The position numbers and the translations under genes are program-made. Below the pieces are notes generated by a model. The model ran no database searches, had not been told where the DNA came from, and saw only the letters and a program-made list of their open reading frames with translations. From contig JAZDJN010000062.1 of NCBI GenBank assembly GCA_043803945.1, positions 1 to 42,837 of the forward strand: a stretch of 42,837 nt of DNA, in the 5' to 3' direction. This DNA is from a bacterium (GTDB lineage Bacteria; Bacteroidota; Ignavibacteria; UBA10030). Each line of letters opens with the position of its first letter. Position 1 is the stretch's first letter. Shown one piece after another: positions 1 to 42,837 of the stretch.

Positions 1-30
1 TGCCTGACTGGAGAACTAATCCCGCCAAAG

Positions 31-3000
31 ATTTCAATTCCACTCTGGTTCGACTGAATCCTGATTATAGCCTGGGTAAAGTGCAAACCTACACAATTTC
101 AATTCCACTCTGGTTCGACTGAATCGATGTATTTCTTTCCATGTCACAGGCAATCGGCGAAATTTCAATTCCACTCTGGTTCGACTGAATCGAGACCATT
201 GAACAATTAGCAGGAATTGATGAAGCCATTTCAATTCCACTCTGGTTCGACTGAATCCAACGTCAAATTTGACGCTCAGCTATGGGATGTGAAATTTCAA
301 TTCCACTCTGGTTCGACTGAATCGCAAGCCACCCACGATCGATGCGTCGTATACTATAGATTTCAATTCCACTCTGGTTCGACTGAATCGCGAATTTATC
401 GGAAGGAAACAAAATGAGATATAAAATTTCAATTCCACTCTGGTTCGACTGAATCCAAGGAGCAAAACATTTGAAGGAATCGCAGAAGCGAATTTCAATT
501 CCACTCTGGTTCGACTGAATCTAACGATACCTACCTCAAACTTCGCCTTGCTTGGTAATTTCAATTCCACTCTGGTTCGACTGAATCGGTGAACACTATA
601 ACACACCGCAAGACAGACAAGGCAATTTCAATTCCACTCTGGTTCGACTGAATCGTGATGCCTTGCCTTGCAGTTCCGCGCGTGACAGTATTTCAATTCC
701 ACTCTGGTTCGACTGAATCGACGGGAAACATTATTGGTTGACTCCACCGGAGTTGAATTTCAATTCCACTCTGGTTCGACTGAATCCCTGAAAATCGTTG
801 ACCTTTTTGCGTACGATCTCTAATTTCAATTCCACTCTGGTTCGACTGAATCGGAAGCCTTCCATTTCATTCTCATCTTTACGATGTCATTTCAATTCCA
901 CTCTGGTTCGACTGAATCTCGAGAAAAGATCAAAGAAGGTGTCCGGGAAATCAAATTTCAATTCCACTCTGGTTCGACTGAATCTATGAGCTGCACAGAA
1001 CATCGTATGCGGAGCGCCAAATTTCAATTCCACTCTGGTTCGACTGAATCTTCTGAGAGACCATCGAAGTCAGGACGTGCAGGATGATTTCAATTCCACT
1101 CTGGTTCGACTGAATCCGTTTTTAAGCCGTATGTTACGTTCACATGATGGACAATTTCAATTCCACTCTGGTTCGACTGAATCTTGAATTATTGAGAGCG
1201 AGGCAATGACGCATAACATCATTTCAATTCCACTCTGGTTCGACTGAATCCTCGTTCTTAGCACCAAAAAGAACGGCGTAAACACTATTTCAATTCCACT
1301 CTGGTTCGACTGAATCGGAAAAGAAGTGAACGAACTCCAGCGAATACGATATATTTCAATTCCACTCTGGTTCGACTGAATCTTACGGAGTATATCCTGT
1401 CCATGCAACATCAAGGATATTTCAATTCCACTCTGGTTCGACTGAATCAGCATACTGTAGATAAATGAAAGTCGAAAAAAAAATATTTCAATTCCACTCT
1501 GGTTCGACTGAATCAGCGCCCTCTCTCCGTTGATGAAGTATATCAATACAATTTCAATTCCACTCTGGTTCGACTGAATCACGTATGTCAGGGCAAGGGA
1601 TTTAAGAACATCCATCATTTCAATTCCACTCTGGTTCGACTGAATCGACAAACATACATTCGTTCCAGTATCCGCAAAACTTATTTCAATTCCACTCTGG
1701 TTCGACTGAATCGAATGGCCGCCGCTGCATTTGAAGAGCCGATGAATCATTTCAATTCCACTCTGGTTCGACTGAATCGCCGAGAGTAGAGATGTTCGCA
1801 CGGCGACCAAGTGATTTCAATTCCACTCTGGTTCGACTGAATCGGGATTAGCCCCAGCCAGCACCGCAAGGCACTACCAATTTCAATTCCACTCTGGTTC
1901 GACTGAATCCGGACATTGTGATTGGGACTTCGAGGTGATAGCGAATTTCAATTCCACTCTGGTTCGACTGAATCTAGGACGCGACTGCACTCTCTACGAA
2001 GGACGTGCGGATTTCAATTCCACTATGGTTCGACTGAATCCGTTTTGCACGAAAGGAACAATTCAGCAGAAGTATTATTTCAATTCCACTATGGTTCGAC
2101 TGAATCCCGGTCGTTCCAGCAATACCTCGTATAAATATAGCCATTTCAATTCCACTATGGTTCGACTGAATCCGAAGTTGTATAAACGTTGATCGAATAA
2201 TAACCACCTATTTCAATTCCACTATGGTTCGACTGAATCCACAGTTCCAGAATGGATTATTTCACGGGATCACTTATTTCAATTCCACTATGGTTCGACT
2301 GAATCCACTCAAATGGCCTGGGCAGGTGCCGGCGCTGCTCAGTTTCAATTCCACTCTGGTTCGACTGAATCTCAGCAGAAGGGGCAAGTGTCAAAGCACA
2401 CTACCGAGTTTCAATTCCACTCTGGTTCGACTGAATCTTATGAAATAGATGATGTGAGCCTAACCGAAGCCACGTTTCAATTCCACTCTGGTTCGACTGA
2501 ATCGAGCCAGATGGCAATGGAGGGAAAGCATCATTCTCCGTTTCAATTCCACTCTGGTTCGACTGAATCTGTAACACACCCAAAGAACTTGTTCAAGATT
2601 GGCGCGTTTCAATTCCACTCTGGTTCGACTGAATCCACGATGTAATGAATTCTTTCTGAACGGCAATTTCAGTTTCAATTCCACTCTGGTTCGACTGAAT
2701 CGAATTCTTTTCCCGATGTTCGACGGGTGTTTCTCAAGTTTCAATTCCACTCTGGTTCGACTGAATCCTGCGGGCGTAGGATCGAATCCAGGCAGGGGAG
2801 CTAGTTTCAATTCCACTCTGGTTCGACTGAATCCGATCTTCGGAGTATTGTTAGTCGTCGTTTTGGTTGCGTTTCAATTCCACTCTGGTTCGACTGAATC
2901 GAATGAAAACCTTCATGAAAATATTCATTCTTTTGAGTTTCAATTCCACTCTGGTTCGACTGAATCAATCATGTTCTACGCAACAACACCATATTCATAT

Positions 3001-5476
3001 TTGTTTCAATTCCACTCTGGTTCGACTGAATCGAACAGTTACTTATTCAGGTGGTTCAATACTTATGAGTTTCAATTCCACTCTGGTTCGACTGAATCCA
3101 GCGACAGTAGAGGTTGCTGCTTCGTTAAGTCCGGTTTCAATTCCACTCTGGTTCGACTGAATCGCAAGGATCGAGATTAAAGTCACAAGAAACACAAATG
3201 TTTCAATTCCACTCTGGTTCGACTGAATCTTCTGCGGGTATTATTACAGCAGTGCAATTTGTAGGGTTTCAATTCCACTCTGGTTCGACTGAATCAGGTA
3301 ACGATTGACGATTCAGTAAAAGTGACGTATCGTTTCAATTCCACTCTGGTTCGACTGAATCATGTTCTCATAGTGCTGATACTGTTGCTCGTAACCGGTT
3401 TCAATTCCACTCTGGTTCGACTGAATCCGATGGCGATATAACTGAGACCTCATTCGATGCCTGGTTTCAATTCCACTCTGGTTCGACTGAATCGAGGATA
3501 GTAAACACATACAGTGGAATTGCTGACAAGTTTCAATTCCAATCTGGTTCGACTGAATCCCGTATAAGCCGTTACGACTAACTTATCTGAGCTTGGTTTC
3601 AATTCCACTCTGGTTCGACTGAATCGGGATTTTGTCCGATCGGTCAAGAGATTGTTTATACGTTTCAATTCCACTCTGGTTCGACTGAATCGGTTCAGAC
3701 TCGTGCGAAACATCTCACGAGTGCAATGTTTCAATTCCACTCTGGTTCGACTGAATCTACAGCATACACATTGCCCGTTGTAGATTCTGTCGCGTTTCAA
3801 TTCCACTCTGGTTCGACTGAATCGCTAAACTTCACAAGGTCATCTTTGCCTAACATCATGTTTCAATTCCACTCTGGTTCGACTGAATCATTGCTTCTTG
3901 ATATGGAGCACCGTTGACTGATACAGTTTCAATTCCACTCTGGTTCGACTGAATCACTTCGGTGTCGAAGGCGAGTATGCTGTTCTTGTTAGTTTCAATT
4001 CCACTCTGGTTCGACTGAATCCTGAGTGACGCAAGCATTGATTATCTCTGTGAGAAGTTTCAATTCCACTCTGGTTCGACTGAATCCATCCAATCAAATT
4101 TGCCTACGATATCTAATGCACAGTTTCAATTCCACTCTGGTTCGACTGAATCTTTGTATTGTTTTATCTTCAATAGATTGAGTCACCTGTTTCAATTCCA
4201 CTCTGGTTCGACTGAATCTCCGTTAATAGACCATCTCACATTAATTGTACAATCGTTTCAATTCCACTCTGGTTCGACTGAATCGGAGGATTTCGGTATA
4301 GATACTGTATCCCATATCGTGTTTCAATTCCACTCTGGTTCGACTGAATCCCGCCCCAAAGGCATTGACCGTCGTGGCCGTCGCAGTTTCAATTCCACTC
4401 TGGTTCGACTGAATCGTAGAACCGATAATCCAATTCGACAGATTTTGAGCTGGTTTCAATTCCACTCTGGTTCGACTGAATCAAACATTTGAGCATCCAG
4501 CCACCTTTCCCGAATTATGTTTCAATTCCACTCTGGTTCGACTGAATCTATATTCGTGATACTGCCTGTATTTCTTTGCTTCGTAGTTTCAATTCCACTC
4601 TGGTTCGACTGAATCTGATGCTCGCTGATAGTTCTGCGTTGACTACTTTCCGTTTCAATTCCACTCTGGTTCGACTGAATCTGTATCTCTTCTAAAGCAT
4701 TAGCCTGACCCTTTGCAGTTTCAATTCCACTCTGGTTCGACTGAATCTACTTTTTAACGAGAGGAATGTATTTTGTGGATGTTGTTTCAATTCCACTCTG
4801 GTTCGACTGAATCAGGGATTTCTGGGCAAGTTCAGAGTTGTCACAAGATGTTTCAATTCCACTCTGGTTCGACTGAATCATCTGTTCTATATACATTTGG
4901 AACGCCCGCTACAGGGTTTCAATTCCACTCTGGTTCGACTGAATCAATAAAAATTCAACTGAGCCTGACATCGTTAAGGTAGTTTCAATTCCACTCTGGT
5001 TCGACTGAATCCAAAAATGTGTTACTGAATCGAGGATACTTATTTACGTTTCAATTCCACTCTGGTTCGACTGAATCGCGCACAAGCCACAAGTGACATT
5101 TTTGTCGTCAAACCGTTTCAATTCCACTCTGGTTCGACTGAATCCCACACTCGTAACATTCGAGAGTAGAGAAATATCGAGGTTTCAATTCCACTCTGGT
5201 TCGACTGAATCTTGTATCTCTTCTAAAGCATTAGCCTGACCCTTTGCAGTTTCAATTCCACTCTGGTTCGACTGAATCAGTCAAGGATAAAGACCGTTGA
5301 GCCATCTATTCTCAGTTTCAATTCCACTCTGGTTCGACTGAATCGAGATCGGATCGTTTTATGGTGGGACACTTTGGCACGTTTCAATTCCACTCTGGTT
5401 CGACTGAATCACCAGCGTGTCAATCGAAACAACCTGCTTTGCAATCGTTTCAATTCCACTCTGGTTCGACTGAATC
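31..5476 (-). CRISPR. CRISPR array, 83 repeats / 82 internal spacers by manual count; 30-nt repeat, crRNA sense GATTCAGTCGAACCAGAGTGGAATTGAAA(C/T); spacers about 35-37 nt; probably continues beyond the left edge
   Basis: + strand RTTTCAATTCCACTCTGGTTCGACTGAATC recurs every ~66 nt from 31 to 5447. The ATTGAAAC/T 3' end on the minus strand is typical of Cas6-processed type I-B/III repeats. Adjacent to cas2. Confidence 0.99.
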
Positions 5477-5576
5477 CCGCTAAAAACCCCCTAAAAAATG
5501 CCGCGCTCAGCGGTTATATTACTACTCCAATCGTCATCCTATCATTATGCAAAAACACAGGGGGTCTGACGACTTA
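5477..5576 (-). promoter_or_regulatory. CRISPR leader (~100 nt)
   Basis: Non-coding gap between the cas2 stop and the first repeat. Minus strand has GTCGTCAGACCCCC...GATGACGAT inverted half-sites and ends TTTTAGCGG at the repeat, resembling type I-B leaders. Confidence 0.8.
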
Positions 5577-5840
5577 TTACAACACGGTCTCGCTTCCTCC
5601 TTTTTCTGTTCCTATGATCTTCTTTTCCATGCGCGATTCGTCCTCAAATTGATAAATTATTACCGAGTCTTTCTCTAGATTGATCTTCTTCTTCAATCCT
5701 ATTTCCATCTCCTTATACTTTCCCTCAGTCAACCCCCCTTCGAATACACTGTTTTGCACCCAATTCAGATATCCGCGTAAATACTTCAGCACTTTTACGA
5801 CACGTTTTTCTTCAATATCATACACCACTATCACATACAT
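5577..5840 (-). CDS. cas2: CRISPR-associated endoribonuclease Cas2
   Basis: 87 aa, MYVIVVYDI...WVQNSVFEG...DSVIIY Cas2 signature. Confidence 0.98.
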   Translation of the reverse strand: MYVIVVYDIEEKRVVKVLKYLRGYLNWVQNSVFEGGLTEGKYKEMEIGLKKKINLEKDSVIIYQFEDESRMEKKIIGTEKGGSETVL

Positions 5841-5862
5841 TATTTTATACCTCTTCGTCGAT

Positions 5863-5906
5863 GAAGGTCACCTTCGGCTGTGATCTATCTAGAGAAGGTG
5901 ACCTTC
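5863..5906. repeat. REP-like inverted doublet GAAGGTCACCTTC / GAAGGTGACCTTC in the cas1-cas2 gap
   Basis: 13-mers at 5863-5875 and 5894-5906 are exact reverse complements, each itself palindromic, 18 nt apart. Confidence 0.85.
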
Positions 5907-5908
5907 TA

Positions 5909-7060
5909 TTACCACCACGCCCGAAATGCTTTGTACTCTTCGCCGGAAGTTATATGGCGTACTAACTTGTATGCTTCCAACCGAATCAAATGACGGTACG
6001 AAACATTTCTGCCTAATGCACGGTGCTTGATGGTCGTCTTCAACCGCTCGTCGTATTCCTGTACAATAATTTTCCTCCCCGACTCTTCCAAATAGCAGCA
6101 ATTCAATTCCGCCTTAAAATGCTTTTCCTGAATTTGCTTTGCATTCAACAACCGAAAGATCATTCGATCCGCCAACAATGGCTTAAATATTTCAGCCAAA
6201 TCTAAAGCCAATGAATAGCGTCGTTCACCAGGTCCGTGCAAATAACTTACTGTCGGTTCCAGGTGAGTATGATAGATTTCGCTCAACACCGTGGAATATA
6301 CCAAACCGTTAGCAAACGAAATGAGTGCATTGATCGCATTATCAGGTGGATGTTTCACCCTTTTATCCAGCGCAAATTCCTGCCCCACAATTTGACCCCA
6401 ACAATTATAATAACGGTCCCGTATATTACCTTCCACTCCCATCAATTCTTTGGTCGTATCAGTGCGTGCAATGCCATCCCGTAGGTTTTCTATCTCTTCA
6501 ATCTCCGCTGTAAAGTCTATCGACTTCTCTTCCGTTCCTTTCGATGGCTTCGAATAGTATTGTAGGTTTTTGACAATGTTGTATGATGCTGCATCTATGA
6601 ACTCCCGCGCAATCATCAACCGCCTGTGTGTATCAAGATACGCCCTCACCTGCTCCACGACGGTGAACCCCGACGGCAAGTAGTCACGCGGAATGAAGCT
6701 GCCTGCATAATGTCCGTAATAATTAAACAGGTGCAGCGGAATATGATGCTGAGACAGGAAATTGAAGAATTTGCTGTTGTAATCCATCTCACCGAAACAA
6801 TAGAACGCTTCAATATCCTGCACAGGCAATGGCTTACGTGTTACTCTTCCGGTGTCCGGGTTTTTTTCACTCTCTTCCGTAAAGCCGGCAAGAATCTCTT
6901 CATCAATACCGGGATCGATGTCAGTGGAAATATCAGATGGCGGATTTCGGATAGCAGATTCTTCTTGGGGGTTAGCAGGTTTTGACACAGGTTCAAAGAA
7001 GATGGTATTATCTTTTCTTCTCAACCTGCCGGATGACATTATGTAATAAGGTCGTTTCAT
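5909..7060 (-). CDS. cas1: CRISPR-associated endonuclease Cas1 (type I-B style) with an acidic N-terminal insertion
   Basis: GRLRRKDNT, LMGVEG, NALISFAN, SYLH, LALDLAEIFKP motifs and FRAWW end. Confidence 0.98.
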   Translation of the reverse strand: MKRPYYIMSSGRLRRKDNTIFFEPVSKPANPQEESAIRNPPSDISTDIDPGIDEEILAGFTEESEKNPDTGRVTRKPLPVQDIEAFYCFGEMDYNSKFFNFLSQHHIPLHLFNYYGHYAGSFIPRDYLPSGFTVVEQVRAYLDTHRRLMIAREFIDAASYNIVKNLQYYSKPSKGTEEKSIDFTAEIEEIENLRDGIARTDTTKELMGVEGNIRDRYYNCWGQIVGQEFALDKRVKHPPDNAINALISFANGLVYSTVLSEIYHTHLEPTVSYLHGPGERRYSLALDLAEIFKPLLADRMIFRLLNAKQIQEKHFKAELNCCYLEESGRKIIVQEYDERLKTTIKHRALGRNVSYRHLIRLEAYKLVRHITSGEEYKAFRAWW

Positions 7061-7066
7061 TTAAAT

Positions 7067-7162
7067 CGGATAGCAGATATCAAATAACAGATGACAAAAA
7101 ACAGATGACAGATGACGGATGACAAATAACAAACGACAAATGACAAATAAATAATAGCAAAT
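7067..7162 (+). repeat. Degenerate heptamer tandem array (CAGATGA / CAAATAA-like)
   Basis: CGGATAG CAGATAT CAAATAA CAGATGA ... CAGATGA CGGATGA CAAATAA CAAACGA CAAATGA visible directly. Confidence 0.85.
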
Positions 7163-7173
7163 TGAATTCATAA

Positions 7174-7539
7174 TCATATAGAACGGCTGAGAAATGTTAT
7201 AAATCCGGCTGTTTGATTTATGATCGAGACACTGAGAGTGAATGCCTCCTCAAATTCGGATTGTGAGATATATTGCAGATCGAGTGCAACATAGAGTTGA
7301 CTTCTCAATTCTCCGACAGAACCTTTTGCATGATACAGGAAAGCGATGAACTCCTTTTTCGTGTGTCGTTCGTAACCCTCGGCGATATTAGACATCACGG
7401 AAACCGCTGATCGCTGCATCTGATCTTTCAGACCGTAATCGGAAGACAATTTTCCTTTTGCCGTTAATCTATAGATTATCGATGTAAGCTTCCGTGCATC
7501 CTGCCAGACAGGCATATCTTCAAATCGTTTAAACTTCAT
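7174..7539 (-). CDS. Four-helix-bundle protein (23S rRNA intervening-sequence protein family)
   Basis: 121 aa with FEDMPVWQ, LKDQMQRSAVSVMSNIAEGYER and AKGSVGELRSQL family motifs. Confidence 0.93.
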   Translation of the reverse strand: MKFKRFEDMPVWQDARKLTSIIYRLTAKGKLSSDYGLKDQMQRSAVSVMSNIAEGYERHTKKEFIAFLYHAKGSVGELRSQLYVALDLQYISQSEFEEAFTLSVSIINQTAGFITFLSRSI

Positions 7540-7552
7540 TTTGTTCCTTTTT

Positions 7553-7687
7553 ATTATCAGTCTTTCGCAATCTGTTATTCGCTATTAGCATTCTGCTTTT
7601 GTTTTCTGCTATCCGCTATTTGCTATCTGTCATTTTACTTATACGCTATCTGTCATATGCAATCCGTTATTCGTTATCTGCCATTTT
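7553..7687 (-). repeat. Degenerate heptamer array, inverted relative to 7067-7162
   Basis: + strand reads TCTGCTA TCCGCTA TTTGCTA TCTGTCA..., i.e. CAGATAG / CGGATAG / CAAATAG units on the minus strand. Confidence 0.85.
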
Positions 7688-7689
7688 AT

Positions 7690-8202
7690 TTATACCCAGC
7701 AAAGCTCAAAATAACTGCACATCTTACAAAAGCGTCTCGATTTCTTTTCTGGTGCAGATGCGGACTCGACAACTTCTTCGATCTTTTTCAGCACTTCGAT
7801 TATTTCTTCTTCCGTTTGTTCGTTTAACTCTACAGATACCTTTTGTCTTAACTTCGGATAATCGAGTTCTCCTTTCAATCCCGACACTCCTTTTTGTTTG
7901 AGATACCATAAGTAATACAACACCTGCCACCGATGCGCTTCTTCAAGGCTGTCGGACTTCTTCACCTCGTGTAACACACCGTTCTTACTATCGATCCAAT
8001 CAATCACAATTGCGTTGTCAATCTCGATCTGTTTTTCTTTCCGTGCATAGCTTGATTCATCTATGAGCTTACCCAAGAGAACGGTATCAGACGTATGCTC
8101 CATAACCAAACCACGCGAGAATAGCCACAGTTTACGCTTGCACACAAAATAATAATTTAAATGTGTGCCGGATATATTGTGCCTGAAGGTTTCCTTCATC
8201 AT
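7690..8202 (-). CDS. cas4: CRISPR-associated exonuclease Cas4
   Basis: YYFVCKRKLWLF, IDW, HEVKKS, QVLYYL and C-terminal CKMCSYFELC Fe-S cysteines. Confidence 0.97.
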   Translation of the reverse strand: MMKETFRHNISGTHLNYYFVCKRKLWLFSRGLVMEHTSDTVLLGKLIDESSYARKEKQIEIDNAIVIDWIDSKNGVLHEVKKSDSLEEAHRWQVLYYLWYLKQKGVSGLKGELDYPKLRQKVSVELNEQTEEEIIEVLKKIEEVVESASAPEKKSRRFCKMCSYFELCWV

Positions 8203-8394
8203 AGGTTTAGTCAGAAAGAAGGAAACCTTCTACATAAGGTAACACTCTTTTCCAGTAATCTTTCTCTGCCCGCTCATCTTTCAACACCTGCTGCACAAAT
8301 TCTATATAATCCTCGCCCAAATCAGCAAAAGGTTTCCTTCCGCTTGTTAAAGGCTTCCTTCTGTTAGGAATAACCTTAGTTGAAGGAAGCCTTT
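8185..8394. repeat. Cluster of REP-like palindromes overlapping the cas4 start and the RAYT 3' end
   Basis: GAAGGTTTCCTTC 8185-8197 / GAAGGAAACCTTC 8218-8230 (reverse complements); AAAGGTTTCCTTC 8328-8340; AAAGGCTTCCTTC 8349-8361 / GAAGGAAGCCTTT 8382-8394 (reverse complements). Confidence 0.85.
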
Positions 8395-8830
8395 TACCCA
8401 GGTACTCTACAAAGTTCGAAAACTTCCACTCCTCCGGTTCCCGCACTAATCCCGCCCTCACCGGATTCAAATGAATATAACACGCCACGTCCTGCACGGC
8501 ATCTTCCGGAACAGACTTATAACGAAATGGACCCTGAAACAAATGCCCGATATGCCCATACTTTAAATTGTATCGCTTTGCGGCAGATGTCGCCAACGCA
8601 CCCATCATATCCGACAAACAACCGCCCTGTTTCTGCAGAGCAAGGATGTGGTAATGATTCGGCATCAACGCGTACGCTGGCACAAGGACAGAATATTTAA
8701 CGGCAAGTGATTTCATCTTCCTAATAAACGCTTCATAATCCGATGCATCGGCAAAGATACGCTCTTTATCGTTCCCACGGTTATATACATGGTAAAACCG
8801 ATCATCTTCTATTTTTTCTTCTCTGTTCAT
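8207..8830 (-). CDS. REP-associated tyrosine transposase (RAYT / TnpA-REP, Y1 HUH family) inside the cas operon
   Basis: YHVYNRG, HUH motif LMPNHYHIL, GHLFQGPF, catalytic-Tyr motif YIHLNPVRAGLV, WKFSN; flanked by palindromic doublets. Confidence 0.93.
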   Translation of the reverse strand: MNREEKIEDDRFYHVYNRGNDKERIFADASDYEAFIRKMKSLAVKYSVLVPAYALMPNHYHILALQKQGGCLSDMMGALATSAAKRYNLKYGHIGHLFQGPFRYKSVPEDAVQDVACYIHLNPVRAGLVREPEEWKFSNFVEYLGKRLPSTKVIPNRRKPLTSGRKPFADLGEDYIEFVQQVLKDERAEKDYWKRVLPYVEGFLLSD

Positions 8831-8852
8831 ATCTTTTATAGAAGGTGTAGCG

Positions 8853-8900
8853 GAAGGTTACCTTCTGCTTATTCGTGCTTAGTTGAAGGTAACCTTCAAC
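8853..8900. repeat. REP-like inverted doublet between cas7 and the RAYT
   Basis: GAAGGTTACCTTC 8853-8865 (preceded by GTAGCG) and GAAGGTAACCTTC 8885-8897, which extends to the palindrome GTTGAAGGT-A-ACCTTCAAC at 8882-8900. Confidence 0.88.
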
Positions 8901-8927
8901 CGAGGGACGAGAAATTCTTTAGCTATG

Positions 8928-9986
8928 TTATACTTGTCTTTCATAGTCGTATGCCAAAAGCATTTCCTTCAATTTGTTCTCTGCGTCATCCAATGCATTT
9001 GCCGTTCCATGCACACCTTGGATATATCCGTCACAAGGAAGAGCTATGAACAAATCCGTTCCAACTGTATCGTCAATAATAGGAATTGCATGTGGTTTCT
9101 CTGTTTCCTCTGAAAGTTTAGCACGTATTGCGCTTGCTACTTTGTTTGCGTTGTCGCTGATAGCAATAGCAAGCGTTTCCATTAGACTAAACGTGCGTGA
9201 TTGATTACTGGTAATTCTCCAATTAAGAATGCCTTTGGCAAGAGCATTAATAATTTCATTTCTTTTCTTTTTGGGACATATCAGACAACTACCGAAAGCA
9301 TTCTTAGATTCTTTCCAACCATTATCTCGGAGTTCTTTTCCAATATCATCCGTTATTTCACGTTCGTGTTTATTCAATGACACAGAAAAGAGCGTACGTA
9401 TATCTATTGCAATGTCGTACACAAATAGTCCTGCAGCTCTTGTGTTATCTTGAATAAAATTCCTGCGTGTAAGAGATATTTTTTTGTCTTCAAGAAATTT
9501 ATTGATCTCTACTTCTGACAGTTCTTTTCCGTTTGCATCACGCACTTTTACGGGATGAATATCGGGATTGCTGCTGCGATCAAATGTTAAATTCTCTCTT
9601 GCGACACTGCATAAAAGAGGATGTAATGCACGCATAGCGGAGATAGATAATGGGCTTCGTCTCTTAACTGGTGTTTCTCCAGCTTGAGCTCTCATCCAAC
9701 CTCCAAGCAATTGGTCTGTATATTTAGGATCACAAGGTGACCAAGGTTCTCCCTCACCCAAGCCGCCTTTTTCTTTTATTATTTTATTGAAAGTTATCGG
9801 TGCTTGTTGCTCTCCTAACAATTCCAAGATAGAATCTAATGCTGAACGCTTAACTTGTTGACCACTTGAATAAGGAACATACTTCCCAAATTGACTATCA
9901 TAGTATGTCTTTTGTCCTTCTTGGACACAAAACACTGTATGTTCGGCATGTCGAAGCCCGCGAAGATAAATAAATGGTGATCCCAT
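8928..9986 (-). CDS. cas7: Cas7 backbone subunit (Bacteroidota-type variant)
   Basis: 352 aa with PYSSGQQVKRS, DQLLGGWM and KRRSPLSIS, which resemble Cas7 RAMP motifs; position in the operon. Confidence 0.85.
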   Translation of the reverse strand: MGSPFIYLRGLRHAEHTVFCVQEGQKTYYDSQFGKYVPYSSGQQVKRSALDSILELLGEQQAPITFNKIIKEKGGLGEGEPWSPCDPKYTDQLLGGWMRAQAGETPVKRRSPLSISAMRALHPLLCSVARENLTFDRSSNPDIHPVKVRDANGKELSEVEINKFLEDKKISLTRRNFIQDNTRAAGLFVYDIAIDIRTLFSVSLNKHEREITDDIGKELRDNGWKESKNAFGSCLICPKKKRNEIINALAKGILNWRITSNQSRTFSLMETLAIAISDNANKVASAIRAKLSEETEKPHAIPIIDDTVGTDLFIALPCDGYIQGVHGTANALDDAENKLKEMLLAYDYERQV

Positions 9987-10019
9987 GTTGGTTCTCCTTA
10001 TTTAAAGTTGTTTTTACTA

Positions 10020-10316
10020 TCAATTGGGTAATGCATATTTGAAACGCATCAGCGTTACAAAAAGCGGCACATTATCGACTGCAATATTCTCCATTAACTC
10101 ATGAACAAGAGTATTACATACTTCCCCCATCGTTGTTGGCTCTTCTTCCACAAGTTGAGTAAGCCGATCAATCAACTCTTTGCGATTTCGGGAAGACAAT
10201 AGCTCTTTTATTTCGTTATCACGCTTCACAGTTCCCTTCCTTCCTCCTTTTTCATACTTTCGAAACGCTTGAGCGGCTTTTTCTGCTAAACCAAGAAGAT
10301 TTTTGTTATTTAACAT
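10020..10316 (-). CDS. cas11: Probable Cas11 small subunit translated from an internal in-frame start in cas8 (98 aa, MLNNKNLL...)
   Basis: In-frame ATG at 10316 preceded by GGTGATC (10326-10320), complementary to the extended 16S anti-SD. Internal Cas11 translation is established for types I-B, I-C and I-D. Confidence 0.55.
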   Translation of the reverse strand: MLNNKNLLGLAEKAAQAFRKYEKGGRKGTVKRDNEIKELLSSRNRKELIDRLTQLVEEEPTTMGEVCNTLVHELMENIAVDNVPLFVTLMRFKYALPN

Positions 10317-11366
10317 AGCGATCACCCATGTAATGTAAATTGAATAGTTAATTTTAGATTTTTCATCATCCTTAAGTTTTGGCATCTCATTTGAACTGGA
10401 TCTACCAGGCATATATTTCCACAAATCTTTTGGTTCTATAGCTTTTAAACCAATTGTTCCTTGTTCGCATGCACGTGAAAAAGGATATTGAGTTTCATAC
10501 AAAGCAACCATTTGCTTTATGCCCACAGAATCACTCTTTTTAAATATTTTATCATAGAATTCCCAAAACTTATTTACCTCCGGTAAATTAAGATTAATAA
10601 AACCAAGGGTTACGTATTTCTGTTTATCATATATATATCTCGAACTAAAAATAGTAACGTTCTCTTTCGGAAATATGCTCGACAATAAAAACAACATCTT
10701 AATCCAGCTCTGCTGTTTTAGAGCATAGTTAGCTTTTCGTTTTTCGCTGGTTTCTTTTTCTACATATTCATCCAAGAGAAATTTCTTAACTATTTTGTCT
10801 TTATTAAAAGTATGGTCAAGCCAAACACTATTCCATAGATCAATCTCATTTGGTTTTAAATCCAGCACTTTTGAGTTCAAATGTTTTCGATATTCAGACC
10901 AACCTGAATAAATCGTCCAAAGCAACTTTTCATTGTTCATATACCATACTTGTTTCCCCTCTACTTCTATCCCAAAGCCAGCCCCAATCCATGAAGAATA
11001 TATACTTTCTTTGTCCATAGGAAGAGTTAAAGATGATACTTGTCCTGAAGTATCAAAAAGGTCATTAGCAGCCGGGAACCCTATTGCAAAGCTACTATCT
11101 GGAACATCTTCTTCGATTTTTTTATTTAATTTTTCAAGTTTACGTTTTTGCTCATCTTCAAATGTTTTTATTCCCTTTCTTTCTTTAGCAGGAAGTTTCT
11201 GAACAAAAGGAGAGTTAACAATCCATTTAAAATACTTCTTATGGTTATAGAATTCTTCAAAAACTTCTTTTTTAAAGAATAATTCTGCAGATAATCTTTT
11301 ATTTTTCTTTTTATTATATATTTCTAAAAATCGCTGCCCAATAAACGATATGTACATAGCTTTCAC
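10020..11366 (-). CDS. cas8: Probable Cas8 large subunit (divergent, AT-rich)
   Basis: 448-aa Lys-rich protein between cas3 and cas7 with a helical C-terminus; assigned mainly by position. Confidence 0.7.
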   Translation of the reverse strand: MKAMYISFIGQRFLEIYNKKKNKRLSAELFFKKEVFEEFYNHKKYFKWIVNSPFVQKLPAKERKGIKTFEDEQKRKLEKLNKKIEEDVPDSSFAIGFPAANDLFDTSGQVSSLTLPMDKESIYSSWIGAGFGIEVEGKQVWYMNNEKLLWTIYSGWSEYRKHLNSKVLDLKPNEIDLWNSVWLDHTFNKDKIVKKFLLDEYVEKETSEKRKANYALKQQSWIKMLFLLSSIFPKENVTIFSSRYIYDKQKYVTLGFINLNLPEVNKFWEFYDKIFKKSDSVGIKQMVALYETQYPFSRACEQGTIGLKAIEPKDLWKYMPGRSSSNEMPKLKDDEKSKINYSIYITWVIAMLNNKNLLGLAEKAAQAFRKYEKGGRKGTVKRDNEIKELLSSRNRKELIDRLTQLVEEEPTTMGEVCNTLVHELMENIAVDNVPLFVTLMRFKYALPN

Positions 11367-11369
11367 CTT

Positions 11370-13505
11370 TTAGATTACAGTATCAATTTCTTTCCATTCT
11401 AAACCTACCGACGGACTATACAATTCGTCATGGACAATAATTGGGGACGTTCCATATTTTGAATATCCATAATTTGTGAACTTACGGAACCTTGCCGTTC
11501 GTGGAATCGGTATTTCCAGACTGATTCGTTGTTCGCTGTTTCCCTTTTCATATTGCTCTAAATCTGAATATCGAATCGCTGTTGCTGATTCAATGTTCAA
11601 TGCTTCCATTAGAACAGAAGAGGGGAAATGGCAAAGTTCCGTTAAAAGAAACTCATCCCTTTCCCATACTAAATGAGTATTAATGGAAATCTCTTTGAGA
11701 GTTGGAAACACTTCATCAATTATCTTTTGCAAATCACGCTCGTGTAATACTTCGTTATCCGGTAACTGCGCAAAACTTCGTTCTAGCAACTCTTGTGCAT
11801 AGGGCAAACATGCTTTGCTCTCATCAGGCGGTTCGATAACATATACTGGCTTTAATATCCTGTTCCGAACACTCTCCTCGGTTCTACGCCTGTTGATGCG
11901 TCCGAACCGTTGAATGAGACTGTCAAACGGAGCACACTCGGTTATCATCACATCAAAGCTAATGTCCAAGCTTACTTCCACTACTTGCGTTGAAACGACA
12001 ATGCAGGCTTTTGAAGAGCAATCGAATTTTTCCCGAAGTTCTTTTTCTAATTCTGCCCTATCCTGCCGTCGGAATCGGCTATGAAGAAGCATTTGCGGCA
12101 TATCGGGGAAAAGTTCACAGCATTCCTTGAAGCGTTTCTGTGCGGCATCTACTCTATTGCACACGATGAGGACTTTTTTGTTCTCTTGTAGAGCTTGTAG
12201 AATAATGCTCCGTGTTTCATCAAATGAAGAAATCTTATGAACAATGTGTCTATCGAACGTAACAAGCGTATTTTGAGGCAATGACACGGTGTATGTTTGT
12301 TTCTTCCCTCCAAGAAGTTTTAATATTTTCTTTTGCAACACCAACGGCATTGTTGCACTGCCGACATGAACTCGGCAACGCAGTTTTAACAACGCTTTGA
12401 TGATTTCTAAAACCATAGACTGCGCGATCTCGGAGTACGAATGAATTTCATCCAGGATGACATCATTCCCCATAATATCAACAGCAAGCGCTTCGAAACC
12501 ACGCGTTCCACAAATCAATGATGCCAATTGATGAGGTGTTAAGACTTTAATGGCGGCACCGACTTTATCTTGTAAAACTTTTTCTTCATACGATTCGCTT
12601 CCTTTCACTACCAATCTTGACGATGCATGAAGCACTCGTATTTCAGCTTGATTCGGAAGCTGCTGCCGAAATCGTTCGTACATAGCATTGATGGACGCTT
12701 GAAAAGGTAATGTATAAAAGACCCTGCTACTGCAACGGCGCATAAGAAAATCTGTTTTCCCCGATCCCGTTGGTGCAACAACAAGAGTATGCGGTATCTT
12801 ATCGTCGGCAGAAAGAAGGGATAAAGGAAATAGAGTATTCGACCGATTATCAAATGCTGAGAGATCGGGAGTTTGGAATATCGTTGAAATACGGACATTT
12901 GTTTTTTCGTTCAATGCAGAGGCAAAATGGTCTGCCCCAACAAGCACGCCTTTCCATTTCGACCAACCAAGTGATTTTTTTGAGCAATATTCAATAGTAT
13001 ACCGATATGCCCTCAATGCTTCATCTTTCGAAATGCTTCGCGTAGAAATACCAACATCGGACAGAATAGCAAGAGCTACAGACGACCATTCTTCCCAAGG
13101 ATCAACATGCCGTTCAAATATCTCATCGCTTCCTTCTATATTTTCTAAATCCAAGATTCCCTGTTCACGCGCATCCTGGCGAATGGAACGATGATGAGCA
13201 ACGATCATATCAACAAGTGCATTCCAATCTTTTTGCGGGAATAATGGAAGGAATAAAAGTGATGCAATTTCATGCCGGAAAGTAATGCCAAAATTATCGT
13301 TCCTATTATTTTTCAACTTTCGCTGGAAATCCGGATGCGACTTGCCAACATCATGCAAAAGCCCTCCGAGCCGTGCAAGCCTTTTATCCAATCCTGCCGA
13401 TTCGGCAACTCTTTCTGCTACAGAAGCAACATGACGTAAATGATCGGTTAAAAGTGTTCCACCATTGTTCACACTCTTAGCGTATATGTCTTGAAGCGGA
13501 TTCAT
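11370..13505 (-). CDS. cas3: Cas3 HD nuclease-helicase
   Basis: HD domain (LLHDVGK, AHH, GADH), Walker A APTGSGKT, DEIH, SAT, STQVVEVSLDI, QRFGRINR. Confidence 0.97.
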   Translation of the reverse strand: MNPLQDIYAKSVNNGGTLLTDHLRHVASVAERVAESAGLDKRLARLGGLLHDVGKSHPDFQRKLKNNRNDNFGITFRHEIASLLFLPLFPQKDWNALVDMIVAHHRSIRQDAREQGILDLENIEGSDEIFERHVDPWEEWSSVALAILSDVGISTRSISKDEALRAYRYTIEYCSKKSLGWSKWKGVLVGADHFASALNEKTNVRISTIFQTPDLSAFDNRSNTLFPLSLLSADDKIPHTLVVAPTGSGKTDFLMRRCSSRVFYTLPFQASINAMYERFRQQLPNQAEIRVLHASSRLVVKGSESYEEKVLQDKVGAAIKVLTPHQLASLICGTRGFEALAVDIMGNDVILDEIHSYSEIAQSMVLEIIKALLKLRCRVHVGSATMPLVLQKKILKLLGGKKQTYTVSLPQNTLVTFDRHIVHKISSFDETRSIILQALQENKKVLIVCNRVDAAQKRFKECCELFPDMPQMLLHSRFRRQDRAELEKELREKFDCSSKACIVVSTQVVEVSLDISFDVMITECAPFDSLIQRFGRINRRRTEESVRNRILKPVYVIEPPDESKACLPYAQELLERSFAQLPDNEVLHERDLQKIIDEVFPTLKEISINTHLVWERDEFLLTELCHFPSSVLMEALNIESATAIRYSDLEQYEKGNSEQRISLEIPIPRTARFRKFTNYGYSKYGTSPIIVHDELYSPSVGLEWKEIDTVI

Positions 13506-14125
13506 CGAGTAGATATCTGTGATGCTAATGGGTTATTACCAACAATATGAAGCCATCCATACATCGGTTTGCTGTTATCGAAACGATTAAAGCCGACAAT
13601 GAAGGATTGCTTAGTTTTTCCAAAGCGTAATTCAAAGCCGTTAAAACCATTATCCGGTTCGTCAAATTTTTCTTCGTTTATTTTTAAGATGTGTTCGTTT
13701 GTCGGAAATTCGGCAGGCAACAGAACATCTTCATTGCGGCACAAACAAATGTGCTGCTGTATTGCCCGTTCGGCAAATTCAAGTTTGGATAAAGCTATGT
13801 AAAGAATCGGATTCAGCAGAACACCACGTATTAAAATTGACCGTGGCCTATCTATAACAACAATATTCTCTTTCTTTTTAACGGTAATATTTATACCACG
13901 CGGCTGTGTTTGTTCTTGTTGTTTTGATAGTCCGATATAAGTCAAACGATGTCGCACAATTCTTGGATCGTATTTTTTTTGTTCCAGCAATTCTGGGAAC
14001 AGTTTCTTTTCTATTCCTTCAATTATCGAAGGTGTTAGAAAGTTTTGGCTATAGGTTTCACTATCCCTCACAGCTGTCCAAGGTTTAATGAAACCGAATG
14101 GTCCTGAATACTTCACGATATACAT
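13502..14125 (-). CDS. cas5: Cas5 family RAMP
   Basis: N-terminal YSGPFGFIKPW...LTPSIIEG Cas5-like motif; 4-nt overlap with the cas3 start. Confidence 0.75.
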   Translation of the reverse strand: MYIVKYSGPFGFIKPWTAVRDSETYSQNFLTPSIIEGIEKKLFPELLEQKKYDPRIVRHRLTYIGLSKQQEQTQPRGINITVKKKENIVVIDRPRSILIRGVLLNPILYIALSKLEFAERAIQQHICLCRNEDVLLPAEFPTNEHILKINEEKFDEPDNGFNGFELRFGKTKQSFIVGFNRFDNSKPMYGWLHIVGNNPLASQISTR

Positions 14126-14149
14126 TTTTCGTCTCCTTCTGGCATGGGC

Positions 14150-14195
14150 GAAGGTTACCTTCCACTATGTTAAGCTATGCGAGAAGGTAACCTTC
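14150..14195. repeat. REP-like inverted doublet in the cas6-cas5 gap
   Basis: GAAGGTTACCTTC 14150-14162 and GAAGGTAACCTTC 14183-14195, 20 nt apart; identical 13-mers to the pair next to the RAYT. Confidence 0.88.
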
Positions 14196-14203
14196 TGGCA
14201 AAT

Positions 14204-14860
14204 TTAGCAGAGCGCTCCAAAACCGCTTCCTGTTGAATGTCCGACTCCAACTTCCCAAGCAAATGCGACCGCCTCTGGTGTTCCTTCTATCATTACCGGG
14301 CAAACACTTGCTCTATTTTGAATACCTTTAATTGTGACAAGCCGTGTTTTACACTTTTCGTATGTCCTGTCAAAGAATACTTTTATCCCTTTGTTAACTA
14401 TTCCAGCTTTTTCCAATTTTGTTTTGAGCGTTGCCGTCAACACATCATCAACTCCAGAATCAGAAAACAGTAGATGCTTTATTCCTTGACCATCATATTT
14501 TTTTACAAGAACAGGTGTTGCGGTTAAAAATCTTTGATGTTCGCTGAATTTTGGTGTACCTACCATTTGTACATCGGTAATCCTCATACCGCAACAAACG
14601 TTTGGTTCCGAAAGAAGACCACTCATAACTTTTTTTGCCAGAGCCTCATTCCAGCAACTGATGAACCACTTTGCTCCTTTAGGAAAATTCAGCATGTCTT
14701 TTTCTTTTTTCCCTCCCGATAACCAGCTTAGAGAATAAAGACTGATGTCGTCATGTATTTCATTCGGACCAAGCCATTTATGAAATGCACCGATCAAAAA
14801 ATGCTGGTACTCAAAAGGTACAGGTTCAATATTCGGTGTTAAATTAAAATAGAGTCGCAT
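14204..14860 (-). CDS. cas6: Cas6 crRNA-processing endoribonuclease
   Basis: C-terminal Gly-rich loop GVGHSTGSGFG; SLYSLSWL; RBS AGGAG upstream. Confidence 0.96.
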   Translation of the reverse strand: MRLYFNLTPNIEPVPFEYQHFLIGAFHKWLGPNEIHDDISLYSLSWLSGGKKEKDMLNFPKGAKWFISCWNEALAKKVMSGLLSEPNVCCGMRITDVQMVGTPKFSEHQRFLTATPVLVKKYDGQGIKHLLFSDSGVDDVLTATLKTKLEKAGIVNKGIKVFFDRTYEKCKTRLVTIKGIQNRASVCPVMIEGTPEAVAFAWEVGVGHSTGSGFGALC

Positions 14861-14872
14861 CTTTGTTTTCTC

Positions 14873-15001
14873 CTAGTATCTCGTTATGAGCCAAGTTGTA
14901 AGCATTATCGTCTCTCGAATAATTTTCATCGCCAGATCATATACATCATTGAAATCCAAACTACTAATCAATAAAAAACCACTCTCAATACCTACCGGCA
15001 T
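14873..15001 (-). pseudogene. Possible remnant (C-terminal helix) of a second four-helix-bundle gene
   Basis: Manual translation MPVGIESGFLLISSLDFNDVYDLAMKIIRETIMLTTWLITRY*; ungapped similarity to the C-terminus of 7174-7539. Confidence 0.4.
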
Positions 15002-15227
15002 ATCAAGTGGTCATTTATTTGTGCATTTAATCACGCGTCCTCCCGAATGAAGAAGTATTCGGTTCTGTCGGCATCGAAATGTATGTAATTTTCGATCTAT
15101 CTTCAACGCTTTAACCATACCACACTTTTGTCACTCTTCTGTGACTCTTTTTGATAGATTTGCCACTTTGTTCCCAAAGTAAGTCGGTAAAAATTTACCC
15201 AATAATTATTCCGACACCACCCTTTCG

Positions 15228-15473
15228 ACACCGCTTTACATCGAAGTAGAAATATCCACGAACCTCTATCTACCGATGATTCTAACGAGGCTCAAGGGCG
15301 TTATCGGTAAACAACCTACCATCGGACCAGGCGGTCACCATGAGTATACCAGCTATTGTATTCTGGAAACAATGGATGGCGAGATGGAAGGGACATATAT
15401 TATGCAACGCACCGAAGACAACCTCTTTACTGTGAGAATCCCAAAATTCCTCCTCAGAGCACACGCCAACTGA
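15228..15473 (+). pseudogene. apaG: apaG remnant (C-terminal half intact, central part missing)
   Basis: GVIGKQPTIGPGGHHEYTSYCILET...MEGTY...VRIPKFLL is the ApaG C-terminus; the region is far shorter than a ~125-aa ApaG. Confidence 0.75.
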
Positions 15474-15499
15474 TTGACAAGCTTTTGCTCTCCCTCTTC

Positions 15500-15533
15500 A
15501 CCTGCCTTCGCACTTCGTGCTCCGGCAGGCAGG
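15500..15533. repeat. CCTGCC...GGCAGGCAGG palindromic element after apaG
   Basis: ACCTGCCTTCGCACTTCGTGCTCCGGCAGGCAGG forms a nested hairpin (CCTGCC/GGCAGG outer stem, GCAC/GTGC inner stem). Confidence 0.6.
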
Positions 15534-15637
15534 CTCTTCATGCTTTACTCTTCACTATTTCACATTTACAATTCCCCATTTACAATTCTTCTTTTCCTTT
15601 TCAATATTTCCTTTTTCGTCGTACCTTATCCTCCGCA

Positions 15638-16146
15638 ATGAAGCTCTTCTCTCAACACTATGGCGATGGGCCTCCACTGATAATCCTCCATGGATTGTTT
15701 GACTCCTCAGATAATTGGCACACACTCGCACGACGATTCAGCCAGAACTTTCGGGTCTTCACACTCGATCTGCGCAACCATGGCAGGTCTCCTCATTCAG
15801 AAGATATTAATTATGATCTGATGCGAAATGATATTCTTGAGTTTATGGAAGAACAGAGCCTGTCATTGATTCATCTCATGGGACACTCAATTGGAAGATG
15901 AATCTTGATGCCATTTTTCAGAACTATCCTTCGATTAATCGTTCCATTTCAGCTCCGACACCGTTCCCAAAACCAGTATTGTTCATTCGGGGCGGAGAAT
16001 CTGGATATATACTCGATTCCGATCTTGAATCTATCAGGACACTATTCCCGCAAGCCAATGTATTGACGATTCCGAAGGCCGGCCATTGGGTTCACGCCGA
16101 CGCACCGGACGAATTGTATCGCTCAGTACTCCAATTTCTCCTCTAA
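15638..16146 (+). pseudogene. Alpha/beta hydrolase (YbfF-like esterase), split by an internal deletion/frameshift
   Basis: 15638-15901 has LHGLF, DLRNHGRS and GHSIG then stops; 15898-16146 has LFIRGG and AGHWVHAD; total about 170 aa versus about 255 aa expected. Confidence 0.8.
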
Positions 16147-16290
16147 ACTGTTCATTCCTCAAATTCCATAGATTTCTGTGGTAAGTTTCTTTGTGGAATT
16201 TTCTCTTTCAATTTTCACCTTTTTCACGTTTATTAGCCGACAAGAGATTTGTAATAACCAGCATCCCCTTCACACAATGGGAGCATCGCC

Positions 16291-17541
16291 ATGAACAATA
16301 TACTACTCGAACGCTTTTTACGTTATGTACAGATTGACACTCAATCGCAGGAGGACTCTGAAGCTTACCCCAGCACAAGTAAACAATTCGATCTGCTGAA
16401 CCTCCTTGTAAAGGAGCTCCAGGAACTCGGGTTGAGCGATGTTTCCATCGACAAGTATGGTTATGTGATGGCAACCATTCCGAGCAACCTCTCCTCTTCC
16501 CATCCGGCGTACGGCAAAGTCCCTGCAGTCGGTTTCATTGCCCACGTCGATACATCACCCTCGACATCAGGTACAAATGTGAAGCCGCAGGTTATCGAGA
16601 AGTACGCGGGCGGCGATCTCGTGCTTCCGGCCGATCCTGCTGTAATCATTAAGGAAATAGAAAACCCCGAACTAAAAAAATGTATTGGCGGCACAATCAT
16701 TACCGCCGATGGGACGACTCTCCTCGGAGCGGATAACAAAGCGGGTATCGCTATCATTATGACGGCAGCACAGACTTTGCTGCAAAATCCCTCCATCCTT
16801 CACGGCGATGTGAAAATTGGATTTACACCCGATGAAGAAGTTGGCGCCGGTACAAAATATTTTGATCTCAAAAAGTTCGGTGCACAGTTTGCCTACACGG
16901 TCGATGGCGACGCGGCCGGTGAGTTGAATAAAGAAACGTTCAGTGCTAATTCAGCCATCATCACCATCCATGGCCGGAACATCCACCCGGGAACGGCAAA
17001 AGGAATTATGGTCAACTCCATCCGAACGCTTGCCGACATCATTGTCCGGCTGCCAAAAGACATGGCGCCAGAGACTACCGAGGGGTATGAGCCTTACATC
17101 CATCCCCATGCCATCAACGGAGAAGAAGCCAAATCGACGATGAAAATGCTGTTGAGGGATTTTCGAACTGAAGGACTTGACGAACTGAAGAAACGGTTGG
17201 AAGACATTATTGCCGAAGTTCAGCCGCTGCATCCGAAAGCAACAATCGAATTGCAGATTATTGAATCCTATCGCAATATGAAAGATGGACTCGACAAGGA
17301 TCAGCGCGTACTCGATTGTTTATGGGAAGCGACAAAGAGGAGTGGATTGGAACCAGAATGGGTACCGATCCGGGGCGGTACCGATGGTTCCCGCTTGACC
17401 GCCATGGGGCTGCCAACACCAAATATTTTTACCGGTGCAAAGAACTTCCACGGAAAAACCGAATGGGCCTCATTGGAGGGGATGATGAAATCTGTCGAAA
17501 CGGTTGTGAACCTGGCACAGGTTTGGGTGGAACGCAGTTGA
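16291..17541 (+). CDS. pepT: Peptidase T (M20B tripeptidase)
   Basis: AHVDTS, LLGADNKAG, FTPDEEVG, AYTVDG, IRGGTDG, NFH motifs. Confidence 0.96.
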   Translation: MNNILLERFLRYVQIDTQSQEDSEAYPSTSKQFDLLNLLVKELQELGLSDVSIDKYGYVMATIPSNLSSSHPAYGKVPAVGFIAHVDTSPSTSGTNVKPQVIEKYAGGDLVLPADPAVIIKEIENPELKKCIGGTIITADGTTLLGADNKAGIAIIMTAAQTLLQNPSILHGDVKIGFTPDEEVGAGTKYFDLKKFGAQFAYTVDGDAAGELNKETFSANSAIITIHGRNIHPGTAKGIMVNSIRTLADIIVRLPKDMAPETTEGYEPYIHPHAINGEEAKSTMKMLLRDFRTEGLDELKKRLEDIIAEVQPLHPKATIELQIIESYRNMKDGLDKDQRVLDCLWEATKRSGLEPEWVPIRGGTDGSRLTAMGLPTPNIFTGAKNFHGKTEWASLEGMMKSVETVVNLAQVWVERS

Positions 17542-17730
17542 AAATGCGGAATTGGAAATGTTGATTAGGGAATGGGGAGGAAGGAGGAAGACGAGAGAGG
17601 TAAGAAGCAAAAAGGAAAAAGTGAGAAGTTAAAAGTGACAAAATGAGAGATCCTCTTTTTCCTCTCTCTGCTGTCATCATTCTTCTCTCACATCTCTTTT
17701 CCATCTCCCGTCTGCCTTCCACGGTCTACC
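17541..17730. repeat. Purine-rich then pyrimidine-rich heptamer-periodic tract (imperfect inverted arrangement)
   Basis: GGAGGAA GGAGGAA GACGAGA ... AAAGTGA GAAGTTA AAAGTGA, followed by TCTCACA TCTCTTT TCCATCT CCCGTCT. Confidence 0.6.
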
Positions 17731-17769
17731 GCAATAAGTTCTTTGCTTTAAAAACAAAAAGGAGATCAT

Positions 17770-19773
17770 ATGGAGCATAGTACAACCGCAAGCAGTAATC
17801 TTCCAGCGAATGCGTACAAAGAATTAAAGGAGGGCGAAGAGTATCGTCCGATTATGGTGCCTGAGCAAACCTATGCAGAGGTGACACCCTGGTCTGTTGT
17901 CTGGGGACTCATCATGGCTGTGCTCTTCACGGCGGCGGCGGCCTATTCCGGATTGAAGATCGGGCAGGTGTTTGAAGCTGCAATTCCGATTGCAATTCTT
18001 GCTGTTGGTGTTTCGAACCTTGCCAAGAAAAAAGGGGCATTGGGAGAGAATGTGATCATTCAATCAATCGGGGCCTGCTCGGGCGTCGTGGTGGCAGGTG
18101 CAATCTTCACCATCCCTGCACTCTACATCCTTGAGCTTCCTATAAGCTTTTTCCAGATGTTTATGGCGTCGGCGCTTGGTGGTTTTCTGGGGATACTCTT
18201 TCTTATCCCCTTCAGAAAATACTTCGTTAAAGATATGCATGGAAAGCTTCCCTTCCCCGAAGGAACGGCAACAACCGAGATTCTCGTTGCTGGCGAGCGG
18301 GGCGGCGATCAGGCAAAGGTTCTCGCTATCAGCGCGCTGATCGGCGGAGTCTTCGATTTCTGTTTCAGCGCCTTCGGTTGGTGGGCCGAGACAATCACGA
18401 CAAGGATGTTTGCCTGGGGACAGACTATAGCCGGCGAAATAAAGATGGTCTTTAAATTCAATGTGTCGGCAATGATTTTCGGCATCGGTTATATTATTGG
18501 ATTGAAGTATGCCGCGATTATTTGCGCCGGTTCCTTCCTTTCCTGGTTTGTGCTGGTCCCTCTTTTTAATGAGATCGGGCAATCTCTTACCTCACCGCTC
18601 GGTGCAACCGCAACAAAGCTGATTTCACAGATGTCACCGGAAGAAATATTCCGCGGGTATGTCCGGCAAATCGGCATTGGGGGTATAGCCATGGCCGGTG
18701 TTGTTGGAATTCTCCGATCGTCAAAAATTATTGCAGGAGCGTTCAAGCTGGCAGCCAAGGAGATCTTCCACCATGAGACCGGGACGGAGACTGAAACTAT
18801 CCGTACTCAAACTGATTTGAGAATGCTCTGGATTGTCACACTGATCATTCTCACTGCTCTTCTGATCTTCGTTTTCTTTTATATCGGCGTTGTCTTCAAT
18901 CTCATCCATGCCATTGTCGGGTTATTAATTGTTCTGGTAATCTCATTTCTCTTTACGACGGTCGCAGCGAATGCTATTGCCATAGTCGGTACCAATCCTG
19001 TTTCCGGTATGACGCTGATGACGCTCATCATTTCATCATTTATCCTGACTTCAGTTGGGCTCAGCGGCAACGAGGGTATCATCAGTGCAATGATTATCGG
19101 AGGCGTCGTCTGCACAGCGTTGTCCGTGGCGGGCAGCTTCATCACTGATCTGAAGATTGGGTACTGGCTTGGATCGACACCGAAGAAACAGGAATCGTGG
19201 AAATTTCTCGGCGTGCTCTTATCAGCGGCGACAGTAGGCGGAGTGATATTGCTGCTCAATGAAGCGTACGGTTTCAAGGGCGACAAGGCAATGGTGGCAC
19301 CGCAGGCAAATGCCATGGCTGCTGTGATCCAGCCGTTGATGTCGAATGTCCCAACACCATGGATCCTGTATATTGCCGGAGCAGTGATTTCTCTTCTTAT
19401 GGTCGTGCTTAAAGTACCACCGCTGGCATTCGCACTCGGGATGTATATACCACAGGAATTGAATACACCTCTTCTCGTTGGCGGGTTTGTTGCTTGGTGG
19501 GTCTCAAACCGGTCGAAGGATGAAACGCTGAACAACGCACGATTTCAGCGCGGAACGCTCATTGCCTCAGGACTCATAGCCGGTGGCGCTCTGCTTGGTG
19601 TTCTCAATGCATTTCTTAAGTTTACCGATCTGCAGCTCTGGGAGTTTGGATACAGCAATTTGTTCCTCACACACTGGGCAGAATCTTCGAACGGTGAGCT
19701 TATGGGACTGGGTATGTTTGCGCTGCTTTTCGTTTATGTCATGTGGGACTCAATGCGCGGTAAACCGGAGTAA
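17770..19773 (+). CDS. OPT-family oligopeptide transporter
   Basis: GLKIG, ENVIIQ, LPFPEG, NPVSG, DLKIGYWLG.TP, APQA motifs; many TM helices; AGGAG RBS. Confidence 0.95.
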   Translation: MEHSTTASSNLPANAYKELKEGEEYRPIMVPEQTYAEVTPWSVVWGLIMAVLFTAAAAYSGLKIGQVFEAAIPIAILAVGVSNLAKKKGALGENVIIQSIGACSGVVVAGAIFTIPALYILELPISFFQMFMASALGGFLGILFLIPFRKYFVKDMHGKLPFPEGTATTEILVAGERGGDQAKVLAISALIGGVFDFCFSAFGWWAETITTRMFAWGQTIAGEIKMVFKFNVSAMIFGIGYIIGLKYAAIICAGSFLSWFVLVPLFNEIGQSLTSPLGATATKLISQMSPEEIFRGYVRQIGIGGIAMAGVVGILRSSKIIAGAFKLAAKEIFHHETGTETETIRTQTDLRMLWIVTLIILTALLIFVFFYIGVVFNLIHAIVGLLIVLVISFLFTTVAANAIAIVGTNPVSGMTLMTLIISSFILTSVGLSGNEGIISAMIIGGVVCTALSVAGSFITDLKIGYWLGSTPKKQESWKFLGVLLSAATVGGVILLLNEAYGFKGDKAMVAPQANAMAAVIQPLMSNVPTPWILYIAGAVISLLMVVLKVPPLAFALGMYIPQELNTPLLVGGFVAWWVSNRSKDETLNNARFQRGTLIASGLIAGGALLGVLNAFLKFTDLQLWEFGYSNLFLTHWAESSNGELMGLGMFALLFVYVMWDSMRGKPE

Positions 19774-19784
19774 GTGCCCACGTG

Positions 19785-19834
19785 AGAAGTCTGTCTTCTC
19801 CCAAAGATCAATCTCTATTAGAAGACAGACTTCT
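19785..19834. repeat. REP-like doublet, family B (AGAAGTCTGTCTTCT-N20-AGAAGACAGACTTCT)
   Basis: Exact 15-nt inverted arms at 19785-19799 and 19820-19834. Confidence 0.88.
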
Positions 19835-19913
19835 TATCATTGTCTTGCCCCATCTTTTCCACGGGGGTCCCTGACAGCCTGGCAAAAAGGAAGTCGGAAG
19901 GGTTTCTAATTTC

Positions 19914-20000
19914 ACAAGGGAGTCAGAAACCACTTCCTGACTCTCTCAGGAATTATGAGGGATTATTTTAACAAGGGGGTCAGGAACCATTTCCTGACTC
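19914..20000 (+). repeat. Repeat-spacer-repeat unit: two 30-nt hairpin direct repeats (family A) around a 27-nt spacer
   Basis: ACAAGGGAGTCAGAAACCACTTCCTGACTC (19914-19943) and ACAAGGGGGTCAGGAACCATTTCCTGACTC (19971-20000), 27/30 identical; spacer 19944-19970. Confidence 0.88.
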
Positions 20001-20043
20001 ATAGACAAGAATCGTTACTCATCACCTCAGGGAGGAGGCAGTT

Positions 20044-20595
20044 ATGGGTTTACGAGGAAGGCAACTAATCTCAAGCACCGACCATCTTTTTTTCGTTACC
20101 ACTACCGTAGTAAATTCCATTCGCATCTTTCAAGAGGATCGTTTCTGCTCTCTCCTGATCCAGAATATCAAGCACTACCAAAAACGGTATCAATTCGAGA
20201 TTTATGGATATGTTATTATGCCTTCTCATTTTCATTGGATCGTTGAAGTTGATCATCGATATGGCACTATCTCAGGAATTATGAGGGATTTGAAAAAATA
20301 TTCCGCGTGGGATATTATGGAGGCAGTAGAGAATGAACAGCGGTTAGACCTTCTCGAACAATTTCGTAATGCAGCAGCGGGATACAAAAACCAGCATCGA
20401 AAATTCTGGATGGATAGATTTGATGATGAAGTGATACACAATGAAGGGATGCTCCGTACCAAATTGGAGTATATTCATTACAATCCTGTAAAGGCGGGTC
20501 TTGTATTAAATCCTGAAGACTATCGCTATTCGAGTACAAGGAATTATATCTGCAATGATCATAGTATTCTTCAGGTGAAAACGGATTGGTGGTAA
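20044..20595 (+). CDS. REP-associated tyrosine transposase (RAYT), second, divergent member
   Basis: FFVTTTV, YVIMPSHFHW (HUH), KFWMDRFDD, LEYIHYNPVKAGLV, YRYSS; strong GGAGGAGG RBS. Confidence 0.93.
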   Translation: MGLRGRQLISSTDHLFFVTTTVVNSIRIFQEDRFCSLLIQNIKHYQKRYQFEIYGYVIMPSHFHWIVEVDHRYGTISGIMRDLKKYSAWDIMEAVENEQRLDLLEQFRNAAAGYKNQHRKFWMDRFDDEVIHNEGMLRTKLEYIHYNPVKAGLVLNPEDYRYSSTRNYICNDHSILQVKTDWW

Positions 20596-20621
20596 CAGAA
20601 ATTTTAGTTTAAAAGAATCTA

Positions 20622-20817
20622 CTGTCAGGGAGTGGTCCCTGACAGCCTGGTTGGAGGTTGGAAGATTCCGACTGCAGAAGTCTGTCTTCTTCAAAGGATT
20701 AACCTCTGTGAGAAGACAGACCTCTAATAAAAAACCTGGCAGCCTGCTTGGTAGGGTCTAACTGCAGAAGTTTGTCTTCTTCCAATGGTCAATCGCTGAT
20801 AGAAGACAGACTTCTAC
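20622..20817. repeat. REP cluster downstream of the second RAYT (one family A hairpin, two family B doublets)
   Basis: CTGTCAGGGAGTGGTCCCTGACAG 20622-20645; doublets at 20676-20725 and 20766-20815, each with a 20-nt loop. Confidence 0.88.
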
Positions 20818-21647
20818 TCAAGGTCACGTTGCCGGAAGATTTCCCATAAGAAGATCGCCATCGCGTTGGCGACGTTGAGTGAGTCAACGGAATGTTGAAG
20901 CGGAATATGGAGCGTCTGTGTACAGAGTTCCAGGACTTCTGGTGTCAATCCTGTATCTTCATTCCCCATCACCAGACAGACTTTTCCCCGAAGATTTGAA
21001 TTCTGCAATGGTACGGATCCAGCCGGGTGAGCACCAATGATCTGGACATTCCATTCCTCTTTGAGGTTGCGAAGTGTGTTTGCCAAGGAGGGAGCATGAT
21101 ACACACGCTGCTGAAATAGCGCACCCATAGAATTCCGTACAGCGCGCCGATAATATGGGCTAGCCGAAGATTCGCCGGCAATTACCAGGTTCACTCCGAA
21201 TGCAACGCTATTCCGGATCATCACCCCGATATTATCCGGATTCATCAGTCGATCCAACGCAAGCAGCAAACAGCTTTCAGGATGTTCGTTCAATACCGCA
21301 TGTGGTGCAACATCGGGCGGAACCCTGGCCAGCGCAAGCACAGGCTGCTGCACATCATATCCGACAAGATCAGCCATAACCTCACGATCGGTAAGATAAG
21401 TCTCCAGACTCAAAAATCGCGAGGAAGGAATCCTGGATTGCAGCCATTCCAATACTTGTTGTGTAGTAAGAATGGAAACCACATTGATGGCAGACTCCAG
21501 CAATCGATGGACAACTCTTTTTCCTTCAGCCAGGAAGAGCCCATCGCGTTGAAGCTCATAGGTATGTTTTCGCACCCGATACGGTTGGAGCGAAAGCAGA
21601 TTCAGGTCATCACCTGAAATGTGTCTGGCAAGAGGAAGAGTATCCAT
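20814..21647 (-). CDS. TrmH/SpoU-family RNA methyltransferase
   Basis: NPDNIGVMIRN, VMGNEDTGL, IPL...DSLNVA SPOUT motifs. Confidence 0.93.
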   Translation of the reverse strand: MDTLPLARHISGDDLNLLSLQPYRVRKHTYELQRDGLFLAEGKRVVHRLLESAINVVSILTTQQVLEWLQSRIPSSRFLSLETYLTDREVMADLVGYDVQQPVLALARVPPDVAPHAVLNEHPESCLLLALDRLMNPDNIGVMIRNSVAFGVNLVIAGESSASPYYRRAVRNSMGALFQQRVYHAPSLANTLRNLKEEWNVQIIGAHPAGSVPLQNSNLRGKVCLVMGNEDTGLTPEVLELCTQTLHIPLQHSVDSLNVANAMAIFLWEIFRQRDLE

Positions 21648-21803
21648 AGATGTTTCTATTATCTTTACAAATTATCATTCATGCAAGAAGTGCTTCCTCA
21701 TTTGAATTATCCCATATCTCTATCATCTTCCGAAAAAAGAAAAAATTGACTGTCACCACGAAGATCATTACTTTTTTCCCATCAGGTTTCAAAGGAGATC
21801 ACT

Positions 21804-23426
21804 ATGGATGAAGAGCAGGTTCTTGCAGCGTTGGCAAAGATTGAACAACGGGTAACCCGGATTGAAGAACATCTTGATCTGCATTCAGAACAAGAGGAAG
21901 AGAAGGTTCAGGCAGCCGTACCAACCTCCGCGTCTGATCCCGAGAGTGATGAAGATGAACTCGAGTATGAACTCGGGCAAAGTTGGTTTGCCAAAGCCGG
22001 CATCGTCGCACTCGCACTCGGAGTGATTTTTATTCTCACTTTTCCCTTTGCAGATATTCCATCGATAGCATTTGCGCTGCTCGGCTATGGTCTCGCCGGC
22101 GGGATGTTTGCTCTCGCTCATCTCTGGCGGCAGTCGTTACTCCTCATCTCTAACTATCTCCGTGGTGCTGCACTAGCCCTACTCTATTTCGCAACACTTC
22201 GCCTGTACTTCTTTGGAGAAACACCTGCGCTCACCACCGGTACACTGCCGGAAATTCTTCCACTGGTCGCAGCAGCGTCGTTTGTATTCCTTCTGGCGAT
22301 TCGCCGCCAGTCAGTTTACCTGACGGCACTTGCATTTATCACCGGTTTTGTCACGCTCATCGTTATCGATCAACTATTCTTCACGTTCCTTGGAATCGCG
22401 CTGCTCGCGGTGATAGCAACACTCTTGTATTTGCGGTTCACATGGACCTGGATCGTGGTTCTGAGCATGGTGTGCGGTTACCTCACTCATCTGTTATGGG
22501 CATTGAACAATCCGGTTCTCGGGCATTCCATTCAATTTCTCACTTCACCTCAATTCAACATTTTTCTCTTGCTGGTGTACGTTTCCATTTTCGCATCAGC
22601 GCCGTTATTACGCCCAGATCGCTCCCGTGAACAGTACAGCGTCGTGTTCATCAATGCCTTAAATGGCGCTCTTGGCTACGGAACACTGCTTATCTTCACG
22701 CTGGTTGCATACCACGACATTCGGATGATCGTTCAAATCGCCTCATCCTGTCTTCTGCTCTGTATTGCAATCCTCTTCTGGGTTCGGGAACAGAGCCGTT
22801 ATTCGACATTTATTTACGCGATGCTTGGCTATCAGGCATTGAGCATTGCTCTGTTGTTCTCCTTCGGCGTTCCTGAAGTCTTTGTTCTGCTGTCGCTCCA
22901 AAGTTTGCTCGTTGTCGCTACGGCAATTCTTTTCCGCTCACGATTTATCATCGTCGCAAACTTCATCATCTATCTATTCATTGTCACCGGCTATCTGGTT
23001 GTGGCGGAGCAAGAGACGGGCATCAGCATTGGATTTGGCATCGTGGCGCTGCTCAGTGCACGAATTCTTAACTGGAAGAAGGAACGGCTGGAGCTCCAAA
23101 CTGAAATGATGAGAAACGCCTACCTGGTTTCTGCATTCCTGGTGTTTCCCTATTCGTTGTATCACCTGGTACCGCAGGGGTATGTGGCACTTGCATGGGT
23201 TGCTGTTGCCCTTTTCTATTACTTTATGAACACCATCATCAAAAATCAGAAGTACCGGTGGATGGGTCACCTGACACTCATTCTCACCGCACTGTACGTT
23301 CTGGTTATTGGGATTATCCAGCTTGAGCTGATCTTCCGTGTGATCTCATTTCTCGTCCTTGGCATTGTTCTTCTCTCGGTTTCTATTTTCTTTACCCGCT
23401 TGCGGCTCAAAAAGCGGAAGCAATAA
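21804..23426 (+). CDS. Polytopic membrane protein (DUF2339-like)
   Basis: Coiled-coil/acidic N-terminus, ELGQSWFAKAG, many hydrophobic segments, RVISFLVLG near the end; AAGGAG RBS. Confidence 0.7.
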   Translation: MDEEQVLAALAKIEQRVTRIEEHLDLHSEQEEEKVQAAVPTSASDPESDEDELEYELGQSWFAKAGIVALALGVIFILTFPFADIPSIAFALLGYGLAGGMFALAHLWRQSLLLISNYLRGAALALLYFATLRLYFFGETPALTTGTLPEILPLVAAASFVFLLAIRRQSVYLTALAFITGFVTLIVIDQLFFTFLGIALLAVIATLLYLRFTWTWIVVLSMVCGYLTHLLWALNNPVLGHSIQFLTSPQFNIFLLLVYVSIFASAPLLRPDRSREQYSVVFINALNGALGYGTLLIFTLVAYHDIRMIVQIASSCLLLCIAILFWVREQSRYSTFIYAMLGYQALSIALLFSFGVPEVFVLLSLQSLLVVATAILFRSRFIIVANFIIYLFIVTGYLVVAEQETGISIGFGIVALLSARILNWKKERLELQTEMMRNAYLVSAFLVFPYSLYHLVPQGYVALAWVAVALFYYFMNTIIKNQKYRWMGHLTLILTALYVLVIGIIQLELIFRVISFLVLGIVLLSVSIFFTRLRLKKRKQ

Positions 23427-23497
23427 TCATGGAGTGAGAATCCTCTTTTTAATCACACCGGAAGTATGTTTGGGATTGTCCAAAATGTATCACGCGG

Positions 23498-23521
23498 GTG
23501 TCACGGTCCATACCGTGATAC
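23498..23521. repeat. Isolated hairpin GTGTCACGGT-CCAT-ACCGTGATAC (REP-like)
   Basis: 10-bp stem with one G-T pair and a 4-nt loop, intergenic, no U-tract. Confidence 0.5.
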
Positions 23522-23794
23522 TTGAAATCTGAACATTTTCCACAACATGCGTCACGAAATCCCTGCCCGCAACTACGCACCTTTCTGGCAAGGAGAATAC
23601 TCCCGAGAAATGCTTTTGTCTTTAGCATTTTTCACCGCGTAATTGTCGCACCCTGAGTAGCAACTTTAGAATATGATCTCATGCTGGAATTTTTCCCCGT
23701 TTTCTTCTACATTCATCCTGGAATCCAAACAACTACTATGCTGGGCCTTCGTCGTACATTCATCAGCATTTTCTCTCATACTACTGGAGGACTC

Positions 23795-25291
23795 ATGAAC
23801 AAAACTCACATACGCGCTATTGTCGTAACGCTTGTTCTGCTGGCAATAGCGGCAACGCTTGCATTTTCACAAAGCCTTGAACAAAAGGTGAAAGTGCACA
23901 AACTCAAAAATGGGTTCACGGTGATCTTCATCGAGAACCACGACTCGCCGACCTTTTTTGGTGTCTATGGTTTTAAAGTGGGCGCAGTTGATGAACCACC
24001 CGGCATTACGGGCACAGCTCACTTGTTCGAACATATGGCATTCAAAGGCACGCCCAAAATCGGGACGTCCGATTTCCAGAAAGAAAAACCGATTATGGAG
24101 CAATCCAACAAAGTCGGAAGAGAATTAAGCCAGGAGTTGGTTAAAGGCCCTGCAGCCGACAAAGAAAAAGTCAAAAGACTTTCCGATGAATTGCTCAAAC
24201 TCGATAAAGAACAGAAGCAATATGTGGTGAAGGATGAAATCGATCAGATCTATGCCGGTGTCGGCGGGACTGGACTGAATGCCTCGACCGGAAACGATGT
24301 AACACAGTACATCATCAGCCTGCCATCCAATCGATTTGAACTATACTGTCTCGTGGAATCGGAGCGGATGAAAAATGCCGTTCTGCGCGAGTTCTATACA
24401 GAACGCAGCGTCATTCAGGAAGAACGCAAGCAAACGACCGATGCAAGTCCGGCACGCATGCTCTCGGAAATGTTCATGGCCTCCGCCTTTATGGCCCATC
24501 AGTATAATCATCCGGTGGTTGGCTGGGCATCCGATATCAATTCAGTGACACTGGAAGAAGCAACTGCTTTCAAACAGAAATATTACACACCAAACAATTG
24601 TGTCTTAGCCATCGCCGGAGATGTCTATCCCGAAAAGGCAATTCCTCTCATCGAACAATACTTCAGCGACTGGCCGCGCGGCGACGATCCACCGCTGGTG
24701 AGGACGGTCGAGCCAAAGCAGCTTGGCGAACGCAGAGTGAAGTACGAAGCCGATGCCGAACCGCAGCTCATGATAGGATTTCATAAACCGACATTCCCGC
24801 ATAAAGATGATGCGGTCTTATCCAGCATTGCCACCCTCCTTTCGTCCGGCCGAACTTCGATCTTCTATAAAGATCTTGTCCGGGATAAACAGCTTGCCGC
24901 GAACGTGATGGCCTCAGCAACATACCCGGGTTCACGATACGACAATTTATTCGTAGTGATGGGGTCGCCGCGGAATCCCAATACCAATGAAACCCTTGAA
25001 AAGGCAATCATGGAACATCTTGAGAAACTCAAAACCGAACCCGTCAGCGAGAAGGAATTACAGAAGGTGAAGAACAATCTTGAAGCAAATTACCTTCGGG
25101 CCATGCAATCGAACCGCGGATTGGCCTCTACGCTGCTTCGGTATCAGTTGCTCTTTGATGATTGGAAGCTGTACTTAAAATCCAAGGAGATGATCAGCGC
25201 GGTAACGCCTCAGAATATTATGGAGTGTGCGAAAAAGTATTTCACCAGCGAGAATAAGACCGTTGGTTATCTGATCAAGAAATCAAAGTAA
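23795..25291 (+). CDS. M16-family zinc peptidase, catalytic subunit, with signal peptide
   Basis: HXXEH motif AHLFEHMAFKGT, LNAST, YYTPNN; start placed at 23795 after a GGAGG RBS. Confidence 0.93.
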   Translation: MNKTHIRAIVVTLVLLAIAATLAFSQSLEQKVKVHKLKNGFTVIFIENHDSPTFFGVYGFKVGAVDEPPGITGTAHLFEHMAFKGTPKIGTSDFQKEKPIMEQSNKVGRELSQELVKGPAADKEKVKRLSDELLKLDKEQKQYVVKDEIDQIYAGVGGTGLNASTGNDVTQYIISLPSNRFELYCLVESERMKNAVLREFYTERSVIQEERKQTTDASPARMLSEMFMASAFMAHQYNHPVVGWASDINSVTLEEATAFKQKYYTPNNCVLAIAGDVYPEKAIPLIEQYFSDWPRGDDPPLVRTVEPKQLGERRVKYEADAEPQLMIGFHKPTFPHKDDAVLSSIATLLSSGRTSIFYKDLVRDKQLAANVMASATYPGSRYDNLFVVMGSPRNPNTNETLEKAIMEHLEKLKTEPVSEKELQKVKNNLEANYLRAMQSNRGLASTLLRYQLLFDDWKLYLKSKEMISAVTPQNIMECAKKYFTSENKTVGYLIKKSK

Positions 25292-25310
25292 ATGAATGAA
25301 GGACACGACT

Positions 25311-26753
25311 ATGAACACCCAACGAATCGTTACTGCAATACTGTTCATCTGTGCATTGTTCCTTTGCTCATTTGCCCTTGCACAGAAACACCCACGGGAG
25401 CTTCCCGAACCAAAGCCGCTCTCCTTTAAACCTACAAAGCCGGTGCAATTTACCGTTGCCAACGGTATCCAGGTGTACTACTTCGAAGATAAAAATCTTC
25501 CGTTGATTTCTCTCAACGCCATATTCAAAGGCGGCGGATTGTACGAATCTCAGGAGAAAGCCGGACTCGCCTCGATGACCGGTTCCATCATGCGCACCGG
25601 AGGCACAAAAACTCTCACGGGCGACCAGATGGATGAAGAACTCGAATTCCTCGCTGCCTCAGTAAGTTCGAATATGGGCGATGAATACGCGAATGTCCGT
25701 GCCAACTGTTTGACAAAAGATTTTAAGAGAGTTCTTGAGCTTTTCGCCGATGTCATTATGAATCCCGAGTTCCGTCAGGATAAAATCGATCTCGAGAAAA
25801 ACCAGGCCAAGGAAAGTATCCGCCGACGCTGGGAGCAACCCGCTTCAACGGCGCGGCTGCTCTTCTCCGATCAAATGTTCGGTGGTACACCATACGGTTA
25901 TCGAACGACATTCAAATCCCTGAATTCCATTACGCGAGAAGATCTCAGAGCATTCCACGCACGATTCTTCGCTCCCAATAATATGACCATCAGTATCGTC
26001 GGAGACATCTCTCAGGCTGACGCAAAGAAGATGCTTGAGCAGGTATTCAAGAGCTGGCTGAAAACGAAAGTCGACCTGCCCGAAATTTCAAAACTGACGG
26101 AGAAAGCAGATGGAACAGTCTATTATGCTCAGCGTGAAACACCACAGGCAAGCATGGTCCTTGGGCACCTCGGTGTTAAACGCGGAAATCCCGATGAGTT
26201 TAAATTGAGTGTGATGAACGATATGTTCGGCGGTGGCGGATTTACTGCACGGCTGATGAAAGAGATTCGTTCAAATCGCGGCCTGACATACGGCATCTAT
26301 GGCGGCGTGCAATCTGGCCGTGACCGCGGGCTCTTTCAGGTCTCCTCACAGCTCAAAGCAGCCAAATTCGTCGAGGCGATTACACTCGTGAAGGACATCA
26401 TCAAGGATATGCAGAATAATCCTGTCCCCGATGAAGAGCTCACGCTTTCGAAAAAATCATTGATCAACAGCTTCGTGTTCCAGTTTGAATCGAAGGCAAG
26501 CATCGCTCAACAAACGATGATGCTGAAGTTGAATGGCTATCCGGATAACTACCTTGACACCTACGTCGAGAATATCTCGAAGGTCACGAAGAAGGATATC
26601 CAGGATGTTGCCAAGAAGTATATGGATCTCGACAAGATGATGCTGGTGGTGGTTGGAAATGACAAGATGTTCGATAAACCGCTTTCCACACTCGGCAAGG
26701 TAAAAGAGATCGATTACAAAAAGATTGCCGAAGAAGAAAAGGCTGAAAAGTAA
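25311..26753 (+). CDS. M16-family peptidase, non-catalytic partner subunit
   Basis: GLASMTG..MRTGG in place of HXXEH; RLMKEIRSNRGLTYG; signal peptide; AAGGA RBS before 25311. Confidence 0.9.
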   Translation: MNTQRIVTAILFICALFLCSFALAQKHPRELPEPKPLSFKPTKPVQFTVANGIQVYYFEDKNLPLISLNAIFKGGGLYESQEKAGLASMTGSIMRTGGTKTLTGDQMDEELEFLAASVSSNMGDEYANVRANCLTKDFKRVLELFADVIMNPEFRQDKIDLEKNQAKESIRRRWEQPASTARLLFSDQMFGGTPYGYRTTFKSLNSITREDLRAFHARFFAPNNMTISIVGDISQADAKKMLEQVFKSWLKTKVDLPEISKLTEKADGTVYYAQRETPQASMVLGHLGVKRGNPDEFKLSVMNDMFGGGGFTARLMKEIRSNRGLTYGIYGGVQSGRDRGLFQVSSQLKAAKFVEAITLVKDIIKDMQNNPVPDEELTLSKKSLINSFVFQFESKASIAQQTMMLKLNGYPDNYLDTYVENISKVTKKDIQDVAKKYMDLDKMMLVVVGNDKMFDKPLSTLGKVKEIDYKKIAEEEKAEK

Positions 26754-26770
26754 GAATAAAAGATATCCAG

Positions 26771-26798
26771 GGGCAGCACGTTGCACCGCGTGCTGCCC
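26771..26798 (+). terminator. GC-rich hairpin after the M16 pair (terminator-like or REP)
   Basis: GGGCAGCACG-N8-CGTGCTGCCC perfect 10-bp stem; lacks a U-tract. Confidence 0.45.
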
Positions 26799-26959
26799 TC
26801 AGGAGTACAGGTAATAATTCCTTCCACGAAGAGACACGAATCTTCACGAAGTTTATCTTTGCAGTGTATCATTTCCACTATGAAAATAATACACTGTTTT
26901 AACTTCGTGTAACTTCGTGGATACATAGTGAAGAGGAATCACATTCAAGGAGAATTGTT

Positions 26960-28714
26960 ATGAAGAAGACCTGTCTGCTTCTTGTTATACTCATTGCCTC
27001 GGGCAATGCCCAAACCCAACATCTGTCTCTCAGTGAAAACTTCGACCGGATTACAGCACCGCTTCTGCCCAATGGCTGGAGGACAAGTTCAAACCGTTCT
27101 GCCATGGGAGATTTTATTACCACCTCATCTTCTTCCCGCTCCCAGCCAAACACTCTCATCAGCACAAACGCAACAATTACGCAAACACTTACTTCTCCGG
27201 TGTTCGATTTCACAAATCTGGTGCCGGATAAACTAGAGTTATGGATCTCCCGCTCCAGCACCCACACCGCACCATTGCTCGTTGAAGCTTCTCTGGATAG
27301 CGGACGAACATACGGAATCATCGTAAGCGATACTCTTCAAAACAATGGATCATCGGGGTATCAGCAATTTTCACTGACGCTCCCTGCCACCTTTATCAAT
27401 CAACCGGCAGTATCGTTTCGCTGGCGGCTTATCGGCAACCTGAGCGGAGGAACAACCGGCACCTTTCGAATGGACGATATCACCATCACCATTTCAGCAA
27501 TGAACGACTTCGCTCTCATTTCATTACAAGCGATTCCGTTCTTTCGGCTTAACGGACTTCAGCAACAGATTCTCGATGGCTATAACATCGATGCGACCGT
27601 TAAGAATGTAGGAAGGATCGCCGCTGCTCGATTTGCCGTGCAGTTCTTTCTTGACAAAAACAATAATGGCCGTGCTGACACCGACGAACAATTTGCACAG
27701 CTTGATGCAGGACCTCTGGCAATTGCCGATACAGCAATTATCGAGGCCAGGCTTCAATCACTCACACCCGGTCAGCACCGCTGCATTGCTGTACTTGAGT
27801 ATCCTCCCGATGGGAATTCCTTGAATGATACAGCATCGGTGCTGATCACTGCTGGAGCCGATCCTGGCTCGATCATTGTTAATGAGATTATGTTTGATCC
27901 TTTAGAAGGACAGAATGAATGGATAGAATTCTACAACCGGAGCGGAACAGCGATCGATGTGACTCAATGGAAAATCGCAGAGAATTCTGCAGGAGATCAA
28001 TCTGTATCCCAACTTTCGGTTCAGAGCAACACGATTCATCCCAAAGAATATCTTCTCCTTGCTGCAGACTCGACTATTCTTCTGGCTTTTCCCTATCTCA
28101 GAAATCCAGACAGCTCAATTCATCTGTGTATACGTAACCGGAGCAGCGGATTCAACCTCAACAACAGCGGCGACGACCTCTATCTTCTTGATGCAACAAA
28201 TCAGGTGATCGACCATCTCTCCTATTCACCATCGTGGCATTATCCAGACCTTATTCAGACGCGCGGGATTTCATTGGAGCGTATCAGCCCGGAGATTCAT
28301 TCAACCGAGAAGAGTAATTGGAGTTCCTCGTCATCTTCTCTCGGAGGGACACCGGGAAAGTCCAATAGTATTCTAGCCAGGGCTCTGCCCAGCGCTGCCA
28401 CACTCTCGCTGCATCCCAATCCTTTTTCACCCGACAATGATGGATTTGAAGATCATTGCATCATCCAATATCGCCTTCCACTTAAGACCTCACTGCTGCG
28501 CATCAGAGTCTATGATACACAGGGGCGGCTGATCAGGCGGTTGAGCGAATCCGCATTAAGCGGTTCAACCGGCGAAATTATCTGGGACGGATTTGATGAT
28601 GAGAAACGGCGTGCAAGGATAGGTCCCCATATCATCTTCCTCGAAGCAATCGACAGCCAGGGAGGAATGCTGGCAACAGCAAAGGCAGTGGTTGTGGTGG
28701 CAACGAAGTTCTGA
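26960..28714 (+). CDS. Secreted lamin-tail-domain protein with CARDB-like and C-terminal FlgD/sorting-type Ig domain
   Basis: Signal peptide; IIVNEIMFDP...EWIEFYN, SLERI, GTPG; PNPFSPDNDG...IYD/WDG-type C-terminal domain. Confidence 0.82.
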   Translation: MKKTCLLLVILIASGNAQTQHLSLSENFDRITAPLLPNGWRTSSNRSAMGDFITTSSSSRSQPNTLISTNATITQTLTSPVFDFTNLVPDKLELWISRSSTHTAPLLVEASLDSGRTYGIIVSDTLQNNGSSGYQQFSLTLPATFINQPAVSFRWRLIGNLSGGTTGTFRMDDITITISAMNDFALISLQAIPFFRLNGLQQQILDGYNIDATVKNVGRIAAARFAVQFFLDKNNNGRADTDEQFAQLDAGPLAIADTAIIEARLQSLTPGQHRCIAVLEYPPDGNSLNDTASVLITAGADPGSIIVNEIMFDPLEGQNEWIEFYNRSGTAIDVTQWKIAENSAGDQSVSQLSVQSNTIHPKEYLLLAADSTILLAFPYLRNPDSSIHLCIRNRSSGFNLNNSGDDLYLLDATNQVIDHLSYSPSWHYPDLIQTRGISLERISPEIHSTEKSNWSSSSSSLGGTPGKSNSILARALPSAATLSLHPNPFSPDNDGFEDHCIIQYRLPLKTSLLRIRVYDTQGRLIRRLSESALSGSTGEIIWDGFDDEKRRARIGPHIIFLEAIDSQGGMLATAKAVVVVATKF

Positions 28715-28819
28715 TGAGCAGTGCTACATACACCTGGACAGAGCGAACAAACATCTCTATATTCAGGTAGTTCGATTGAATTCAGTATTTCGATGGACGT
28801 CTGACATGAACATACACTC

Positions 28820-29233
28820 CCTCACCTGAACACCGTTGCCGAAGTGTATCGAACCACAGGAACGATCTGGGAAAATTACTCTCCCGACGCTCAAGAGCCG
28901 GGCCGCAATACCGACGGCAAACTTGTTATGAAAGATTTTGTGGGTTGGAGTGGCATTGGGCCAATCCTTTACTTCATGGAATATGCCGTAGGGATTAAAG
29001 CAAATGCCGACGCTAACGCATTATACTGGCAGCTTGAATCGAAGAAGCGGGTCGGTTGTGAAGGTTACAGGTTCAACGACCATGTCATCTCCCTGATCGC
29101 AGAGAAGTCAGAAAAAAACCATCGGAAGATTTCCATCGAATCGAACGGAGTTTTTCTCTTGCATCTTCGGACAGGGAACATGAGCAAAACCTATTCGATC
29201 CACGAAGGTCGGAATGAATTGATCATCCGGTAA
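28820..29233 (+). pseudogene. C-terminal fragment of a glycoside hydrolase (GH63/trehalase-like)
   Basis: TGTIWENYSPD...DFVGWSG pattern typical of the end of an (alpha/alpha)6 glycosidase; only about 130 aa present. Confidence 0.6.
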
Positions 29234-29531
29234 GCCGATTCTTCACTCGATGACGACTTTGAATGAAGAGCTGTCTTCTGTATATTATCGTCGAGCGCTA
29301 TACCATAGCGAGAAAGTTTGGCGAAATACCCCGTAAATACAGCGAAGAAAATATATGGTAACATTCCAATACTTTAATGATAGGACTGGAGTTATCCCGC
29401 GAGAATACATTGAATCAAAACTAAAAGAATTGCGGGATTAAGGTGTGGAGAGACGATAGCTACTCCTACAAAGAGAACACTGAGGAAGAGCATCTAGAAA
29501 AATCAAATTAATCCTGAGCTAACACCTGAAT

Positions 29532-32168
29532 ATGAGTGATCTTGAAAATATCACTAAGCGATTCGAAGGGCAGTTGGACCTGATTATTCAGAAGCATCAA
29601 TCGGGTAATGGCGGTATCCGTACTTCACTTGCGTTGACCAGGAGGATCGATCAACTGATCGCTTCGCTCGTTGAACGGTTAAATGCGAAAGAGAGAAAAT
29701 CCCTTTGTGTTGTGGCGCTCGGAGGATATGGCCGCAAAGAACTCTGCTTTTACTCCGACATCGACATTATGGTTCTCACGACCGACGAGGAAAGTAAGGT
29801 GATGGTCCAAGGAGCCATTGAAGGATTCCTCCATGCACTCTTTAATGCGGATCTCGATATCGGTCACAGTGTCCGGACAATTCCGGAATGCCTTGAGGTG
29901 GCGGAAACGGATTTCGACATTTTCACCGCGCTGCTGGAATCCCGATTTATCGCCGGCAACCGGAGCATCCTTCTTCGACTCCTTGCACTGTATAAGCCTT
30001 TGAAGCGAGGCGCAAAATCGGCAGACCTCGTTATGCAGTTACTGGCCTCCACTGAGGTACGCCGCGCAAAATACGGAAATTCGACAAAGCTGCTCGAGCC
30101 GAATGTGAAGAACAGTGCCGGCGGATTGCGCGACTTGCACTCCATCCACTGGCTTCTGCGCGGAACAGGTATTCAGCCTTTGTCATCAACGCTTGCTCCG
30201 AATCAAACCGGGATGCTTCAAATGCTCTCATCCCCGCTTATCAAAAAGCAATTTCATCCTCGCTTCATTCGTTCCGTGGTCCATTCGTTTGATTTCCTCC
30301 AGCGCTGCCGGAATGAGATGCATCTTCAATCCAGGTCGCTGCATGACATGCTCGAATTCAACCTTCAGCGCCAGGTCGCCGATGCCCTGCACCATCACGC
30401 AACCCCAACCCGCACCAGCGTTGAGCGGTTTATGCAGGAGTACTACATCAGCACGCGGGTCATCTATCATTTTTCCGAACAAATGCTCGACTGGGTCAAG
30501 GATCATTTCCTTGCCAAAGTGCCGCACCAACCGGTACGGCAGTTGGATAGGAACTTTATCCTTCGCGGAAACCATCTCGATGTTCATGCCCGCCGCTTCA
30601 CCGTCACAAATGAACTTGCTCTCCGGGCATTTTTTTACAGCATTACCGTGCATGCTTCTCTGACCCCCCGGCTCGAAGATACGCTCTCGCATAATGTGAA
30701 GCTTTTTAAACCTTTAAAATCTTCTGTCGAGACAGGATTATTTCGAACATTGCTGCGGCAGGAGCGTGGGGTAAGCCACGCACTTCATACGATGAATGCG
30801 ATGGGAATTCTCTCACGCTGGATACCGGAATGGCGCGATCTTGTCGCCTTCTTCCAGCACAATCAATATCACTATTATACGGCTGACGAACATACGCTGC
30901 GGGTGCTTGCCAATCTTGAAGGACTTGCCGCTGCACAAAATATTTTCGGTGAGGTCTTCCGTAAGATTCCTCAGCGCGACACACTCTATCTTGCCGCATT
31001 ACTCCATGATATTGCCAAACCTCAGCGGATTGGCGATCATGAAATCATTGGAGTAGATATGGCAAGAAAGATTCTTGAACGTATGCGTTCAACGGATGTG
31101 CAGAAGGATGTCCTCTTCCTTGTTCGTCATCACCTCACGATGGAACAGGTCGCCTTTCGGCGGAACCTCCATGACCCTCAAACGATTATGGACTTTGCTG
31201 AAACGTTCGAAACATCCAATCAACTTGATATGCTCTACGTCCTAACCTACGCCGATCTCTGTGCAGTCAATAGAAATGTCTGGAGCGAGTGGAAAGGATC
31301 GCTCCTCCAGGAACTCTATCAATGGACACGGGAGGTGCTCGACAAATCGCTTTCTTCAACGGACTATCATCGGGAAGAACGGCTGCGGTACCAGGATCAT
31401 GTGGAGAGAGTTGTTGAACAGCTTACCGCGACACTCTCCGAATCTGATGCACGGGACCATATCGAATCGTTCGATAGCGCTGAGTACCTCAAGACTTTCG
31501 AGACTGAGGAGATTGCCGAGCATATCCATCGGATCGGTACACAGGAAAAAGTTTCCGTTCTCTTCGACCACCAGGCAGGGCACACCGCCGTAACTGTCAT
31601 TGCGCACGATGAACCGTTCGCCCTGTCAAGATTTTGCGGTGTGTTGAGTGCCAACGACGCGAATATCCTCGATGCCCATATATTCACCCGGAACGATGGA
31701 ATCATCATCGATCAGTTTCGTGTGGCAGACTTCATCACCGGCACTCATATCAATGAAACCCAGTGTGATCGGATCCGGAATGATTTGAAAAGCATTTTCG
31801 CGGAACAATCCGATATCGAGCACCTCCTCGCACGCCACCGGATGAAGTGGAAACGGCGTGCAAAACCTTTGAACCCGAATATCCGGATCGATGTGGAGTT
31901 TGAAGATCATCCACGCTACACGATCATCGATGTTTACGCTCCCGACATGCTCGGATTCTTGTACCGGATCACTTCGTGCATGTCATCGCTGGGATTAAAT
32001 ATTTCATTCGCCAAAATCGCCACCCGGACAGACGGGATCGTCGATGCCTTCTACGTGACCGATGAATCCGGGAAAAAGATTGAGAGTAACGAACGTATGG
32101 AGTATATTCATTCAGAAATCATGAGGACAATTAACGAACTAACTACTTCAGAGCTTGTGATTGGTTGA
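29532..32168 (+). CDS. glnD: PII uridylyltransferase/uridylyl-removing enzyme
   Basis: ALGGYGR..SDID nucleotidyltransferase, KNSAGGLRD, YH.YTADEHT / LLHDIAK HD domain, two C-terminal ACT domains. Confidence 0.95.
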   Translation: MSDLENITKRFEGQLDLIIQKHQSGNGGIRTSLALTRRIDQLIASLVERLNAKERKSLCVVALGGYGRKELCFYSDIDIMVLTTDEESKVMVQGAIEGFLHALFNADLDIGHSVRTIPECLEVAETDFDIFTALLESRFIAGNRSILLRLLALYKPLKRGAKSADLVMQLLASTEVRRAKYGNSTKLLEPNVKNSAGGLRDLHSIHWLLRGTGIQPLSSTLAPNQTGMLQMLSSPLIKKQFHPRFIRSVVHSFDFLQRCRNEMHLQSRSLHDMLEFNLQRQVADALHHHATPTRTSVERFMQEYYISTRVIYHFSEQMLDWVKDHFLAKVPHQPVRQLDRNFILRGNHLDVHARRFTVTNELALRAFFYSITVHASLTPRLEDTLSHNVKLFKPLKSSVETGLFRTLLRQERGVSHALHTMNAMGILSRWIPEWRDLVAFFQHNQYHYYTADEHTLRVLANLEGLAAAQNIFGEVFRKIPQRDTLYLAALLHDIAKPQRIGDHEIIGVDMARKILERMRSTDVQKDVLFLVRHHLTMEQVAFRRNLHDPQTIMDFAETFETSNQLDMLYVLTYADLCAVNRNVWSEWKGSLLQELYQWTREVLDKSLSSTDYHREERLRYQDHVERVVEQLTATLSESDARDHIESFDSAEYLKTFETEEIAEHIHRIGTQEKVSVLFDHQAGHTAVTVIAHDEPFALSRFCGVLSANDANILDAHIFTRNDGIIIDQFRVADFITGTHINETQCDRIRNDLKSIFAEQSDIEHLLARHRMKWKRRAKPLNPNIRIDVEFEDHPRYTIIDVYAPDMLGFLYRITSCMSSLGLNISFAKIATRTDGIVDAFYVTDESGKKIESNERMEYIHSEIMRTINELTTSELVIG

Positions 32169-32174
32169 ATTCCT

Positions 32175-32984
32175 ATGAGCAATTCACGACCGATAGGTGT
32201 TTTTGATTCAGGCATTGGCGGATTAACGGTGGTCAGGGCACTGACCCATCATCTGCCCCAGGAGAATATCGTCTATTTCGGTGACACGGCACGAGTGCCG
32301 TACGGTCCGAAGTCATCGCTCGTTGTTCGGGAATATGCTGCACAGGATACCGAGGTCCTGTTGCAACACAACGTTAAACTGATTGTCATCGCGTGTAATA
32401 CCGTGTCAGCCGTCGCGCTCGATGTGGTTCAAAAAAAGGCGAAAGTCCCAGTGCTTGGGGTTATTCTTCCAGGTGCGGAAGCCGCTGTCGGTGCAACAAC
32501 GAAGAGGCGGATTGGTATCATAGGAACCATCGGAACAATAAACAGCCATGCCTACACAAACGCCATCCGGCAGCTTGATCCATCGGTTCAGGTGTTCAGC
32601 CAGGCGTGCCCACTCTTTGTACCGCTTGCCGAGGAGGGCTGGACGAATCACAAGGCAACGGAACTGATTGCCAAAGAATATCTCTTCCCGCTCACACTCG
32701 AAAAAATCGACACCCTAATTCTCGGTTGCACCCATTACCCGCTCTTGAAAGAGATTATCAGCAAGGTGCTCCATCATTCCGTATCGTTAATCGATTCCGG
32801 TGAAGCGACGGCCGCTGTGGTACAAACGACGCTCGACCGGCTGGACATGCGCAACCCGAGCACACTAAAACCCAATCTGCAATTCTTCGTCAGCGATCTG
32901 CCTCATAAATTTACGGAGGTGGGCGAGCGCTTTCTCGGTCAAAAACTCGGAAAAATTCAACGCATCAGCGGATTCACCGCTTAA
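32175..32984 (+). CDS. murI: Glutamate racemase
   Basis: FDSGIGGL, PYG, IACNT, LGCTHYP. Confidence 0.98.
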   Translation: MSNSRPIGVFDSGIGGLTVVRALTHHLPQENIVYFGDTARVPYGPKSSLVVREYAAQDTEVLLQHNVKLIVIACNTVSAVALDVVQKKAKVPVLGVILPGAEAAVGATTKRRIGIIGTIGTINSHAYTNAIRQLDPSVQVFSQACPLFVPLAEEGWTNHKATELIAKEYLFPLTLEKIDTLILGCTHYPLLKEIISKVLHHSVSLIDSGEATAAVVQTTLDRLDMRNPSTLKPNLQFFVSDLPHKFTEVGERFLGQKLGKIQRISGFTA

Positions 32985-33201
32985 CGGCTGCACAAAAATT
33001 CCCCTCCCATCTCTCTGTGAGTCATTTAGTGTCCCAACCCTGCAGTCAACATGGGCTATTTACTCCCGCCTCAAAGCAGTCACTCTGCGACATCCTTCTT
33101 CGCACCCATACTTACTACTTTATACTCACTACTTGATACTTCTTGATTGACACCGCGCCGCATTTTGCTTAGATTTGTCACATCATATCGTAAGGATGTC
33201 A

Positions 33202-33726
33202 ATGTCTATCCAGCCAATTCTGCTACTGGGAAATCCAACGCTTCGACAGCGCTGCAGCCCTGTTCAATCTGTAAATTCGCCTGAAACCAAAGAGACAATT
33301 GATCATCTTCGGGATACTCTGGCAGATTTCCGAGAACGGAAAGGATTCGGACGCGGCATCGCCGCTCCGCAAATCGGAATCTCCCAACAACTGATCTATG
33401 TGAAGACCGATGAAGTTGCCGGCGCTTTCATCAATCCAAAGATTGTCAGCCGGAGCAGAAAGAAATTCAGAATGTGGGATGATTGTTTCTCCTTCCCCGA
33501 CATTCTAGCCTGTGTTGAACGTCATTACTCCATTGCGGTTGCCTACACCGATGAACAAGGGAAAAAGAAAAAACTAAACGCGCAGGGGTCGCTCTCAGAA
33601 CTGCTTCAGCATGAGATCGATCATCTTCATGGTGTTCTTGCCATCGATCGTGCGATAGATTCGCACCACATCATCCTTCGAAGCGAATATGAAACACTCT
33701 CACATAAATCCCCGTTGTCATTATAA
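33202..33726 (+). CDS. def: Peptide deformylase (atypical motif 2)
   Basis: GRGIAAPQIG, INP, DDCFS, QHEIDHL; start placed after AAGGA. Confidence 0.9.
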   Translation: MSIQPILLLGNPTLRQRCSPVQSVNSPETKETIDHLRDTLADFRERKGFGRGIAAPQIGISQQLIYVKTDEVAGAFINPKIVSRSRKKFRMWDDCFSFPDILACVERHYSIAVAYTDEQGKKKKLNAQGSLSELLQHEIDHLHGVLAIDRAIDSHHIILRSEYETLSHKSPLSL

Positions 33727-33752
33727 ATTCTTCACCAGAGAAGGAGAAAACC

Positions 33753-34217
33753 ATGACGCAACCTCCCACCCCAACCGCTCCACAGCCGCCAAAGGAACAA
33801 AAACCTGTACCAGTCGGCTATGAGTTTAACGCGATGCAGGATAGTACGATTAGACAACTTGCATCCAAAATGAAATTCGTTGGCATTTTCATGATTATTG
33901 TTTGCTCTCTCTATGCCATTCTTGGCTTATTCTCTTTGATGGTGTCGCCATTAATCACCCTTATCTATCTCTTATTTCTCACTCCATTATTTCTTATGGG
34001 ACTCTGGACCACCCAGGCATCCAAAGCCTTCAGACAAGTCGTTGATACAAAAGGGCATGACATTCCATTTCTGATGGAAGCTCTTGAATCTCTCCGGAAG
34101 CTCTATACGCTCCAATTCTGGATCCTTATTGCCGGCCTGGTGATGATCCCGGTGGTTATTATTATTGCCGTGATGATTGTCTCTTCCGGGATGATTCCAA
34201 TGCCGCCCGCTTCATAA
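33753..34217 (+). CDS. Small membrane protein of unknown function
   Basis: AAGGAG RBS, Pro-rich N-terminus, three hydrophobic segments. Confidence 0.75.
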   Translation: MTQPPTPTAPQPPKEQKPVPVGYEFNAMQDSTIRQLASKMKFVGIFMIIVCSLYAILGLFSLMVSPLITLIYLLFLTPLFLMGLWTTQASKAFRQVVDTKGHDIPFLMEALESLRKLYTLQFWILIAGLVMIPVVIIIAVMIVSSGMIPMPPAS

Positions 34218-34265
34218 CAGGAAAGAATCCACACGATCGAGAAGAAACGCCTTAGGCGTATTGAA

Positions 34266-34526
34266 GTGCGGGATCGGTTAAAGCAGGTTGAATCATGGAA
34301 GCTTCATGGATTTGCCTTTCAGAAGAATATTGTTTTGAAAGATTTCGTGCATGCGATGGGATTTGTTCAATCTGCAGCCCTCCTTGCCGAAAAGTTCAAT
34401 CATCATCCCGATATCGAGATACGATGGAATAAGGTCACCTTGACGCTCTCAACGCACAGTGTTGGCGGGTTGACGGACATTGACTTCGCACTGGCGGAAG
34501 AGATCGATAAATTGTACCACAATTAA
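34266..34526 (+). CDS. phhB: Pterin-4-alpha-carbinolamine dehydratase (start uncertain)
   Basis: AEKFNHHPDI, LSTHSVGGLT..DF.LA. Confidence 0.9.
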   Translation: MRDRLKQVESWKLHGFAFQKNIVLKDFVHAMGFVQSAALLAEKFNHHPDIEIRWNKVTLTLSTHSVGGLTDIDFALAEEIDKLYHN

Positions 34527-34559
34527 AATGCTATCAGGTTGAAATGAGCATTATGAAAG

Positions 34560-35504
34560 ATGGGTAGAACTCTGGGAAGAAAACTAACAAAAGGAACCTC
34601 CACGAGTAGCTTTGGGACAAGCGGCAGAATAGGCCATGATTCTTCAAAGTTCTATAACACAAGATTGTACGAGGATTTGCCAAGCTCAGAGGGTGATGGA
34701 CCAGGTGAAAATAAATTTCCTGACCGCCTGATTAACACAGTCATTAATGGCACTTCCGAAACGATGGGTGACATCCCAGATCGGTCAGTTCATCTGATGA
34801 TTACTTCTCCGCCGTATAATGTCTCCAAGGAATATGATAGTAACCTCTCTTTGCAGCAATATCTAGATTTACTCACCAGGGTTTTTACTGAAACCTATCG
34901 AGCGCTTGTAAATGGGGGCAGGGCGTGTGTGAATATCGCGAATGTAGGAAGAAAACCCTATATCCCTCTGTCTGATTCTATTTCGAAGATGATGATTGAT
35001 ATTGGTTTTAATATGCGAGGAGAAGTCATTTGGAATAAAGGCTCAAGCGCAGGAGTTTCAATGGCATGGGGGAGTTACATGTCCGCTTCAAATCCAGTCC
35101 TCAGAGACGTTCACGAATATATACTAATCTTCAGCAAGGGCGACTATAATCGGTCTTCAGAAGGAAAAGAAAATACTATCACTCGAGAGCAATTCATGGA
35201 GTGGACAAAATCGATCTGGAATTTCAGCACAGTCTCTGCGAAGCGAGTTGGCCATCCAGCACCGTTCCCATTCGATTTGCCGTACCGCCTCATCCAACTC
35301 TATTCATACACTGGTGATATAATCCTCGACCCATTTATGGGAAGTGGCACTACTGGCCTTGCTGCGATGAATGCAGGAAGGCATTACATCGGATACGAGA
35401 TCGATAAAGAATACTACAAACGAGGAGAAGATCGCCTTAACGCCTTTAAGGACCAACAAGTCCTTGATTTCGGAATCGTTGCCGAGCCGAAAAGCTCTTC
35501 GTGA
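34560..35504 (+). CDS. Site-specific DNA methyltransferase, beta class (probably N4-cytosine), no adjacent endonuclease
   Basis: Motif IV TSPPY precedes HPAPF and motif I DPFMGSGTT. Confidence 0.92.
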   Translation: MGRTLGRKLTKGTSTSSFGTSGRIGHDSSKFYNTRLYEDLPSSEGDGPGENKFPDRLINTVINGTSETMGDIPDRSVHLMITSPPYNVSKEYDSNLSLQQYLDLLTRVFTETYRALVNGGRACVNIANVGRKPYIPLSDSISKMMIDIGFNMRGEVIWNKGSSAGVSMAWGSYMSASNPVLRDVHEYILIFSKGDYNRSSEGKENTITREQFMEWTKSIWNFSTVSAKRVGHPAPFPFDLPYRLIQLYSYTGDIILDPFMGSGTTGLAAMNAGRHYIGYEIDKEYYKRGEDRLNAFKDQQVLDFGIVAEPKSSS

Positions 35505-35606
35505 GCAAAGCGTAACATATCTCAATGAAATTTTCATCTAGCCTTATTTAATGTTTTCCAAATAGATATGCGTCATTTCCATTTTCTTACTATGAATAAA
35601 TAGTCG

Positions 35607-36284
35607 ATGACAATCAAACCCATTATCTTTGGCGCTTCAGGTATGGTCGGTGAAGGCGTGCTCCATGTCGCTCTTCAACACCCCAAGGTTGAATCCGTCT
35701 TAGTCGTTGGAAGACGGACGTGCGATAGGAAGCACGAGAAGCTGAAAGAAGTTCTGCATCAGGACTTCTTCAACTACACAATGATCGAGGAAAACCTTAA
35801 AGGGTATAACGCATGTTTTTTCTGTCTTGGTGTTACCTCAATTGGAAAGAACGAGGAGGAGTATACCCGATTGACGTACGATCTGACAATGCAAGCTGCG
35901 TCGACACTTTCCAGGCTGAATCCGGGAATGACCTTTTGCTATGTCTCTGGCACCGGCACCGATAGCAGTGAACATGGCCGCAGCATGTGGGCAAGAGTGA
36001 AAGGAAGAACAGAGAACCATCTTACAACACTTTCATTTAGGGCAATATATTTATTCCGGCCAGGATTTATCAATCCCGTAAAGGGCCTCAAACGGGCGCA
36101 TTCATTTGCAGCAGTACTTAGTGTGTTCTATCCTGTGTGGAAAATACTCTTCTCAAAATATGTTTGCACTCTTGAGGATCTGGGTGCTGCAATGATTCAT
36201 TCTGTTATGCTCGGTTATCCCAATCGAATTCTTGAAAACAGAGATATTAAGCGGCTGGCACAAACAAACCCGGGAAATCTTTGA
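35607..36284 (+). CDS. NAD(P)-binding epimerase-like protein
   Basis: GASGMVG Rossmann motif, FFCLG, WARVKG, FRPG. Confidence 0.88.
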   Translation: MTIKPIIFGASGMVGEGVLHVALQHPKVESVLVVGRRTCDRKHEKLKEVLHQDFFNYTMIEENLKGYNACFFCLGVTSIGKNEEEYTRLTYDLTMQAASTLSRLNPGMTFCYVSGTGTDSSEHGRSMWARVKGRTENHLTTLSFRAIYLFRPGFINPVKGLKRAHSFAAVLSVFYPVWKILFSKYVCTLEDLGAAMIHSVMLGYPNRILENRDIKRLAQTNPGNL

Positions 36285-36397
36285 AAGCCGCAAGGAAGAA
36301 AGAACTCTCCTGGCGCATCTTATACAGTAGCATGGTGTGCCCGCCGTACCCGGAGGTTATGCACGTTGTCTTTCGTTGAGTTAAAGGGATCGAATCT

Positions 36398-37216
36398 ATG
36401 GAGTTATTGGTCAAAGCAATCATTCTAGGAATTGTAGAGGGCGTTACCGAATTTCTGCCGATCAGCAGTACAGGCCATCTCATCATCGTCAACCAGTTCA
36501 TCAATTTTACCGGTGATTTCGCCACGATGTTTGATGTGGTAATTCAACTGGGAGCAATTCTTTCAGTCATCGTGTACTTTTGGGACCGGCTTTACCCTTT
36601 TTCTTCTCAGCACTCTCTGGAACAGAATAAAGAAATTTGGATCACCTGGAAAAAAGCCGTTATCGGTGTACTCCCTGCCCTTGTCATCGGCGGTACACTC
36701 GGGCACAAAGTCGAAGAATATCTTTTCAATCCCGTTACCGTTGCACTCGCACTCTTCCTCGGCGGTATACTTCTTATTATTGTTGAACGGAGGAAAGCAA
36801 CCAATTCAATTCTCTCTATTACTGAGTTGAGCAATACTACGGTCATCGCCATCGGACTCTTTCAATGCCTTGCGATGATACCGGGTACATCCCGTGCCGC
36901 GGCGACCATCATCGGCGCGATGATACTGGGCGCATCGCGAGTTGTCGCCGCCGAGTTTTCGTTCTTCCTCGCCATTCCCACGATGGTTGCAGCATCGGGC
37001 TATTCACTGCGCAAGCATGGATTGGCTGTTTCACCCGCAGAGTGGACTGCGTTGGCTGTGGGATTCATTGTCTCGTTTCTGGTTGCCTGGGGAGTCATTG
37101 CGTTCTTCATGAATTATATTCGGAAACATGATTTTACATTCTTTGCTTATTACCGAATTGTTCTGGCCGTTGCGATTGGTATTCTGATGTACTTCAAGAT
37201 ATTGCCAATGGCATAA
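36398..37216 (+). CDS. uppP: Undecaprenyl-diphosphatase (BacA)
   Basis: EGVTEFLPISSTGH, IPGTSR, AEFSFFLAIP, FAYYR. Confidence 0.98.
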   Translation: MELLVKAIILGIVEGVTEFLPISSTGHLIIVNQFINFTGDFATMFDVVIQLGAILSVIVYFWDRLYPFSSQHSLEQNKEIWITWKKAVIGVLPALVIGGTLGHKVEEYLFNPVTVALALFLGGILLIIVERRKATNSILSITELSNTTVIAIGLFQCLAMIPGTSRAAATIIGAMILGASRVVAAEFSFFLAIPTMVAASGYSLRKHGLAVSPAEWTALAVGFIVSFLVAWGVIAFFMNYIRKHDFTFFAYYRIVLAVAIGILMYFKILPMA

Positions 37217-37537
37217 GTATCTCCTTGCAAAAACCACTGCTTCAGTGAAAACACATTTGCAGCCGTAGCTGCTGCTTTGCCATAGGAACGCAGCAGAGAG
37301 GAATCAGAGACTGATGGAGACACGTAGTTATGGCATGGATACAACGCTATGCTCTTTCTGCTCCTGTTAGAACAGGGAGAAGCGGCTCATGCTCTAAGTA
37401 TTTTTCATCGAATCATTTATCGGTAGACAAGAATTGGCTTGAAAGCCTTCCTTTGTCATTCAATTGCACCTCTCTCAACTTCTTGCTATCTTCGTCACGC
37501 AGTTCACTTAATCAAAGACTAACAGAGTGAAACGACC

Positions 37538-38119
37538 GTGACTTTGCCAAAAGAAGAAACCCTGCAAATTTTTCGTGAAACCGGCGCTCTTCTCGAAGGG
37601 CATTTTAAACTCACCTCAGGTTTGCACAGTTCGCAATACTTCCAGTGTGCGAAAGTTTTGCAATATCCAAAGTATCTCCACCTTCTCTCCGGAGAAATTG
37701 CCAAACATTTCGAGTATGCAAACATTGAACTTGTGATCTCTCCCGCCATCGGCGGCGTCGTTGTAGGAACCGAAGTAGGACGCATGATGGATGTCCGGAC
37801 AATCTTCGCTGAGCGTGCGGACAACAAAATGCAACTGCGCCGCGGTTTCGAAATCAAACCCGGCGAGCGTGTCCTGGTGGTGGAGGATGTGGTAACCACC
37901 GGCGGATCCGTATTTGAAATCGTTGAACTCGTAAAACAGGCGAATGCCGTGCTCAGCGGTGTCGGTTTTATCGTCGATCGGAGCAATGGAAAGGTCAAGT
38001 TTGACACCAAGCAATTCTCCACCTTGCAGCTCGATGTCGTTGCTCATAAACCTGAGGAATGCCCGCTCTGCGCCCAGGGTCTCCCTGTTACAAAACCCGG
38101 CAGCAGAGGCAACACATAA
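37538..38119 (+). CDS. pyrE: Orotate phosphoribosyltransferase
   Basis: GHFKLTSGLHS, LRRGF, VEDVVTTGGS, KPGSR. Confidence 0.97.
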   Translation: MTLPKEETLQIFRETGALLEGHFKLTSGLHSSQYFQCAKVLQYPKYLHLLSGEIAKHFEYANIELVISPAIGGVVVGTEVGRMMDVRTIFAERADNKMQLRRGFEIKPGERVLVVEDVVTTGGSVFEIVELVKQANAVLSGVGFIVDRSNGKVKFDTKQFSTLQLDVVAHKPEECPLCAQGLPVTKPGSRGNT

Positions 38120-38146
38120 CTCATCGTTGCAGGAGTAAGACAACAT

Positions 38147-39256
38147 ATGCTCGATGCAGTAAAAGACTATTTTACTTACGGCATGGGAGTCCACGTTGGA
38201 AACGGAATCCTGTTCTTCGTGGGATCGATGCTGATCGGCTTTTTTATCAAGAGGTTTTTAAATTCGGCAATCCGGAAATTCATTTCCCGAACTAAAACCG
38301 AGCTCGATGATGCGATCCTTGATGTTATTCTTCCTCATATCAAATGGATAACGATCATCATTGCCAGTTACCTGGCCTTAGAGGAATTGACCAAAGGATT
38401 CACCCCGCAGGACAAGCGCAGCCTGCAGCTTATTGCGTATGCCAATGCGTTACTTTACATTTCGTTCGTCTGGATCATTTCGGTCATCGCAATCCGCTTG
38501 ACGGATGTCTTCATCAAGCATGCGATGGAGCGTCATGCACAACGCACATCAGCCAAACTGAATGAAGCAGTACTGCCTCTCCTCCACCGTGCCGTAGTGA
38601 TCACCATTGTGCTGATTGCCGGTATCACGGTTCTCGGTCAGTTTGGGGTAAATATCAGCAGCCTTCTGCTTTCCCTTGGCGGACTCTCTGTCGCAATCGC
38701 CCTTGCAGCACAGGACACACTTTCCAATATGTTCGCCGGATTTGTCATCATGCTCGATCGGCCCTTCCGCCTCGGTGATCGGATAAAACTTCCAACCGGA
38801 GAAGTGGGCGACGTCCATGAAATCGGATTACGAAGTACCAAAGTGCTCGACTTCGACAACAACCTTATTGTCAGCCCGAACGCCGAACTGATCAAATCGA
38901 AAATCATCAACTATTCCCGCCCGGAGACGGCAATCAGAGTGATGATAGAATTAAGCGTCGCATACGGTACGGATATCGATAAAGCCAGATCGATCCTGCT
39001 TACTGCAACGAAGGGAAATTCACTAATCCTCCATGACCCCATTCCCGAGGTCTTTGTCTCGGCTCTTACCGATGCCGGATGCCACCTCATGCTCGTTGCC
39101 CGAACGAATGATTTCAGGAAGAAGTGGCAAGCAGAGACCGAAATCCGTGAACAGGTATACTATGCCTTTGCGGCTGCAGGAATTCAACCGGGATTTCCCC
39201 AGCGCGTCATTCATACATCACCCGCATCGAAGAATGTCAATCCCGCAAACACGTAA
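38147..39256 (+). CDS. MscS-family mechanosensitive channel
   Basis: ALAAQDTLSN, DRPFRLGD, IGLRST, INYS, VAYGTD, FPQR. Confidence 0.95.
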   Translation: MLDAVKDYFTYGMGVHVGNGILFFVGSMLIGFFIKRFLNSAIRKFISRTKTELDDAILDVILPHIKWITIIIASYLALEELTKGFTPQDKRSLQLIAYANALLYISFVWIISVIAIRLTDVFIKHAMERHAQRTSAKLNEAVLPLLHRAVVITIVLIAGITVLGQFGVNISSLLLSLGGLSVAIALAAQDTLSNMFAGFVIMLDRPFRLGDRIKLPTGEVGDVHEIGLRSTKVLDFDNNLIVSPNAELIKSKIINYSRPETAIRVMIELSVAYGTDIDKARSILLTATKGNSLILHDPIPEVFVSALTDAGCHLMLVARTNDFRKKWQAETEIREQVYYAFAAAGIQPGFPQRVIHTSPASKNVNPANT

Positions 39257-39791
39257 ATCGGAATTTCGATACAAAGGGAAAGTATTCAATCTTATCGTTG
39301 ACGAGGTTGAATTCCCTTCAGGTGCAGTGGGAATCCATGAAATTGCGGATCATCCTGGTGGAGCTGTCATTGTACCAATGATCGACGACGATCATATCCT
39401 GCTCGTCAAGCAATACCGCTACGCGGTGAAAAGGGTTGTCTATGAATTACCGGCAGGAAAGCTTGAACCGGGAGAACAACCGGAAGCCTGCGCCGCGCGT
39501 GAACTGGAGGAAGAAACCGGATATCGGGCTGCCACCCTCCATCGGTTGATCTCGGTCTATACGACACCGGGATTCTGTAATGAAATCCTCCATATCTTTC
39601 TTGCAACCGGCTTACAATTGGTACCGCAAGGACAAGATCTGGAAGAGGGTGAAATCGGTATGACCGTAGAACGGATGCCGCTCCGGCAAGCTGTAGAAAT
39701 GATTTTCCGGGAAGAAATTATCGACAGCAAAACTATTTGCGGCATCTTCCTGACACAACGCACTCTGGCACAAACCAGGATTGACCCATGA
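39234..39791 (+). CDS. nudF: NUDIX hydrolase (ADP-ribose pyrophosphatase-like)
   Basis: HPGG, QYRY, ELPAGKLE...AARELEEETGY Nudix box; true start probably ATG 39234. Confidence 0.9.
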   Translation: MSIPQTRKSEFRYKGKVFNLIVDEVEFPSGAVGIHEIADHPGGAVIVPMIDDDHILLVKQYRYAVKRVVYELPAGKLEPGEQPEACAARELEEETGYRAATLHRLISVYTTPGFCNEILHIFLATGLQLVPQGQDLEEGEIGMTVERMPLRQAVEMIFREEIIDSKTICGIFLTQRTLAQTRIDP

Positions 39792-41134
39792 ACGCAGTCG
39801 ACCTCATCAGGAAGAAACGGAACGGATTAGCACTGACAGAAGCAGAACTTCAATGGCTTATCCAGTCATACGTAGAGGGTGGAGTGCCGGATTATCAAAT
39901 GTCGGCATTTCTTATGGCATGTTACTTCCGCGGCATGAGCATGGAAGAGACACTGACATTCACCCGATTGATGGTGCACTCCGGTGAAGTGATCGATCTG
40001 ACAGAGATACCAGGAGTTAAAGTCGACAAGCATTCAACCGGCGGTGTCGGTGATAAAGTCTCCCTTATTCTCGCTCCTATTGTTGCGGCGTGCGGAGTTC
40101 CAGTCCCGATGATCTCAGGACGCGGCCTTGGCCACACTGGAGGAACGCTGGACAAACTTGAGTCGATCCCTGGTTTTCGCACTAATCTCACCGTAGCGGA
40201 ATTCAAAAACATTATACGTGAAATTAATGTGGTGATGATCGGTCAAACGCGGGAGATTACCCCAGCCGATAAAAAAATGTATGCGCTTCGTGATGTAACA
40301 GCTACAATCGAATGCTACCCTCTTATTGCAGGGAGCATCCTCAGCAAGAAAATTGCAGAAGGAATCGATGCTTTGGTTCTCGATATCAAATGTGGGCGCG
40401 GTGCATTTATGCAATCAGACGATCAGGCGCTTGGCCTTGCTGAGCTGCTTGTTCAGGTCGGTGGAAATTTTGGAAAGGAAACCATCGCATTCATTTCCGA
40501 TATGAATCAACCGCTCGGCATTGCAATTGGCAACTGGCTGGAAGTCGTCGAATCCGTGGAGTGCCTGCGGGGCACACGGGGTGCGGAGGATGGCTCGAAG
40601 GACCTGATGGAGGTAACCTATGTGCTCAGCGGAGCGATGCTCATGCTGGGCAGGAAAGCAGGTTCCATTGAGGAAGGAATCGCCATCGCAAAACAGGCAA
40701 TCAAGGATGGATCGGCCTACACAAAATTTCTTCAACTCGTCCACGCACAGAATGGCGATACACACGCGATAGAAAACCTTGAACGCTATCCTATCTCAAA
40801 TCATGTGCTGGAAGTACGTGCTGAAGAAGGCGGTTACGTTACTGCGATTGATTCTCTGGAGCTGGGATTAACAAGCATAACCCTCGGTGCCGGACGCTTA
40901 CGAGTCGATGACCGTATCGATCCTAAAGCCGGAATTGTTTTGAAACAGAAGGTCGGAGACCGGGTGAATGATTATGAGCCGCTCGCGCTCTTTTATACGG
41001 ACCGGGAGGATGTACTCGAGAGAGCGAAGGAGAGAATTAAAAAAGCATTTTCAATCGGAGTGGTCCAATCACCGCCATCGCCACTCATTTCTGCGCTTGT
41101 GACCAAGCAAGGTGTTCAGAAGTGGAAATTGTGA
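39788..41134 (+). CDS. pdp: Pyrimidine-nucleoside / thymidine phosphorylase
   Basis: DKHSTGGVGDK, SGRGLGHTGGTLDKLE, YALRDVT, SKK, DMNQPLG. Confidence 0.96.
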   Translation: MNAVDLIRKKRNGLALTEAELQWLIQSYVEGGVPDYQMSAFLMACYFRGMSMEETLTFTRLMVHSGEVIDLTEIPGVKVDKHSTGGVGDKVSLILAPIVAACGVPVPMISGRGLGHTGGTLDKLESIPGFRTNLTVAEFKNIIREINVVMIGQTREITPADKKMYALRDVTATIECYPLIAGSILSKKIAEGIDALVLDIKCGRGAFMQSDDQALGLAELLVQVGGNFGKETIAFISDMNQPLGIAIGNWLEVVESVECLRGTRGAEDGSKDLMEVTYVLSGAMLMLGRKAGSIEEGIAIAKQAIKDGSAYTKFLQLVHAQNGDTHAIENLERYPISNHVLEVRAEEGGYVTAIDSLELGLTSITLGAGRLRVDDRIDPKAGIVLKQKVGDRVNDYEPLALFYTDREDVLERAKERIKKAFSIGVVQSPPSPLISALVTKQGVQKWKL

Positions 41135-41300
41135 AGAGGGAAAAGATTGCGATTTATTGATTCCTTCCTGATGTTCTAATGGCTCTAGCGGTTTCATTGA
41201 TCACTCACATTTACTCATGATATTTGTCATAGACAGTGCGCTTCCGCACAAAATTGTCCACAAATTAATGGTATTGGTAATTCACGAGAAAAGAAAATAA

Positions 41301-42770
41301 ATGGACCAAGCCACACATAATAAAATCGTTTCCTTTATCTGGGGAATCGCTGATGACGTTCTTCGCGACCTCTTCAAACGCGGCAAATATCCAGATGTCA
41401 TTCTGCCGATGTGCGCCCTCCGCCGCCTCGATGCCGTGCTAGAACCAACAAAGAAGGCTGTCCTCGATACAAAAGAGATGCTCGACAAAGCTGGCATCAC
41501 CGAACAACGTGCCGCGTTGTGTGATACAGCCGGACAAGCATTTTACAATACTTCCAAATTCACACTCCGTGACTTGAAATCCCGTGCAAGCGAACAACAA
41601 CTCAGGGCTGACTTTGAAGCTTACCTCGACGGTTTTTCGCTGAATGTTCAGGATATCCTAGAGAATTTTAAATTCCGTAATCAAATTCCCACGCTGTCGA
41701 AATCTGATTCACTTGGTACACTCATTGCGAAGTTTCTGGATCCCGAAATCAATTTAAGCCCGAAGCCCGTTCTTAACGGCGACGGTACCATCAAACAGCC
41801 TGGCATGGATAATCACTCCATGGGTACAGTCTTCGAGGAACTCGTACGAAAATTCAACGAAGAAAACAATGAGGAAGCGGGAGAACACTGGACTCCACGC
41901 GATGCGGTAAAACTGATGGCTAATCTCGTCTTTCTCCCCATTGCAGATATAATTCAATCGGGTTCGTATCTTCTTTACGACGGAGCACTTGGTACAGGTG
42001 GCATGGTCACAGTTGCGGAAGAGAGGCTGCGGACGATCGTTTCCGAAAAAGGGAAACAAGTATCCACGCATCTCTATGGTCAGGAGATCAACCCAGAAAC
42101 GTATGCGATTTGTAAAGCTGATATGATATTAAAGGGTGAGCGAGAAACCGGTGACCATATCGTTGGCGGTGCCGAGTGGTCTACACTCTTACACGATGCA
42201 TTCCCAGCTCATGAGTTCGATTTCATGCTCTCCAATCCACCTTACGGCAAGAGTTGGAAGAAAGACCTCGAACAGATGGGCGGCAAGGAAGAAATGCGCG
42301 ACCCGCGTTTCAAGGTCATGCATCAAGACGAAGAACTTTCTCTCGTAACCCGATCAAGCGACGGCCAACTGCTGTTCCTCGCCAACATGGCGTCAAAGAT
42401 GAACCATAAGACGCCTCTCGGCAGCCGCATTGCCGAAGTCCACAACGGCTCGTCCCTCTTTACAGGCGATGCAGGGCAGGGCGAGAGCAACATTCGCCGG
42501 TGGATCATCGAAAACGATTGGCTTGAAGCGATAGTTGCTCTACCTCTAAACATGTTCTATAATACTGGTATCGCCACTTACATATGGGTACTAACGAACC
42601 GAAAACCAGTTCATCGTAGAGGGAAGGTTCAGCTTATTGATGCCACGCAATGGTTCAAACCGCTCCGCAAGAACCTCGGCAAGAAAAACTGCGAACTAGC
42701 CCAAGTTCGACAGTTCAAAAATATTTTTGATCATTTTCTGATGAAAGTCCGCGAATGGAGCGAGCATTAG
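41301..42770 (+). CDS. hsdM: Type I restriction-modification methyltransferase subunit M, probably C-terminally truncated
   Basis: IWGIADD, AGEHWTPR, YDGALGTGGM, YGQEIN, SNPPY, MFYNTGIATY; similarity appears to stop after KNCEL. Confidence 0.88.
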   Translation: MDQATHNKIVSFIWGIADDVLRDLFKRGKYPDVILPMCALRRLDAVLEPTKKAVLDTKEMLDKAGITEQRAALCDTAGQAFYNTSKFTLRDLKSRASEQQLRADFEAYLDGFSLNVQDILENFKFRNQIPTLSKSDSLGTLIAKFLDPEINLSPKPVLNGDGTIKQPGMDNHSMGTVFEELVRKFNEENNEEAGEHWTPRDAVKLMANLVFLPIADIIQSGSYLLYDGALGTGGMVTVAEERLRTIVSEKGKQVSTHLYGQEINPETYAICKADMILKGERETGDHIVGGAEWSTLLHDAFPAHEFDFMLSNPPYGKSWKKDLEQMGGKEEMRDPRFKVMHQDEELSLVTRSSDGQLLFLANMASKMNHKTPLGSRIAEVHNGSSLFTGDAGQGESNIRRWIIENDWLEAIVALPLNMFYNTGIATYIWVLTNRKPVHRRGKVQLIDATQWFKPLRKNLGKKNCELAQVRQFKNIFDHFLMKVREWSEH

Positions 42771-42837
42771 GCGATTCTCTATAAAAGTGCTATGTAGTGC
42801 CGACCTACCCCCTTGCGGAGGGCATGGTCGCTGTAGT

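Follow-up and report, generated by a model that had tools for sequence, protein, structure and literature searches.

A probable REPIN-RAYT element settled in a complete type I-B cas operon of an Ignavibacteria genome

Does a transposase-like gene that stands with its palindromes inside a cas operon serve the immune system, or does it only travel there? The window, a 42,837-nt contig (JAZDJN010000062.1) of assembly GCA_043803945.1, holds a complete type I-B cas operon with a REPIN-RAYT element settled in it. On the minus strand lie cas6 (14204-14860; Pfam Cas_Cas6_C, 1.3e-7; TIGR01877, 75.3 bits, above cut-off), putative cas5 (13502-14125; 207 aa), cas3 for an HD nuclease and helicase (11370-13505; family profile matches), putative cas8 for the large subunit (10020-11366; 448 aa), putative cas7 (8928-9986; 352 aa), a RAYT-like Y1 HUH transposase gene (8207-8830; 207 aa), cas4 (7690-8202; Pfam Cas_Cas4, 2.5e-57), a gene for a four-helix-bundle/23S rRNA IVS protein (7174-7539; Pfam 23S_rRNA_IVP, 9.9e-35), type I-B cas1 (5909-7060; Pfam, 4.9e-85; type I-B HMARI model TIGR03641, 438.7 bits against a cut-off of 304), cas2 (5577-5840; Pfam CRISPR_Cas2, 3.9e-23), and a CRISPR array (32-5476) with 83 repeats of ~30 nt each, copies being counted at up to three mismatches. 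An earlier sequence-only reading had named cas genes here. Family matches support cas6, cas3, cas4, cas1, and cas2, whereas cas5 and cas8 match no family and cas7 has only a sub-threshold match (DevR/Cas7, TIGR01875). The names of these three are putative, based on where the genes lie and on their conservation across related operons; in one of these, L124, the counterparts of cas5, cas8, and cas7 are 68, 44.5, and 80% identical. The four-helix-bundle gene between cas4 and cas1 was absent from that reading.

The RAYT gene encodes a TnpA_REP-type nuclease/transposase for single-strand DNA, of the Y1 HUH family. Its product matches Pfam Y1_Tnp (6.3e-8; 33.2 bits against a cut-off of 23) and scores 63.1 bits with NCBIfam REP_Tyr_transpos, under the cut-off of 80; profile matches in the PDB include 2XM3 (the best) and 4ER8. 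Both the HUH motif (as HYH) and the catalytic Tyr (YIHLNP) are intact, and they are invariant across 13 RAYT orthologues. These data bear out the claim of an intact RAYT co-oriented between cas7 and cas4. The spacing reported for its 3' end also agrees with the minus strand: the ORF (8830-8207) stops with TAA at 8209-8207, and 4 nt (ACCT) separate it from the cas4 ATG at 8202. This RAYT clade has a single copy in the genome. Given the shared orientation, the 4-nt distance, and the lack of promoter excess or terminator at the operon doublets, co-transcription with the operon is plausible; the RNA-library contigs that we used derive from RAYT-free relatives.

The 13-mer GAAGGNNNCCTTC has eight copies in the window (at 5863, 5894, 8185, 8218, 8853, 8885, 14150, and 14183), against 0.04 expected in shuffles, and none of 100 shuffles reached eight. 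As previously described, the copies form four doublets: at the cas6/cas5 junction (14150-14195; centres TTA/TAA; RNA fold −24.1 kcal/mol, z −4.3), between cas7 and RAYT (8853-8897; TTA/TAA; −22.6 kcal/mol, z −4.9), over the RAYT stop and cas4 start (8185-8230; TTT/AAA; −22.1 kcal/mol, z −5.0), and at the cas1/cas2 junction (5863-5906; TCA/TGA, spacer of 18 nt; −22.5 kcal/mol, z −3.4), where related junctions lack it. The cas4 gene begins within the 8185-8230 doublet, whose loop and 3' arm hold its ATG and first codons. The GTAG at 8847-8850 (plus strand) and GTAGAAGG from 8233 (minus strand) read as reported. The statement that the 13-mer occurs nowhere else in the window holds for exact copies, but a fifth, degenerate doublet lies within the RAYT ORF (8349-8394; AAAGGCTTCCTTC-N20-GAAGGAAGCCTTT; −25.6 kcal/mol, z −4.4), its outer pair changed from G-C to A-T on both arms.

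Each doublet is a REPIN-like hairpin, in which two inverted 13-nt arms pair as a 13-bp stem round a loop of ~20 nt. Across 53 doublets, compensatory changes occur at 17 of the 24 pairs tested in the stem that joins the two arms, with covariation scores that none of 500 shuffles reached, and the free triplets at the centres pair in 49-52 of these 53 doublets. A structure with two local hairpins per doublet did no better than shuffles (125/500).

Across the 5.54 Mb of the genome there are six exact doublets, which represent five loci, since two contig ends share 141 nt; four of the five are in the window's cas operon. With one mismatch per arm allowed, there are eight loci (none in a reversed-genome control), of which seven are in or at the edge of CRISPR-cas loci, where the doublets of this genome are concentrated. 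Five of these belong to the window operon, one to the RT-cas1/cas2 junction of a type III locus, and one to the upstream edge of a type I-E locus; the eighth stands beside a giant secreted protein, without cas context. Among the 277 genomes of the order, the doublet is present in all 12 with a RAYT orthologue and in 36 of the 265 without one, at 1-17 loci, and in other genomes it also stands between ordinary genes. From covariation, folds, and co-occurrence, the repeat is a hairpin element tied to the RAYT clade.

In contigs that are 90-95% alike, 30 nt separate 8176 from 8928, so that the RAYT and the doublets on either side of it are gone, and 22 nt separate 14122 from 14204, without the cas6/cas5 doublet; 7061 is joined to 7691 (cas4 to cas1) straight across the four-helix-bundle gene. 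Since relatives thus connect cas7-cas4, cas6-cas5, and cas4-cas1 directly, the RAYT, the doublets, and the four-helix-bundle gene are recent, dispensable insertions. Two orthologous operons (L168 and L174) likewise have neither RAYT nor intact doublet, and their junctions are 23-31 nt long, a few overlapping. The REPIN-RAYT element is a recent, dispensable insertion and not a core part of the immune system. Where related operons do have a RAYT, its junction varies (cas7|cas4, cas4|cas1, or upstream of cas4). Between cas7 and cas4 of L124 stand three small genes in a row (an unknown ORF, DUF1841, and RAYT), each bracketed by doublets, and the cas4 start codon is again in a hairpin loop; Cas identity to L124 along the operon is 59, 68, 70, 44.5, 80, 68, 77, and 65.5%.

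When close RAYT homologues were scored for linkage to cas genes, 8 of the 15 clade members proved to be linked. The sister of the window RAYT (support 95/91) is in a type I-C operon, likewise between cas7 and cas4, and linked and unlinked members are interleaved in the tree, which indicates that the RAYT is mobile. The link is broader than the sequence-only reading had seen: of the order's 74 Cas1 loci, 20 contain a Y1/RAYT gene, where the overall density of Y1 genes (250 matches in 200 Mb) predicts 1.05. Each of the 20 has the same orientation as the cas genes, and they mostly adjoin cas4 or cas1; they span types I-B, I-C, II (cas9-Y1-cas1), and III (Y1-RT-cas1), and include all three Cas1 loci of the source genome. 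In another phylum, Candidatus Poribacteria, 10 of 12 loci have the order cas1-RAYT-(cas2)-cas4-array with intact motifs, and each genome has 39-170 hairpins. Of the loci examined for more distant RAYTs, 1 of 80 from metagenomes and 14 of 80 from genomes are linked to cas genes. The lodging of Y1/RAYT genes in cas loci is not random, and a literature search found no publication describing RAYT/hairpin lodging in cas operons. Catalytic motifs are intact in every cas-linked copy and the I-C-linked Y1 proteins keep 59-82% identity across three families, which would fit selection for activity, whether to the benefit of host or element.

The I-C locus of the source genome has a different Y1 family and a different GTAG-headed hairpin at five cas junctions. 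Four of the five genomic copies of GAATGTCCTAC are in this locus, as are three of the four copies of a stricter GGACA..TGTCC palindrome; the lodging pattern repeats there independently. Among members of this Y1 family, 8 of 30 adjoin cas genes, and in several I-C loci 5' fragments of cas4 are duplicated at the RAYT junction. In the window, inverted heptad-like repeats flank the four-helix-bundle gene, which is a second inserted cassette; other small selfish cassettes, the MNT-HEPN pairs of L124 and L167, stand at the same junctions.

We favour, at a probability of about 0.6, a selfish REPIN-RAYT passenger that is transcribed with the operon and has a marked preference for adaptation modules. 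The RAYT would have no promoter of its own and would be read together with the operon; with its stop and the cas4 start codon both inside the loop of the downstream hairpin, its translation would open that hairpin for cas4. The enzyme would bind and cut folded single-stranded doublets and copy them into nearby sites that tolerate insertion, chiefly the short gaps that separate cas cistrons, and such copying would explain why nearly all doublets of the source genome are in cas loci. The element is also one instance of a wider, non-random habit, in which several Y1/RAYT lineages that are unrelated to one another, and that each have their own hairpins, lodge co-oriented by cas4/cas1 across CRISPR types. 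Likely reasons are that small cassettes are tolerated at these sites and that travelling cas loci carry the passenger; a target preference of the element may contribute. The sequence-only reading had offered a CRISPR-associated HUH module or a tolerated passenger; RAYT-free relatives and orthologous operons, hosts without Cas1, and doublets between ordinary genes lean towards the passenger. A pure passenger alone, however, leaves without explanation at least eight separate lodgings, all by cas4/cas1 and co-oriented, and the same doublet at two further cas loci (type III and the I-E edge). The doublet spacers within the window are mutually unrelated, contrary to what recent copying of a single master element in one piece would leave, and we observed no excision product, target site, or transcript for the element.

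A true adaptation-module accessory is unlikely. Here the HUH nuclease would nick or process ssDNA or hairpin DNA, for example from rolling-circle plasmids, ssDNA phages, or conjugation, and assist spacer capture by Cas4-Cas1-Cas2, with the doublets as docking or regulatory sites. The 20 co-oriented genes directly by cas4/cas1 in four CRISPR types, the Poribacteria arrangement, the 4 nt to cas4, and a placement always on the adaptation side and never amid effector genes argue for it. Yet the RAYT is missing from the 90-95% relatives and orthologous operons, 54 of the 74 Cas1 loci have no Y1 gene, Cas1 is missing from 7 of the 12 genomes that have a RAYT orthologue, the I-C-linked family and distant RAYTs mostly stand apart from cas genes, and the hairpin numbers in Poribacteria resemble an ordinary genome-wide REP system. 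Distinctly unlikely is a host role at the RNA level, in which inter-cistron 13-bp stem-loops, merely supplied or maintained by the RAYT, determine how stable the segments of the long cas transcript are, or how their translation is coupled, and tune the ratio of Cas6, Cascade, Cas4/Cas1, and Cas2. REP elements can stabilise upstream mRNA. Every operon copy folds strongly at a cistron junction or gene end, none is followed by a T-run and so none is a terminator, and the cas4 start codon is in a hairpin loop in both the window and L124. Close relatives and orthologous operons nevertheless work with short hairpin-free junctions, the same doublets stand elsewhere between unrelated housekeeping genes, and junctions are simply the sole non-coding sites available; the covariation shows pairing, which may be of DNA or of RNA.

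The doublets might also be recombination or excision sites round movable cassettes, somewhat like integron attC hairpins, with the RAYT moving or exchanging genes and cas modules. The bracketed genes of L124, the varying RAYT junction, the sister RAYTs in I-B and I-C operons, and the duplicated cas4 fragments would agree with this. We consider it highly unlikely, however: identity to L124 (44.5-80% along the operon) does not change abruptly at the doublets, neither cas2 by itself nor the block from cas5 to cas7 makes a plausible cassette, the MNT-HEPN and four-helix-bundle cassettes lack exact or one-mismatch flanking doublets, and a circular or excised form was not seen. Support for shuffling of cas modules at REP sites is weak and indirect.

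The element resembles REPIN-RAYT of Pseudomonas and Escherichia coli TnpA_REP with REP/BIME: a single-copy Y1 HUH gene is flanked by its own palindromic repeats, the repeats form one long hairpin from two inverted units, repeat family and enzyme clade co-occur across genomes, and the RAYT profile aligns with TnpA_REP (4ER8) across the whole catalytic domain. It differs in having eight loci (1-17 in the order) rather than tens to hundreds, in 13-nt arms that are each palindromic, in spacers not conserved within the genome, in a GTAG head on only some copies, in a gene within a cas operon and most copies in cas loci, and in a RAYT under the NCBIfam equivalog cut-off. With IS200/IS605 elements (ISDra2 TnpA, 2XM3) it shares a Y1 HUH transposase, for which this is the best PDB profile match, hairpins on both sides of the gene, and a presumed single-strand DNA mechanism. 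Unlike these, the RAYT clade has one copy only in the source genome, the same symmetric doublet stands on both sides in place of distinct left and right ends, tnpB is absent, and solo doublets without the gene exist. Tn7-like CASTs and casposons use DDE or Cas1 enzymes, and their CRISPR parts serve transposition. They too link a transposase physically to CRISPR genes, but here a Y1 enzyme lies within an immune operon that is otherwise complete, cas3 and a long array included, with no sign that the operon belongs to the element. The MNT-HEPN and four-helix-bundle cassettes are similarly small co-oriented genes at cas7|cas4|cas1 junctions, variably present among close relatives; the RAYT differs from them in that it comes with a repeat family of its own that spreads to further junctions, and in that several unrelated Y1 lineages share its placement.

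In the window, cas6 (14860-14204) heads one tight row of minus-strand genes that runs through a putative cas5 (207-aa ORF, 14125-13502), cas3 (13505-11370), a putative cas8 (448-aa ORF, 11366-10020), a putative cas7 (352-aa ORF, 9986-8928), the RAYT gene (8830-8207), cas4 (8202-7690), a gene for a four-helix-bundle "23S rRNA IVS" protein (7539-7174), cas1 of the I-B kind (7060-5909), and cas2 (5840-5577). Beside cas2 lies a CRISPR array of 83 repeats (5476-32, minus strand). The cas5 and cas8 ORFs have no family match and are named from position only, and the cas7 ORF has a sub-threshold Cas7/DevR match. We assigned the system to type I-B from its I-B (HMARI) Cas1 (438.7 bits against TIGR03641, cut-off 304) together with cas3, cas4, cas6, and the adjacent array. 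The order cas6-cas5-cas3-cas8-cas7 (8928-14860) is unusual and not that of a textbook I-B operon, and three of the five proteins encoded there lack a curated family match above its cut-off.

The 207-aa RAYT protein matches Pfam Y1_Tnp (33.2 bits, cut-off 23), and its HUH motif (HYH) and tyrosine motif (YIHLNP) are invariant across 13 orthologues. As a profile against solved structures, it matches 2XM3 (ISDra2 TnpA) and 4ER8 (E. coli TnpA_REP). Its only NCBIfam match is to the REP-associated tyrosine transposase (63.1 bits) and stays below the equivalog cut-off of 80, so we regard it as a diverged relative; the closest paralogue in the same genome is 38% identical. IS200/IS605 elements come in several almost identical copies whose left and right subterminal hairpins differ, a pattern that the RAYT does not show: it has the same symmetric doublet on both sides. 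The C-terminal third of the RAYT proteins reads through the repeat arms, giving "RKPF" in the window (8207-8400) and a recurrent "EGFL" in the tails of the orthologues, which is a translated arm. The RAYT ORF has therefore absorbed its own repeats.

The sequence-only reading had placed pairs of a 13-mer at four gene junctions of this operon, and the positions stand. The window holds eight copies of GAAGGNNNCCTTC, against 0.04 expected, and these form exactly the four pairs at cas6/cas5 (14150 and 14183), cas7/RAYT (8853 and 8885), RAYT/cas4 (8185 and 8218), and cas1/cas2 (5863 and 5894). Also borne out were the 4-nt gap that separates the cas4 ATG from the RAYT stop codon, the GTAG at 8847, and the minus-strand GTAGAAGG that starts at 8233. 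As to a conserved GTAG or CGTC head beside the palindrome, two of the window copies adjoin GTAG; the consensus of 53 doublets has G-N2 before and N2-C after each arm. The doublets at 8853-8897 and 8185-8230 bracket the RAYT, and a fifth, which differs in the outermost base pair of both arms, falls within its ORF (8349-8394). In the orthologous loci, doublets likewise flank the gene and extend into its 3′ part.

A scan of the whole 5.54-Mb assembly, which that reading had proposed, found the exact doublet at five loci, four of them in the window operon. With one mismatch per arm allowed, there are eight loci genome-wide and none in the reversed-genome control. Seven of the eight are at cas loci: five in the window operon and one in each of two further cas loci, namely the RT-cas1/cas2 junction of a type III locus (contig C7) and the upstream edge of a type I-E locus (contig C87; Cse1, Cas3, Cas6e, and Cas7e). 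The remaining one adjoins a gene for a giant secreted protein and has no cas context. On reading, the doublet showed no similarity to the CRISPR repeat. The ends of two other contigs of this genome (C65 and C67) share a 141-base exact overlap in opposite orientation with a doublet inside, and the assembly graph branches there.

The two arms of a doublet are reverse-complementary, including the three free centre bases (TTA/TAA, TTT/AAA, TCA/TGA, and CTT/AAG). We analyzed covariation in 53 different doublets with a 20-nt spacer from the window's genome and related genomes, picked by the arm motif only and not by inter-arm complementarity. The inter-arm helix stays paired through two-sided changes, and none of 500 shuffles reached the observed measures; for example, pair 4-49 is G-C in 38 doublets, A-U in 13, and unpaired in none, and pair 11-42 is U-A in 28 and A-U in 18. 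A model of two small local hairpins did not outperform shuffles, in contrast to the covarying inter-arm helix, and a protein operator was rejected along with it. At one related locus (GAAGGTTTCCGTC...GACGGAAACCTTC), the local palindromes are lost and the long stem is kept. Each window copy folds into a 13-bp stem of -22 to -26 kcal/mol. Intrinsic terminators were rejected, as no terminator-like site and no T-run follows any copy, and so were separate promoters (28 promoter-like sites vs. 25.4 expected, no excess).

RAYTs and their hairpin repeats are widespread, and their role for the cell is still an open question. The window doublet shares the architecture of REPINs, in which two inverted REPs pair into one hairpin, as PMC3337134 describes them. 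However, REPIN-RAYT populations comprise tens to hundreds of dispersed copies per genome, and the window's genome has only eight loci. Among the 277 genomes of the order, 12 have a RAYT orthologue (E <= 1e-40) and 48 have the doublet (1-17 copies each; none for the reversed-pattern control among the matches listed). The doublet is found in all 12 orthologue genomes vs. 36 of the 265 others. In other genomes that carry as many as 17 copies, the doublets are found between ordinary genes; the annotated ones there are among secretion-system cargo, TonB receptor, and redox genes and do not mark defence loci. The spacers of the window's doublets are mutually unrelated, though the insertion is recent. 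In another genome of the order with 17 doublets (G097; loci L198 and L199), the spacers are clearly interrelated and TCCnAAGCnAGGACGnAGCT-like, as expected for recent copying.

The sequence-only reading had tied the RAYT and its palindromes to the cas operon, and comparison with related operons supports this in part. Within the window's RAYT clade, 8 of 15 members are inside cas loci or no more than a few kb away, whereas two orthologous I-B operons (L168 and L174) have the same gene order without the RAYT and without an intact doublet. Their junctions are mostly 23-31 nt, with a few overlapping; in L174, one solo arm remains at cas7/cas4 and a decayed doublet is present at another place. Likewise, four peat RNA-library runs yielded contigs, 90-95% similar to the window, that join sequence across the inserts. 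One passes from 8176 to 8928 with 30 other letters between and further ones from 8136 to 8939, all skipping the RAYT and both flanking doublets; at cas6/cas5, the doublet is bypassed by a joint from 14122 to 14204 with 22 intervening letters. These contigs show that such insert-free forms exist and do not attest transcription; the RAYT interior has no cover in the four runs, which hold only RAYT-less relatives. From these joints and from L168 and L174, the RAYT is not retained in closely related operons. In a comparison of junctions for a target site or target duplication, TGCCAGAAGG lies on both sides of the inserted 56 nt at cas6/cas5; nothing comparable was found at the other two junctions.

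The four-helix-bundle gene that separates cas4 from cas1 is a second inserted cassette, because a close relative's contig joins 7061 to 7691 without it. Around this gene (7061-7690), there are GACAGATAGC-like repeats upstream and inverted TGTCATCTGT-like copies downstream. A related I-B operon with a RAYT (L124, 8740-12065) has five extra genes at its cas7-cas4-cas1 junctions. The first three, an unknown ORF, a DUF1841 gene, and then the RAYT, follow cas7 and are each doublet-bracketed; the other two are an MNT-HEPN pair between cas4 and cas1. Such a pair occupies the same place in L167, a locus without a RAYT.

In a tree of 31 Y1 proteins, the sister of the window's RAYT (support 95/91) lies between cas7 and cas4 of a type I-C operon from another genus, and cas-linked members are interspersed with unlinked ones across the clade. 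In I-B operons, the RAYT is found at one of three positions: cas7|cas4 (the window and L124), cas4|cas1 (L033 and L217), and upstream of cas4 (L171). Between the window and L124, the RAYTs are only 44% identical and the Cas proteins 44.5-80%. The seven unlinked clade members are in genomes lacking Cas1, and a tblastn search with the I-B, I-C, and type III proteins of the window's genome found no cas remnants beside them.

Cas1 is present in 58 of the 277 genomes. We compared stretches of up to 8 kb on each side, contigs permitting, around 72 Cas1 places outside the window's genome and its own three Cas1 loci; one neighbouring pair shared a stretch, giving 74 stretches (840 kb in total). A Y1 gene was found by tblastn in 20 of these vs. 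1.05 expected, given that the 58 genomes (200 Mb) have 250 Pfam Y1 matches; shared descent inflates such counts, and we estimate at least eight separate placements. All 20 are co-oriented with the cas genes, and the window's genome has one at each of its three Cas1 loci. The link exceeds chance, spans types I-B, I-C, II, and III, and is seen in Poribacteria too. At least four Y1 lineages are involved: the window's RAYT clade (I-B and I-C), one at cas4|cas1 of I-C operons (eight loci in three families, 59-82% identical), one before RT-cas1 (type III) and before cas4 of I-B, and one at cas9|cas1 of type II loci, where Cas9 domains were found. Chance as the source of the doublets or of the Y1-cas link is ruled out by the motif, genome, and Cas1-locus counts relative to expectation.

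The complete I-C operon on contig C56 of the same genome (L128, 1773-10539) is an independent replicate of the RAYT/hairpin pattern. It has its own Y1 gene between cas4 and cas1, and five of its junctions (cas5/cas3, cas8/cas7, cas7/cas4, cas4/Y1, and Y1/cas1) bear a palindrome of another kind, headed by GTAG (GGTAGGACATTCATTCTTGAATGTCCTACC and variants). GAATGTCCTAC has five copies genome-wide, four of them in this locus, and the strict palindrome has four, three of them here. This hairpin type occurs in six of the eight I-C loci with that Y1, and no clear case was seen in 26 I-C loci without it. Neither Y1 family resides mostly in cas loci: the window's clade has 8 of 15 members there, and the I-C-linked family 8 of 30, flanked by cas4/cas1. 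L128 also contains a third, broken Y1 gene, some 2 kb upstream of cas3.

Among genomes with more distant RAYT relatives, cas matches were found at 14 of 80 loci, 12 of them in Candidatus Poribacteria, where 10 of the 12 read cas1-RAYT-(cas2)-cas4-array. The hairpin that flanks the poribacterial RAYT is a different one (13-bp stem, 6-nt loop; 39-170 copies per genome) and forms an ordinary chromosome-wide REP population. About ten species-level genomes of Candidatus Poribacteria (L037-L054) retain the RAYT between cas1 and cas2. Among metagenome loci, mostly distant relatives on short contigs, 1 of 80, the closest relative, is cas-linked, a weak figure because only 26 of the 80 reach 8 kb.

These patterns suggest that a REPIN-RAYT element may have entered a clean I-B operon, where it would be read together with the operon and would have seeded hairpins mainly in its own neighbourhood. 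The window would then be one example of a strong tendency of Y1/RAYT genes to lodge at the adaptation side of cas operons. We give a probability of roughly 0.6 to the reading that the RAYT is a passenger with a tropism for that side; the tendency might stem from tolerance of the site, from a ride on mobile cas loci, from a target preference, or from a genuine function. A role of the RAYT as an accessory of CRISPR adaptation would fit its shared orientation with the cas genes, and its absence from L168 and L174 points the other way; we consider such a role unlikely. Improbable, too, is the broader form of this idea, in which certain Y1/RAYT lineages would be genuine, repeatedly recruited adaptation accessories beside cas4/cas1 (types I-B, I-C, II, and III; Ignavibacteria-like bacteria and Poribacteria), processing ssDNA or hairpin DNA for spacer capture or controlling the adaptation genes via planted hairpins. 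The recurrence in four CRISPR types would agree with it, and the many family members outside cas loci would not.

The doublets could instead tune the cas operon at the RNA level, as their stable stems at gene junctions might allow; given the orthologous operons that lack an intact doublet, this seems quite unlikely. Service in cassette exchange would accord with the bracketed genes in L124 and the different junctions that the RAYT occupies in related I-B operons; we regard it as very unlikely. If the passenger reading holds, small selfish cassettes would insert preferentially at the boundary between effector and adaptation genes, REPIN-like elements could persist as tiny, locally confined populations, and cas operons may carry them from one genome to another.

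CRISPR loci are known to gather ancillary genes, whose roles are often found later. Here, a predicted hairpin-cutting ssDNA enzyme lies beside spacer-acquisition genes in one orientation, in four CRISPR types and two distant bacterial groups, and a RAYT that would carry its own repeats into a cas operon offers a concrete, testable tie between the RAYT and CRISPR fields. A full-text literature search (RAYT, IS200, or TnpA with CRISPR or cas) found no report of Y1/RAYT genes in cas operons. An adaptation-accessory RAYT, if real, would be a cas-linked enzyme class without description in the literature searched. In the text available for each source, a CRISPR-like role of RAYTs appears as speculation only (PMC5581495), IS200 occurs in reference lists only (PMC12669027 and PMC10910872), "CRISPR" and "cas" are absent as whole words (PMC6006769), and the sole "RAYT" match is an author name (PMC5513706). 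The main text of a survey of CRISPR-linked genes (preprint 10.1101/270033) has no IS200, pfam01797, or COG1943, and its supplementary tables may list such genes. In practice, anyone annotating or expressing cas operons from these lineages should reckon with such inserts and hairpins.

Short 5′ fragments of cas4 are duplicated upstream of the full cas4 in seven I-C loci (L121, L128, L132, L138, L139, L152, and L155), with or without a Y1 gene, and are apparently scars that repeated insertion or recombination left at this junction. The type III-like locus on contig C7 (L129, 9722-14762) contains a SAVED-domain gene, a Y1-like gene, RT-Cas1, and cas2; the Y1-like ORF contains a GTAGGTCGAC-type palindrome pair, and the GAAGG-type doublet at RT-cas1/cas2 is degenerate. 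The type I-E locus on contig C87 (L210, 1999-10721) lies outside the genome's three Pfam Cas1 matches. Upstream of it are a sigma-70-like gene, an unknown or HTH gene, and a Peptidase_M78 (ImmA/IrrE-like) gene, along with a 54-aa Cas3-HD-like fragment and the doublet. The same three-gene set with an adjacent doublet precedes the cas operons in L124 (I-B) and L032 (I-C).

Follow-up and report, generated by a model that had tools for sequence, protein, structure and literature searches.

A piece of a RAYT gene's own coding sequence between two upstream REP units, probably a scar of local REP-unit amplification

The closest known counterpart of the locus reported here is the E. coli REPtron. In the account of Ton-Hoang et al. 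2012 (PMC3333891), the gene of a Y1 HUH enzyme, TnpA-REP, lies between cognate REP hairpins that face in opposite directions, the REP units on the gene side are tandemly repeated and variable, and the enzyme belongs to a family known to cut and join single strands beside REPs; tandem amplification of REP/BIME units in E. coli is described there as well. For RAYTs of subclass 2.4, the account of Quentin et al. 2018 (PMC6006769) presents in-frame REPs that reflect an exchange between gene and REP at the loop linking the HUH strand to the next helix, and it also describes atypical, GTAG-less REPs for some RAYT subclasses. Two further systems are similar in form, and one of these comprises CRISPR and neo-CRISPR loci, where palindromic direct repeats of about 30 to 37 nt surround a short unique insert that matches DNA elsewhere. 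The other comprises the guide RNAs of IS200/IS605 elements (the omega-RNAs of TnpB and IscB), in which a hairpin-bearing element end lies beside a target-matching sequence of about 20 nt.

The locus studied here shares traits with all of these systems. It lies in a window of 42,837 nt (the whole stretch of DNA that was analysed) from a genome of 5.54 Mb that is available as a draft of 118 contigs, and its features, in window coordinates, are the following:

19785 to 19834, no strand assigned: "P" element, a 50-nt stem-loop repeat with 15-nt arms and a 20-nt loop, directly 3' of an OPT transporter gene
19855 to 19882, + strand: REP0', a decayed REP that keeps the REP 5' flank, the 3' arm and its flank and lacks the 5' arm and the loop
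19907 to 19943, + strand: REP1, a 37-nt repeat copy whose hairpin (19920-19943) has 10 stem positions with one A.C mismatch and a CCAC loop
19944 to 19964, + strand: gene-derived 21-mer, equal to 20270-20290 (24/25 identical over 25 nt from 19940)
19955 to 20068, + strand: open frame of 37 codons with its ATG in the captured fragment (the gene's Met80 codon), overlapping the RAYT start out of frame
19964 to 20000, + strand: REP2, intact, with a hairpin of 10 pairs and a CCAT loop at 19977-20000 and with both flanks, 5' and 3', typical of the family
20030 to 20038, + strand: Shine-Dalgarno-like purine-rich run, read from the sequence, 5 nt ahead of the RAYT ATG
20044 to 20595, + strand: gene of a RAYT (REP-associated tyrosine transposase), an open reading frame of 552 nt encoding 183 aa
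20270 to 20290, + strand: source copy of the 21-mer (25-mer from 20266), at the start of the helix after the HUH strand
20621 to 20650, - strand: REP3, on the downstream side and opposite in orientation to REP1 and REP2; its loop reads CCAC on the - strand, and AGCCTGG follows it on the + strand

The RAYT protein matches NCBIfam NF047646 with 121.7 bits (cut-off 80) and Pfam Y1_Tnp with 31 bits (cut-off 23), and an alignment that includes the TnpA-REP structure PDB 4ER8 finds its motifs intact, with the HUH motif as H62-F63-H64 and the tyrosine motif as YIHYNP. The gene has REPs in opposite orientation on its two sides, which is the REPtron layout, and the region is a REPtron, that is, a RAYT gene between its own REP hairpins with a rearranged upstream REP cluster. 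This island adjoins the genes of the OPT transporter and a SpoU methylase. Its left boundary is the "P" element, which belongs to a repeat family distinct from REP, has further copies at 20676-20725 and 20766-20815 and, for one 14-nt arm, 17 exact matches in the genome and 153 with up to two mismatches. Besides a paralogue on contig C85, no further fragments of the RAYT gene were found in the genome.

The first-pass annotation had described two 30-nt direct repeats at 19914-19943 and 19971-20000 that enclose a 27-nt spacer and end 43 nt before the RAYT ATG. These coordinates, the distance and the mismatches at 3/30 positions were all reproduced. The direct repeat is longer, however, extending over 37 nt (19907-19943 versus 19964-20000, 32/37 identical or 86%), so that the 27-nt spacer holds for the 30-nt repeats whereas the piece between the 37-nt repeats measures only 20 nt and is wholly gene-derived. 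REP1 stops exactly at its hairpin foot, without the 3' flank starting with CAT that other family members carry. The gaps between REP0', REP1 and REP2 are 24 and 20 nt, and REP0' is composite in its similarity, with 19855-19869 resembling 19967-19981 at 80% and 19866-19882 being identical to 20634-20650. Outside the locus, the REP family has about three copies (C18:6859, a degenerate one at C18:~9610, and C82:11974), and the two on C18 may go back to one duplication given the longer flank that they have in common. No gene-like or duplicated pieces were found in the flanks of these remaining copies, nor was a source found elsewhere in the genome for the segments 19883-19906, 20001-20043 and 19835-19856.

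The known systems also differ from this locus. Unlike the E. coli REPs, those of the window have a very low copy number and lack the canonical GTAG 5' of the hairpin foot, with a 5' flank that reads AACAAGGG(N)G in 4/5 copies; GTAG is not a universal REP feature, since atypical REPs are described for some RAYT subclasses in the account of PMC6006769. Furthermore, a piece of the RAYT's own coding sequence sits between two REP units in the window, an arrangement of which literature searches and term searches in the main texts of PMC8266576, PMC3333891, PMC3733652 and PMC6006769 yielded no description. A subclass-2.4-like RAYT gene with an in-frame REP is present on contig C7 of the same genome, but the window shows the converse, with gene sequence among REPs and no REP in the gene. 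No intragenic REP was found in the homologues of the window's RAYT family either, and the spacing from HUH to MRD is 14 to 15 aa, without a loop insertion, in 56/57 loci where both motifs were found. Unlike a CRISPR locus, the window locus has one insert between just two intact repeats, which are imperfect copies of a dispersed REP; a leader and adjacent cas genes are missing, and the insert matches a neighbouring gene in the same orientation. A CRISPR array, with at least three near-identical, regularly spaced repeats and spacers of uniform length, is not supported: the locus has two intact repeats (86% over 37 nt) and a decayed one with gaps of 24 and 20 nt, the repeat also occurs singly on C18 and C82, and the neighbours are a transporter and a methylase gene. 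An IS200/IS605 transposon with a guide RNA is not supported either. The locus does belong to the world of Y1 transposases and has a hairpin next to a matching piece of about 20 nt, but this piece lies between two REPs upstream and not on the 3' side of a transposon end, neither TnpB nor IscB nor another effector gene was found beside the RAYT gene, and no Rfam match reached threshold.

The identity between the intergenic 21-mer (19944-19964) and 20270-20290, on the same (+) strand and extendable to 24/25 positions (19940-19964 versus 20266-20290), was confirmed, as was the claim that chance is a negligible explanation: about 3e-8 matches are expected, and none of 100 shuffled controls gave any match. 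A search of both window strands with up to three mismatches found just these two sites, they are the only exact copies in all 118 contigs of the genome, and no exact match was found in IMG/VR viral contigs that could point to a phage or foreign target. As noted before, the source lies inside the RAYT coding sequence at ISGIMRD after the HUH motif (I76-L83, gene nt 227-247), starting 12 residues after H62-F63-H64. ISGIMRD is part of the family's most conserved block, which reads ISDIMRDIKK in most of 46 aligned proteins. The gene copy is the original, as it codes for the motif that is most conserved in the family, and sequence comparison establishes on this basis that the intergenic 21-mer derives from the RAYT gene and not the reverse. 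The left border of the insert is the REP1 hairpin foot, and on the right it meets base 1 of the 37-nt REP2 unit. It also contains TCAGGAA, the core of the REP 5' arm, at 19946-19952, which together with the 3' arm of REP1 (19934-19940) makes an alternative hairpin of 7 bp; this heptamer occurs once in the RAYT gene, at 20272-20278, 2 nt inside the left end of the fragment.

We then compared the flanks of homologous RAYT genes with their cognate genes in 60 distinct loci, obtained from 65 loci with a match after removal of 5 with identical genes. The longest exact match between flank and own gene was 32 nt in locus L061, 27 nt in L037 and 21 nt in the window; it exceeded 13 nt in none of the remaining 57 loci and in none of the 300 cross-locus controls. 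By blastn, 4/60 loci (the window, L061, L037 and L051) scored above the best of 180 cross-locus controls (30.2 bits). Inter-REP segments that match the cognate gene, as the earlier annotation had proposed to look for, are thus found at 4/60 loci and in none of the controls. In L037, a tandem duplication of about 106 nt comprises REP, leader and the gene's first 42 nt, in L061 one of about 210 nt comprises the gene's last 34 nt and three REPs, and in L051, nested REP units contain 69 nt that are a diverged copy of the 3' end of the gene. The tandem duplications of L037 and L061 are plain ones, with outright head-to-tail copies of one contiguous segment, and L051 is an older nested series; in all three, the fragments come from the gene end next to the REP cluster. 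More generally, tandem REP clusters are common beside homologous RAYT genes (e.g., L005 and L006). The best homologues of the window's RAYT share 63-64% aa identity with it (in searches of 41 related genomes, of 401 genomes from the class and of JGI metagenome contigs), and a phylum-level search of 401 genomes added no further RAYT locus.

These results bear on the first-pass suggestion that the RAYT had captured a piece of its own gene between REPs in a spacer-like acquisition. The piece is indeed gene-derived and lies exactly between REP units, but as a single insert it gives no sign of CRISPR-like acquisition of spacers. Local duplication had been named in advance as speaking against a spacer-like capture, and the three other self-matching loci correspond to that outcome.

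The comparisons show the sequence identities, the direction from gene to intergenic region, the exact positions of the junctions and the recurrence of gene fragments at homologous loci. We consider it probable, at roughly 0.6, that the 57-nt unit, made up of REP1 and 20-21 nt of RAYT coding sequence, has no function and was left as a scar when REP units were amplified locally and a piece of the neighbouring RAYT gene was carried along. In the likeliest course, a tandem duplication would first have run from the REP 5' edge to gene nt 247 and created the junction of GGGAT(T) with the REP2 flank. The upstream copy would then have lost its leader and gene nt 1-226 through a deletion anchored at the REP1 hairpin foot; alternatively, one complex template switch could have given the same product in a single step. 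The order of events, the intermediate and the absence of function are what we infer here. Other scars in the upstream cluster are the internally deleted REP0', the stem mismatch of REP1 and the loss of its 3' flank.

The fit of this amplification reading to the window is uneven. As expected for a tandem duplication, the REP part repeats over 37 nt with a 57-nt period, but in the source the trapped piece is not contiguous with the REP, and 269 nt would be missing. Since the window fragment is internal to the gene (nt 227-247), unlike those of L037, L061 and L051, one has to invoke either a further deletion or the joining of segments that were not contiguous, and no duplication intermediate was seen at the window locus. 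REP1 and REP2 differ at 5/37 positions as opposed to 0/21 in the fragment, which is mildly unexpected for simultaneous copying (P = 0.095). Microhomology at the junctions is poor: the left one has ACT followed by a mismatch, the right one 1-2 nt. Two other models, a hairpin-skipping deletion and an unequal crossing-over or slippage that uses the 7 nt of TCAGGAA as homology, did not reproduce the observed product. The placement of TCAGGAA near the fragment's left end has a post hoc probability of about P = 0.011 and hints at a REP-directed process rather than a random breakpoint. The RAYT enzyme may have had a part in forming the junctions. If the amplification reading holds, the locus is an ordinary REPtron with an unusual scar, and it advises caution: repeat-spacer-repeat look-alikes near RAYT genes arise by REP-cluster amplification and may hold pieces of the RAYT gene (4/60).

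A more direct role of the enzyme is possible, though we think it unlikely. In this case, single-stranded DNA would have been nicked in cis by the RAYT between C and T at the REP foot, and the enzyme would have captured the gene piece and resealed the strand to leave a functionless product that records strand transfer by a RAYT to non-REP DNA, either by extension of a free 3'-OH on the gene as template or by joining in a gene strand cut at a pseudo-REP half-site; the sequence before insertion would have read C19943 followed by T19964. The left junction (19943/19944) does fall between C and T, and the REP1 unit likewise starts with T19907 after C19906. According to the accounts in PMC3333891 and PMC8266576, E. 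coli TnpA-REP cuts between C and T either 5' or 3' of REP and performs strand transfer in vitro, its covalent intermediate can be resolved by any 3'-OH, and a 3'-OH may prime synthesis. Moreover, both catalytic motifs of the window's RAYT are intact, and the gene's sole TCAGGAA occupies nt 3-9 of the fragment, where it can pair with the REP1 3' arm. By hhalign, the start of the 25-nt match (T75) comes right after the in-frame REP of the subclass-2.4-like RAYT of the same genome, a position that the account in PMC6006769 gives as a known REP insertion site in tnpA-REP genes. However, the cuts in the gene would fall between A and T and between T and T instead of C and T, and no cut motif between C and T is shared by the duplication junctions of L037, L061 and L051. 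The GTAG guide of the studied enzymes is absent from the REPs of the locus, so that their rules may not apply, and the uniform HUH-MRD spacing and REP-free genes of the family also count against this reading. The stronger version, that the 57-nt unit records a RAYT reacting in vivo and in cis on its own gene's single-stranded DNA via TCAGGAA as a pseudo-REP half-site, strikes us as doubtful. In this version, 20-21 nt of coding strand would have been joined to the nick between C and T at the REP foot, with the half-site at the boundary of HUH loop and helix, where the in-frame REPs of subclass-2.4 genes lie; alternatively, a REP formerly in the HUH loop may have been copied out along with its 3' flank. 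If true, this would be the first natural footprint of RAYTs moving non-REP DNA and would suggest a route for REPs into and out of RAYT genes. If the reaction was enzyme-catalysed, the defined junctions would also allow oligonucleotide tests of the rules by which a GTAG-less, so far unstudied RAYT lineage cleaves and joins DNA.

It is improbable that the captured fragment serves as a regulator in cis or trans, be it as an anti-Shine-Dalgarno element or attenuator, through the upstream frame 19955-20068, as antisense to codons 76-82, or as a guide. In one RNA fold, that of 19900-20046, the segment 19936-19970 is base-paired to 20008-20042, and the Shine-Dalgarno run within the latter has its partner in 19936-19947. 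Pairing of a 31-nt piece with the leader exceeds that of 99% of shuffled sequences (P = 0.0085). The fragment folds into a hairpin with a T-rich run behind it, and the ATG that it supplies opens 37 codons. But by itself the 21-mer shows no advantage over shuffles in pairing (P = 0.135) and ranks 90th among the 531 21-mers of the gene, and a somewhat longer leader gives a different fold, so that the anti-Shine-Dalgarno pairing is not robust. There is also no reverse-complement copy of the 21-mer in the window, no Rfam family at threshold (just two sub-threshold matches of microRNA models on the hairpins), no promoter-like site on either strand of 19500-20043 and no effector gene at the locus, and any such element is absent from 56/59 other family loci. 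The guide or antisense RNA proposed in the first-pass annotation is not supported, and the leader pairing is weak and varies with the folded construct.

An assembly artefact, with the 57-nt unit absent from the organism's DNA, appears very improbable. The genome is a draft, and contigs from two other runs (with small shares of 0.10 and 0.08) cover 19784-19835, 20125-20282, 20369-20628 and some short bits, but none spans 19859-20117. A length of 21 nt is also a common assembler word size. Still, an artefact would need two chimeric joins and a diverged REP copy with 5/37 differences, both sites of the 21-mer lie in unique context on either side, and similar structures occur in three independent assemblies (L037, L061 and L051).

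The window itself carries a type I CRISPR-Cas locus with cas1 and cas4 13 kb away (the nearest cas gene ends at 14860), so that the "Cas1-independent" nature of the event proposed in the first-pass annotation had to be tested instead of assumed. Resident spacers measure 35-37 nt with the window's repeat (116/116), 37-45 nt in the array on C7 (22/22) and 33-35 nt in that on C56 (23/23), and none of the 116 window-repeat spacers or of the 22 spacers on C7 matches the RAYT locus. That resident Cas1-Cas2 took the REP for a repeat and duplicated it upon integrating a self-derived spacer, so as to form an ectopic "neo-CRISPR", is the least credible reading: the genome does have three cas1 genes, one with cas4 in the window, the 30-nt repeat as first described has the length of the window's CRISPR repeat, and off-target integration with target duplication has been reported (Nivala et al. 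2018, as cited in the text of bioRxiv 10.1101/148544), but the insert of 20 nt (37-nt repeats) or 27 nt (30-nt repeats) lies outside all spacer rulers (33-45 nt), the REP copies are non-identical at 5/37 positions and unlike all three CRISPR repeats of the genome, and the gene pieces in L037, L061 and L051 are contiguous, of 42-85 nt and not spacer-like. As a separate observation, all three cas1 genes of this genome have a RAYT-like gene alongside, by-catch that may outweigh the main finding in value.

The 183-aa protein encoded at 20044-20595 matches Pfam Y1_Tnp and the NCBIfam model 'REP-associated tyrosine transposase' (RAYT; 121.7 bits versus a cut-off of 80), aligns with E. coli TnpA-REP (PDB 4ER8), and has both the HUH motif (H62-F63-H64) and the YIHYNP tyrosine motif. 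Its gene lies in a draft genome (5.54 Mb, 118 contigs, 46.5% G+C) of which the window is one entire contig of 42,837 nt. The locus is laid out like a usual REPtron, that is, a RAYT gene with its own flanking REPs (palindromic hairpin repeats):

Features of the RAYT locus
17770-19773, OPT transporter gene, upstream neighbour
19785-19834, 50-nt stem-loop
19855-19882, decayed REP
19907-19943, REP1
19964-20000, REP2
20044-20595, + strand, RAYT gene
20621-20650, REP3, in opposite orientation by its loop asymmetry
20676-20725, 50-nt stem-loop
20766-20815, 50-nt stem-loop
20814-21647, - strand, SpoU methylase gene, downstream neighbour

The REPs lack a 5' GTAG and form a very low-copy family, with further copies only at C18:6859, C18:~9610 (degenerate) and C82:11974 on other contigs of the genome, all in ordinary intergenic DNA. 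The 50-nt stem-loops (15-nt arms, 20-nt loop) outside the REPs belong to a different, commoner family located at the ends of genes; for one 14-nt arm the genome gives 17 exact matches and 153 at up to 2 mismatches, most of them on contig C16. In a sediment metatranscriptome run, a contig of 263 nt matches the RAYT 3' part and REP3 (20369-20628) with 7 differences, which shows that a close relative was present in that sample and is no proof of transcription.

Between REP1 and REP2 lies an exact, same-strand copy (19944-19964) of 21 nt of the RAYT gene (20270-20290), extending to 24/25 from 19940 and 20266, and the coordinates and counts of the first-pass annotation proved right. Chance alone would give ~3e-8 such matches; no further copy was found in the window on either strand at up to 3 mismatches (0/100 shuffles matched), nor any exact copy beyond these two in the whole genome. 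No contig of the sequencing runs found reaches over 19859-20117, the stretch around the intergenic copy. The direct repeat measures 37 nt (32/37 identical), so that the 20 nt between the repeat units are wholly gene sequence, and the last T of the 21-mer is common to the fragment and the REP2 unit. REP1 stops exactly at the hairpin foot, without the 3' flank (CAT...) common to REP2 and the two C18 copies. Since the gene copy codes for I76 to L83 inside ISDIMRDIKK, the block that is best conserved in this RAYT family (46 aligned proteins), it is the original from which the intergenic copy derives.

Homologous RAYT loci were collected from 41 related genomes, JGI metagenome contigs and 401 genomes of the class. 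Of 65 loci, five (L027, L028, L030, L033 and L041) were dropped because their gene was identical to another, leaving 60, two of which are the window and its paralogue on contig C85; several have flanks cut short by the end of their contig. They share the layout of the window locus, each with a REP sequence of its own.

Matches between RAYT flanks and the locus's own gene (longest exact match in 400-nt flanks; blastn score in 600-nt flanks)
Window (L001): 21 nt; 42.1 bits
L037: 27 nt; 75.8 bits
L061: 32 nt; 63.9 bits
L051: 12 nt; 42.1 bits
Other loci: at most 13 nt; at most 28.2 bits
Cross-locus controls: at most 13 nt (all 300); at most 30.2 bits (180)

Because the window, L037, L061 and L051 (the last by its blastn score) stand above the controls, own-gene fragments among flanking REPs are real and recurrent (4/60). 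Self-matching segments of the sort that the first-pass annotation had suggested looking for at homologous loci are found, and this part of its interpretation is supported, while its CRISPR-like and guide readings are not. The three other loci come from other organisms than the window. L037 (1395-1540) holds a tandem duplication of ~106 nt that takes in the REP, the leader and 42 nt of the gene's 5' end; the tandem duplication of L061 (2001-2260), of ~210 nt, takes in three REPs together with the final 34 nt of the gene. In L051, a series of nested REP units downstream of 2043 includes a diverged copy of the gene 3' end, and its successive units have differing start points after one identical REP-proximal octamer, a pattern suggestive of nested deletions anchored at the REP. 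Gene fragments among REPs may already be on record in Additional files S6 and S10 of PMC6006769 and in the REPtron lists of PMC3733652.

We favour, with a probability of roughly 0.6, the reading that the window unit is a rearrangement scar of the L037/L061/L051 kind plus one further step, which implies no function. A tandem duplication from the REP 5' edge to gene nt 247 would first have produced the order REP, leader, gene(1-247), REP, leader, gene, equivalent to the state of L037. The nested units of L051 suggest deletions of a type that, anchored at the foot of REP1, would then have left REP1 and the final 20-21 nt; a template switch in one step would lead to the same result. In E. coli, REP/BIME units are known to be amplified in tandem (PMC3333891). 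What fits less well is that the fragment is internal to the gene, whereas in all three other loci (3/3) it is the gene end adjoining the REP cluster, that no intermediate was seen, and that REP1 and REP2 differ at 5/37 positions but the fragment and its source at 0/21 (P = 0.095). So read, the locus is a REPtron whose rearrangement scar mimics a repeat-spacer-repeat, and it belongs to a GTAG-less lineage that has not been studied.

It is less probable, but kept alive by several details that also fit the favoured reading less neatly, that the RAYT enzyme itself captured the gene fragment between the REPs. The left junction of the fragment lies between C and T, and before insertion the sequence would likewise have read C|T; the studied TnpA-REP enzymes cut at this dinucleotide and are also able to join strands in vitro (PMC8266576, PMC3333891); both gene-side cuts, however, would not be at such a site, and L037, L061 and L051 have no common cut motif. 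The REP 5'-arm core TCAGGAA occurs at a single site in the gene, 2 nt inside the fragment's left end (~P = 0.011, post hoc), and the upstream TCAGGAA can form a 7-bp hairpin with the 3' arm of REP1, which a predicted DNA fold favours over the mismatched REP1 hairpin. Finally, a second RAYT on contig C7 (26512-27225) carries an in-frame REP doublet directly after its HUH motif (26935-27000; GTAG-tagged; L048, L070), which over 48 nt is 94% identical to a copy lying shortly downstream, at 27252-27299. In the hhalign alignment, T75 of the window RAYT is paired with the residue that follows this insert, so that the start of the 25-nt match coincides with it in position. Relatives of the C7 RAYT in other genera have similar, variable inserts at the same loop; in two of the seven loci examined (of 11) the insert matches the flanking REPs of its own locus, as it does in L075. 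This is the REP-inside-tnpA-REP feature known from subclass 2.4 (PMC6006769). Against capture, the loop is uninserted in the window's family at 56/57 loci with both motifs. That the unit records, as a natural footprint, strand transfer by the RAYT onto its own gene seems rather improbable.

Little was found for an RNA role of the fragment as guide, antisense or regulator. A 31-nt piece is predicted to pair with the ribosome-binding region (P = 0.0085), and an ATG in the fragment begins a putative reading frame of 37 codons that runs across the RAYT start; for the 21-mer itself, however, this pairing has P = 0.135, and the predicted fold shifts with construct length and is not robust. Moreover, the 21-mer has no reverse-complement partner in the window, no Rfam family reaches threshold, neither strand shows a promoter-like site upstream and no effector gene lies near the RAYT.

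Ectopic integration by Cas1-Cas2, which has been described (Nivala et al. 2018, as cited in 10.1101/148544), had to be weighed because window 31-14860 is a complete-looking type I CRISPR-Cas locus:

Features of the CRISPR-Cas locus
31-5476, CRISPR array, 83 repeats of 30 nt
5909-7060, - strand, cas1
7174-7539, 23S-rRNA-IVP-like gene
7690-8202, cas4
8207-8830, - strand, RAYT-like gene (Pfam Y1_Tnp; NCBIfam below cut-off)
11370-13505, cas3
14204-14860, cas6

Ectopic integration is not supported: spacers of the three resident systems measure 35-37, 37-45 and 33-35 nt without exception against an insert of 20 or 27 nt, the REP is unlike all three resident repeats, and the 138 spacers compared, of which 116 go with the window's repeat and 22 come from the C7 array, include no match to the RAYT locus. 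Contig C48 holds 35 more copies of the window's CRISPR repeat, and one 36-nt spacer occurs twice in the window array (4682-4717 and 5213-5248). Beyond the locus, an alpha/beta-hydrolase gene within 15356-16150 looks truncated or frameshifted, its ORF (15356-15901) covering only profile positions 1-79 of 245 and stopping just past the GHS motif.

The RAYT-like gene at 8207-8830 sits inside the CRISPR operon, with cas4 on one side, effector genes on the other and short GAAGG..CCTTC hairpins at both ends. All three cas1 genes of the genome have such a gene within ~1.2 kb: besides this one, the C7 RAYT adjoins an RT-Cas1 fusion (27355-29409), and one on contig C56 (~3250-3700) adjoins cas1 at 2284-3153. 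Among 23 Cas1 loci (L081-L103; each +/-1.5 kb; from 16 of the 41 related genomes), 6 have a Y1/RAYT-like match, and two other genera (L082, L090) have a gene 81% identical to the C56 type next to cas1. Searches by term of two papers on CRISPR neighbourhoods turned up no mention of this adjacency, which may stem from hot spots of insertion or from a genuine link.
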